A DNA stretch of 64,000 nucleotides from NCBI GenBank assembly GCA_051530055.1, contig CM121343.1, positions 32,389 to 96,388 of the forward strand. The letters are read 5' to 3'. A model generated the notes under the pieces. The model ran no database searches and was not told the DNA's origin. It was given only the letters and a program-made list of their open reading frames with translations. Of this stretch, positions 1 to 64,000 are shown in pieces. The stretch's first letter is position 1. Each line of letters opens with the position of its first letter. The position numbers and the translations under genes are program-made. The stretch is from Neoechinorhynchus agilis. Taxonomy: Eukaryota > Animalia > Acanthocephala.

Positions 1-3000
1 AAGGCAGCTTTAAAACTGACGATCCAAGAACTGGAGCATTCCTTCTACAAAACGTAAGTCTATTGGTGGAACGGTGGAACGCTGGATCCGTCCTTTCGAC
101 CATTACACCAGGAAGACAGCGTTAAAACTGACGATGTAAGAACTGGAGCATTCCTCCTATAAAACGTAAGTCTATTGGTGCAACGGTGGAACTCTGGATC
201 CGTCCTTTCGACCATTACACCAGGAAGACAGCGCTAAAACTGACGATCCAAGAATTGGAGCATTCCTTCTACAAAACGTAAGTCTATTGCGCAACGGTGG
301 AACGCTGGATCCGTCCTTTCGACCATTACACCAGGAAGACAGCGTTAAAACTGACGATGTAAGAACTGAGCATTCCTCCTATAAAACGTAAGTCTATTGG
401 TGCAACGGTGGAACTCTGGATCCGTCCTTTCGACCATTACACCAGGAAGACAGTGTTAAAACTGACGATGTAAGAACTGGAGCATTCCTCCTATAAAACA
501 AGTCTATTGGTGCAACGGTGGAACCTGGATCCGTCCTTTCGACCATTACACCAGGAAGACAGTGTTAAAACTGACGATCCAAGAATTGGAGCATTCCTTC
601 TACAAAACGTAAGTCTATTGGTGCAACGGTGGAACTCTGGATCCGTCCTTTCGACCACTACACCAGGAAGACAGCGTTAAAACTGACGATCCAAGAACTG
701 GAGCATCCCCCCGTAAAACGTAAGTCTATTGGTGCAATGGTGGAACGCTGATCCGCTCTTTCGACCATTACACCAGGAAGGCAGCGTTAAAACTGACGAT
801 CCAAGAACTGGAGCATTCCTTCTACAAAACGTAAGTCTATCGGTGCAACGGTGGAACTCTGGATCCGTCCTTTGGACCATTACACCAGGAAGGCAGCTTT
901 AAAAATGACGATCCAAGAACTGGAGCATCCCTCCTATAAAACGTAAGTCTATTGGTGCAACGGTGGAACTCTGGATCCGTCCTTTTGACCATTACACCAG
1001 GAAGACAGCGTTAAAACTGACGATCCAAGAACTGGAGCGTCCCTCCTGTAAAACGTAAGTCTATTGGTGCAACGGTGGAACTCTGGAGGATCCGTTTTTT
1101 CGACCATTACACCAGGAAGACAGCGTTAAAACTGACGATCCAAGAACTGGAGCATCCCCCTGTAAAACGTAAGGTCTATTGCGCAATGGTGGAACGCTGG
1201 ATCCGTACTTTCGACCATTACACCAGGAAGGCAGCGTTAAAACTGACGATCCAAGAACTGGAGCATTCCTTCTACAAAACGCAAGTCTATTGGTGCAACG
1301 GTGGAACGCTGGATCCGTCCTTTCGACCATTACACCAGGAAGGCAGCTTTAAAACTGACGATCCAAGAACTGGAGCATTCCTCCTATAAAACGTAAGTCT
1401 ATTGGTGCAATGGTGGAACTCTGGATCCGTCCTTTCGACCACTACACCAGGAAGGCAGCGTTAAAATTGACGATCCAAGAACTGGAGCATTCCTCCTATA
1501 AAACGTAAGTCTATTGGTGCAACCGTGGAACTCTGGATCCGTCCTTTCGACCATTACACCAGGAAGACAGCGTTAAAACTGACGATCCAAGAATTAGAGC
1601 ATTCCTTCTACAAAACGTAAGTCTATTGGTGCAACGGTGGAACGCTGGATCCGTCCTTTCGACCATTACACCAGGAAGGCAGCTTTAAAACTGACGATCT
1701 AAGAACTGGAGCATTCCTCCTATAAAACGTAAGTCTATTTGTGCAACGGTGGAACGCTGGATCCGTCCTTTCGACCATTACACCAGGAAGGCAGCGTTAA
1801 AACTGACGAGCCAAGAACTGGAGCATTCCTTCTAACAAACGTAAGTCTGGTGGTGTAACGGTGTAACGCAGGATCCGTCCTTTCGACCATTACGCCAGGA
1901 AGACAGCGTTAAAACTGACGATCCAAGAATTGGAGCATTCCTTCTACAAAACGTAAGTCTATTTTTGCAACGGTGGAACTCTGGATCCGTCCTTTCGACC
2001 ATTACACCAGGAAGACTGCGTTAAAACTGACGATCCAAGAACTGGAGCACCCCTCCTGTAAAACGTAAGTCTATTGGTGCAACGGTGGAACGTTGGATCC
2101 GTCCTTTCGACCATTACACCAGGAAGGCAGCGTTAAAACTGACGATCCAAGAACTGGAGCATTCCTTCTACAAAACGTAAGTCTATTAATGCAACGGTGG
2201 AACTCTGGATCCGTCCTTTCGACCATTACACCAGGAAGACAGCGTTAAAACTGACGATCAAGAACTGGAGCACCCCTCCTGTAAAACGTAAGTCTATTGG
2301 TGCAACGGTGGAACGTTGGATCCGTCCTTTCGACCATTACACCAGGAAGGCAGCTTTAAAACTGACGATCCAAGAACTGGAGCATTCCTTCTACAAAACG
2401 TAAGTCTATTAGTGCAACGGTGGAACGCTGGATGCGTCCTTTCGACCATTACACCAGGAAGGCAGCTTTAAAACTGACGATCCAAGAACTGGAGCATTCC
2501 TTCTACAAAACGTAAGTCTATTGGTGGAACGGTGGAACGCTGGATCCGTCCTTTCGACCATTACACCAGGAAGGCAGCGTTAAAACTGACGATCCAAGAA
2601 CTGGAGCATTCCTCCTATAAAGCGTAAGTCTATTGGTGCAACGGTGGAACGCTGGATCCGTCCTTTCGACCATTACACCAGGAAAGCAGCGTTAAAACTT
2701 ACGATCCAAGAACCGGAGCATTCCTTCTACAAAACGTAAGTCTATTGGTGCAACGGTGGAACGCTGGATCCGTCCTTTCGACCATTACACCAGGAAGACA
2801 GCGTTAAAACTGACGATCCAAGAACCGGAGCATTCCTTCTACAAAACGTAAGTCTATTGGTGCAACGGTGGAACGCTGGATCCGTCCTTTCGACCATTAC
2901 ACCAGGAAGACAGCGTTAAAACTGACGATCTAAGAACTGGAGCATCCCTCCTATAAAACGTAAGTCTATTGGTGCAACGGTGGAACTCTGGATCCGTCCT

Positions 3001-6000
3001 TTCGACCATTACACCAGGAAGACAGCGTTAAAACTGACGATCCAAGAACTGGAGCATTCCTCCTATAAAACGTAAGTCTATTGGTGCAACGGTGGAACTA
3101 TGGATCCGTCCTTTCGACCATTACACCAGGAAGGCAGCTTTAAAACTGACGATCCAAGAACTGGAGCATTCCTCCTATAAAACGTAAGTCTATTGGTGCA
3201 ACGGTGGAACGCTGGATCCGTCCTTTCGACCATTACACCAGGAAGGCAGCGTTAAAACTGACGAGCCAAGAACTGGAGCATTCCTTCTACAAAACGTAAG
3301 TCTGGTGGTGCAACGGTGGAACGCTGGATCCGTCCTTTCGACCATTACACCAGGAAGGCAGTGTTAAAATTGACGATCCAAGAATTGGAGCATTCCTTCT
3401 ACAAAACGTAAGTCTATTGGTGCAACGGTGGAACGCTGGATCCGTCCTTTCGACCATTACACCAGGAAGGCAGCTTTAAAACTGACGATCAAAGAACTGG
3501 AGCATTCCTCCTATAAAACGTAAGTCTATTGGTGCAACGGTGGAACGCTGGATCCGTCCTTTCACCATTACACCAGGAAGGCAGCGTTAAAACTGACGAG
3601 CCAAGAACTGGAGCATTCCTTCTACAAAACGTAAGTCTGGTGGTGCAACGGTGGAACGCTGGATCCGTCCTTTCGACCATTACACCAGGAAAGCAGCGTT
3701 AAAACTACGATCCAAGAACTGGAGCATTCCTTCTACAAAATGCAAGTCTATTGGTGAAACGGTGGAACGCTGGATCCGTCCTTTCGACCATTACACCAGG
3801 GAGGCAGCTTTAAAACTGACGATCCAAGAACTGGAGCATTCCTCCTATAAAACGTAAGTCTATTAGTGCAACGGTGGAACGCTGGATCCGTCCTTTCGAC
3901 CATTACACCAGGAAGGCAGCTTTAAAACTGACGATCCAAGAACTGGAGCATTCCTTCTACAAAACGTAAGTCTATTGGTGCAACGGTGGAACGCTGGATC
4001 CGTCCTTTCGACCATTACACCAGGAAGGCAGCGTTAAAACTGACGATCCAAGAACTGGAGCATTCCTTCTACAAAACGTAAGTCTATTAGTGCAACGGTG
4101 GAACGCTGGATCCGTCCTTTCGACCATTACACCAGGGAGGCAGCTTTAAAACTGACGATCCAAGAACTGGAGCATTCCTCCTATAATACTTAAGTCTATT
4201 GATGCAACGGTGGAACGCTGGATCCGTCCTTTCGACCATTACACCAGGAAGGCAGCTTTTAAACTGACGATCCAAGAACTGGAGCATTCCTTCTACAAAA
4301 CGTAAGTCTATTGGTGCAACGGTGGAACGCTGGATCCGTCCTTTCGACCATTACACCAGGAAGGCAGCGTTAAAACTGACGATCCAAGAACTGGAGCATT
4401 CCTTCTACAAAACGTAAGTCTATTAGTGCAACGGTGGAACGCTGGATCCGTCCTTTCGACCATTACACCAGGGAGGCAGCTTTAAAACTGACGATCCAAG
4501 AACTGGAGCATTCCTCCTATAATACTTAAGTCTATTGATGCAACGGTGGAACGCTGGATCCGTCCTTTCGACCATTACACCAGGAAGGCAGCTTTTAAAC
4601 TGACGATCCAAGAACTGGAGCATTCCTCCTATAAAACGTAAGTTTATTGGTGCATTGGTGGAACGCCGGATCCGTCCTTTCGACCATTACACCAGGAAGA
4701 CAGCGTTAAAACTGACGATCCAAGAACTGGAGCATCCCCCTGTAAAACGTAAGTCTATTGGTGCAATGGTGGAACGCTGGATCCGTCCTTTCGACCATTA
4801 CACCAGGAAGGCAGCGTTAAAACTGACGATCCAAGAACTGGAGCATTCCTTCTACAAAACGTAAGTCTATCGGTGCAACGGTGGAACTCTGGATCCATCC
4901 TTTGGACCATTACACCAGGAAGGCAGCTTTAAAACTGACGATCCAAGAACTGGAGCATTCCTCCTATAAAACGTAAGTCTATTGGTGCAATGGTGGAACT
5001 CTGGATCCGTCCTTTCGACCACTACACCAGGAAGGCAGCGTTAAAATTGACGATCCAAGAACTGGAGCATTCCTCCTATAAAACGTAAGTCTATTGGTGC
5101 AACGGTGGAACTCTGGATCCATCCTTTTGACCATTACACCGGGAAGGCAGCGCTAAAATTGACGATCCGAGAACTGGAGCATTCCTCCTATAAAACGTAA
5201 GTCTATTGGTGCAACGGTGGAACTCTGGATCCGTCCTTTCGACCATTAACCCAGGAAGGCAACGCTAAAACTGACGATCCAAGAACCGGAGCATTCCTTC
5301 TACAAAACGTAAGTCTATTGGTGCAACGGTGGAACTCTGGATCCGTCCTTTCGACCATTACACCAGGAAGACAGCGTTAAAACTGACGATCCAAGAACTG
5401 GAGCATCCCCCTGTAAAACGTAAGTCTATTGGTGCAATGGTGGAACGCTGGATCCGTCCTTTCGACCATTACACCAGGAAGGCAGCGTTAAAACTGACGA
5501 TCCAAGAACTGGAGCATTCCTTCTACAAAACGTAAGTCTATCGGTGCAACGGTGGAACTCTGGATCCATCCTTTGGACCATTACACCAGGAAGGCAGCTT
5601 TAAAACTGACGATCCAAGAACTGGAGCATTCCTCCTATAAAACGTAAGTCTATTGGTGCAATGGTGGAACTCTGGATCCGTCCTTTCGACCACTACACCA
5701 GGAAGGCAGCGTTAAAATTGACGATCCAAGAACTGGAGCATTCCTCCTATAAAACGTCAGTCTAATTGGTGCAACGGTGGAACGCTGGATCCGTCCTTTC
5801 GACCATTACACCAGGAAGGCAGCTTTAAAACTGACGATCTAAGAACTGGAGCATTCCTCCTATAAAACGTAAGTCTATTTGTGCAACGGTGGAACGCTGG
5901 ATCCGTCCTTTCGACCATTACACCAGGAAGGCAGCGTTAAAACTGACGAGCCAAGAACTGGAGCATTCCTTCTACAAAACGTAAGTCTGGTGGTGTAACG

Positions 6001-8100
6001 GTGTAACGCAGGATCCGTCCTTTCGACCATTACGCCAGGAAGACAGCGTTAAAACTGACGATCCAAGAATTGGAGCATTCCTTCTACAAAACGTAAGTCT
6101 ATTTTTGCAACGGTGGAACTCTGGATCCGTCCTTTCTGACCATTACACCAGGAAGACAGCGTTAAAACTGACGATCCAAGAACTGGAGCATCCCTCCTGT
6201 AAAACGTAAGTCTATTAGTGCAACGGTGGAACGTTGGATCCGTCCTTTCGACCATTACACCAGGAAGGCAGCGTTAAAACTGACGATCCAAGAACTTTAG
6301 CATTCCTTCTACAAAACGTAAGTCTATTAATGCAACGGTGGAACTCTGGATCCGTCCTTTCGACCATTACACCAGGAAGGCAGCTTTAAAACTGACGATC
6401 TAAGAACTGGAGCATTGCTCCTATAAAACGTAAGTCTGGTGGTGCAACGGTGGAACGCTGGATCCGTCCCTTCGACCATTACACCAGGAAGGCAGCGTTA
6501 AAATTGACGATCCAAGAACTGGTGCATTCCTCCTATAAAGCGTAAGTCTATTGGTGCAACGGTGGAACGCTGGATCCGTCCTTTCGACCATTACACCAGG
6601 AAGGCAGCTTTAAAACTGACGATCCGCGAACTGGAGCATTCCTCCTATAAAACTTAAGTCTATTGATGCAACGGTGGAACGCTGGATCCGTCCTTTCGAC
6701 CATTACACCAGAAAGGGGCAGCGTTAAAACTTACGATCCAAGAACTGGAGCATTCCTTCTACAAAACTTAAGTCTATTGATGCAACGGTGGAACGCTGGT
6801 TCCGTCCTTTCGACCATTACACCAGGAAGGCAGCTTTAAAACTGACGATCCAAGAACTGGAGCATTCCTTCTACAAAACGTAAGTCTATTAGTGCAACGG
6901 TGGAACGCTGGATCCGTCCTTTCGACCATTACACCAGGAAGGCAGCGTTAAAACTTACGATCCAAGAACTGGAGCATTCCTTCTACAAAACGTAAGTCTA
7001 TTTGTGCAACGGTGGAACGCTGGATCCGTCCTTTCGACCATTACACCAGGGAGGCAGCTTTAAAACTGACGATCCAAGAACTGGAGCATTCCTCCTATAA
7101 AACTTAAGTCTATTGATGCAACGGTGGAACGCTGGATCCGTCCTTTCGACCATTACACCAGGAAGGCAGCTTTTAAACTGACGATCCAAGAACTGGAGCA
7201 TTCCTCCTATAAAACGTAAGTTTATTGGTGCATTGGTGGAACGCTGGATCCGTGCTTACGACCATTACACCAGGAAGGCAGCTTTAAAACTGACGATCCA
7301 AGAACTTGAGCATTCCTTCTACAAAACGTAAGTCTATTGGTGCAACGGTGGAACGCTGGATCCGTCCTTTCGACCATTACACCAGGAAGGCAGTTTTTAA
7401 ACTGACGATCCAAGAACTGGAGCATTCCTCCTATAAAACGTAAGTTTATTGGTGCAACGGTGGAACACTGGATCCGTCCTTTCGACCTTTACACCAGGAA
7501 GGCAGCTTTTAAACTGACGATCCAAGAACTGGAGCATTCCTCTTATAAAAACAGTCCATTGGTGCAACGGTGGAACACTGGATCCGTCCTTTCGACCTTT
7601 ACACCAGGAAGGCAGCTTTTAAACTGACGATTCAAGAACTGGAGCATTCCTCTTATAAAACGTAAATTGCGCAACGGTGGAACACTGGATCTGTCCTTAC
7701 GACCATTGGCACCAGGAAGGCAGCGTTAAAACTGACGATCCAAGAACTTGAGCATTCCTTCTACAAAACGTAAGTCTATTGGTGCAACGGTGGAACTCTG
7801 GATCCGTCCTTTCGACCATTACACCAGGAAGGCAGCGTTAAAACTGACGATCCAAGAACTGGAGCATTCCTTCTACAAAACGTAAGTCTATTGGTGCAAC
7901 GGTGGAACTCTGGATCCGTCCTTTCGACCATTACACCAGGAAGGCAGCTTTAAAACTGACGATCCAAGAACTGGAGCATTCCTTCTACAAAACGTAAGTC
8001 TATTGGTGCAACGGTGGAACGCTGAATCCGTGCTTTAGGCCATTACACCAGGAAGGCAGCCGCTGAATCCGTGCTTTAGGCCATTACACCAGGAAGGCAG
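1..8100 (+). repeat. 112-bp tandem satellite, about 72 monomers in window and open at the left edge; monomer derived from the 3' coding end of a CRE-like RLE retrotransposon
   Basis: Monomer AAAACTGACGATCCAAGAACTGGAGCATTCC(T/C)...GTAAGTCTATTGGTGCAACGGTGGAACGCTGGATCCGTCCTTTCGACCATTACACCAGGAAGGCAGC recurs every 112 bp. It translates as KTDDPRTGAFLLQNVSLLVQRWNAGSV, matching the RLE C-terminus ...RAGAFLRQNISLAVQRGNAA of CRE copies in this window. Confidence 0.97.
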
Positions 8101-8524
8101 CTGGGTGGTCCAGAGTGGTGGGGTGAATGATTTCTGCTCCCGGAATTATTCTTGAGCTTTGCATATCGCATTAAAAATCTCTGCACGATTTATGATATTT
8201 TATCGTTTTACAGGACAGCAAAATTGTTTTTGGAATTATCCTTATTTAATCTGACAATGCTCACAAAAATCCGCGTTCAAGAGGACGAATGACTTGTTAA
8301 CATAGCTTTGAAAAATAAACGCTGGTCTCGCTATTGTTTAAAATGTCATTCTTGGCGGATACCCACTATAGCAGACCATAAACTCCAAAGCATACGTTGA
8401 TGATTTATTCATGGGTTGCCCTCATGTTCCCTTTTTAATTGATGTGAATAAGCACTTTGCGTGGTCGGAGAAATTTTGTTTTACATCAGAGAAGTTATAT
8501 TTCCACTTAAACTCTGATGAAACG

Positions 8525-8791
8525 TTAAGAGTTCGTACATCTCTCTGGACCCTCAGATACATCCAGGAGGCGGAACTCATCAGATAGCTTCCTCCCTTCG
8601 GCGGTATTTCGTTCCCTTTGGTTGTGCTGCGTCATCGGCGAACGTGGATTCGAACCCTTTGACCCTGAAACAGGGGTCCGGGGCCGGTTTGCATGATGTA
8701 GCTTTACATAATAATCGGTATCCAATTTCGAATAATCAAAAGTGTTTGTCCGGATAGTTTTAGTCCTCACGCGATTTAATTTAGAAGCCAT
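8525..8791 (-). other. Possible first coding exon of an unidentified host gene
   Basis: 88-aa ATG ORF (MASKLNRVRTK...) ending near a GTACG donor-like site; no recognisable domain. Confidence 0.25.
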
Positions 8792-8939
8792 AATAAATAG
8801 GCAATAAAGTCACAATCATTTAAACTTCTCTCTCCCCTCCCGCCGTTCCGGTTTCGTTTAATTTCACCTTAGAAATACGTCGAATACCAACGCCATAGTG
8901 GGAGTCCTTGAATTACCAATTTTCGGAATAATTTTCTGA

Positions 8940-11700
8940 AAGTACTTATAATAAAGTAATAATAAAGTATAAAACGTGCAATCACCACCGTCCGAAAAAT
9001 TGGAGCTTCTCTCCTTCCTCGGTTGTCGCTATAACGAGAGCAGCATTGCCTCGTTGTACTGCGAGGGAGATATTTTGTCGAAGGAATGCACCTGCTCGTG
9101 CGTTGCCGGTCGTTTCTCTCAATTTCTCCGAGAGATCCGGGTGCAGAGTGAGTGCCGAACTGCCAAGCGCTCCATACGTCTCTACTCCTAAGGGGATAAA
9201 ATAGTGGGTCCTTGCTAATTCTCTATATTTTCGTACCTTCCTCCCTTCCGCTGCACTGGCTGCACCTCCAGGGATTTCTAGAGAGTAGGAAATGTTGCTT
9301 ACTGCGAAAGTGTCAACACACGTGGCGTCCCAGAATAGGCATTTGCCCTCTCGCAAAGGAAAGACCGAAATTCCGTCAGGTCAACGATCGTGTAGTCGAC
9401 AAAGATGGGTTGGCTCCAAAATGTTTGTAAGTTCGCCGTTCTCAACGCCCGAGAAATTACGCTATTGATCACAGAATGGCGTGAGAACCTTCCTTCTGAC
9501 TTTCGGCAAATGAGACCGTGTCGCCCGAAAGCATCAACCAAAGACCCACATCGACAGCGATGGGGCGTGCATATCGGGAGACCAAGTCTTAAGGACACTG
9601 CGATCCTCGTTACCTCATCAGTGAGAAGAGTTCCCACAGATGCCAGAGGAACAGCCTCCACCCATGCCCCGATTCTCGTGTCGAAACTGCCAACAATCTA
9701 GCTCGGACGACCCCATCGCGAAAACCTGAAAGTAGAGAGCTCTGAGCTCTCGCGACGAGAGGTCTGTCCCAGATCTACTGTCTGAGGTCATTCGCAGGAA
9801 CATGGTTAGCTTCTGTCTGCTGGCACCGTTCTTCAACTGCCACCACAAATTCTTGGTCAAGACAAAACTTTTCCTTGAGAATTTTCTTCGCTATTGGTCG
9901 ACTCCCCTCATACGATCCAAGAAAGGCATGACACAGGCAATAAAGATTGTCGCCACGCCTCATCTGAGAGCTGGACATTTAAAATACGCTCGAGACAAGC
10001 CCTCACCTTGTCGTCGAGCTCAGCCAATCCTTTCTTGTGTTTGAAGATTGTTGCTGTGCGGACCTTATATAACAATTTCGGGATAAAGAGTGCGTTCTGT
10101 ATCATATAAATCATGCTTCGTGGGCCGAGAGAGCGCTGACCCTATCACACATCAACGAAAGTTTCCGTATGATGCGACCGATCTCAGCTTCCACATTTGA
10201 ATCAAATACGCAACTACCCAAGAGGCTGAGTTGCTCTGGAGTATGAGCTCTATGTCCATTCTCGAGGTGTCCCTAATCAGCGTCTCCAAATCGCGCAGTA
10301 CAACGGAGGGATCACCTCCGAGCGTAGCCGCATCCAAATACCAAGCGCTGAAGCTGGAATGGAGAGAGTGCACTATTGGATTTACTGTTAGGGAGAATGC
10401 GATTGGACCGAGAGGATCTTTATGCTGCACTCCTCTTTCGGACCAAATAAGGTGGTCTTCGAAAAGCAAAGAAGTCGCGGTCCCGTAGGCATTAAGAAAA
10501 TACTGGAAGGCTACTGGTACGTGATCCATATTAAAGGCATTCTGAAAATCACACTTAAGAATCACGCACGGCTCTGAATTCCTCGTAGTAAAGTTTCGGC
10601 GCGCGTGGACAATAGCTTCCGCCCCGCAGGATGTGCAGCAGCCCAGTTGGACCGAGCGAAGTTGCTGCCCGGTTTTCTCTGTGATGCGTTTACAGAGAAT
10701 TTTTCCTGTAAGTCGGCGTTTTTTGTGAGGGCACATAATGATGCTCCGAAGAATAGGTATTTTGCGAGGGAATTCAGGTCCTCCCCAGTCAGGCGGTCGA
10801 CTAACCGAGAAAGCGCACTTTCTAGAGATTTAGGAGGATCCATGTACCTTTGGCTCCTCATCAGTTAATATGGTATATGCAGTCGAGGGATGTCCGTTCG
10901 GGAGGTAATATCTGATCTGAAGGATTTCTATTCGGGTTGGAACTATCCAGCCAGGGACGGTTCGTCCGGGTGAAAGGACATCGTGTCCTTTAGGTGCTGA
11001 GGCCTTAGCTCGTCAAGTTCATGACTCGAACCATTTGCAAAAGATGAGATGGCCTCTTAACTCTAAAATTTGAGTGGGTGTCCTGTTTTGTATGGAAGGA
11101 TGTGGAATTTCAAAACCGCCACCACTGCATTGGTGTTTTGATCGGAGTATTTGTAGTGTCTCGTTGTCTCCTTCTGCAAAACTGTCGGAGGATGACAATA
11201 ACAGAATTCCTCCCGGAACATCTCCGCGCGCAAGCTTCGAAGAAACACGTTCAATCAGGGATCGCTTTGAAAAACGGCAAAGAGACCCTTGCTTCGTGCG
11301 TCCCTTACGAACCTCGCGAAATTTCATTTCGAAATTGTGAAATATCTGTTCGAAGGAAGTCACCCTTTCATTAATTGTTGATGTCAAAGACACCCCAGAA
11401 TCATCACTGGTGCAAAGGACTAAGCGCGGGAATGCGAAGAGCCGTGTCTATGATGGCGCACAGTTATTTTGGAGGCAATCGCTGAACAATCCCGTAAATG
11501 CTTTGGCGACCTGATATCGTGCGCCCCTTTGGATCCGTTTCAGGACGTTCCTGGGCAAAACCCGCACGATATCAGGTATCGAAATAGAGTCAGTGGTGAT
11601 ATGGGAGGTCCCAGGCATAAACAGATTGGTTGATTGTGGTGGAGAACCAGACCCGCTACAGCGGAGATCCCGGGGACCATGGGCAAACAACCCCCTAAAA
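8940..11700 (-). mobile_element. CRE-like non-LTR retrotransposon (N-terminal HGP..C.GSG motif, RT, CCHC plus restriction-like endonuclease), degenerate
   Basis: Fragmented frames give HGPRDLRCSGSG, ILKCDFQNAFN, GVQHKDPLGP, WYLDAATLGG, CRCG..DAFGRHGLIC, RHSVIN, WDATCVDT, FIPLGVETYG and AVQRGNAA, followed by an AT-rich 3' tail. Confidence 0.9.
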
Positions 11701-11814
11701 TTGGTTTCCTGCGATTGTCTCACTGGGAAAGATACTAAAAATTCACACAAATTAAAGAATAACTTACCGGGGAAACGCCCAACGCTACCGAGACACCAGG
11801 CCTGGGTGGTTTTG

Positions 11815-14470
11815 TGCATTCATGGGCCCGTCAAATCACGTTGTGGGGGATCTGGTCAAATCCCGCGATCACATCAACCGGCAACACCAGAAAATCCCTC
11901 GACGCTCCCCGATGACGTCGGCAGTCCTCCTTCCGCTGCTGATCTCGTGCGTGTTCTTCCCATGAACATTCTAAAACGGATATCCCAAAGGGCGCACGAT
12001 ATCTAGTAGCTAAAGGATTCACCACACTTTTGATGAACTGCTTCCATCGAAATTCAGAGTCCTTCTGGACACGGCTCTTTGCTTTGCCCAGACTTGTACT
12101 TTCCGCTGGCGACAGTTCGGAGGACTAACCCACTGCGGTAATCAAAAGACGCCTCGTTTCCTTTGAGGAAAATTTCTCGAGGACTCGTCGTTTAGCAAAG
12201 GAGCATCCCAAGCAACGTGCGAATGAGACTAACTGCCATCGAACATCTACGATACCGTTTGCTGAACGCGTATCTTCAAAACTCGCTGAGGGAGATATTC
12301 GGGGAGCTATCCGTATTTTGTCCTCCTCTGATACATTTGCAAGTGCTTCGCCTTCCACTCTTCAGGGTTTAAAGTTAAAACACCCGCAAAGTTCAAAACT
12401 AGCAGAAATTCCTACATGTTCCGTCCCTCAAAGACACTCCACTTCGACAGTTGAACTGAGAATGGTCATATCCTCCTTCGCCAAAGGCCCTGACCATGGT
12501 CTCGATGGGCTTCGTCCTGACACGTCGACCTTTTCACCGAAGAAAAATTACATCCGCGGGCAATTGAGTTATTTTTTGGCGCATCTTTGTGCGCTTTGAA
12601 CAAAAAGACGGGCGGGATTCGTCCCATCGCCGTTGGCTCGGCTATACGTCCGCTCACAGGTAAACTCCTTTGCAAGTGTATTGGAGAAGGGATAGAGCAG
12701 CAACTTCGCCCAGTCCAACTGGGGGCCGAAACCATTGTCCGCGCACTCCTCCAGTTTATCACCAATCGTTCAACGCCATGTGTGATTTTGAAGTGCGACT
12801 TTACAAATGCCTTCAATCCCATTCACCTTACCGCTCTGTTTGAGGCCCTCAAAAGTCACGCACCAGAAGCGACCTCGACTCCTTTGCTGTTCAACAACCA
12901 CCTCATTTGGTCCGAAAGAGGAGTACAGCAGGGAGAACTTCTCGGTCCAATCGCTTTCTCCCTTGCAGTGAATCCAATAGCGCACTCTCTCCAGCTTTAA
13001 CGCTTGGTACCTGGATGACGCTACGTTCGGAGGTGATCCCTCCGTAGTACTGCGCGATCAGGAGGCACTCGTAAGGGAGACTGCGAGGTTAGGCGTTTCG
13101 CTTTATGCACGGAAATGCGAATTGTTAACAATAAACATCGAAGACGAGTCAGCGCAGAGCAAAATCATCAAAGGTTTTCGAAATCTGGCACCCGGTTTAG
13201 AATTGATCACTCTAGACCGGCTGAGTCTTCTAGCGAGCTGCGTTTTTGATTCTAATGTGGAAAATGAAATCGACCATCTACTCCCGAACATCACGATGCT
13301 GTACAATAGAATCTTTCGTCACACGAGGCTCTATTCCTGATCAAGAATACGCTCTTCATCCCGAAACTACTTTATAAACTGCGTACGGCTTCCTTCTTCA
13401 AGCACGTCGATATGTTAAAGAAGCTCGATGACATTGTGAAGGCGTGTCTCGAGCACATTTTAAATATCCAGCTATCAGACGGGGCTTGACGACAAGCTTC
13501 ATTGCCTGAATCGTCTGGTGGCTTGGGTATATGAGAAACAGTAGATATGTCGTTGCCCACGTTTTTAGGATCATTCGAAGGAGTCAGAATCTCGCAAAAC
13601 GTATATTGGAACCCATGTTCTGTTTAGCGGACGAATTTCTAGTAGCGGTCAAGGAATGGTGGAAGAAGACGGGTTACAACCAAGTTCCCGTGAATGGCCT
13701 AAAACACTCTATCTGGGATAAACCTTTAGTCGCCCGAGCTCATAGTTCTCTAATTTCAGACTCTTGCGACGAGGTCGACGGGGCTAGATTGCTGGAAGTC
13801 TCTACAAGAGAATCGGGAGCATGGTTAGAAGCCCTACCCATTGCATCCGTGGGAACACTCCTCGTCGACGAAGTAGTTCGGATCGGAGTGCCCCTCAGAT
13901 TAGGTCTATCGATTTGTGTCGAACATCCTTGCCGATGTGGAATCATCGTGGATCTACTGGGGAGACATGGTCTTGCTTGCAACAAATCAGGGATCGTTTC
14001 TCGCGATGTGCTGAATTGAACGACGTAATTTCGCATGTTCTAAATACGGTAACGTCCAAAACATTTTAGAGCTAAGCAACCTGTGCAGGCTAGATGGTCG
14101 TCGTCCGGATGGCGTCACCGTATTCCCGTGGTGAGAGGGCACGCCCCGTGTGTAGACACGTTCCCGACAAGTAACAGGGGGTTTGTGGTGCAGTCCCCAG
14201 GAGGAGCGGCTATTGCCGCAGAGGACCGAAAGGTGGCGAAATATAAAGAATTAAGTAGGTCTCACGTTTTTGTACCCTTTGGAGTGGAGACTCTTGGTGC
14301 GCTCGGTAGCTCGGCACTACAAAGGAGTTATCGAGAAGACAAGAAATACAAGAGCTGGTGCATTCCTGCGCCAAAATTTTTTTCTCGCGATCCAAAAAGG
14401 AAACGCAGCGAATGTGGTCGCGACCACGGAGGGGAGAACGATGCCTCTTCTTCGTGGACGGTGGTGATTG
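11815..14470 (+). mobile_element. Second CRE-like RLE non-LTR retrotransposon, degenerate, head-to-head with the previous copy
   Basis: HGPVKSRCGGSG, GGIRPIAVG, KCDFTNAFN, GVQQGELLGP, WYLDD (around 13005), CRCG..DLLGRHGLAC, FVPFGVETLG and AIQKGNAA, with several stops and frameshifts. Confidence 0.9.
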
Positions 14471-14559
14471 TTGAAAAGTTTTGTTGTTGTCGGTGTAAAT
14501 GAAAGAGTTGCTTTCAAAAAACCCACTCCACCGTTATCTGCCGCCATATTTTTTCAGAC

Positions 14560-17085
14560 CTCGATATTCTTTCACGATGATCGGACTTGATATTACTGAT
14601 TCTTGTCGGTCACGTAAAAGAAGCTGCTCCGGCGCCCAGAAAGCTACTGATAGTAGCCTGTCGGTGACTTCAACGCGATTTTACCGCATTCCGAAAGATC
14701 GCTATATGCGTTGAAAGACGAGAATCGGAACAGCCGGTACTTGGTTGAGGCGCTGGAGCGGCATGATCTCGTGTCTGCTAACACTTTATTCCGGAAGCGT
14801 CCGTGGCGTTTGGCGGCGTTTATGGGTCAAGAGAATCCGTCCAAACGTGCCATGGGAAAAAATCCCAAGAGACGCTTAGCTCAGCTTGACCATATATTGT
14901 TGAGACGTAGGGAAAAATGTCGGATTAAAAACGCTGAAACATTCACAGTTGATGGGCTGCCAACCGACCACAAGTTGGTGATGTGTCAGTTGAGCATGAG
15001 TGACTCGTTGTTCCGTACGCCTCAGCATCCTCCACGTCCGTTCTATGGCGCCCTCGCTAATGAGGAGAAGAGGAAAGAGTTCGATATCGAACTAGAGAAT
15101 CAACTGAGCTCGATGCCAGCTGCTGAAACGGACATTGATTTTTATTACAAGTCAATCTGCGACGCAGTGACCGAAGCGGCCGAGAAAACCATCCCAAAAA
15201 TGAGGCGTATAAAAGCTGCAATGGTTATATGGCAGGAGGACTGTGAATTTATGGCAATGGCTGAGCAGATCAAAACTCTAAGAAAAAGAGGAAAACGATC
15301 TGAGGCTCGCATTGCAAGTCTTGAACTTGCCAACCTCTATAATGAAAAGCAAAAAGCTTCGATAGAGGATGCAGTTCGCGGGATCGCATATAAGGAAGGT
15401 TTTGTTCGTACCTCCTTAGCATGGAAAGCGTTCGATTGAAGGTCCCTCCACGGAAATCAGAAAAAAGAGAATCGCAAATTATTTTGCGGAAATTCTCAAT
15501 TCGCCATTATCGTCTTTGGAAGTGAGTCCTGCACTTCCAAAAAGCACAATCGCCCAAGATCTGAGGCATACTTAACTGGACCGATTTCCGTGAAGGAAGC
15601 GATCGCTGCGGCGAAAATGATGCGTGCGGGACGTGCATCAGACCCAGATGGGATAATGGCAGAGGTACTGAGGTTTGAATCTATTGCCGGAAAGATCATA
15701 CCGATAATGAATGGCGTAATAAGTGGTGGCTCAATACCTCAAATCTGGCAAACGGCGCATTTAACAATGATCCCCAAGGAATGCTGCTCGACAAAGGTGG
15801 AGGACTACAGAGGTATATCCTTGATGTCCAACACCGCAAAACGTTTCAGCAGCATTTTGAGACGCCGAATTCAGCCAATCTTCGAAGCGCTTCTAAGAAT
15901 TGAACAGAACGGCTTCAGGAAAGGTCGAGGCACCACAGAGCACATATTTGCTTTGAGGAGGATCCTCGAGGAGGCACGAATTCATCAAACGGATGTGACG
16001 CTGGTATTTGCTGATTTCCGCCGAGCTTTCGATTCGGTAAATCGAACGATGATTGGCGGTATCTTAAAGGAATATGGAGTGCCGCCGATCATTGTCACAT
16101 CCGCTTTGGCATTATATAAAAACACAATGTCCGCCGTCAAGACAGCTGACGGTTTGACAGAATACTTTTCCACCACTTCAGGTGTTCTGCAGGGCGACAC
16201 ATTGGCTCCTTTCCTCTTCATCTTGGTGCTTGATTGGGTAATGAGATGGGCACTACCGAATGATGAAGATGGATTTCTTCTGTTGAGGAAAAGAGGTCGC
16301 AGGTATCCTGAGATACGCGCCTCCTACATGGCATATGCCGACGACATCGTATTGATGTCCTCAACAGTCGAAGGAGCTCAACGCATGCTAAATGGACTGT
16401 GCGAGAGGGCGAGTATGATTGGTCTGACCATCAACTCGAAAAAGACGGAATTCTTGACGATTCCGCATGTCGCGCATACAGTCTCTGGCGAAGGGCGGAA
16501 TGGCGTTGAGCAATTAAAACAGATAGAGCGGTATGCCTATCTGGGAGCTGTCGTTCCTGAGGTGAGTGCGGATGTCAGCCGACGGAGAGCTATAGCTTGG
16601 AGAGCAATGGGGCAACTTAAACCACTGTTTGACAGTGAGTCTTTGCCAGATGAACTCCGTTCGCAGCTGTTCAGGGCTCTAATTGAGAGCATTCTCTACT
16701 ACAATGCAGAGACCTGGACACTGTCACCAACGGCGACGAGGCAGTTGGACCAAAATCATTCATCTCTCTTACGTGCGGCGTTAAAGGTCAGATGGTCAGA
16801 TAAAGTGACCAACAAAGCACTGTATAAGAGAGCCGGAGTCCAACCGCCCAGTGAATATTTGCGCCGCAGACGACTGCAGTTCATGAGCAATATAATTCGG
16901 TCCGAGGCATCTTGCCCACAGGTCGTGCAACAGTTCCTTTTATGGAAGCCAACGACATTGTATCGTAAAGGCAAAGGGAACTGTCGTACATGCGATGACC
17001 TGATTTTAAGAGACGCGAATTGTCCGCATAACAGGACTGCTGTCGTGTATTTTAGATCCCTTGCGGAGTCTAATTCTATTTGACG
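14560..17085 (+). mobile_element. RTE-type non-LTR retrotransposon (partial APE endonuclease plus RT), disrupted between domains
   Basis: GDFNA and QLDHIL APE motifs. The 497-aa ORF at 15590-17083 has YRGISL, EQNGFRKGR, DFRRAFDSV, GVLQGDTLAPFLF, YADD, YLG and LYYNAETWTL. Confidence 0.9.
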
Positions 17086-17094
17086 GGCTTATAC

Positions 17095-17520
17095 CTACGG
17101 TGCAACGTAGGAAAGTACCGCTGCATACAATACAATTCCAATGGCCAGAGGTGTTTGAGCCCAATGTCCCCATTTTTGACACTTGTTGCATTTTGGGTAG
17201 GTATAGTCATCTTGTTGTGAAATTTTGTTCATAAAGAATTTTACTTCCATAGATTGAAAGGAGCATGGAGATGTTGTTAGCTTGTCTTGAACATGAACAG
17301 GTGTTTTAACCACTGCCCGAGGAATCAGTTTCCCACGTAGTAAAGACTTTAAGAAGAATAACAGCTTACATCCGAAATTCTCCCCGAAAGCGACCCTGTC
17401 TTCATTATCTATCTCCGGTGAGAGGTCGGAAACGATGAACGTAGATGTATAACTTGGATCCATGTATTCCTTAAATATAGTAAGGAAAACTCCTGAATTG
17501 TTTCTCAAATAAATCGGAGA
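17095..17520 (-). mobile_element. Degenerate gag-like ORF1 (zinc knuckle) of a LINE
   Basis: CNKCQKWGH knuckle, followed after a frameshift by NCIVCSG. Confidence 0.5.
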
Positions 17521-18299
17521 TGAAGTGAATTTTCAAAACTCCACCATTGAGCAAAATTGACTTAATATGATTGTAATCGTCTTTGAGTGATTTGAGCTAC
17601 GGCGCTGCGTAAGCCTTGTTGAGGGATTCCCTGGGTTGAACGGGGTTCGTCGTTATTGAGATCGAAAATGGCCATTTTTTAACTTGGTATCGAGGTACTG
17701 TGAATCGCTTGAATTCGCACGATGTTGAGGTTTTTGTTGTATGTTCCCGAGGTGTTCATGACTCACTCCAGGAATGAAAGGTCCACCCGTGTCTTCGTCC
17801 GTATCCATTAATTCCGTCACTTGGTCGTCTTAACGAGTTTAATTCATTGTTTTAACATTATTTTCTGGTCGACATGAAAAAATACAAAATTAATGATTTG
17901 TCATCATACATATCCTACGATTGTATTTTTTTAAAGATTTCTTAAAAATTACACCATCCAATGAGATTATAAAATTACAAATACTTTCGTTTTAATAAAC
18001 CAATCCCATGAAAAGTTATCTTCTGACTGCTAAATATTGTGCAATAAGCTAAGAAAATTAAGAAACCTTTTACAAAAGTTTCAATTTAAAAAGCATTGTC
18101 GTGCGCCCTCTTGTAATGAAAATGCCACACTGCAGAAAACGCTAAAAACAACCACGAGAATGACTAAATCCTTGCCAAGCAATAGAAAAGGCAATGACAG
18201 GCTTAATCGCGAAATATTTATAATAACACGTGTTATTAATTTTTGTGTTTAAGAAATTCGACCCACGTACCTTTGTGTCCTCATAAACACGCAGTTATT

Positions 18300-19560
18300 C
18301 CGTTTTTGGTATGTCCTTTCGAGTGGGAATATCAGGTCATGTTACGTCCGTCCTTGTGGAATTGGCGGATATTATTTGCAGGAGTGCTTGTAAAGTTGGT
18401 CTTTGCTCAGTTTCACTTCAGATTATGATATCCGAGAAGATTGGACAGTGTAGAAAAAGGAGCGTGGATAAAGGGAAGTGCGATTTATAGGAGGATGAAA
18501 CGAATTAAAATTACGAATGCTGTGCTTGTGTAAAAGGGGGGCGATATGTGGTGGAATTTTGTTTGTATTATTAAAACAGTATTAAGGCATTCGGTGATAG
18601 GATGGAAGTCAGCTGTGCAAATTTTAGATGCTCTTTCATGAAACATTTCAAGACGACGAATTTGAGATTTAGATAGGTTGCAAAATGCGGGATATTCGTA
18701 GGTGAGTGAAGGTAAGATAAAGCAGAAGTAAAATTTGTAGAGGTCGGGTGAAGGGATTCCTAAATGTCGGAGGCGTTTGAGGAGATAAATTTTAAAAGTG
18801 TTGTGCTTGAGGGAGAGAGTGATGTGCCAGTCCAGAATTCTTAGGGATGTTACTCATGGGATGTCATTTAAAAGCTTAAAGGATGAAGTGGGGTCGCGGG
18901 AGAGAGGGATCATTTCGAAGCATTTAGAGAAATTGAGATGGAGTTTGTGATCGATGTAAAAGCCTTTTATGTGTGTGATTTCTTTAGAGGTTATGGAAAG
19001 AAAGAGGTGGGGTGGTGAACGGATGATGAGGGTGATATCGTCGGCATATAAGAAGAGTTAAAAGTGAGAAGAGAGAGGTTTGAGGTTGTTTAGAAAAGTA
19101 TTAAAGAGAAGTGGTGACAGCACAGTACCTTGAGGTACGCCTTTGGAGAGGGATAGGCTGATAGAAGAGGTAGAACGGCAGTGAATGTATTGTTGGCGAT
19201 TGAGAAGATAAGATTCGAGCCAGCGGATCTGCCACAGGTTGCGACCAAAGTCGGAGCAGGCCCAGAGGAGTGAGTGGTCCACTAAGTCGAAAGATTTAGA
19301 TAAATCAAGTTGAATGAGACGGGTGACGTGGGAGGGATTATTGTCGAGGTTTCGTAGGAGCGTGTCATAAATGCAAAGTAGGGCATCGGTTGCAGAAAAT
19401 CTGGGTCGGAAGCCAAATTGCAGGGGCCATACCAAATGGTAGGGGTGAAAAAATCTTTTAAACGGGATTATCACTAACACAATACAAATATTAGTGTGTC
19501 GTATTTTCAAGTTTGCATTGAAAATCTAAGTTAACTCAGGCTGGCAAAACTTTCACGTTT
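18300..19560 (-). mobile_element. CR1/L2-like LINE reverse transcriptase, 5'-truncated and degenerate
   Basis: QFGFRP, LDLSKSFDLVDH, GVPQGTVLSPLLF and LYADDI (about 19030-19050). Confidence 0.85.
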
Positions 19561-20100
19561 CAGTTAAATCCATAAACAAGGCGACTGAAAAAGGTTGGAG
19601 GCGTAAAAGGGATTCTTGTTTCTCAATCAAAATCGAAATACGGAGGGTATTCATCAAATAATGCGGATATGGTTAGGAAGCTAAGTGGTAACATTTGAGG
19701 AGTAGAATATTTCGGCAAGTAATTAAACTTGTAAATATAAATTTAGAAGCTCAGTGGTTAAGGAATTATAAAGAAGCTTCAATTTTTATTTTGAAACTAA
19801 TAAAAATTAAAATGTTGTTTGATTCTGCATAATCTTCAAAGCGCTAAGTCTAAAGTGGTTTTTCATTTTTTAAATCTCCGTTATAAAACGATAAAATCCG
19901 AACAAATTGTTGAATTTCCCTTATGTGATTAAAATAATGCATCGCCCGTTTCCCGTAAAATCTGTAGTCAAAAGTTCAAACAAAACGCAAGGGGAAATAA
20001 GCATGAATCTCTGTTAATCGAAGCTCCGCCGACAATCCAATCTTAGAAACAGAATTTAAAGCCCATCGTAAAAAATTTTCCGTTTTCATTCTGCCTTTCA

Positions 20101-21948
20101 TCAATCAGTTGACGAGATGTGCTTCTTAGCGCACGCCTCTTTCGCATTGGATACTTCGGCATTAGCCATAGCAATAGCCTTCATGAAATCGGACGGATCA
20201 TTGTGAGCCTCAAAACGAAGACAAAACTTCTCGATTAATCCGCGCTGATTTGTTGCAAACCAAGAGAAGCAATTCGGTCGCTTTTCACGTGCTACGAACT
20301 TAACGCTTGAATCAATTGCATGATTGACTATGATTTGTTGATCACCTTCTTTTTTAAAAATAAGCCGATATATCTTATCCTTGTCAGTACCCAATGTAAC
20401 AATTCCACGTCCACACTCTTTCCATTCTGCTTTGACAGATCCATCGAATCTATATAATATGCTGCATTGGCTCTTAAAAAGTATGTCGTCGATATAATCG
20501 TCGGTAGATTTTGCAGGTTCATATAATGGCTTGAGATCGGAACTAGGCATAGAAAAGTCTTTTTCTCTTTGCGAAATCGAGTTCGATTGTATGTCCGGCG
20601 ATTTGTTGCTCGCGAGGCACTTTGGCTTAATATCTTCTTCGACGGTGTCCTCATCAACAGAGCTTGCTACCTGGTTTCCAGTATCCGAGCTAGAAATTGA
20701 TTTAGTATCAAATTGCCTTTGAAAGGCATTGAACGGCGACAACGAAATCGATTCTTCAGTTGGAGATTCATGACTGAGCTCGGATTGATCATTATTCACG
20801 TCCGTGCGAAAATCCAATGAGCTACTTCTAATGGAAACTGGATCAGAGCTCAAATCGGCCTTTTTTGGTTCTTGATCAATGATTTTGGGTTCAAAACATC
20901 TATGATTAGATTTCACAGTGGGCTTTATCGACACCTCCTCGGCGACTGAATTTTCTTCACATGATATTTTATACACTTCACACGAATTCTCTTCTGTTGC
21001 GTTCAATTGCTCCGATGATACCAATTGTTCGTCACTTTCACCTTCAGGGAGTCCATTTTCACTATGATTTTCAATCAATAGATCCTTGGTTTCAGTTGAG
21101 GCGTCACGTTTGATCATTTCCCAACCTCCACCGGCCTTAGGCTTAATTATATGTGCGAACGGCATCGTTGCGTTGATTACTTCATTCGTAGAAGAGTATT
21201 GATTAAAACTCATTAACGGTTGATTATCCTGTGGATGCGATGGTGGAAGAAGACTATCAGGGACCAAAAAAGGCAAATCATTTTCCGTTGGTTGCAATGA
21301 CTGACAAAATGGCATCGTGGTTTGGTAGAAATAATTCGGTGGATTAGTCGCCATACAGAATGGAGGAGGCGGAGGTGCATTCGGTTGTTGGTATGTTGCT
21401 CGAATAGAAAGATTGGTCAATGCATTATCGATTTCTCGGACCTTCAACGTCATTTGATCGTAGATTGAATTTAAGTTCACTTTACGGTCATACGATTTCA
21501 TTCGATCCATAAACGACGTATTTGTCATTGATTGCATAGCTCGCTGATTCGAGACCGATTCAAACCGCATATCGCGCAATAGAGTCGTTATTCGACGAAC
21601 TGAATTTGTGAACGACGATATGGATGCTCCAATCTGATTGCCAACTACGTCCGTGAATTGGTCCAATTTATAGTTGATATCGTCCATGAAGTAAGCCATC
21701 GATCGGTTGGACGTCTTATTGTAGGTAGTCTTAAAATAATCATCTTGCGGAACATCGCCATCGGCATCATTGCCGAGCCATTCTTCGGGCGCTTGGTTGG
21801 ATCGCTGTTGGTTGTCCGGACCAAAATAATAAGTTTTGTGTTCATTGGATGCCATCTGAAAAGTTGAGAAAATCTCATAAGAAAACTCGCAATTGAGACC
21901 AACGGAAAGGCGCGGCATCTGAAAGGATCGCGCGCGCGCCTCGCTCAT
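20101..21948 (-). CDS. RanBP1-domain (RanBD) protein, up to 615 aa, apparently intronless; the true start may be the Met at 21853
   Basis: C-terminal RanBD: LFKSQCSILYRFD...EWKECGRG...RLIF...IVNHAI...FSWFA...KFCLRF. N-terminal helical segment and a long acidic/Ser-rich linker. Confidence 0.8.
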   Translation of the reverse strand: MSEARARSFQMPRLSVGLNCEFSYEIFSTFQMASNEHKTYYFGPDNQQRSNQAPEEWLGNDADGDVPQDDYFKTTYNKTSNRSMAYFMDDINYKLDQFTDVVGNQIGASISSFTNSVRRITTLLRDMRFESVSNQRAMQSMTNTSFMDRMKSYDRKVNLNSIYDQMTLKVREIDNALTNLSIRATYQQPNAPPPPPFCMATNPPNYFYQTTMPFCQSLQPTENDLPFLVPDSLLPPSHPQDNQPLMSFNQYSSTNEVINATMPFAHIIKPKAGGGWEMIKRDASTETKDLLIENHSENGLPEGESDEQLVSSEQLNATEENSCEVYKISCEENSVAEEVSIKPTVKSNHRCFEPKIIDQEPKKADLSSDPVSIRSSSLDFRTDVNNDQSELSHESPTEESISLSPFNAFQRQFDTKSISSSDTGNQVASSVDEDTVEEDIKPKCLASNKSPDIQSNSISQREKDFSMPSSDLKPLYEPAKSTDDYIDDILFKSQCSILYRFDGSVKAEWKECGRGIVTLGTDKDKIYRLIFKKEGDQQIIVNHAIDSSVKFVAREKRPNCFSWFATNQRGLIEKFCLRFEAHNDPSDFMKAIAMANAEVSNAKEACAKKHISSTD

Positions 21949-22365
21949 TCAACGGATGCGCGCCGTCAGAAACGAGTGGACAGTGCGCGCGCACAGTCGA
22001 GTGGTGCTTCATCCGACGATGACGTCACTAGGAAAAAATACGTACTCATTTGTTAAACGGCGCCCTCGCATTGAACGATGGTTGGAAAGGTAATTAAGAA
22101 AACCAATTAATGGAAAACTAAGAAGTGAGTTAGAATGAAGAATTCTTAGAATTCCTGAAAATGCCCAATTTTTAGCAGCCAGTGACGTCATCAGGAATCC
22201 CACAATGGCGCAAGTAGAAACCCACGACCCAAAACACAAAAATATTTGGATCGGACGCCTGTTTTTGTGTTTTTATTATTAATTTGCGATTCTTTCTGAG
22301 TCGGTGCGCGCATTTAAAATCCGCGATTAAGATATCTGCTTTGCACGCATGAGATTGACTCAATA
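21949..22365. promoter_or_regulatory. Putative bidirectional promoter between the RanBD gene and PEN-2
   Basis: About 417 bp between divergent starts; two palindromic TGACGTCA (CRE/ATF) motifs at 22020-22027 and 22183-22190, plus GCGCGC tracts. Confidence 0.55.
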
Positions 22366-22816
22366 ATGAGCGAAAATGTCCGACGGGGAAGCGAATATGA
22401 GTTGCAAAACGATGATACTTCACAAGGGCGTGAAATGGTCAACATATGTCGACGCTACTTTCAAGGTTATTCTGTAAATGTATTTATCTTCGATCTTTGT
22501 TTCACTTTAGCTGGATTATTCGCACTACCACTTCTTTGGTTAGTGAATTGCATTTGGTTTTTCCCAAGTGCTCGTATGGCTCCTGCTGTTTGTTCACGGT
22601 TAACTCCTAGTCAACGAGCCGATATTAGAAAATGTAGGTTCCTAAGTACTTTAAACTTTACTAATCTATTGAGAAGACGTCATCCGATCGGCGATTGGAT
22701 GTGTACTCTATACCGCTATTTTTTTGGTATGGAATATCGTGTTTCAACTTGAAAGGACAAAGTGGGGATTACGTGCAGATCAAATCACGTTCGTACTTCC
22801 TATTGATAAATTGTAA
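22366..22816 (+). CDS. PSENEN: Presenilin enhancer 2 (gamma-secretase subunit); exons 22366-22465, 22511-22633, 22677-22816
   Basis: Spliced product ...NICRRYFQAGLFALPLLWLVNCIWFF...DIRKYVIRSAIG...KWGLRADQITFVLP. GT-AG introns of 45 and 43 nt. Confidence 0.92.
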
Positions 22817-22981
22817 AATTTACAATAGTGAGTGTTGTTCAAATAAAAAAGTCAATAATATTATCTCATTTAAACACTCCACTTTTCATGGGGCCTTATC
22901 AATTTGCTTTCCCTTGAGGATATCACACGCGATTATTGCGTTTTTAAAGATAAAATCCATGAGTATGTGGCGGGGGGGGAA

Positions 22982-23300
22982 TTATATATCAAAGACTGAC
23001 TTTAATTGAAATATTTCGTTCTTATCGGGAGGTATCCTCAACTTTAGGGAATAATCTGTCCTGTTTCTCTCGAAAGTATTGGCTCCCTGAATGTACATGG
23101 CCTCGATAATAACACGCTCAATCTTATGGTCGTTAATATCAGCGGAGTTCGTGTCCTGTTTCTTTAGTCTCATCCTCCTCTCAAAGTTATTTGTCGGACC
23201 TTCACGAATGCTCTAATAGATCAGACAATGAGGTTGCTGAATTCCTTTTTAGATATTTGACTGATTGTGTCTTTGATTTCAATCGGGGGAATTCCAACTT
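22982..23300 (-). mobile_element. Penelope-like GIY-YIG C-terminal remnant
   Basis: KIERVIIEAMYIQ resembles the R.I.EA.YI tail of PLE endonucleases; hammerhead-like motifs lie next to it. Confidence 0.45.
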
Positions 23301-23309
23301 GCGAAACAA

Positions 23310-23345
23310 TACCTGAAGAGGTCTGCATGCGGACGAAAATTCGTA
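23310..23345 (+). ncRNA. Minimal hammerhead ribozyme motif (Penelope pLTR type)
   Basis: tac CTGAAGA g GTCTG-catg-CGGAC GAAA ATTC gta: 3-bp stem I, 5-bp stem II, palindromic AAUU stem III, UUC triplet. Confidence 0.7.
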
Positions 23346-23397
23346 CAAATAAATCAGTCATCGGGGAGGTTAATAAGGTTGCAACTATCAATATATC

Positions 23398-23436
23398 TGA
23401 CTGAAGAAGTCCAGTGTGATTGGACGAAATATTTCA
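23398..23436 (+). ncRNA. Second minimal hammerhead ribozyme motif
   Basis: tga CTGAAGA a GTCCA-gtgtgat-TGGAC GAAA TATT tca: 3-bp stem I, perfect 5-bp stem II, palindromic AUAU stem III. Confidence 0.72.
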
Positions 23437-23748
23437 ATTAAAGTCATTCTTTGATATAACTTTTTTACCCACCGCCACATATTACGTTTATCCCAAAATT
23501 TTGAATATCTACATCTAGCCTATCGATCTACTTGCAATCCTATTTAAAGTCACTGATCTTGCTCTAATCTAGAATTATGTTGTTAATTAGCGTATTATAT
23601 CGAATCAACGGAATTAATTGTATCTATAAAATTTTGAAGAATAAATGTGCTTTATTAAAAAAACGCATAGATTTATTTCAAATTGCATCTATTGCGTATT
23701 TTAAGAGGACGTCAATCTTTTTAATAGTTCTACCTCGAATAAACAATG

Positions 23749-23797
23749 CCGTCCTTTGAACCATTACACCAGGACGGCAGTTAAGTGATCCAGAGTG
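23749..23797 (+). mobile_element. Short 3'-terminal fragment of the CRE subfamily related to the 112-bp satellite
   Basis: CCGTCCTTTGAACCATTACACCAGGACGGCAGTTAAGTGATCCAGAG matches the satellite monomer and 42876-42925. Confidence 0.75.
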
Positions 23798-24508
23798 TAT
23801 TAAGTTATAAATTACAAAACTTTTCTTCCTATATTATCGCGTTCGGTTTAAACAGGGTCACATTTTTATAGACCTACAGCCAATCAGTTTACAGATGTTT
23901 AAAAAACCGTTGAAAAATGAGCGAATTGGAAGAGAAGTTTCACATTTGTATAATTGTTTGCATAAAACGCCGAATTGCCAACGGCAAAAGTATCCCTCAT
24001 CAAAAACTTTGATTTCTTTTCTGAAGTTTTTTATGCGCAATAGTCACAGTTTCAAACTTTTATTTGACAATTTTAAACACTTATCGAGCTTATACTTTTG
24101 AAGCGTGAATTTAAGTTTATATGAGTGGACTTTATAATATCAATAACGTCAACAAATCCTGCAATGCCTTACGGCTCAGTCGATATCTCATACTTTTCGA
24201 CCAATAAAGGACTGTCGCTAGTATACAGAATTATATGATCATGGGCTTTTGTAAAAACTGTATAATCACACCAGCAGCAGTTGGTAGAAATCAACGGACC
24301 TCGTAGCATAGGGATGTTGCCTCCTGTTCGCTTTTTTATATTAGCAACTAAAGGGCTCCATACGTCCTGCGGCCCAAAAATATCTTTGAAAAGAAGCAAC
24401 TGCCGATCTATGAAAAATAAATTTGAGGATCCGACGATCGAGTAGCTTTCTTGTAACCTTATAAGCAGATTTAGTGAATAGCTCCCGAGATCATTTTCAT
24501 AAATCATA

Positions 24509-24599
24509 ATTCTCAATGGCGAATTGTTACACTGGCCTCCTTCTCAAGCATTGTTTGTGAGGTTTAAGCTCGAGTGTGTAACAATTCGCCATTGAGAAT
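24509..24599. repeat. Inverted repeat with perfect 24-bp arms (MITE-like)
   Basis: ATTCTCAATGGCGAATTGTTACAC at 24509-24532 and its reverse complement at 24576-24599. Confidence 0.8.
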
Positions 24600-25802
24600 G
24601 CACATCCAGTCGAAGGAACAATTGGATAGAATAAATTATAATGTTCAAATATTCTAATTTTCTTAAACAAAAAATCAAATTTTTATATAGAAATTGTTAT
24701 TAATGCAGAATATAGGCACTTAATTTTTGAATTTGATTTAAATCAACGCAAATGGCATAGGTTGTTTTAATAAGAGGCCAGCATTTTTAATTGACGATAA
24801 TCGTACCATTTCAGTCAATATTCTAGTGGAAAATATTCCATGATTAAAAGAAACAATATTTATACGAAGAAATCCTAGCGCTAAATCAAGCTGATTTTAG
24901 GATCCTAAAGGATTATTTTTTACAAAGGCTTTACCAAGAATACGCCGCGTGATAGCGAATTTAAACGGACGAGTGGGCGCGAGGTACACATTTAAAAATT
25001 CCGACCGTGAATTTGTGAAAATTTTTCTTCATTCTTAAACTTGTGCGATAAAGCATTGAGCGGAAAACAGTGTTTTTTAAAACCAACAATTTAACATTTA
25101 GAAAAATGGCATAAAAGCATAGGAATACCTTAAAGATCAAATTATTTTTAAATATTCAGAAAATTTCATTATATACAAAAATGTGTCTAATAACGAGAGC
25201 GGGATCGTTTGTTTTAGAACTTTGGAATATATTCGAAATATCTAAGAAGTACAAGGTTCCGAATTGAAAAACGTTGCGTATAAATGTTTAATAAGGTATA
25301 TTCACATCGTTCAAACAGCAAAATACCTCATAGGTTCAAATAGGATATTCCGAGCATTTAGAAGGGTATTATTGGCCACTTGCATTTTCAGAATGATTTG
25401 GGAGAGCATTTTGACGTCAAAAGCGAAGAAACCCGAACATAAGAACAATCCAAGGAAGCCTCTCGATATAAATCAGGGCATTTCCGTTGAAACGAGCGAT
25501 ATGAATTTAGAAAGAATTTTAGTTAAATCCGATTGGTTTCGGAGGCACAATCTTGTACGCGTTTATCAAGGTTTCTTGGATCCGTTCAACGAGGTATTTC
25601 GCAGAACTACGGAATGTACAAAAGTGGGCAGTGTGCCTAAGGAACAAAATTATCATCCGTGAAAAAGGACACATAGATTGAATTCGAAAGAGCGTTTAAA
25701 AATATTGAACTATTTTGAAGCTTGTTTATAGTGTATAAAATTTGAATGAACTTATTAAATCGGATATTAAGTAGCCCATTATCCTCGGGGTAAATTTGAT
25801 TG

Positions 25803-25933
25803 TACGTTTTTCGAATCCTGTCTTCGGTGTTGTCGTTACTCATTTATTTGAGAAATACTTCAAGGAAAACCCTGCGAAATATTTCTCAAATAAATGAGTA
25901 TTGACAACACCGGGGACGGGATTCGAAAAACGT
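25803..25933. repeat. Foldback inverted repeat with about 55-bp arms
   Basis: TACGTTTTTCGAATCC...TACTCATTTATTTGAGAAATA pairs with TATTTCTCAAATAAATGAGTA...GGATTCGAAAAACGTA, with a few mismatches. Confidence 0.8.
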
Positions 25934-26352
25934 AAAGTTATGATAATTCCGAAATTTTCCGCCATAAGCATTTAAAAAACGGAAGAATTTTGACAAATAT
26001 GTTTGGAAGATCACGCGTGTGATTCTAGGCAAGGGGTGTTTTCTTAGGTTGATTCGGCGATCATACAAGTGACGTGAGAGCAAGCTGGAAGAATTGTATG
26101 ACGCTAAGCTTCACGGTGCTGCTCACTGGTGGTTGTAATGCTTGAGTCCGTTTCAAGGATGGTCTGTAGTTGGGAGTATTTTAATGTGGTCGCTGATTTT
26201 TTTGTGGTTGTTATTGTTTCAAGTTGCTTTCGTTAGTTTTTGAGGTGAGAGCGCGAGAAGAGTGTTATGGAAAATGAAACATGTTTGCTTGGTCTTATTT
26301 TTCGAATCTTTAATATGAAAATAACAATTTTATCGTCTTTAGACAGTGCCTT

Positions 26353-28833
26353 ATGAGCAAGAAACGTGATGATAAACGGCACAGTCATCACCGAGATGGG
26401 AAACGAAGGAAGAGGAGTAGATCGCCGAATTACTCTGAAGTGGATAGACAACGGAAGCGGCACAAACACCGTCGGAGTTGCCGAAAAGGGCGAGAACCGA
26501 CTATTGAGCACCAGATGAGTTTGTCTCCAGCGCCACCCAAACGAACGGACGATGTGCCATTTTTCGGCAATGCTTCATTGGTGGATTCAATAACGACGGT
26601 GGCGTCGGACGCGCCTTTGCCCAGTGATATGTCTCCCATTGAAATTCCTCCGGCTGATCCGGCAATCTTGTCATTGATCCCAGAGCGCACATCCATCCCC
26701 CCTCCACTTATGTCACTGGACATCCCACCTCCCCCGGAAAGAAAACGGAAATGCCGAAAATCCCGGTGGCTGGGTGGGGAGAATGATAAAACGTGCATTC
26801 CCGGCATGCCAACCAGCATTCCGAATAATTTGACCTCAGAACAAGAGAGAATCTATATACTCCAATTGCAGATCGAGGAGATCACATATCGATTGAGATT
26901 GTTAGATCAAGGAGTAGACGCTTCAGCCGTTCAGGCAGGTGCATCTACCAACTCTCAACTTACATCGACATCGTCGCCGGCGGCGGCGGCGGCGGCTACA
27001 ACACCGTCCTCGTCCAACACCATCTCGAAATCGACAGTAAGGTCACCATCGCCGGATCCCGTCTATGATTTACAAGGTCGCCGGACAAATACTCGGGAAT
27101 CTCGATTGAAAAAACGATTGGAAGAAGAAAGACACGTTCATGTCCAAAGGCTTCTTAAGTTAAAGCCTGAATACAAACCCCCAATCGACTACAAACCGGT
27201 TGTTCCTAAATACGTTGAAAAGATACCGATCCCCCAAACGGATTATCCCGAGATTAATTTCCTTGGGATACTTATTGGACCTCGTGGGAATAGCCTTAAA
27301 AAACTCGAACAGGACAGTGGAGCTAAGATAGTCATTCGAGGACGTGGATCATCTAAGGATATCCGGATAACCCCCGAAGAAGGTGACTGTGACGTACTCC
27401 ATGCTCAAATTACAGGATCGAGTCTTGAAGTTGTGCAATTGGCTAGTGCAAAGATTCGAGAGGTAATCCGAAAGGGAATCGAAGAACCCGAGACGTTAGA
27501 GGAGAGGCGGAAAACGCAATTGCGAGAATTAGCAATTCTTAATGGCACCTTTAGAGAGAACGAAACACTTGATCGTCTAAAGTTACTTGCAGAAGCTGAA
27601 TCAATCGTCACGAATACTATTGTTTGTGCTATTTGTGGAGCTGTCGGGCATGTAGCCGCCGATTGTCTTAAAAAAGGGGACGAGCTTGAACCTTTTAACC
27701 CTAAAAGTGATCCAGAATATAAAGCTTTAATGGAAGAACTTGGAACAGACGTGTGTCCCGATCTTATTGGACGAGAGTACGCTCTCTTGAAGGGTATTGA
27801 TTGTCTTAGAACCGAATGCCTTTCAGGGCGAATTAAGAGTGGGAAGGTGGAGCCGTTGTTAGCCCTCCCAGCAAGCGAATCAGACCGAGATGGCCGCATT
27901 AACTGTGTCGTCACTAAGAAGAATGCAATGGAGCAATCACAGCAAGACATGGCATCGCTTGTTCTGACTTCAATGAAACTCAGCAACTCCAATCTGCCTG
28001 AGCATATCGAACGTTTCGATTTTAACATTGGCCTTGATGCTCAACGCGTGGAGGCACGTGAGCCCTTTTTGCCCGTCTCGAAAACAACCACTACTGTCAT
28101 CAATGGCCCAGAACAAGTTAATTTTGAACAATTTATGGTGAACACGAATCATGAAGTAGATGAAGACGATCCTTTTGGCTGTAGAGCTGCAGGTATAGAT
28201 CCGATTGCTGTTGGTCTTGTCGCTGATCCCGTCTCTATTAAACAATCGAATGCTGTCAGTCTTCAGCCTCATTTAGCTGCCGCATTGGCTGCATTCTCTC
28301 CAAATAACACATCGGTCGACCCAATGGCTACCGGCAATCATTCAAAAATGCCGCTTCCCAATTCCTTTCAGTATATGATGACTGGTCATGCCGGAAATTT
28401 TAACCCTTGTGCCGTGACTCCAGGACCGCCCCCGCCAATATTCCAACCTCATCAGCAACCTAGCGAACCTACGCTTCCTTCACACAATCCACCGCCGTAC
28501 TCGTATATGGCAAACTTTCTTCAGCATTATATGAACGCCGCGGCAACATTTTCTTACCAAACCCCGCGGTTGGCCACCAATCAACAGGCGACACGTTGCA
28601 GCGATCCGCAGCCGCAGCCGCCTCCTCCTCAGCTTCGTCGATCAGCATCGCCAACAACTACTCAAGCGGCCAACGGATCGTATGCTGCAGCGTTCGCCGC
28701 TGCCGCAATGACAAATGCATTGCCCACGTCGCATCAGATGCTGTCCACTTGGTTCAAATCAAAAGAAGAGAATAATCCCAATCCGTATGCAAACTGCTCT
28801 CGAGCAGAAGACGAGCGATATGTACAGCACTAG
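26353..28833 (+). CDS. SF1: Splicing factor 1 / branchpoint-binding protein, 826-aa single ORF
   Basis: ULM RKRKCRKSRW, RSPSPDPVYD, KH-QUA2 (INFLGILIGPRGNSLKKLEQDSGAKIVIRGRGS), zinc knuckle CAICGAVGHVAADC and a Pro-rich tail. Confidence 0.95.
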   Translation: MSKKRDDKRHSHHRDGKRRKRSRSPNYSEVDRQRKRHKHRRSCRKGREPTIEHQMSLSPAPPKRTDDVPFFGNASLVDSITTVASDAPLPSDMSPIEIPPADPAILSLIPERTSIPPPLMSLDIPPPPERKRKCRKSRWLGGENDKTCIPGMPTSIPNNLTSEQERIYILQLQIEEITYRLRLLDQGVDASAVQAGASTNSQLTSTSSPAAAAAATTPSSSNTISKSTVRSPSPDPVYDLQGRRTNTRESRLKKRLEEERHVHVQRLLKLKPEYKPPIDYKPVVPKYVEKIPIPQTDYPEINFLGILIGPRGNSLKKLEQDSGAKIVIRGRGSSKDIRITPEEGDCDVLHAQITGSSLEVVQLASAKIREVIRKGIEEPETLEERRKTQLRELAILNGTFRENETLDRLKLLAEAESIVTNTIVCAICGAVGHVAADCLKKGDELEPFNPKSDPEYKALMEELGTDVCPDLIGREYALLKGIDCLRTECLSGRIKSGKVEPLLALPASESDRDGRINCVVTKKNAMEQSQQDMASLVLTSMKLSNSNLPEHIERFDFNIGLDAQRVEAREPFLPVSKTTTTVINGPEQVNFEQFMVNTNHEVDEDDPFGCRAAGIDPIAVGLVADPVSIKQSNAVSLQPHLAAALAAFSPNNTSVDPMATGNHSKMPLPNSFQYMMTGHAGNFNPCAVTPGPPPPIFQPHQQPSEPTLPSHNPPPYSYMANFLQHYMNAAATFSYQTPRLATNQQATRCSDPQPQPPPPQLRRSASPTTTQAANGSYAAAFAAAAMTNALPTSHQMLSTWFKSKEENNPNPYANCSRAEDERYVQH

Positions 28834-29344
28834 GAGGATTTGTCCGTTTGCGCTATAATAAATCTTCTTCTTGGAGATCGGGATAAGTTTAATCGTGATT
28901 ATTTGTGCTCCTCATATTAAATCTGCATCATTGCTTTAAATTATAATCAAACTTCAGTTCGGTCCACGCGACTATTTAAACTCACACGTACTTTAAAGTA
29001 TTAAAATGGTTTTCTCACAACTTAAGATTAACGACGCCAACACATAGATCAAAATATGGTACGAGAAAAAGAAGCAACGCGTCGTAATCTCAACTTTTAA
29101 TAAATAGTAAATCATACGAGCCGTGTTGAGAGGCAACACTGCAAGCATTCGGGCGACAATTGAGGACGGCTAGGCATTTTTTGCCGGATAAAGTTTTCCT
29201 CCAAGATTTTGATAAATAGATTCTAAGATTTTATTGGATATTTCGATCCACTATCTCGGATCTTCTTCAGCGATTGCTTGTAAGTATTCTACTATTTAAG
29301 TTGGAAATATATTTAAAAACCAACCAAAATCACTTTTACAATTA

Positions 29345-29645
29345 TTGAAAACTTCATGGATAGCGAGTGCCGCCGAAAGGAGGAAAGCGGAGAAATACAA
29401 TGAGCTCAAACAAAATTACATTTTCCTTCCTTTCGGCGTGGAAACACAAGGGGCGCTGGGATCTTCGGCACGAAACTTTTGTGCCGAACTCGGACGACGA
29501 CTTGCAGCACAAACAGGGGAGCAACGCGAGAGGATTTTCCTGATCCAAAGAATAAGCCTCGCAATCCAACGAGGAAATGCGGTCAGCGTCCGGGGGACGA
29601 TTTAATTTTAAATAAAATAAAAACATTTTTAAATTAAAAAAAACA
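29345..29645 (+). mobile_element. 5'-truncated CRE-like RLE 3' fragment with an A-rich tail
   Basis: AERRKAEKYNEL...FLPFGVETQG...ISLAIQRGNAVSV, followed by an A-rich tract. Confidence 0.85.
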
Positions 29646-30039
29646 TAAAAAAGGAGAACCAAAGAACTTATGATAAAGCAAATATACGTCTAAGCTCTAC
29701 CTTTAAAAAGGCAAACTTAAAACAGAGAGCGAGTAGTAAAATCGTAATTATACTTCGCGTACTGATCACATTCTAAAGTATTTTTGAAGTGATTATCCTT
29801 ACAGGACTGATTTCTCCTTGGGAGCCTTCTCGGGGAGGTATCTGAGAATTCGGACGGGGATACGGATACAAACTCTTTACCGCATCGTATGGTTCAGCAG
29901 TGTACTAAGTATGTCGATATGTGAGGAGGTCTTCACAGCTGATTTATTGAACGTCCTGGTGCTCTCTTAAATGCTTCCTTGAATCGTAACTTTGTTACGT
30001 TATTGATCCGCTCCTTTTTTAGGGTACTATTTTTTAATC

Positions 30040-30112
30040 ATAACATAATAAAGTACAAAACGTGCAATCACCACCGTCCGCAAAATTGGAACTTCTCTCC
30101 TTCCTCGGCTGT
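30040..30112 (-). mobile_element. 3'-end fragment of the same CRE subfamily as 8940-9030
   Basis: AATAAAGTACAAAACGTGCAATCACCACCGTCCG...CTTCTCTCCTTCCTCGG is near-identical to 8960-9021. Confidence 0.8.
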
Positions 30113-30117
30113 GATTA

Positions 30118-30334
30118 GAATTATTGTGTTTAGAAGTCTTCACCTAGTAAACAGTTTCTCAGAGACGTTCTGCCAACCTCGTCGGGTTAATCATCAGTTA
30201 TATAAAAAGAAGTGGATGAGTGCGAAATAATTACTCATCCACTTCTTTTTATATAACTGATGATGAACCCGACGAGGTTGGCAGAACGTCTCTGAGAAAC
30301 TGTTTACTAGGTGAAGACTTCTAAACAATAATTC
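30118..30334. repeat. Foldback element with about 103-bp near-perfect arms and an 11-nt loop; each arm carries a degenerate Penelope hammerhead-like motif
   Basis: Left arm 30118-30221, right arm 30233-30334. Right arm CTGATGATGAACCCGACGAGGTTGGCAGAACGTC (30257) matches the motif at 39909. Confidence 0.9.
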
Positions 30335-31299
30335 CAGGCTATTAAGTGATTCAATCACTTAGACTGATCAAAGATGTCGGTGAGCTCTTTGTGACCAACA
30401 GAAATCAGTCATGTCGGGATGTTCACTTTAAAATACACTTTAGAAGAATTAACTTATAAAATTGTGCTAAGGCTGATCAATTCAACCACGCTTGACCGTA
30501 GTGGAGGGGAATTACCTAAACAGAGCTATTCCGGTCTAGAAGGGACTGTGGTGGAGGTAGCCGGTTGCTGGGGACGGGGATGCGTACAAATACGGTCATG
30601 GGTATTGAGCGGATTGCGTACACCCATAAATCAGCCGTGTTTGATAAAAGATCATCTTACTACGCTTTTGGTTAAAGTCTGCAGCCGTCAATCCTCCCAG
30701 CCAAGCGACCAATGTCCCCAATCCCTGTTGTTGTTTTCATAATGATAGGCCATATATAACAAATCGAGATAAAGGAGTACCGTTCGGATCGACGAAGACG
30801 GACGGAATGTCCCACCCAAGGAAATTACGTGGCCAACGACGACCCTTCCGGTAATGTCCACAAACACTAACCTGGTTACGGATGATGATGATGATGATGG
30901 AGTAACATAGATATGGTTGAATGATAAGGGTTTACATTTGCATCTCCAAGATGGAGCGACAATGAGTACTTAATCACAGTCTCCAACATGCAACCTATAA
31001 AACGCTAACAATCATATATAGACTTTGTCGCTCTGCCAACCTTATTTTAAAAATCCACTAGGCTAAAAGTGTAGGCCGATTCGTACACGAACCAAAACAA
31101 AGGCAGAATTTATCTCCTAAAATATACCACGAATTGCGACATTATCCCATTTGTTGCGATCTCATAAGTCGTATTTTTCGTCGCATTGCTTGTACGTTTT
31201 ATACTCAATAAAAGATCGCCCACGCCCAAATAAAGTCACTTTTTAAGAAACCTACAAAAATTCCCAAAAACCTGCTTGTTGATTAAAATCCGAAATATT

Positions 31300-31520
31300 C
31301 AAGAATAATCATCGACTGAGAAAATCTTTCGGGATAATCTTGGTGGTATGGTATATTCGATTTATTTGAAATATTTCGAAGGAGGTAACCTCGCCCCTTC
31401 AGTCATTTAAAAAATAACTTTTCAGATTATGTGTTCTATGGCTCGAGTGCACTCGGAATCGCCAAAGACCCTGAATTTTAACACGTCGCTGGCTGGAAGT
31501 TTCAAGCTAAAGGTTTGTTT
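31300..31520 (-). repeat. Dispersed repeat (paralog at about 35380-35640) carrying a minus-strand hammerhead-like motif at 31370-31402
   Basis: Shared blocks ATATTTCGAAGGAGGTAACCTCGCC and TTTAACACGTCGCTGGCTGG.AGTTT.AAGCTAAA. The reverse complement reads tgaCTGAAGG...GAAATATTtca. Confidence 0.7.
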
Positions 31521-31652
31521 TCTTCCAAGAAAGTGTCCTTTTTCTCGGTTATCAAAAAAATTGTTAAAATTCGAAGAAAAAATCAACAAGGGACTGGTTT
31601 TATTTTCACGAACCATCAGCCGCGTTTTCACCCACGAATGTGTTAAAAATCG

Positions 31653-33887
31653 CTAATTATTACCATTCCTTGCAGGATCCGCCTCTCCTTGGTTCGGATC
31701 AGCTGCGGGTTGTGTACTCGTCGGCTGATGTGATTGTTGCACACGGATTAGTGGCGGTGGATTCAATACGAAAGGACAAACCTGTGACATTTGCTTTAAA
31801 ATGGCATCGGCCTGTTCGTGCATTCCAATACTCCGGTAATACTGTATCCACTGTAGTGTATAATCGTGGTGGGTGGAATCCTGTTGATGGCCCTTAGCTG
31901 GGCCATCGGCACTTACAACCGTTTGATTATAACCGTGACCTCCTCCTACATCAGTAGTAGTGGTCGTCGATTCGGTCAAACCAGCAGTTTTATGGGTTTC
32001 GGTTATAGTAGGTTCCTGACCAGCTGCTGCCTGAGTTGCGGTTGATCCAAGTCCGGACATCATTAAGGTCTGCCATTGAGTAGCCCAATTGACAGTAGGA
32101 TTCTGGTAGAGAATTTCACTGGGGATTTGTTGCCACGTTGGGATATTGTTGACGGGAGCATTGTATCGATGGCGATGGGAAGACCAGTCATCGCGTCTAT
32201 CGTACTGGCCATAGGGTCCTAATCGTGACCCTTGTCCATAGGATCGAGACGGTGGTTGCACTTTCTCGGCAATCATTTCTAAGGCCAGTTCGACTTGTTC
32301 CTTCGTACCCCTTATTCGAAAAACGCGAAACTCGCCCGGTTCACCAGCCTTCATGGCACGATCTGTCTCTACGTGAGCACCTGAACGCCTGTTTATGTCC
32401 TTTATTGTTTCGCCGCCTGATGGAAGGAACGGAATGGACGGGAAGGCGCACGGGGTGGAAAATCAAGTAAATTCGACTATCGGAAGTGCGAAAGAGCAAA
32501 AGGAATCGATCTTACCTCGAGGAAACACTCCCTCCCCCACTTTACACACACACACACGGACACATTAGCTGAAAACGAATCGGAGAAGGAAAACGGCAGT
32601 CTCGAACTCACTGTTCGACTCAATATTGCCCAATATAACACAGAATCCACATACCTTTACCGATAACGTAACCAGCCCTATCGGTTGGCACGTTTTTAGT
32701 TAACTCAATCAAGTCTGGCCTCTTGTTCCCGTATTCGCCATACAAATTCTTCAAACAAATCGGAATTTGCGCTGTTAATTCAACATTTTTACACTTACAT
32801 CCTTCTTCTTTTCCTCGAGTTTCGCGTTCCGTCGTCGAATACCTTCAAGACTGGGCTAGAAAGGGAAACAGAGATAAAACAATGCACTTACCTCCTTCCA
32901 GAATCTCAGTTATGATGGATTTCGCTCGGCTACACATTCAAAAAAAGCAATAAAACTATCAGAATTCTCAAACTCTCCTCACCTAATCGCCTCGCGGTTA
33001 CCAGTAAGAGTGCACAATCTGTCCATATTTTCACCAGCTTCACCCTTTATCAGTTCTTAACGAATTTTATTAAAATCAATTAAAATTCATTAACTTACCC
33101 TGAGCGATCTGTACTTTGCATGCACTGTCCGTTTGAATCTTTGCAATCTTCTCACCTCCCTTTCCAATCACTTATTTCAAAAAAAACGAACAAATACCCA
33201 ATATCATAATCAGGCCTTTTAAAAATTCAATTAGAGACTCACCGAGACCCACAAATGAGTCCGGAATTCTGAGGTGTTCGGTATGTAGCAGCGATGGAAC
33301 CGTCGCTAATTCCCCTGTCACTTGTTTGCTCAAGCCTAACTGCTTGTTTATTTGCCTGGCAACTTCCGCCGCTCTAAAGATAACAAATTTAGAAGCAAAA
33401 CCCATTCATGGAAAAGGACCGCTGAAGACAATCAAAAATCCTCAAGAAAATCTTTTGGGATGACTTTGGTAGTTTTGCCACCCGGTCTGATTCGTCGAAT
33501 TATTATCCGACCGATGTGAAATATTGGGGAAATAGATTAGTGAATTTTTGAATCCGAGGTGTAAAAAAACTAAAAGTATCTTTTCTGCCGAAGAAATTGA
33601 GATATTTCTAGATGACCTGGATAAAATATTTTTTAATTTCTTACTTCATCGATGCGATCTCAGTCGCCGATAGACCTAAGAACGTGATTAGAGAATACCA
33701 ATCAAAAGAAATGCCAACCTTCCTTATTCACTTTCTTAATATCTGGAGGACTATCAGGACTCCCTGCACTTCGCTTAAATCCAGCCGGACTCTCAACCTG
33801 CTTGCCAATCTTAGCAGCCACCTCACGAGCTCTCGCAATGGCCTCTTCGACAGCGGCCTTTTTGCCTCCTTTTGAATCGTCACTCAT
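31653..33887 (-). CDS. Far-upstream-element-binding protein (FUBP/KHSRP-like) KH-domain protein, multi-exon with short introns; exon boundaries only partly resolved
   Basis: N-terminal AAVEEAIARAREVAAKIG; KH domain EHLRIPDSFVGL/VIGKGGEKIAKIQTDSACKVQIAQ; later KH FRIRGTKEQVELALEMIAEKV; Tyr-rich C-terminal motif YTLQWIQYYRSIGMHEQADAI. Confidence 0.85.
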
Positions 33888-34019
33888 ATCTAAACCCGAA
33901 ATAGGGGTCAATGTGCCATCATTTTATATTCCTAAATAGTTGATACGGAAGAACACTCAAAGGAAATGAATTCTCAAATAATCTAATACACTTTTGAACA
34001 CTATGAACTGTTAAAACGA

Positions 34020-34600
34020 GCAAATTAACAAACTTCAACGGCATCGGTTTCTCAGGCTCATATACATGTCGGTGCGGTGGGACAGTGAATAGGTCGGGAA
34101 CTCACGGCCTTGACTGCAAGCGTTCAACTGCTCACCACGCACGGCACTCAAAGGAAACCCTCTCAACGGCCGGTTTTCCAGCTCGACTCGAACCAGTTGG
34201 ACTTTCCCGGAACGACGGTAATCGCCCTGATGGAGCGACTCTCCTCCCATGGTGCTCCGGGAAAATACTGGTTTGGGATTTTACCTGCCCCAACACGCTC
34301 GCAGCATCCCACTTACGGGATACCACCTCAAAAGCGAGAGCAGCCGCCAGCTTCAGCGAGGAAAAGAAGTGGCAGAAGTACTAATCGCATGATGGGCATC
34401 AATTTGTATTCATCTCCATTGCGGTGGAAACGCTGGGATGCCTCGGAAAAGAAGCCGATTACTTCCTCTCATGACTGGGAAAGATGCTAAAACATGCCAC
34501 CGGCGATATGCGATCCAGCAGCTTCCTGCTGCAGCGAATCAGCGCGGCGGTCCAACGCAGCAATGCCGCGGCCATCAAGGAAGCTGCTGAGCAATAATAA
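34020..34600 (+). mobile_element. CRE/RLE-type 3' fragment of a distinct subfamily
   Basis: HGLDCK, RPDGATLLPW, LVWDFTCPNTLAASH, EEKKWQKY, then QRISAAVQRSNAA. Confidence 0.8.
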
Positions 34601-34880
34601 CGTATGGGTAATGCGGATTCAAATAAACATTTAGTTTCGTTGTCGCTATACGGGGATTTTATAAAATTCCTCCGACTCAAACAAATCAGAATAGTGTTCG
34701 ATCTTTTCGAAAAATGGACAAAAACTCTTCTAATCTCTTAGGAAGCATCAGATCTTCTCAAACGGAACAATGAGTTTCTTTCGTAGTAAATCCGTACATT
34801 AAATTTCGTCAATTATTGCTGCGGAAAATAGGCAAATTTTTAAAAAAAGTCGAGTGAAAATACGAGAGACAGTTTACGAT

Positions 34881-35104
34881 TTTTTAATCAGCGAATTATC
34901 GAATAATTGATTTGATAATTTTCAGACTTCTCGTATTCCTTCTTCAGTTTATCTAAAATAAACCTGATTGTAAGTTTTAAATGAGACGCCAACTCACACA
35001 TTTAAAACTTACAAGCAGGTTCATTTTAGATAGACCGAGGAAGGAATACGCGAAGTCCGAAAATTATCAAATCAATCAATTATTTGATAATTCGCTATAA
35101 AAAA
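34881..35104. repeat. Foldback element with about 103-bp arms and outward-facing hammerhead-like motifs
   Basis: The left arm read on the minus strand gives CTGAAGA a GGA-atacgagaag-TCT GAAA ATTA (34916-34947). The right arm gives CCGAGGA a GGA-atacgcgaag-TCC GAAA ATTA (35035-35066). Confidence 0.88.
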
Positions 35105-35445
35105 GCGAAAATGATGAACATCTTTACAATTAGGAGTCTTAATATTCTGATTTTATTATTCTTCCTGCTCTTATTTTGAAAAAAGAGGGTTAAGAAGGAT
35201 TGATGACGTTTACCCCCTTCCCCATTGCAAATTTTTGAAACAAAAAACGGTTTTTTGTTCTTGTAACAAAGTTTCAGTTGCTCTGTTTGAAGTTAGACTT
35301 TTATTCGAGGAAGGTGTGAAAATCAATACATACGATATACTTTTCTCATTGGCCAATAGATTTCGTTATTCATCAACAGAGAAAATCTTGCGGGATAATT
35401 TTGGTTAAAATAATCCCCCGGCAATAGCACATTTGATTTATTGGA

Positions 35446-35481
35446 GATATTTCGAAGGAGGTAACCTCGCCTCATCAGTCA
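35446..35481 (-). ncRNA. Minimal hammerhead-like motif
   Basis: The reverse complement reads tga CTGATGA g GCGAGGTTACCTCCTTC GAAA TATC tc: palindromic AUAU stem III, 2-bp stem I. Confidence 0.55.
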
Positions 35482-35924
35482 TCGAAAAATATGTTTTTCC
35501 CGTTCAGGTTTTACGCTCGATTGCGCGGGATCGTTAAACCCAAATTTCGGGGCCAAGTATTCGTTCGAACACGTTTTTTTTCATGATTTTAGCATTGATT
35601 TTTAACACGTCGCTGGCTGGGAGTTTGAAGCTAAAATTAGCTTTATTTCCTTCCATTGTGTTGGACACAGCGGGGAGCATTTTCACCAAAATTATACTAT
35701 GGCTAACCCGAAGGATTTTCCATTGATGATTTCCAAATATGAATAGTGCATCGGGGTTCGAACGGATAATTAATCCTCGAACTTCGGGTTTGGCGATCCC
35801 GCGCACTCGAACATAAAATCCTTAAGGTGAAAAACTCATTTTTAGATGTCGATCTCAAATAAATCAAATAGGTTATAGCCGGCGGATTATCTTCACCAAA
35901 AGTATATTTCTTTATTTAAAGTCT

Positions 35925-36025
35925 TTTTATTTATGTCCTCGATCGCTACGGCACGTTTCGGCTCTATGTAAATTATTTTGATTTTCGCACTTTCAAATAA
36001 AATAAAAGGTGACCTAGTAAAGTCA
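35925..36025. repeat. Dispersed repeat of about 90 bp, second copy at about 41795-41885
   Basis: TATGT.CTCGATCGCTACGGCACGTTTCGGCTCTATGTAAATTATTTTGATTTTCGCACTTTC.AATAAAATAAAAGGTGAC occurs in both places. Confidence 0.8.
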
Positions 36026-36224
36026 TCAAGAGAAAATCATTTCGGGATGACAAAGTTGGCGATGTGGTTATTATAATCTTCCGATTATCCTCCCTTGTCT
36101 ACGGCTATCATCGTCTTTTGCGACCTTTCCCAATCACAAATCCTTTGCATTGAAACGTTTCACGGAGAAGAGCCCCTAAAGTTTCCACGGTTGATTTTTC
36201 TACCTCTCTTCGAATACTTTTATA

Positions 36225-36350
36225 AGATTTTCAACGAACAATCAAAACGCTTTTCAACTCTACCACCACAATTTTTACCGTTTTCCTCTATCTAAGCTCC
36301 TTTTTCCATACTGCACAATCTTCTTGGATATCATAACTTGAAATGAACCT
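36225..36350 (+). mobile_element. 3' region of a CR1/L2-like LINE that runs directly into the 218/234-bp satellite
   Basis: ACAATCAAAACG...CTACCACCACAATTT and CTCCTTTTTCCAT...CAATC...GGATATCATAAC.TGAAATGAACCT match the reverse complement of 40640-40780. Confidence 0.7.
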
Positions 36351-38040
36351 GAGGAGAGACCCAACCTCACAAACTTTCAACGTTCCCTTACACGACGGGA
36401 TCCGTAATCCACTTCGAAAAAACCCGTATTCTTTGTTCAATAATTCGACATAACGTGAGGACGAATTTATAAGCTTTACCGAATATTTTGATTAAAAGTA
36501 ATATTGATTCCCTGTGATTGGATCCATACTGCCCAATCTTCTTGGATATCATAACTTGAAATGAACCTGAGGAGAGACCCAACCTCACACTCTCCTAGAA
36601 ACAATAACCACCAACGTTCCCTTACACGACGGGACCCGTAATCCACTTCGAAAAAACCCGTATTCTTTGTTCAATAATTCGACATAACGTGAGGACGAAT
36701 TTATAAGCTTTACCGAATATTTTGATTAAAAGTAATATTGATTCCCTGTGATTGGATCCATACTGCCCAATCTTCTTGGATATCATAACTTGAAATGAAC
36801 CTGAGGAGAGACCCAACCTCACACTCTCCTAGAAACAATAACCACCAACGTTCCCTTACTCGACGGGACCCGTAATCCACTTCGAAAAAACCCGTATTCT
36901 TTGTTCAATAATTCGACATAACGTGAGGACGAATTTATAAGCTTTACCGAATATTTTGATTAAAAGTAATATTGATTCCCTGTGATTGGATCCATACTGC
37001 CCAATCTTCTTGGATATCATAACTTGAAATGAACCTGAGGAGAGACCCAACCTCATAAACTCTCAACGTTCCCTTACACGACGGGACCCGTAATCCACTT
37101 CGAAAAAACCCGTATTCTTTGTTCAATAATTCGACATAACGTGAGGACGAATTTATAAGCTTTACCGAATATTTTGATTAAAAGTAATATTGATTCCCTG
37201 TGATTGGATCCATACTGCCCAATCTTCTTGGATATCATAACTTGAAATGAACCTGAGGAGAGACCCAACCTCACACTCTCCTAGAAACAATAACCACCAA
37301 CGTTCCCTTACACGACGGGACCCGTAATCCACTTCGAAAAAACCCGTATTCTTTGTTCAATAATTCGACATAACGTGAGGACGAATTTATAAGCTTTACC
37401 GAATATTTTGATTAAAAGTAATATTGATTCCCTGTGATTGGATCCATACTGCCCAATCTTCTTGGATATCATAACTTGAAATGAACCTGAGGAGAGACCC
37501 AACCTCATAAACTCTCAACGTTCCCTTACACGACGGGACCCGTAATCCACTTCGAAAAAACCCGTATTCTTTGTTCAATAATTCGACATAACGTGAGGAC
37601 GAATTTATAAGCTTTACCGAATATTTTGATTAAAAGTAATATTGATTCCCTGTGATTGGATCCATACTGCCCAATCTTCTTGGATATCATAACTTGAAAT
37701 GAACCTGAGGAGAGACCCAACCTCACACTCTCCTAGAAACAATAACCACCAACGTTCCCTAACACGACCGGACCCGTAATCCACTTCGAAAAAACCCGTA
37801 TTCTTTGTTCAATAATTCGACATAACGTGTGGACGAATTTATAAGCTTTACCGAATATTTTGATTAAAAGTAATATTGATTCCCTGTGATTGGATCCATA
37901 CTGCCCAATCTTCTTGGATATCATAACTTGAAATGAACCTGAGCAGAGACCCAACCTCACAAACTCTCAACGTTCCCTTACACGACCGGACCCGTAATCC
38001 ACTCCAAAACAAAAAACCGCATTCTTTGGACAAATCATAA
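36305..38040 (+). repeat. Tandem array of 234-bp and 218-bp units (about 7.5 units)
   Basis: Repeated ORF starts at 36588, 36822, 37056, 37274, 37508, 37726 and 37960 give spacings of 234, 234, 218, 234, 218 and 234. Confidence 0.95.
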
Positions 38041-38671
38041 CTCAATTGCTCACGATGACCCAGAGGTACACGGTTCCTCCACTTTGAGCAATAGAAATAT
38101 ATATGTGTATGTGGTTATCCGGTTACATTTTAAAGTATATTTATAGGTAAACGCCTCTACGGCACACAACTCATTGATTTGGGCTAGAGGATAATCATTT
38201 TAAATATATTTAAAAAGATTTCAGTTGTTTTGTGTGGCTCGGGTTCGCTATTGCTGAAGTTCGGGGACCGTAAAAAAATTATTCGACGACAAACCATGGT
38301 GGGTGATACAAGAGAGAATGTCAGACTGGAAGTTGTCCCACAGCTTGGCTCGCCCGGTCTAACTTATGTGCCCACCGGAATGGGAGTTTTACTAAGCTAT
38401 TCTAGAATGTGCAGCAAAATTTCTGGCGCAAATCGTACAGTCTGCTTTTGCAATAAAATAATCAGACCAGAAATAGACTTATTGTTTAGAAGTATTCACC
38501 CGGTAAATAATTTTGTTTGTTAAAGACGTTTCGAACCTCACGCGCTTTTGGTTGATTTTGTTATTGCGTTTTTTAGCCATGAAGGCAGAGTTTGTAACCT
38601 CGTTTGTTATTGAGGTCCGGTTTCTGTTCTTTGATTAGGAAGGCTTCCTTTATTAAACGTCGAAAGTTATT

Positions 38672-38863
38672 ATATTGTTGTATAGGTCGCTTTTCGGTAC
38701 CTGAGAGATCTCATTAAAGATGAATGTATATCTCATCTGATTGAATCAGTCATTTTATCGATTCAATTCGCTTTAACAAATTAATTGATAAAATGACTGA
38801 TTCAATTAGTTGAGATGTACATTCATCTTTAATAAGATCTCTGAGCGACCTAAACAATAATAT
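38672..38863. repeat. Foldback inverted repeat (60-bp core arms plus outer 19-bp arms); no hammerhead core seen
   Basis: AGAGATCTCATTAAAGATGAATGTATATCTCATCTGATTGAATCAGTCATTTTATCGATT pairs with 38783-38842, with about 5 mismatches. Confidence 0.85.
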
Positions 38864-38949
38864 CTCTAAGCACTCAAATGTAATCCTCAATAAAAAAGAA
38901 AGTTATTATGTTCACTTGCTAAAACCATTATTTGGTCGTAATTGATCAC

Positions 38950-39960
38950 TGGGCAGTTTGTACCTCGTGTAGTGCGATATTCGACGATTTCAAAAAATGA
39001 AGCACGAATTTCTACATCTATCTACAGAAAGCCAACTGAAACAAGTAATTATATACTGTGGAGCAGTGCCCATAATAAGAGCAAAATTTGGTATATTGAA
39101 AGGCTTTCTACATCGTGCCTACAACATCGGCAGTGAGGAGTGCCTCAGTGATGAAATCTAACAGCTGAAACGAATTTTCAGTAAGTTGGGTACCTCAAAG
39201 ATGTTCTTACTTCAGCGCGAGAGCAAGTGGACCGTGTGAGGAACACCCAGTCAAAAGAAACATCCATGGGTCCGAATCGAATGGACCTACGCATTTGAGT
39301 GCCGGAAATAGACTCACAAATCAACTCTTATCGTATCAAGGATAATGAGAATAGCGGTCTGCTGATAAAATGCCAATTTTATTTTCAACCTTCTGTACTG
39401 ATAGGAAACCTCATTTCCCGGAAATACCAAGAGGTGGAAAAGAGTTCTGTTGTCTACAAAGTTTCTTATGGCCAATGCAACGGCAAATTGGAGAAACAGG
39501 CCGGAATCTGACGACGAGATTGGCAGAACATAAACGGTCCAAGACCCAGAAGGTGGTAGCGTCGAATATTGAAATACACGAGGTGCATACTGGCCAGTGG
39601 TCAATTACGATTAAACATTGGTTTTAGCAAGGGAACGCAATAATTTTAGACTCTTAAATATGGAAGCCTTCTTGATCAAAAAACAGAAACCGGACATGAA
39701 TGATCAACGAGGCTACAAACTCTGCCTTCGTTGCTAACAAAATGAAACAACACTAACAGCGATAAGCGCATGTGCGAACGGAATAACCAGTGATTTATTT
39801 GATAGTTTTCACCTTCGCGTAGGCCTTCAAATAAATCAATCAATTATTATAATTCGCTTTAAAAAAAGTAAAAGCGAAATAACCATTTACCCTCCTCGTA
39901 TATTAGAACTGATGATGAACCCGATGAGGTTGGAAACGTCTTTAATAAAATATTATTAAA
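38950..39960 (+). mobile_element. Penelope-like element 3' portion (RT thumb, GIY-YIG endonuclease, pLTR), degenerate
   Basis: STSIYRKPTETSNYILWSSAH, SSVVYKVS, IGETGRNLTTRLAEHKRS and the downstream hammerhead-like motif. Confidence 0.85.
39909..39940 (+). ncRNA. Penelope pLTR minimal hammerhead-like motif
   Basis: CTGATGA t GAACC-cgatga-GGTTG GAAA CGTC: palindromic ACGU stem III and GUC triplet. A partial minus-strand copy at 38520-38539 has the paired GGTTC GAAACGTC. Confidence 0.6.
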
Positions 39961-40599
39961 CAATAAGTCTAATCATATATTCCGGTATCTCTTCACATAT
40001 CCACATTCAGACCAGAAATCGCCCAAGAATTCGATATGGATTTAGATTCTGTCAAACCAAGGCCGGGTGGATCACCCTGAAAGGTATTATCCCTAGCAGC
40101 TTTTAACAGCTTTTTCAATTTATACAGATCAACATAGACTGACAAAAGACCACAATATGTATGTAGCGCACTGGGCGGAATCCATATTTTGCATACTTTT
40201 AACACAATTATTTATTCACTTTTTGCTTAACTTAGGTTTCAACTTTATAAAAAAAATTGCGGAGAATGGTAAAATCGATCTTAATAATGCATTGATCTTT
40301 TTAAATAAGAAGTGGTTGAAGCACATATAGCTGGTGATAATTGGATGGTTTAAAGAGTAGTAATAACACTTTTTATTAGTAAAAGTGCAACGAATAGTGG
40401 ACCCTAGTACCTTTGGGTCCCCAAGGTGACTATTGTTTTTTGAGTGGTTTACTTGTCCGATCATGTGGAAATTGTAGACGGAGGGATGTCTATTCGGGTA
40501 GGAACTATTTAGTCGGCGACGGTTCGTTCGGGCGAGGGTGTCCGTTCGATTGAGAATATTCGGTTAGGTTGGAAGGTCCGTTCTGGTGGGAATTGAAGT

Positions 40600-41531
40600 T
40601 TATTGCTTGCAGGAGCGCTTATAAGGTTGGTTTTTCCTGAGGTTCATTTCAGGTTATGATATCCGAGAAAAGATTGGGCGACATGGAAAAAGGAGCGTAG
40701 ATATACGGAGGTGTTGATGTGAAAAGGGTGCGATATGTAAAAGAAATTGTGGTGGTAGGGTTGAGAGACGTTTTGATTGTTTAATGAAAATAGCATCAAG
40801 GCATTCGGTGAGAGGGGGAAAGTCAGTTGTGCAAATTTTAGATGCTCTTTTGTGAAGAATTTCAAAACGGCGGATTAGCGATTTGGATAGGTTGCAAAAT
40901 GCGGGATATTCGTAGGTGAGTGAAGGTAAGATAAAGCAGAAGTAAAATTTGTAGAGGTCGGGTGAAGGGATTCCTAAATGTCGGAGGCGTTTGAGGAGAT
41001 AAATTTTAAAAGTGTTGTGCTTGAGGGAGAGAGTGATGTGCCAGTCCAGAATTCTTAGGGATGTTACTCATGGGATGTCATTTAAAAGCTTAAAGGATGA
41101 AGTGGGGTCGCGGGAGAGAGGGATCATTTCGAAGCATTTAGAGAAATTGAGATGGAGTTTGTGATCGATGTAAAAGCCTTTTATGTGTGTGATTTCTTTA
41201 GAGGTTATGGAAAGAAAGAGGTGGGGTGGTGAACGGATGATGAGGGTGATATCGTCGGCATATAAGAAGAGTTAAAAGTGAGAAGAGAGAGGTTTGAGGT
41301 TGTTTAGAAAAGTATTAAAGAGAAGTGGTGACAGCACAGTACCTTGAGGTACGCCTTTGGAGAGGGATAGGCTGATAGAAGAGGTAGAACGGCAGTGAAT
41401 GTATTGTTGGCGATTGAGAAGATAAGATTCGAGCCAGCGGATCTGCCACAGGTTGCGACCAAAGTCGGAGCAGGCCCAGAGGAGTGAGTGGTCCACTAAG
41501 TCGAAAGATTTAGATAAATCAAGTTGAATGA
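40600..41531 (-). mobile_element. Second CR1/L2-like RT copy, near-identical to about 18660-19330
   Basis: Same DHSLLW...GVPQGTVLSPLLFNTFLNNL translation; nucleotide identity is visible over about 650 bp. Confidence 0.88.
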
Positions 41532-42269
41532 AATCAATAAATCAAATAAGTTAATCGTCGGAAATGGGTGCAGGAACGATGTCATAGCCGATGATAGATG
41601 GCGATCCCGCATACTTAAGCCATACAATACAAAATTACTAAAATCTTTTAAGATGACTGAAGAAGCTTTCTCTTTCGAAATAGCTGAATAGAATATGTTT
41701 TATCCGAGGGATTATGAAACTTAAAGTTTTTAATCGGATTATAGAATGGTTGATAGATATTGACAGCTGATAGTTAGGATTTCACTTCCTTTTTTATTTA
41801 TGTGCTCGATCGCTACGGCACGTTTCGGCTCTATGTAAATTATTTTGATTTTCGCACTTTCCAATAAAATAAAAGGTGACTTAGGTAGGTGTTAAAAAAG
41901 GTTATGGATTGGTCGATAGACATTGGCAACTTGTTTTGACCAATTACGTCTTACTTTTGCGGTTAGGTAAATTTCATATATTGGGTATAAGTGAATCGTG
42001 TAAAAAAATTTCAAACTTAAAGTTTATTGCTGAAATCACTGACAAGAGGCTTTATCACGAAAAACCTTTATTTTGACAACCTTGCTGGTACTTTCAACAG
42101 AGCGTAAGTATTTTTAATGAACATGTCGGTTTTGTGCCATTAAGCACTATGTTTTTCGATTCTTTGGTGTGAAGATTCCGGTGGCGAGCAAGTACCCGTC
42201 AATGGTTGCAAACAATCAGTTTGGGATTCATTCCTAGTGACGAGAATTTATAACTTTTTAATTTCAGAT

Positions 42270-42930
42270 TCCCGTGGCCTGGTGAACCGAACTTGATTGG
42301 CTTGAGTCTCGACTAAAGAATTGGGTGGTTGTCTCAATGTTCTCCTAACCGCTTCTGTGGGTAGTTTCCCGAGACTTGGAGTACCGAGGTGCACATCCCA
42401 TCGCTGCCGTTGCGGAGCGGCCGTGGAACCGCCGGGACGCCATGGTCTCGTTTGTCGCCAATCAGGCGGAAGGTACTCACGGCACGCCAAAGTGAACGCA
42501 ATGCTCTTAGTCGTGTCCTGAATACTGTGAATGCGTCCAACATCCAAGCGTCGAGCAATCTTTGCCGACTCGATGGCAGCCGTATACCGTGCGGTATCGC
42601 GGTATTCCCATGGCGAGAAGGAAAATGCCTTCTCTGGGGCGCCATTCGCAGCCTGCAACATAAAATTCGCCGTCATTAAACCGTAGCAACCGCCGCTGAG
42701 GAACGCAAAAGAGATAAAATACAGGGGCCTGAGTCGAAATCCTCATTTTGTTCCCTTTGGCGTCGAGTCAAGTAATTGTCTAAGAGACTGAGACGAATCA
42801 CTGATGATCAGAGGGCAGGGACATTCCTCCTACAAAACATTAGTCTGCCCCTGCAACAGGGATGGAACGCTGCATCCGTCCTTTTGACCACTTCACCAGG
42901 ACGGCAGCTGAGTGATCCCGAGAGGTGGCG
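42270..42930 (+). mobile_element. CRE-like RLE 3' fragment; the closest in-window relative of the 112-bp satellite
   Basis: CRCGAAVEPPGRHGLVC, RHAKVN, FVPFGVES. 42801-42908 aligns with the satellite monomer at roughly 80 percent by eye. Confidence 0.85.
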
Positions 42931-44552
42931 TGTTGCCTCATTGATCGTTTAAAATAAAATTAATTTCTGGCAAAACGCGCTAATACAGGAAAATTTATAT
43001 AATTGCCTTGAACAAGTTTTTGGTTTGAAATTATCCGTTGGCGATTGATTATCTAAATCAACGAAAGTGATTAAATTGATGCAGGGAAAAGTATGTGTTA
43101 TTTTTAAAATGAAATCCTGGATGCGCAATTAAGAAAATGAACGTACCAATTTTAGTGCATTTTAGACCATTAACTGCAAAATGACAAGATCAAGGAGGAT
43201 TGGGAGAGGATCTGCTATGAAAATACTAAAAGACAAATAACTATGAAGTGCATACATCGTAAAGGACGTGTAAAAGCATGAGCGATTCTCTAAGGCACGA
43301 AATCAATTATTGGAAGTAAGAGTAAACATTTCTTTATTAGCTTAGCCATTATATTCTTAATTTTTTTAAACCGGAATTGATTTATTAAAGATACACAACT
43401 AATTAAGAGGTTGTATAAAGCCGTCTAACGGATGAATTAAATAAGCGATGGATTCAGAAGATCGCGTGAATCGAGCACATATTTTGCAAGCTTTTTCATT
43501 GATGAAATGTGTAAATCTACGCCGATTTTTACATCGGTATGGAGCTTCATTAAAAAAGTCAATCACGAAATTATTGATTGACCAAAAAAGTGCATTTAAG
43601 ATTTCTTTAGTCGACCATGAACTTGGTAAAAAAATCATTTTTAGCGTTTTTATTGTCTTCGAAAAAGGTGTTAATGATTGCTTTAAAGATGTACTTGAGA
43701 CTTCTCAATCCGACCAACTATAAAATGAATTATTATTTAGGTGGCAGCAAAATATGCCAATAATTATTGATGCCACATAAAAGGGTTCGTTTTAAAGAAA
43801 TATTCGAATTGTTTGTTGGTGTATTTTTTTAGGAAATTGCCGGATTTCTTTGTACAAAAAAGCGAAATCGTGTTATGGTAGACGACGCAGCTGATTCTAC
43901 AGGTTTTCCGCTATTCAAGTCGGTCATGGCGCTGCATCATGAACATTAAAGTTTTAAAGAGTCATGTATGTTTCCACGTCCGCGATTTGTTTCAAAGTGG
44001 ACGGAGTCAAGGTTCCTCCACATTGTCTTGGATAAGATATGGATTATAAAGATATTTTATAGCATTAAAGAGATAAGGATTACGATATAAGTGAAGATTA
44101 GGACAGTTGGTGTATGTTTATTGATCGTGAGGATGGTATGGATTTCTTTGTTATTGGTATTTTCATTACCAAAAGCCTATTTTCGCTGGTTCGCCATCGT
44201 TTTAGTGCACATCGCCTAGTAAGGCGAATGGGGGGGGTTCTTTTTGGTGTTGCCTGTAGGGTTCCATCACACCGCCGTATTAGGGGTAACAGCGACATAG
44301 CTTCTACTCTTCCTCCCATCCCCGTAGACATAATGTCTCCGCAATCGAGCAAAGCCTTCACGTGCACGAATACAAGACCGGAAATACCGAGAAAAAGACG
44401 CGTACGTTGACAAGATCCTCCTCTCCCCTTAGAAAAATTGAGCGCTATAATTTCCCTTATTTTGCGCACAATACTGAATCCCATAAACACGGGCCTTTCT
44501 CTTTTGATCTCACGTAGTCAACAGCTCCTGATCTCTTATTTTAGTCGCGAGT

Positions 44553-46726
44553 ATGAATGTCGCCGGCGGAGCAGTATCGGCTCAACAAGTAATTCGAACA
44601 AGTCATCGACAAACAACCATGAGAGGGGATCCCGCTTTTGACGCTGCTGCAATGTCCATCCAGCAGCAACAACCTTCAACAAAAGGAGTTCAATCATTGT
44701 CAAGAGCATTTGAACATGCTGCTGCATCTTCTTCGAGCTATATGAGTCAGTCGCGAAACTTACAACAATCAATCACTGGTAGTAGTTATAAAATCATCGG
44801 TAAAAGTTTTTCTGGAACTCTAATTTTTAGGTAAAGTCGGTAACATGAGGACCGTAGAAATACAAAGACAGCCAGAAATTCAGTTTAAGGATCACTTCTC
44901 TCCTAATACGACAACCTACACAACTCCAGCGATGAGTAGTCACCAAACCAAAGCGGGATCTTCTGGAAGCGCTCATTATTTCCAACAGCAGCAGCAGCAG
45001 CAGTGTGGTACGGTCATTAGTGAACGGTCAAGCTCTGGAAACTATTACAACACTGGTAAACCTGATCCATCGTCATTTGATCCATACTATACACACCCGA
45101 ATCAAAACAAAGCTGGACCTGTATCTCGTTCCGATTCAATGCATTTTCACGTTCCTGGCTCAAGCGCCTTTGACATGAGTGCGATGCAACACGGTATCTT
45201 GATAATCGCTAATCTTTGCGCCGAGACATCGTGTAATAGTGCAGTCACCTGGAGGGCAATACGAGCAATGCCAAATAATCGATTTGGACGATAGCAACTA
45301 CTCTGTTAGGTTTGTTCCTAAACAAATGGGCTTACATTCTGTATCCGTAAAACACAAAGGAATCGATATCCCGGGAAGTCCCTTCGAGTTCATGGTCGGT
45401 CCCGTTCCTGGAGGTGGTGCCGCCAAAATCCAAGCTTATGGTGCTGGATTATACTCAGCACTTGTTAACGAAATCTCGCGATTTGAAATCTTGACGAAAG
45501 ATGCCGGAGCTGGTAGTCTGTCTGTAGCCATCGAAGGCCCCACTAAAGCTGATATCGACTTCCAAGACAAAAAAGATGGCACATGCTCTATTTCATATGT
45601 ATGCGCCGACCCGGGCCAATACAAGGTATCAATTAAATTCGATGACGAACATGTTCCCGGATCTCCTTTCATGGCAACCGTCCTTGATTCCGGCACATCA
45701 GCAGGCGCCACCAACGTTTTCCCGCAAATGCGACTTACTCATGGTCTTGACCAGGGACAGTTGAATCGTCCAATGACGTTCACTTTAGATATGGCATCCG
45801 GACGAAGCAAGAGCCATTTATTGGATGCATACGTCGTTTCTCCGTCAGGAGCTCGGGAATCGTGCACCTTAAGTCATTGTTCCATGGATGGAACAGCTAA
45901 CAGCTATTCGATCAAATTTACACCGAGCCAAAGTGGTCTACATTGGGTTCATGTCTTATACGCCGGCCGCGAGCTACCTGATAGTCCCTTTCAAGTACAT
46001 GTAAAGGGAAATGTCTGTGATCCACGAAAAGTATTTGCATCCGGTCAGGGATTATACGGAGGACAAGTGAACGATCTATCTGAGTTTTTTATCGATACAT
46101 CGCAAGCGGGGGCTGGTGCGCTTGCCGTCACCGTTGATGGTCCATCTAAGGTCCACATTGAATGCGACGAAGTCGACAATGGATATCGCGCTTCATTCGT
46201 CCCAACCCTTCCAGGACAGTACTTGATCAGTGTGAAATTCGCGGACGTTCATGTTTCTGGGAGTCCATTCAATTGCAGAATATCTGGAGGTCCAGGAGGC
46301 TATATGCAACATTCAAGACCTCTTTATTCGAGTGTATCAAGCTATCAATCTGGTCATGGCGACGTCGATCAATCAAATACGATGATTCGACTTGATTTGT
46401 CTACAACAAACCCGACTATAAAATCATCCAACGATGATCTCACATCAGAAGGTGTTGTAGCTTATGGATCCGGTATAAGTCAAGCATTTATAGGTGAAGA
46501 TACTCATTTTACCATCGATACCCGTAATGCAAAAGTAAACCCAAGCATGTTGAGTGTCTCTATTCAAGGACCGAGAAAACCCAATCGTGATATTCAGGTT
46601 AAACGTCTTGGAGATAACCTTTACGATATATCCTACACTTGTGCTTATCAAGGAACTTATCAAATCAGCGTGAAGTGGGCAGATCGACACATTGATGGTA
46701 GTCCATTTGAAGTCAATGTATGTTAG
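44553..46726 (+). CDS. Short filamin: low-complexity N-terminus plus five C-terminal Ig repeats (like vertebrate Ig20-24); probable introns near 44800-44830 and 45194-45239
   Basis: Repeated filamin motifs GAGSLSVAIEGP, HVPGSPF, GAGALAVTVDGPS and HIDGSPFEV, with a hinge before the last repeat. No calponin-homology domain is visible upstream. Confidence 0.85.
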
Positions 46727-47109
46727 GTGTCGCATGTTGAAATTCAGAAAAGCTAGGACATGATGGCCAATGACTGATTATTGATGCCAGTGCAAAACTT
46801 GATCATTGGTAGTAAATAAGAGCACGCGCACAAAAAAAATAATTGTAGCACATAAATGACAACTTTTATTGAACGCTCTCAACTGTTGTGGCTCAACAAA
46901 TCTTAGCGGCTTTTCAGGCGAAAATATCTCACTTCTTTTACTTTAGAAACGTTCTCTAAAAAAAATACACATCTTGGCACTATTTTGATCAGCCATTAAT
47001 CAGTGCATTCAAAAATTTCGACAGCTTTTGAACCAAAATGTCAGAGCCGAAAATTGATGGGGTTTCCTTTATCGACATAGCTTTTGTACTCAATGATTAG
47101 TAATGGCTT

Positions 47110-50100
47110 TTGTTCAAAAATAAAATTGGACGCCTTCTCAAAACAGCTCAACAAATAATAAAACCATTTAAAATTTTAAAATCCTCTGTCTTCATGTGGA
47201 ACAATTCAGTCGAAAACATCTCGAAGAAATGGTAGTATCTCAACAAATAATAAAAGCATTTAAAATTTTAAAATCCTCTGTCTTCATGTGGAACAGCTCA
47301 GCCGAAAACATCTCGAAGAAATAAGTCAAAAATGCGATTTTGCTCAAAAACAAAAATGGACACCTTCTCAAAACAGCTCAACAAATAATAAAAGCGTTTA
47401 AAATTTTAAAATCATCTGTCTTCATGTGGAACAATTCAGCCGAAAACTTCTCAAAGAAATAAGTCAAAAATGCGATTTTGCTCAAAAACAAAAATGGACA
47501 CCTTCTCAAAACAGCTCAACAAATAATAAAAGCGTTTAAAATTTTAAAATCCTCTGTCTTCATGTGGAACATTAGCCGAAAACTCTCAGAAATAAGTCAA
47601 AAATGCGATTTTGCTCAAAAACAAAATGGACCCTTCTCAAAACAGCTCAACAAATAATAAAAGCTTTAAAATTTTAAAATCCTCTGTCTTCATGTGGAAC
47701 AATTCAGCCGAAAACTTCTCAAAGAAATAAGTCAAAAATGCGATTTTGCTCAAAAACAAAAATGGACACCTTCTCAAAACAGCTCAACAAATAATAAAAG
47801 CGTTTAAAATTTTAAAATCCTCTGCCTTCATGTGGAACCGTTAAGCCGAAAACTTCTCGGAGAAATAAAAGTCAACAATGCGATTTTGCTCAAAAACAAA
47901 AATGGACGCCTTCTCAAAACAGCTCAACAAATAATAAAACCATTTAAAATTTTAAAATCCTTTGTCTTCATGTGGAACAATTCAGCCGAAAACTTCTCGA
48001 AGAAATGGTAGTATTTCAACAAATAATAAAACCATTTAAAATTTTAAAATCCTTTGTCTTCATGTGGAACAATTCAGCCGAAAACTTCTCGAAGAAATGG
48101 TAGTATTTTAACAAATAATAAAACCATTTAAAATTTTAAAATCCTTTGTCTTCATGTGGAATAATTCAGCCGAAAACTTCTCGAAGAAATAAAAGTCAAA
48201 AATGCGATTTTGCTCAAAAACAAAAATGGACGCCTTCTCAAAACAGCTCAACAGATAAGAAAAGCATTTAAAATTTTAAAATCCTCTGTCTTCATGTGGA
48301 ACAATTCAGCCGAAAACTTCTCGAAGAAATAAAAGTCAAAAATGCGATTTTGCTCAAAAACAAGATTGGACGCCTTCTCAAAACAGCTCGACAAATAATA
48401 AACCATTTAAAATTTTAAAATCCTCTGTCTTCATGTGGAACAATTCAGCCGAAAACTTCTCAAAGAAATAAAAGTCAAAAATGCGATTTTGCTCAAAAAC
48501 AAAAATGGACACCTTCTTAAAACAGCTCAACAATAACAAAAGCATTTAAAATTTTAAAATCCTCTGTCTTCATGTGGAACAGTTCAGCCGAAAAATTCTC
48601 GAAGAAATGGTAGTAAACAATGCGATTTTGCTCAAAAACAAAAATGGACGCCTTCTCAAAACATCTCAACAAATAATAAAACCATTTAAAATTTTAAAAT
48701 CCTCTGTCTTCATGTGGAATAGTTCAGCCGAAAACATCTCGAAGAAATAAAAGTCAAAAATGCGATTTTGCTCAAAAACAAAAATGGACGCCTTCTCAAA
48801 ACAGCTCAACAAATAATTAAACCATTTAAAATTTTAAAATCCTCTGTCTTCATGTGGAATAGTTCAGCCGAAAACATCTCGAAGAAATAAAAGTCAAAAA
48901 TGCGATTTTGCTCAAAAACAAAATTGGACGCCTTCTCAAAACATCTCAACAAATAATAAAAGCATTTAAAATTTTAAAATCCTCTGTCTTCATGTGGAAC
49001 AGTTCAGCCGAAAAATTCTCGAAGAAATAAAAGTCAAAAATGCGATTTTGTTCAAAAACAAAAATGGACGCCTTCTCAAAACAGCTCAACAAATAATAAA
49101 AGCGTTTAAAATTTTAAAATCCTCTATCTTAATGTGGAACAATTCAGCCGAAAACTTCTCAAAGAAATGGTCTTCATGTGGAACATTCAGCCGAAAACTT
49201 CTAAGAAATAAAAGTCAAAAATGCGATTTTGCTCAAAAACAAAAATGGACGCCTTCTCAAAACAGCTCAACAAATAATAAAAGCATTTAAAATTTTAAAA
49301 TCCTCTGTCTTAATGTGGAACAGTTCAGCCGAAAACTTCTCGAAGAAATGGTAGTCAACAATGCGATTTTGCTCAAAAACAAAAATGGACGCCTTCTCAA
49401 AACAGCTCAACAAATAATAAAACCATTTAAAATTTTAAAATCCTCTATCTTAATGTGGAACAGTTCAGCCGAAAACATCTCGAAGAAATGGTAGTATCTC
49501 AACAAATAATAAAACCATTTAAAATTTTAAAATCCTTTGTCTTCATGTGGAACAATTCAGCCGAAAACTTCTCAAAGAAATAAAAGTCAAAAATGCGATT
49601 TTGCTCAAAAACAAAAATGGACGCCTTCTCAAAACAGCTCAACAATAATAAAAGCATTTAAAATTTTAAAATCCTCTGTCTTAATGTGGAACAGTTCAGC
49701 CGAAAAATTCTCGAAGAAATGGTAGTAAACAATGCGATTTTGCTCAAAAACAAAAATGGACGCCTTCTCAAAACAGCTCAACAAATAATAAAACCATTTA
49801 AAATTTTAAAATCCTCTGTCTTCATGTGGAACAGTTCAGTCGAAAACATCTCGAAGAAATGGTAGTATCTCAACAAATAATAAAAGCATTTAAAATTTTA
49901 AAATCCTCTGTCTTCATGTGGAACAGTTCAGCCGAAAACATCTCGAAGAAATAAAAGTCAAAAATGCGATTTTGCTCAAAAACAAAATTGGACGCCTTCT
50001 CAAAACATCTCAACAAATAATAAAACAATTTAAAATTTTAAAATCCTCTGTCTTCATGTGGAACAGTTCAGCCGAAAACATCTCGAAGAAATAAAAGTCA

Positions 50101-52220
50101 AAAATGCGATTTTGCTCAAAAACAAAATTGGACGCCTTCTCAAAACATCTCAACAATAATAAAAGCATTTAAAATTTTAAAATCCTCTGTCTTCATGTGG
50201 AACAGTTCAGCCGAAAACTTCTCGAAGAAATGGTAGTAAACAATGCGATTTTGCTCAAAAACAAAAATGGACGCCTTCTCAAAACAGCTCAACAAATAAT
50301 AAAACCATTTAAAATTTTAAAATCCTCTGTCTTCATGTGGAACAGTTCAGCCGAAAACATCTCGAAGAAATGGTAGTATCTCAACAAATAATAAAAGCAT
50401 TTAAAATTTTAAAATCCTCTGTCTTCATGTGGAACAGTTCAGCCGAAAACATCTCGAAGAAATAAAAGTCAAAAATGCGATTTTGCTCAAAAACAAAATT
50501 GGACGCCTTCTCAAAACATCTCAACAAATAATAAAAGCATTTAAAATTTTAAAATCCTCTGTCTTCATGTGGAACAGTTCAGCCGAAAACATCTCGAAGA
50601 AATAAAAGTCAAAAATGCGATTTTGCTCAAAAACAAAATTGGACGCCTTCTCAAAACATCTCAACAAATAATAAAACAATTTAAAATTTTAAAATCCTCT
50701 GTCTTCATGTGGAACAGTTCAGCCGAAAACATCTCGAAGAAATGGAGTACAACAATAATAAAAGCATTTAAAATTTTAAAATCCTCTGTCTTCATGTGGA
50801 ACAGTTCAGCCGAAAACTCTCGAAGAAATAAAAGTCAAAAATGCGATTTTGCTCAAAAACAAAATTGGACGCCTTCTCAAAACAGCTCAACAAATAATAA
50901 AACAATTTAAAATTTTAAAATCCTCTGTCTTCATGTGGAACAGTTCAGCCGAAAACATCTCGAAGAAATAAAAGTCAAAAATGCGATTTTGCTCAAAAAC
51001 AAAAATGGACGCCTTCTCAAAACAGCTCAACAAATAATAAAACAATTTAAAATTTTAAAATCCTCTGTCTTCATGTGGAACAGTTCAGCCGAAAACATCT
51101 CGAAGAAATGGTAGTATCTCAACAAATAATAAAAGCATTTAAAATTTTAAAATCCTCTGTCTTCATGTGGAACAGTTCAGCCGAAAACATCTCGAAGAAA
51201 TGGAGTCAACAATGCGATTTTGCTCAAAAACAAAATGGACGCCTTCTCAAAACAGCTCAACAAATAATAAAACAATTTAAAATTTTAAAATCCTCTGTCT
51301 TCATGTGGAACAGTTCAGCCGAAAATCTCGAAAATGGGTTGGTTTTTGGGTACTCAACAATAATAACTTTTTTAAAATCCTCTGTCTTCATGTGGAACAG
51401 TTCAGCCGAAAACATCTCGAAGAAATGGAGTCAAAATGCGATTTTGCTCAAAAACAAAATTGGACGCCTTCTCAAAACATCTCAACAAATAATAAAACAA
51501 TTTAAAATTTTAAAATCCTCTGTCTTCATGTGGAACAGTTCAGCCGAAAACATCTCGAAGAAATAAAAGTCAAAAATGCGATTTTGCTCAAAAACAAAAT
51601 TGGACGCCTTCTCAAAACATCTCAACAAATAATAAAACAATTTAAAATTTTAAAATCCTCTGTCTTCATGTGGAACAGTTCAGCCGAAAACATCTCGAAG
51701 AAATAAAAGTCAAAAATGCGATCTCAACAAATAATAAACATTTAAAATTTTAAAATCCTTGTCTTCATGTGGAATAGTTCAGCCAAAACATCTCGAAGAA
51801 ATAAAAGTCAAAATGCGATTTTGCTCAAAAACAAAATTGGACGCCTTCTCAAAACATCTCAACAAATAATAAAAGCATTTAAAATTTTAAAATCCTCTGT
51901 CTTCATGTGGAACAGTTCAGCCGAAAAATTCTCGAAGAAATAAAAGTCAAAAATGCGATTTTGTTCAAAAACAAAAATGGACGCCTTCACAAAACAGCTC
52001 AACAAATAATAAAAGCGTTTAAAATTTTAAAATCCTCTATCTTAATGTGGAACACTTCAGCCGAAAACTTCTCAAAGAAATAAAAGTCAAAAATGCGATT
52101 TTGCTCAAAAACAAAAATGGACGCCTTCTCAAAACATCTCAACAAATAATAAAACCATTTAAAATTTTAAAATCCTTTGTCTTCATGTGGAACAATTCAG
52201 CCGAAAACTTCTCGAAGAAA
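47110..52220 (+). repeat. AT-rich composite satellite with 140-bp and 92-bp monomers
   Basis: Core CAACAAATAATAAAA.CATTTAAAATTTTAAAATCCTCTGTCTTCATGTGGAACAGTTCAGCCGAAAACATCTCGAAGAAAT is joined either by a long AAAAGTCAAAAATGCG...CTTCTCAAAACA linker or by a short GGTAGTAT linker. Confidence 0.95.
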
Positions 52221-52590
52221 ATTCGACAAATAAAAGTAACATTTAATATATAAGAGCCGACTGATGTGAGTCTAATACATCTCAGGGTGGAAAATTGCGA
52301 GTTATTGCGCCAAATCGACCGATTGCAGGAAAATAATCCTCTTAAAAATGCTATTTTCTGCGTGAGTAAATCAATAAACACACTTACTCTTTTTAAATTT
52401 GAGGCATGAAAATGCGCTGTGAACTGTATTAATGAATTATTTATTGACGACAAAACTACAAGAAATAATTTTTTTAATGGAATTCGCACCGGCAGTCGCT
52501 TCCACGCAATGCTGAATTGATATTTAAATATTACAGCTTTAATTTCAATTAAGTTTTAATTATTTCGACAGAATCCATTGAGATGGTAAA

Positions 52591-52781
52591 TTTTGACTTG
52601 TGGTAAAGATAATCTTTATTGCACTGAAATATTTCGAAGGAGGAAATCTCGCCTTATTAATCATTGCTTACAAGTTTTATCAACTGTGAAATGATTGATA
52701 AGGCGAGGTTTAATCTTTCGAAATATTTTCTAAGAATAAAATGATTTTTAACCCGGTGATTATGTTCACCACAAGTCAAAA
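52591..52781. repeat. Foldback element with decayed outward-facing hammerhead-like motifs
   Basis: Inner arms 52626-52665 and 52690-52730 (tgaTTGATAAggcgagg...ttcGAAATATT) belong to the family seen at 31370 and 35446. Outer arms are TTTTGACTTGTGGT and ACCACAAGTCAAAA. Confidence 0.75.
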
Positions 52782-53294
52782 GAAGTTTTAATTGCCATCT
52801 TAGTTTCAAACATGGAGAATCTAATAAAAATTTTAATTGCGAAAAATTCGTTTAGTCCTTCTTTTATTTTTCGCTCACCTTTTAAAATCTACGTTTTATT
52901 CGATGGAATGGATTGCAGATATATTTTTTTCAAAATATTATGCCCGTGTTTATTAAGAGATTGAAGTATGAGTCGCATTAAATTGTTCATCTTGTGAAAC
53001 GTTTCTAATTTTCCGATATCGCTGATAAAAATCTAATGATTTCAACGAATTTAGCGAAAATATCGAGTTTTTTGATCGTCAAGGAGAACACCGAGACGTT
53101 CTGTGAGTTTAGAAAGCAATAGAGGTCTATTGCCGCGCGATTGACATTCCAACGCTGATAATGAATGGTGAATTGGAAAATGTTTATCTTTTAGTCAATT
53201 ATTATTCGCAAATCTAAAGGATGATTTAAAAGCACCTGAGGAAATTTCAAAATAATCGTTCTTTGCGTATAAAATACTCGTGTCCTCTGGGATT

Positions 53295-54190
53295 TCGTGG
53301 TGGCGGTTGAAGAACGGTGCCAGCATGCAGGCGCTAACCATGTTCCCGTGAATGGCCTCAGACAGTCGATCTGGGACGGACCTCTTGTCGCGAGAGCTCA
53401 CAGCTCTCTACTTTCCGGTTCTCGCGATGGGGTCGTCCGAGCTAGACTGTTGGCAGTTTCAACACGAGAATCTGGGGCGTGGTTGGAGGCTGTTCCTCTG
53501 GCATCTGTGGGAACTCTTCTCAATGACGAGGTAACGAGGATCGCAGTATCCTTAAGACTCGTTCTCCCGATATGCACGCCCCATCGCTGTCGATGTGGGT
53601 CTTTGGTTGATGCTTTCGGGCGACACGGTCTCGTCTGCAGAAGGTCAGCAGGAAGGTTTTCACGCCATTCTGAAATCAATAACGTAATTTCTCGGGCGTT
53701 GAGAACGGCGAACTTCCCGAACATCCTGGAACCCGCCCACCTCTGTAGACTAGACGGCCGTAGGCCCGATGGAATTTCGGTCTTCCCGTGGCGGGAGGGC
53801 AAATGCCTTCTCTGGGACGCCACGTGTGTGGACACCCTCGCAGCCAGCAACATCCCCTACTCCCTCGAAATCGCCGTTGGTGCCGCCAGTGCAGCGGAAG
53901 GGAGGAAGGTACGAAAATATCTTCACTTATCGAGGGCTCACTATTTTGTCCCCTTTGGGATAGAGACGTATGGAGCGCTCGGCAGCTCGGCACTCTCTCT
54001 GCCCCAGAATGTCTCGAAGAAATTGAGAGAGGCAACCGGAGACTCAAGGGCAGGCTTATTCCTTCGACAAAATATCTCGCTGGCAGTACAACGGGGCAAT
54101 GCTGCCAGCGTGATGGCGACGGTCGAGGAAGGACAAAAGCTGGAATCCGGCGGGAGGTGGTCAGTGTGCTTCAAACAGATTGTTTGAATT
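53295..54190 (+). mobile_element. 5'-truncated CRE-like element with an uninterrupted 296-aa CCHC-RLE frame (young insertion)
   Basis: CRCGSLVDAFGRHGLVC, RHSEIN, RPDG, WDATCVDT, EGRKVRKY, FVPFGIETYG and AVQRGNAA; closely similar to 8982-9860. Confidence 0.92.
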
Positions 54191-54510
54191 CGACGAAAAT
54201 AAAATTCGATTTTTTTTAAAAAGTCCTTTAAATCGCCCACTTTAAACCCCAAATTCTGACATCGACAATCACACACACATTTTTCGTTTGTTCAATGGAA
54301 TCGGAGTTCAATAAACATTTCTGAATACTTAGTCTCGGTTGCATTTGTCCGTGCGCATGTTGGATGCTAGACGAGGTGGCTATCGCTGCATCCATAAACA
54401 GCGTAGATGTTTGTCCATCATTGAAGCGAACTCTTCTTGAAGCGGAACATACTAAATTCATCTCGACCGTCTTTACTCTCCAGCTCCTCCTTAGATCTCA
54501 AGTTGAATTC

Positions 54511-57500
54511 ATCCTACAAAGAATATTTCTTGGAGATTGAACTGTTCATTTTAATTGTTTTATGGCGAACTGATTTTAAACTGCCGATTGATTTCGGAGG
54601 CAAGGGACACAATCTTTTAAACGCTTTTTGATCAAGGCTTTGCTTTTATCCTACAAAGAATATTTCTTGGAGATGGAACTGTTCATTTTTATTGTTTTAT
54701 GGGGCGTAGAGAAATTTAACTGATTTTAAACTGCCGATTGATTTCGGAGGCAAGGGACACAATCTTTTAAACGCTTTTTGATCAAGGCTTTGCTTTTATC
54801 CTACAAAGAATATTTCTTGGAGATTGAACTGTTCATTTCAATTGTTTTATGGCGAACTGATTTTAAACTGCCGATTGATTTCGGAGGCAAGGGACACCAT
54901 CTTTTAAACGCTTTTTGATCAAGGTTTTGCTTTTATCCTACAAAGAATATTTCTTGGAGATGGAACTGTTCATTTTAATTGTTTGGCGTAGAGAATTAAC
55001 TGATTTTAAACTGCCGATTGATTTCGGAGGCAAGGGACACAATCTTTAAACGCTTTTTTATCAAGGTTTTGCTTTTATCCTACAAAGAATATTTCTTGGA
55101 GATGGAACTGTTCATTTCAATTGTTTTATGGCGAACTGATTTTAAACTGCCGATTGATTTCGGAGGCAAGGGACACAATCTTTTAAACGCTTTTTGATCA
55201 AGGTTTTGCTTTTATCCTACAAAGAATATTTCTTGGAGATGGAACTGTTCATTTTAATTGTTTTATGGGGCGTAGAGAAATTTAACTGATTTTAAACTGC
55301 CGATTGATTTCGGAGGCAAGGGACACAATCTTTTAAACGCTTTTTTATCAAGGTTTTGCTTTTATCCTACAAAGAATATTTCTTGGAGATGGAACGTTTT
55401 TTTGTTTTTGGTGTTCATTTTAATTGTTTTATGGGGCGTAGAGAAATTTAACTGATTTTAAACTGCCGATTGATTTCGGAGGCAAGGGACACAATCTTTT
55501 AAACGCTTTTTTATCAAGGTTTTGCTTTTATCCTACAAAGAATATTTCTTGGAGATGGAACTGTTCATTTCAATTGTTTTATGGGGCGTAGAGAAATTTA
55601 ACTGATTTTAAACTGCCGATTGATTTCGGAGGCAAGGGACACAATCTTTTAAACGCTTTTTTATCAAGGTTTTGCTTTTATTCTACAAAGAATATTTCTT
55701 GGAGATGGAACTGTTCATTTTTATTGTTTTATGGCGAACTGATTTTAAACTGCCGATTGATTTCGGAGGCAAGGGACACAATCTTTTAAACGCTTTTTGA
55801 TCAAGGTTTTGCTTTTATCCTACAAAGAATATTTCTTGGAGATGGAACTGTTCATTTTAATTGTTTTATGGGGCGTAGAGAAATTTAACTGATTTTAAAC
55901 TGCCGATTGATTTCGGAGGCAAGGGACACAATCTTTTAAACGCTTTTTTATCAAGGTTTTGCTTTTATCCTACAAAGAATATTTCTTGGAGATTGAACTG
56001 TTCATTTCAATTGTTTTATGGGGCGTAGAGAAATTTAACTGATTTTAAACTGCCGATTGATTTCGGAGGCAAGGGACACAATCTTTTAAACGCTTTTTGA
56101 TCAAGGTTTTGCTTTTATCCTACAAAGAATATTTCTTGGAGATTGAACTGTTCATTTCAATTGTTTTATGGGGCGTAGAGAAATTTAACTGATTTTAAAC
56201 TGCCGATTGATTTCGGAGGCAAGGGACACAATCTTTTAAACGCTTTTTTATCAAGGTTTTGCTTTTATCCTACAAAGAATATTTCTTGGAGATGGAACTG
56301 TTCATTTCAATTGTTTTATGGCGAACTGATTTTAAACTGCCGATTGATTTCGGAGGCAAGGGACACAATCTTTTAAACGCTTTTTTATCAAGGTTTTGCT
56401 TTTATCCTACAAAGAATATTTCTTGGAGATGGAACTGTTCATTTCAATTGTTTTATGGCGAACTGATTTTAAACTGCCGATTGATTTCGGAGGCAAGGGA
56501 CACAATCTTTTAAACGCTTTTTGATCAAGGTTTTGCTTTTATCCTACAAAGAATATTTCTTGGAGATGGAACTGTTCATTTTAATTGTTTTATGGGGCGT
56601 AGAGAAATTTAACTGATTTTAAACTGCCGATTGATTTCGGAGGCAAGGGACACAATCTTTTAAACGCTTTTTTATCAAGGTTTTGCTTTTATCCTACAAA
56701 GAATATTTCTTGGAGATGGAACTGTTCATTTTAATTGTTTTATGGGGCGTAGAGAAATTTAACTGATTTTAAACTGCCGATTGATTTCGGAGGCAAGGGA
56801 CACAATCTTTTAAACGCTTTTTTATCAAGGTTTTGCTTTTATCCTACAAAGAATATTTCTTGGAGATGGAACTGTTCATTTCAATTGTTTTATGGCGAAC
56901 TGATTTTAAACTGCCGATTGATTTCGGAGGCAAGGGACACAATCTTTTAAACGCTTTTTGATCAAGGTTTTGCTTTTATCCTACAAAGAATATTTCTTGG
57001 AGATGGAACTGTTCATTTTAATTGTTTTATGGCGAACTGATTTTAAACTGCCGATTGATTTCGGAGGCAAGGGACACAATCTTTTAAACGCTTTTTGATC
57101 AAGGTTTTGCTTTTATTCTACAAAGAATATTTCTTGGAGATGGAACTGTTCATTTTTATTGTTTTATGGCGAACTGATTTTAAACTGCCGATTGATTTCG
57201 GAGGCAAGGGACACAATCTTTTAAACGCTTTTTGATCAAGGTTTTGCTTTTATCCTACAAAGAATATTTCTTGGAGATGGAACTGTTCATTTTTATTGTT
57301 TTATGGGGCGTAGAGAAATTTAACTGATTTTAAACTGCCGATTGATTTCGGAGGCAAGGGACACAATCTTTTGAACGCTTTTTTATGAAGGTTTTGCTTT
57401 TATCCTACAAAAAATATTTCTTTGAGATGGAACTGTTCATTTTTATGGTTTTATGGCGAATTGATTTTAAACTGCCGATTGATTTCGGAGGCAAGGGACA

Positions 57501-58120
57501 CAATCTTTTAAACGCTTTTTTATCAAGGTTTTGCTTTTATCCTACAAAGAATAAAGAATTTGATTTCGGAGGCAAGGGACACAATCTTTTAAAGGCTTTT
57601 TTTATCAAGGTTTTGCTTTTATTCTACAAAGAATATTTCTTGGAGATGGAACTGTTCATTTTTATTGTTTTATGGCGAACTGATTTTAAACTGTCGATTT
57701 ATTTCGGAGGCAATGCACACAATCTTTTGAACGCTTTTTTATCAAGGTTTTGCTTTTATCCTACAAAGAATATTTCTTGGAGATTGAACTGTTCATTTCA
57801 ATTGTTTTATGGCTAACTGATTTTAAACTGCCGATTTATTTCGGAGGCAATGCACACAATCTTTTGAACGCTTTTTGATCAAGGTTTTGCTTTTATTCTA
57901 CAAAGAATATTTCTTGGAGATTGAACTGTTCATTTCAATTGTTTTATGGCGAACTGATTTTAAACTGTCGATTTATTTCGGAGGCAATGCACACAATCTT
58001 TTGAACGCTTTTTTATCAAGGTTTTGCTTTTATCCTACAAAGAATATTTCTTGGAGATTGAACTGTTCATTTTAATTGTTTTATGGCGAACTGATTTTAA
58101 ACTGCCGATTTATTTCGGAG
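54511..58120 (+). repeat. Satellite with 137-bp and 150-bp monomers
   Basis: ATCCTACAAAGAATATTTCTTGGAGATGGAACTGTTC...GATTTTAAACTGCCGATTGATTTCGGAGGCAAGGGACACAATCTTTTAAACGCTTTT repeats; the long form inserts GG...TAGAGAAATTT. Confidence 0.95.
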
Positions 58121-58286
58121 TATGCTCGAATTGCTTTTAATATTATTTTGGAATTCGTACACTGGTCTTTTTATCCACATCAACCTCTTTTTCTGTTTAA
58201 GCTGCATTTATTCTCTAAAAAAGACGATTTTTTTGTTGTGATCGCCGGCAATTTCGCTATGTTTTCACAAAAAGCATCGATTTTAG

Positions 58287-59488
58287 ATGAAACGAACAAG
58301 AGATTCTTCTAAGAAAAGATCTTCGACTCCGAAACAAGAGAATACCCGAAAATCTAATCAGTCTTCGCTCTTAAATTATTTCGGGATTTCCCAAACTCGT
58401 TCGATTGACCGTACAGATATGTCGCTTGTAAATTCGATTATTGAGGTTGGTTTAAAGATTGGTTAATTTATTAAAATTAAGTTGTCAATTGAATTCGAAT
58501 TTTCGACCCTTTCGTAGGTCTTCGTCAGGATATTGCTTGTAAGTTTTCTATAATTTAAGCTGACGAAGACCCACGAAATGGTCGAAAATTCGAGTTCAAT
58601 TGACAATTTAATTTTAATAAATTCACCAATCTTTAAATTATCTTACGTACAATATCTTTATATCGAGGTTGGTTCATCCGTTTGGATATCTGCACTTAGA
58701 TCACAATTTAATAGACCATATATTCGAACGGTTTGTTCCGTTGCTCCATGTAGTTCTCGGTATTTTAACTATAATTCTAGCTAAGCGAATTTCTGGATAA
58801 TGAGCGACTTAAGAAGGTTGTTTATCCACCAGCAGACAAGGTATTCACGTGGCTTTCGGCTTGTGAGTTCAACAAGGTAATTGTGGCTCATGTTAAAATT
58901 CAATTATTTTTTTTAAATTCGTGTTTTAGATTAAAGTCGTCATAATCGGTCAAGACCCATACCACAACGCAGGACAAGCCCATGGGCTGTGTTTCAGTGT
59001 CCTTCCTCCATGTAAACCCCCTCCGAGTTTACTTAATATATTCACTGAACTTCGACGGGATCTAAAAATTGAGACTCCAAGTCATGGCAATCTTATTGGA
59101 TGGGCTAGACAAGGTTCCTTCTTTTAGCTCATAGTCTTCATTAATTTTGTCTTTAGGCGTTCTTCTATTAAATGCATGTCTAACGGTGGTTGAAAATAAT
59201 CCCAACTCTCACAAGGGAAAAGGATGGGAAATCTTCACTGATTACGTGATTACAACGATTGCTGAACGCTTGGACAAGGTTGTATTTATGCTATGGGGAA
59301 TGGACGCTCAAAAGAAAACTTCCTTGATCAAGTCAAAAGATAAACATACAATATTATGCTCTTCTCATCCTTCGCCTTTATCGGCTCGTAGAGGATTTTT
59401 GGGATGTGGACATTTCTCCAAAGCTAACAATGCTTTAAGCGCAGTTGGACTAGACAAGATTGACTGGGCAGATCTTCCAAAAGAATAG
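58287..59488 (+). CDS. UNG: Uracil-DNA glycosylase (family 1); exons 58287-58445, 58668-58730, 58781-58876, 58930-59113, 59157-59488
   Basis: PIP-like [47 protein letters not shown] and HPSPLS; introns of 222, 50, 53 and 43 nt. Confidence 0.93.
58451..58637. repeat. Foldback element (78-bp arms) with outward-facing hammerhead-like motifs inside UNG intron 1
   Basis: Arms 58451-58528 and 58560-58637 differ at about 5 positions. The right arm reads CTGACGA a GACC-cacgaaat-GGTC GAAA ATTC. Confidence 0.9.
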
Positions 59489-59949
59489 TCCTTTTCAGTT
59501 CTGTGGACTTGATATTTAATTCGCTAACCTTCGAGATTCACAATTTCTTTTGTTTGCATACCAATTTAATCAAGATCTGCAGAGCGTGTTTTCGTTTAAA
59601 ATGATTGGACTTTGAGGTTTGCTCAATCAATTATGTTATTTACGCTTTATTTATATTGGATTCTTTTTTCAAAGGTAATGAAGATTATTGTAGGGAATAT
59701 TTACGCACTTTAAGAAGAACATTTATCCTTTGATATTATAACATCTTTAGCGTTACCGATTTCGTCCCCACAATGGATTCTCTGCCGTTATTTATTAGGT
59801 TAAGCACCCTGATAAAACAAGTCCGTTCTCACCAAAACTTTTATAAATTGAAAGAGTGAAAAATGAATAAAAATTTGGCGCTGATATCTAGAGTCAAAAC
59901 CCCGAGAAGGGCAAAGCATGAAGAAAGTTGTTACCAATGTGGTTTAACC

Positions 59950-60430
59950 ACTTTGCTTCTCGGTGAACGGTTCAGCTTTGAGCCCTTATTTGTTTTTAGT
60001 CACTATGGATAAAATCAGCAAAGGTTCGCCATGGAACATGCTTTTCGCCGACGACATCAGTCTCTCCAGCTATAATTCCCAGGATCTCAACAATGACCTA
60101 GAGAAATGGAAGGATGCTCTGGAAAGTCAAGACCTAAAAATTTCCCGGGGGAGAAATCAGTCTACGTGGGAACTAAAAGCATTTTCCTTCAAGAGACAGC
60201 GCTACAGAAATTCGACAAATTCGAGTTCCTCGGCTTTATAGTGTCGATGCAAAACGATTCACCGCCCAGAATTCATTGAGAATGAATAGCGGATGGATGG
60301 AGTAGAAAAGCCGCCGAATCGATTTATTCGAAAAGTTGAGGAAATGGAAATCGAAGGGACCAGGAAGCGCGGAAGGCCGAGAAAATGATGGAAAGATTGT
60401 GTGGCTGAGGACGACTTTTGGGAGAGAAAC
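59950..60430 (+). mobile_element. Internally deleted RTE-like LINE remnant
   Basis: GSALSPYLF, MLFADDI, then IEGTRKRGRPRK at about 60350. Confidence 0.7.
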
Positions 60431-60914
60431 GGACGGAGAGGTATGTGAAGTTTTAGGACTGCAAGTTTTTTTGCGCGACCAAGAGAAACTAATTTTCCCT
60501 GAAACGGAAGCAAAATCATCGTTTTTATTCTTTCAACATAAATTTGAACTCAACCAATTCATTTTATTAATAAATCCCTACTATAAACCTTCGTCCTAAA
60601 GAACCGTTGTTTCGGCGATTCCATACGTTATAAATCTTTCTACTTTTCGAAATTATAAATGTTTTGATGCTTTGAAGGATGATAATTCAATTTAAGCTAT
60701 TTTACACTCCTTTTAAACGACAAGGCCGTAATTCCAATAAACGATATGCTAACATTGGGGGTTTTTGCCTCAAATAACACCCATCAGCACAATGGCATGG
60801 TACTTTTAAGAATAATTATTTAACTCCTAAACTCCTGAAGTTATGCCTGTGCTATAGTCGACATCTATTACCATCTCATTTTGCCCTTTCTTTAGCTTAA
60901 TGGTTTCGCAGAAA

Positions 60915-60970
60915 ATAAATTGTCTAAGAGATTAAGACGAATTACTGGCGATCCGAGATCAGGAGCATTC
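60915..60970 (+). mobile_element. Short CRE RLE fragment of the satellite-related subfamily
   Basis: AATTGTCTAAGAGATTAAGACGAATTACTGGCGATCCGAGATCAGGAGCATTCC matches 42774-42827 and the satellite monomer. Confidence 0.65.
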
Positions 60971-61037
60971 CACGAGGGACCGTCATAAAAATGGAGTTGC
61001 TTTTTTATCAGTTGCTCTTTGAACAATATGATGCTCA

Positions 61038-63010
61038 TCAAACATTAATATTTGGAAGCACTAAGGAATTTAGCGCATCAGAAAATGTCTTTAGAATTGG
61101 TTCGAGTTCTTTTTCCACGTATTTGGATACTTGCTCCGGTGCACGTCCGATGAATGTTTTTGGGTCAAGTAGTACATCCAGTTTCCCTTTAATGCAGCTG
61201 AAATATGGATCCGACTTGATCCTATCTATAAAATCATTCGAAAGCCCTTCGGTTTTTATCCGATTTGCACACTGCTGAGATATACGTCTAATTTGCTCAT
61301 GACATTCCTGGCGGTCTTTTCCGGCGGATACCATTGCACAAATGATGTTTTCACTGCACATAAATGGCATTTCATCTCTTAAGCGAGCTTCAATAATCTG
61401 ATTAAAATAAATTTCAGATAATTCATCGTTTCGAGAAGAAGGATGAAATCACCTTTGGGTTCACAACTAGTCCATCAAAAATACTATGCAGCGTTGTTAG
61501 GATGATATCAGCGGTCAAAAACGATTCCGGGATGGATATTCGACGATTAGCACTGTCATCAAGTGTTCTCTCCATCCATTGGACAGAATAAGTTTGGAAT
61601 GCATTGGCTCCGAGTGATATTAAGTGGCGTGCTAAACCACAGACGCGTTCGCATTTCATTGGATTTCGTTTGTAGGGCATCGCTGATGAACCTACATCGA
61701 AGCGTCGATGACAAATATTTGATTATAGCAATCCAATAAGCCAACAAACCGATCTGATCATCCTCAAAAGGCTCTTCAATTTCCTTTGTGCTTGCTAGTA
61801 ATCGAATATCCGTGCATATCTAATCAAACAGACAAAAATGGTCCTAGAAGGTCTAAAAGGACATTCGACCTTATGAGCCGTTGCACCAAAGCTCGCTAAT
61901 GTGGTGATTATATCTATATCCTTTTTCCTCGTATATGTCTGACCAGAAATAATGTAGCATCTATTTTTTCGTATAGCAAAATGAAGTGAGCTTTTCTCAA
62001 AATCATCGCAAACCTACTAAATCCAGCCATTTGACTGACCAATTTGTCGAGTCGTTCGACCTAATATATTCGTTTTGATGAGTGTTTTGAGTTAGAGTGC
62101 GAAACAATTCTGAAGAAGGCTAGCGGCCGAAAATTCAATTCGCCAATCCTACAATAAATGTGGAACTTATATTCAACTTACTTTTTCGTGGTCATTATCA
62201 AACAAATGTAGAAATGAGGCCTGAGTCCCTGTGGTTCCTTTGACTCCAAGGAATTTTAAAGAATCACGGACTCGTTGAAAGTTCTCTAGATCCGTTACAA
62301 GATCCTGGAGCCACATACAAAACCTTTTTCCAACCGTTGTTGGTTGAGCAGGCCTGCATCGAATCGTAACGAAAAATCAAGATCATCTTTGAGTTACATA
62401 CTGCATGTGAGTATATCCCAATGTTGGAACACATCGATAACTTACACTGAGGCATGCAAGTGTACGGATGCATTTAGCGAGCTTTTTGGATAGAAGCTGC
62501 AAAAAGAGTACAATAGGACCAAAAAAAGAACATACCTTCCTTAAAAGAATGTTAAAACCATCACGAATCGCCATTAGATCCTAAAAATGAATGTAACTCT
62601 ATCAAATAGTCCATTTTTGGGCTCACTCCGTTATCGACCACAAACGCTGAGGTGGCACCCAAGTGGATTATTGGAGCGGCTCTCGGACACGCCTTTGAAA
62701 ACACGGCAATGTGAGCCATCACATCATGCCTACGTTTCTGTTCTTCTACTCTAGCGGCTTCGAAATCAATATTAGTCAAATTTGATTCCATCTCAGCTAT
62801 CTGCTCGTCGCTAATTCGAACACCCAGTTGCTTTTCGGCCTTAGCTAACCAAAGCCATAACCGTCGCCAAGTAGAAAATTTCTGAGCATCACTGAAATTT
62901 CTTGACATTTCAGCGCTGCAGTACCGAGAAACTAAAGGAGTTCGATATTTCCATACTTCTTCGATCACTGCTGTATCCCTTTGATTTTCAACCATGGTAA
63001 AAGCACTCAT
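61038..63010 (-). CDS. ADSL: Adenylosuccinate lyase, multi-exon; an additional 5' exon is possible
   Basis: [60 protein letters not shown] and [11 protein letters not shown]; short GT-AG introns. Confidence 0.95.
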
Positions 63011-63269
63011 CCGAGTCTGAAAAAAAGATCAACACTATGAATTTACCACTCAGTCGAATTCTAAAAGACCTTTAAAGGAAAATCGTTTTCGAAGACATTC
63101 TATGATCTTACCAGTTCGAAGGACTTACCTCGTGGATATTCGGACAGCTTCCCCATTTCATCAAAAAATCCCCAACTCACTGATGCTACTCCGGAAGTCT
63201 TACAACTCACGATAATTTTGTCAAATGAAAAAGCGCCATGAGTTTAAATTTATTTGAACTCATGGATTA

Positions 63270-63590
63270 TTGGTGCTTAGATGGATTTCATTCGGCATTG
63301 AGCTTTTTGGTCGCAGGACCTCGAAGATGCAATCAATCACGAAATTTTTGTTCCATTCACATTATTCCGATAATCTGCTTTCGAAAACACGAATTGAACA
63401 CCTCGACAAAGTCTTTAATGGAAAAATCGTCAAAGTCTTAATATCCGAAATCGAAGGAGAATCGTAGGAATCTTATAAACCTCAAAATCTATCGCTCTCG
63501 GTCCAATCTTGGAAATGGATCCAGAAAGATTTATTACAGATCGCTCCACAAATTTACAGATGATGGAATTAATTTGAGAAACTTTTACTC
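63270..63590 (+). other. Possible 5' exons of an unidentified gene divergent from ADSL
   Basis: A 65-aa ORF could splice (GTAGG...CCAG) to KIYYRSLHKFTDDGINLRNFYSK, which is weakly TLDc-like; not verified. Confidence 0.25.
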
Positions 63591-64000
63591 GAAAGTATGA
63601 AAATTATAATATTTTGTTGCATTTTTTTGTTTGAAAAATAAATTTCTTATTTAAAGTCCTCGACTTGACATTGCTGATGTGTCACGGTCCCTCGAGATCT
63701 GGTCTCAGGGAAAGGAATTGTCCCGAACACCATTTCGCCGCGGCCACAGCTCCGTGAGTTTGCAATAGGGTTCGGCCCTGAGCCCATTCTTGTTCACGAT
63801 CGTAACGTCCTAGGAAATGCGGAAAGAGAAATGAACCCGCCATGGACGATTTGGTACTCACAGCCATGGACGCGCTCAGAAATTTGCTGGGGAACAGCGA
63901 TTAGAAGGCAAAGGATTGAGAATGAGCAGGCAAGGAACTCAGACCGAAAAGATCTTCAAATATTTGGGCAGCCTGTTGAACATGCAATGTGAGCTCGAAC

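Follow-up and report, generated by a model that had tools for sequence, protein, structure and literature searches.

Introners, as reportedly set out by Huff in 2016, are transposable elements that create introns upon insertion. Some introners draw both of their splice sites from the site of insertion (Gozashti 2022, PMC9860276), and retroelement-derived introners have been described in protists (Gozashti 2025, PMC12130899); among classified introners, 82% are TIR DNA elements and 5% are non-LTR elements, Penelope elements are not mentioned, and only two animal groups are represented (PMC9860276, PMC12130899). Here we describe the first intron of UNG, the uracil-DNA glycosylase gene of the acanthocephalan Neoechinorhynchus agilis, which resembles introners in its insertion into a coding exon, its precise removal and its use of splice sites from a duplicated insertion site. 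Both splice sites are co-opted, as in the Florenciella-type introner, and an inverted-repeat structure brings the ends together. The UNG case differs in that introners form a family of introns, mostly of TIR DNA origin, whereas here a single locus in an animal carries an RNA-mediated hammerhead element whose foldback was built at the insertion site.

The closest parallels to the inserted sequence itself are found among Penelope-like elements and their non-autonomous hammerhead derivatives (min-HHRs, animal 'retrozymes'). In the minimal hammerheads of Penelope elements, a base 5' of stem II is left unpaired and helix III is small and palindromic; they probably act as dimers, and their motifs also occur in inverted pairs 100-700 bp apart (PMC4209133). 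In purified form, a Penelope-like protein was able to nick both DNA strands and extend from them, and its use of two internal RNA start sites accounts for an optional tail (PMC11167929). The UNG insert shares with this group the CUGAnGA and GAAA boxes, the unpaired base, the palindromic helix III, the two 3' ends with an optional tail, the proposed two-strand priming, a duplication of variable length and the pairing of inverted motifs; the Penelope-like tail is 30-40 nt long as against ~23-25 nt in the UNG insert, for which the window shows no linked RT/GIY-YIG ORF and Rfam no match. Vertebrate retrozymes are reported to be excluded from introns and exons (bioRxiv 10.64898/2026.07.22.740005), whereas the UNG copy is an intron. 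Two further systems are comparable. In DinoSL-tagged retrogenes of dinoflagellates, as in the loop of the UNG insert, a DNA-encoded 5' leader marks a reverse-transcribed trans-spliced RNA (PMC6050394, PMC5585692). The UNG case differs in concerning the end of a retroelement in an animal (Acanthocephala), with the relic serving as the loop of a hairpin inside an intron. In LINE-1 twin priming, or 5' inversion, both nicked strands prime cDNA and leave an inverted structure within one duplication, and the UNG insert shares this two-strand priming, as we propose it, and the inversion inside a single duplication. LINE-1 segments cover different parts of one RNA, whereas the UNG arms cover the same 78 nt, so that two templates, or template jumping between cDNAs, would be needed.

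We analyzed the UNG locus within 64,000 nt of N. agilis DNA, a stretch referred to throughout as the window. In our preferred reading, which we hold to be probable, intron 1 is a retroelement-made intron gain, in which a non-autonomous hammerhead retroelement of Penelope type inserted into a UNG exon and is now spliced out. The gene lies at 58287-59488 on the plus strand, and the locus comprises the following features.

58287-58445, plus strand: UNG exon 1, with the start codon, a PIP-like box (QSSLLNYF) and a linker, ending ...SIIE (RNA contigs begin at 58287; translation).
58446-58667, plus strand: intron 1, 222 nt, phase 0, GT..AG, at a lineage-specific position (RNA contigs of X1 and X2; comparison of eight animals).
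58668-58730, 58781-58876, 58930-59113 and 59157-59488 (span 58668-59488), plus strand: UNG exons 2-5, catalytic domain (RNA contigs; translation; Pfam UDG).
58439-58452, plus strand: left copy of the target-site duplication, TATTGAGGTTGGTT, holding the 5' splice site GT at 58446-58447.
58661-58674, plus strand: right copy of the target-site duplication, TATCGAGGTTGGTT, holding the 3' splice site AG at 58666-58667.
58453-58533, minus strand: left arm, a copy of the element unit whose sense lies on the minus strand (ATATC and CUGACGA core ... UCUUUA), without the 3' tail.
58534-58559, minus strand: hairpin loop, a 26-nt spliced-leader relic replacing the ...TTTTAG acceptor of most genomic copies.
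58560-58637, plus strand: right arm, in which the element unit lies in sense orientation and has lost its 5' part exactly up to the CUGACGA box, with its core at 58560-58593.
58638-58660, plus strand: 3' 'tail', present on the right arm only and finishing in a second ATCTTTA.

Transcript and genomic evidence came from two RNA runs (X1 and X2) and two DNA runs (X9, raw whole-genome reads at ~15x; X6, contigs), compared over 58150-59700; the RNA evidence consists of assembled contigs of one study, not raw reads. An earlier note on this DNA had claimed that 222 nt (58446-58667) break the UNG frame, and both translation and the RNA contigs confirm this. With this segment removed, the gene yields an 834-nt, 277-aa product in which the UDG domain is present (translation; Pfam) and which agrees at every residue with the public model P0001 (ACOME3_008582, Neoechinorhynchus agilis); the frame restarts at 58668 with VGSSVW..., the beginning of the conserved UDG domain. 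Left unspliced, the frame runs six codons into the insert before a stop, the early termination that the note had foreseen. Introns 2-4, which the note had placed among introns of about 30-55 nt, measure 50, 53 and 43 nt, a range of 43-53 nt, and are skipped in the same RNA contigs as intron 1. The PIP-like box of the N. agilis protein occupies residues 25-32 instead of 4-11. Around the gene, a 137-150-bp satellite (>25 copies, 54511-58120) reaches to ~170 bp from the UNG start codon, a trans-splice acceptor is the sole upstream signal before the ATG, and a reverse-transcriptase fragment (...MLFADDI..., 59960-60200), a LINE-like remnant, lies ~0.5 kb past the stop codon.

Two repeat structures mark intron 1, and both bear out the earlier note. 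The first is the direct repeat TAT(T/C)GAGGTTGGTT, which flanks the intron with 13 of 14 positions identical, the final ten all among them, and which carries the GT in its left copy and the AG in its right. Comparing donor and acceptor from -7 to +7 in the other three UNG introns in the same way gave 3-5 matches out of 14, so the repeat at intron 1 is not a splice-consensus effect. The second is the inverted repeat 58451-58528/58560-58637, with arms of 78 nt that are 94% complementary and separated by a 31-nt loop; the intron 1 segment folds as RNA at -114.8 kcal/mol, compared with -41.3 ± 4.4 for shuffled sequences (z = -16.7). Subtracting the 14-nt duplication leaves an insert of 208 nt (58453-58660) that starts with TAAAGAT and finishes with ATCTTTA. 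In the predicted fold, the base of the stem is 5 nt from the donor on one side and 30 nt from the acceptor on the other, leaving an unpaired path of ~35 nt. The 3' tail holds a branch-site-like CTTAC (58642-58646), 22 nt ahead of the acceptor, and a T-rich tract as well; GAG is a weak acceptor trinucleotide.

Each arm of the hairpin carries a hammerhead-like core. The pattern CTGACGA-A-GACC...GGTC-GAAA-ATTCGA occurs twice, at 58560-58593 on the plus strand and 58528-58495 on the minus strand, where none would be expected by chance. By our own descriptor scan, each copy consists of CUGACGA, one unpaired A, a stem II of 4-5 bp, GAAA and the palindrome AAUUCGAAUU (AAUUCGAGUU in the sense arm). 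Both arms thus contain the CUGAnGA box, unpaired base, stem II, GAAA and palindromic helix III of minimal hammerheads, and helix I is not evident. Searches with Rfam returned no match to a hammerhead family in the window or the arm, either at the gathering threshold or at E<=10, and the minimal type may not be modelled there; since helix I is also not definable, we call the motif hammerhead-like, of putative Penelope type. Long-hairpin matches to plant MIR families in Rfam were set aside as reflecting a generic foldback shape, far below threshold. Across the 64 kb, the descriptor scan found seven hammerhead-like motifs, six of them with the unpaired base. Tandem pairs of such cores, ~35-90 nt apart and of the same unpaired-base architecture, stand at 23313-23430 and 62075-62135 on the plus strand.

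We next consider copy number, which distinguishes the arms from the loop. Depth over the arms exceeds that of the flanks 5-6x in reads and ~25x in k-mer depth, whereas the loop, with 19 reads at 58536 and 15 at 58551, has the depth of a single-copy sequence. At 58533, 60 reads depart from the left arm into sequence ending ...CCTTGTTTTAG (minus strand) directly before ATATCCTGACGA; the sequence that joins the arm there in most genomic copies is ...TTTTAG/ATATC, which places a good 3' splice acceptor immediately ahead of the core. At the opposite end, other genomic and RNA copies stop at 58637 or at 58658-58660, in each case just after ATCTTTA. Given multi-copy arms and an approximately single-copy loop, the mobile unit is the arm (~85-105 nt), and the foldback was built at the UNG locus. 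A BLAST search of the 64-kb window with the element found related leader-capped units but no second copy of this one, and the window contains no second intron copy of the foldback. Pieces of the element (58484-58513, 58616-58660) are joined to unrelated sequence in two further contigs of RNA run X1, one of 987 nt at depth 42 and one of 161 nt, and copies outside the UNG locus are therefore transcribed; the match of one of these contigs stops exactly at 58660, the inferred end of the element. None of the window's eight longest ORFs combines RT and GIY-YIG domains in a Pfam scan, and the RT ORFs that are present (Pfam RVT_1, 15590-17080 and 10155-10736) have no similarity to the unit.

The loop preserves a record of the RNA from which the left arm was copied. 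In X1, the UNG contig carries 21 non-genomic letters ahead of 58287, ending ...AAAACTTACAAGCA and joined at ttttag/ATG (58266-58289), with the trans-splice acceptor AG of UNG at 58285-58286. The 3' 14 nt of the loop (58534-58547, minus strand) are identical to this mRNA leader and stand directly before ATATCCTGACGA, giving a leader junction ...CTTACAAGCA/ATATC exactly where other copies of the element carry the acceptor. A 14-nt leader match was reached by none of 2000 shuffles of the intron, and the leader 14-mer occurs five times in the window (<=1 mismatch) compared with 0.05 expected, preceding hammerhead-like units of three kinds and, in one case, an unrelated sequence. With the leader 14-mer in place of the acceptor, the left arm is directly indicated as cDNA of a trans-spliced element RNA, and a full-length cDNA of such an RNA would be the simplest reading of the sequence. 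The leader is identified from one contig end together with genomic relics, and the 64-kb window contains no SL RNA gene (leader followed by GT). Our literature search found no spliced leader reported for acanthocephalans; bdelloid rotifers have a 23-nt leader, according to a citation in PMC1925144.

Other leader relics in the window vary in sequence and setting. One at 29263-29288 matches the 26-nt loop at 23 of 26 positions and directly caps another hammerhead-like unit (CTGAAGA...GAAA; 29150-29300, minus strand), and relics at 34965-35017 match the mRNA leader over ~18 nt; the leader seems to exist in two variants or more. At 31187-31200 (minus strand), a leader-like 14-mer with one mismatch precedes ATG and unrelated sequence and may mark a processed mRNA retrocopy. 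A second head-to-head foldback, at 34873-35111, is formed by a related but decayed hammerhead-like unit with arms of ~110 nt that are ~90% complementary; the leader relics of its two arms face each other at the center, and no clear target duplication was seen. A similarity between the 3' tail of the right arm and the leader junction was judged too weak to use. The window as a whole is very repeat-rich. A satellite at 1-8060 has a 112-bp unit in 72 copies (92% matches) that holds CTGACGATCC...GGATCC...TTTCGACC and may be a decayed hammerhead-derived repeat, and further satellites lie at 47147-52220 and 36378-38003, with periods of 92/140 bp and 218-234 bp.

These observations bear on several claims of the earlier note. 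Its proposal of an RNA origin is borne out by the spliced-leader relic, and we regard the retro-insertion as shown; its hammerhead-like motif is present as a core pattern on both strands, although Rfam finds no hammerhead family, and further copies of the 78-bp arm exist by read and k-mer depth. The label of introner is supported in part: the unit is multi-copy, the insert is removed and the repeat supplies the splice sites, but the loop is approximately single-copy, and the window yielded no second intron copy that would point to a family of similar introns. Likewise, the note had called the insert Penelope-derived; the motif type and the two 3' ends fit this, while no RT/GIY-YIG partner is linked within the window, and we infer the connection to Penelope on the former grounds.

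We propose the following course of insertion. The original UNG exon would have been continuous (...ATT ATT GAG GTT GGT TCA...), with the uninterrupted site reading ...ATTATTGAGGTTGGTTCA..., and staggered nicks 14 bp apart would have led to duplication of TATTGAGGTTGGTT. Both nicked strands would then have primed reverse transcription. On the top strand, synthesis would have started at the inner AUCUUUA of a leader-trans-spliced element RNA and continued to the 5' end of the leader, producing the left arm and loop; on the bottom strand, it would have started at the outer AUCUUUA of a second RNA, producing the right arm and tail. Template jumping may have joined the two cDNAs head to head into a 208-bp, tail-out foldback. 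The motifs in question are the inner ATCTTTA at 58629-58635 (right-arm copy) and the outer one at 58654-58660, 25 nt apart; both arms start at an AUCUUUA motif, at the same two ends as other genomic copies. A snap-back origin of the right arm was rejected, as this arm carries the element's own tail and not an inverted target flank.

The same retro-derived filler and new intron could also have arisen without an element endonuclease, if two cDNA fragments were captured in inverted orientation during repair of a staggered break. Reportedly, intron gains with short direct repeats in Daphnia have been attributed to break repair, and at UNG the right-arm truncation at 58560 looks arbitrary and no autonomous partner was found in the window. 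Capture of this kind, however, does not anticipate that both arms begin exactly at the AUCUUUA motif, at the same two ends where other genomic copies stop; the ends shared among copies point to specific initiation rather than random capture. The head-to-head, leader-centered foldback also recurs, in the related unit at 34873-35111. We therefore consider break capture quite unlikely as the source of the insert.

Under retro-insertion by the element, the splice sites would follow from the target itself. The target contains AG/GT, and its duplication means that each copy offers one splice site: in GAG/GTT, the left copy would give the 5' splice site and the right copy the 3' splice site. The element's tail would offer the CTTAC branch site and T-rich tract, and the spliceosome would then take out 222 nt and restore the original codons exactly. 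The 78-bp stem would draw the ends to within ~35 unpaired nt, near the size of the 43-53-nt introns of UNG. It is also predicted to lock the sense-strand hammerhead core in duplex, and a core so held should, on this model, keep the pre-mRNA from cutting itself.

We then asked whether intron 1 is absent from mRNA. Each RNA run contains a single full-length UNG contig (862 and 850 nt, no mismatches) that skips 58443-58664, with the RNA joint at 58442->58665; moving the cut by +3 gives GT..AG at 58445/58668, and the ten ambiguous letters are the repeat. The junction 58445/58668 is hence represented in the contigs of both runs, where the joined form is the only one assembled and stands at the transcript's own depth. 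It is absent from the X9 reads (~15x) and the X6 DNA contigs, in which the left junction is present, so removal occurs at the RNA level. With no joined reads in DNA, excision at the DNA level was rejected, and no empty allele of the insertion was seen in the two DNA samples. Joints between 'opposite strands' in the read mapping were likewise rejected as other structures, being explained by AAATT indel variants between the arms. From the GT..AG borders, removal is most plausibly spliceosomal.

A reverse-transcriptase artefact could mimic such a junction, if the insertion stayed in the mature mRNA of a broken allele and the enzyme jumped between repeat copies during library preparation. The geometry for template switching is ideal, a 13/14 direct repeat around a hairpin of -115 kcal/mol; such jumps in vitro are classically seen where a direct repeat, here of 10-14 nt, lies at the foot of a very stable hairpin, and the RNA junction falls within the repeat, with ten ambiguous letters, in data that are assembled contigs. 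Yet the joined form alone was assembled, at full transcript depth and in two runs, and an artefact would need neither the canonical GT..AG nor a branch-like CTTAC 22 nt upstream; the chance that a random 10-14-nt repeat contains AGGT is estimated at only ~4%. The rest of UNG is intact: its UDG motifs are conserved and its three ancient introns are spliced. The insertion appears fixed in both DNA samples and shows its age in 1/14 and 5/78 changes. We accordingly regard an artefact as very improbable.

To place the gain in time, we compared UNG across animals. The loci of Lingula, Branchiostoma, Biomphalaria, Apostichopus, Daphnia, Actinia and Adineta were solved for exon structure exactly against their proteins, and introns were mapped on the protein alignment. 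Introns 2, 3 and 4 of N. agilis match other species' introns in both column and phase (7/7, 4/7 and 6/7, respectively) and are ancient, while intron 1 (alignment column 132, phase 0) has no counterpart in any of the seven animals, not even in the bdelloid rotifer Adineta ricciae, which is the closest relative of N. agilis among the compared species. The position is therefore lineage-specific, and comparison of these gene structures dates the apparent gain to after the split from bdelloid rotifers. N. agilis UNG has also lost several ancestral introns, namely an N-terminal one and those at alignment columns 204, 218 and 309, which are common to most animals. In protein searches, the window's own UNG was the only acanthocephalan one, and the best other matches were at most 60% identical. 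The earlier note had called the gain recent; the repeat copies differ at one of 14 nt and the arms at five of 78, and neither DNA sample shows an empty allele, which makes a very recent gain improbable. That an old intron was later hit by a transposon, or that a DNA-transposon MITE moved as a foldback unit, is scarcely credible: long terminal inverted repeats, a 10-bp flanking repeat and plant MIR long-hairpin matches (a generic foldback shape) would suit it, but the repeat spans the exon-intron-exon boundaries and its removal gives an uninterrupted exon, the position is unique among eight animals, the loop has single-copy depth, and beyond the arms other copies run into different sequence, most of them at 58533, and the spliced-leader relic in the loop needs an RNA intermediate.

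Clear, mechanistically readable intron gains are rare in animals. As a retroelement-made gain, the UNG locus can be read in its sequence: the original exon, the 14-bp duplication, the leader-marked retro origin, two Penelope-like initiation sites and exact removal. It would add hammerhead/Penelope-type retroelements to the mobile elements that create introns, and Acanthocephala to the groups in which they do so, and it suggests folding as a way for a long insert to pass as a short intron. The UNG mRNA leader provides transcript-level evidence of spliced-leader trans-splicing in Acanthocephala. Finally, a general process may be imagined in N. agilis, in which direct-repeat-flanked hairpin inserts, including two-strand-primed, leader-capped Penelope-type units, are tolerated in exons because the stem juxtaposes their ends and the splicing machinery removes them; we consider such generality unlikely, and if true, it would constitute the first ribozyme-bearing retro-introner system in an animal.
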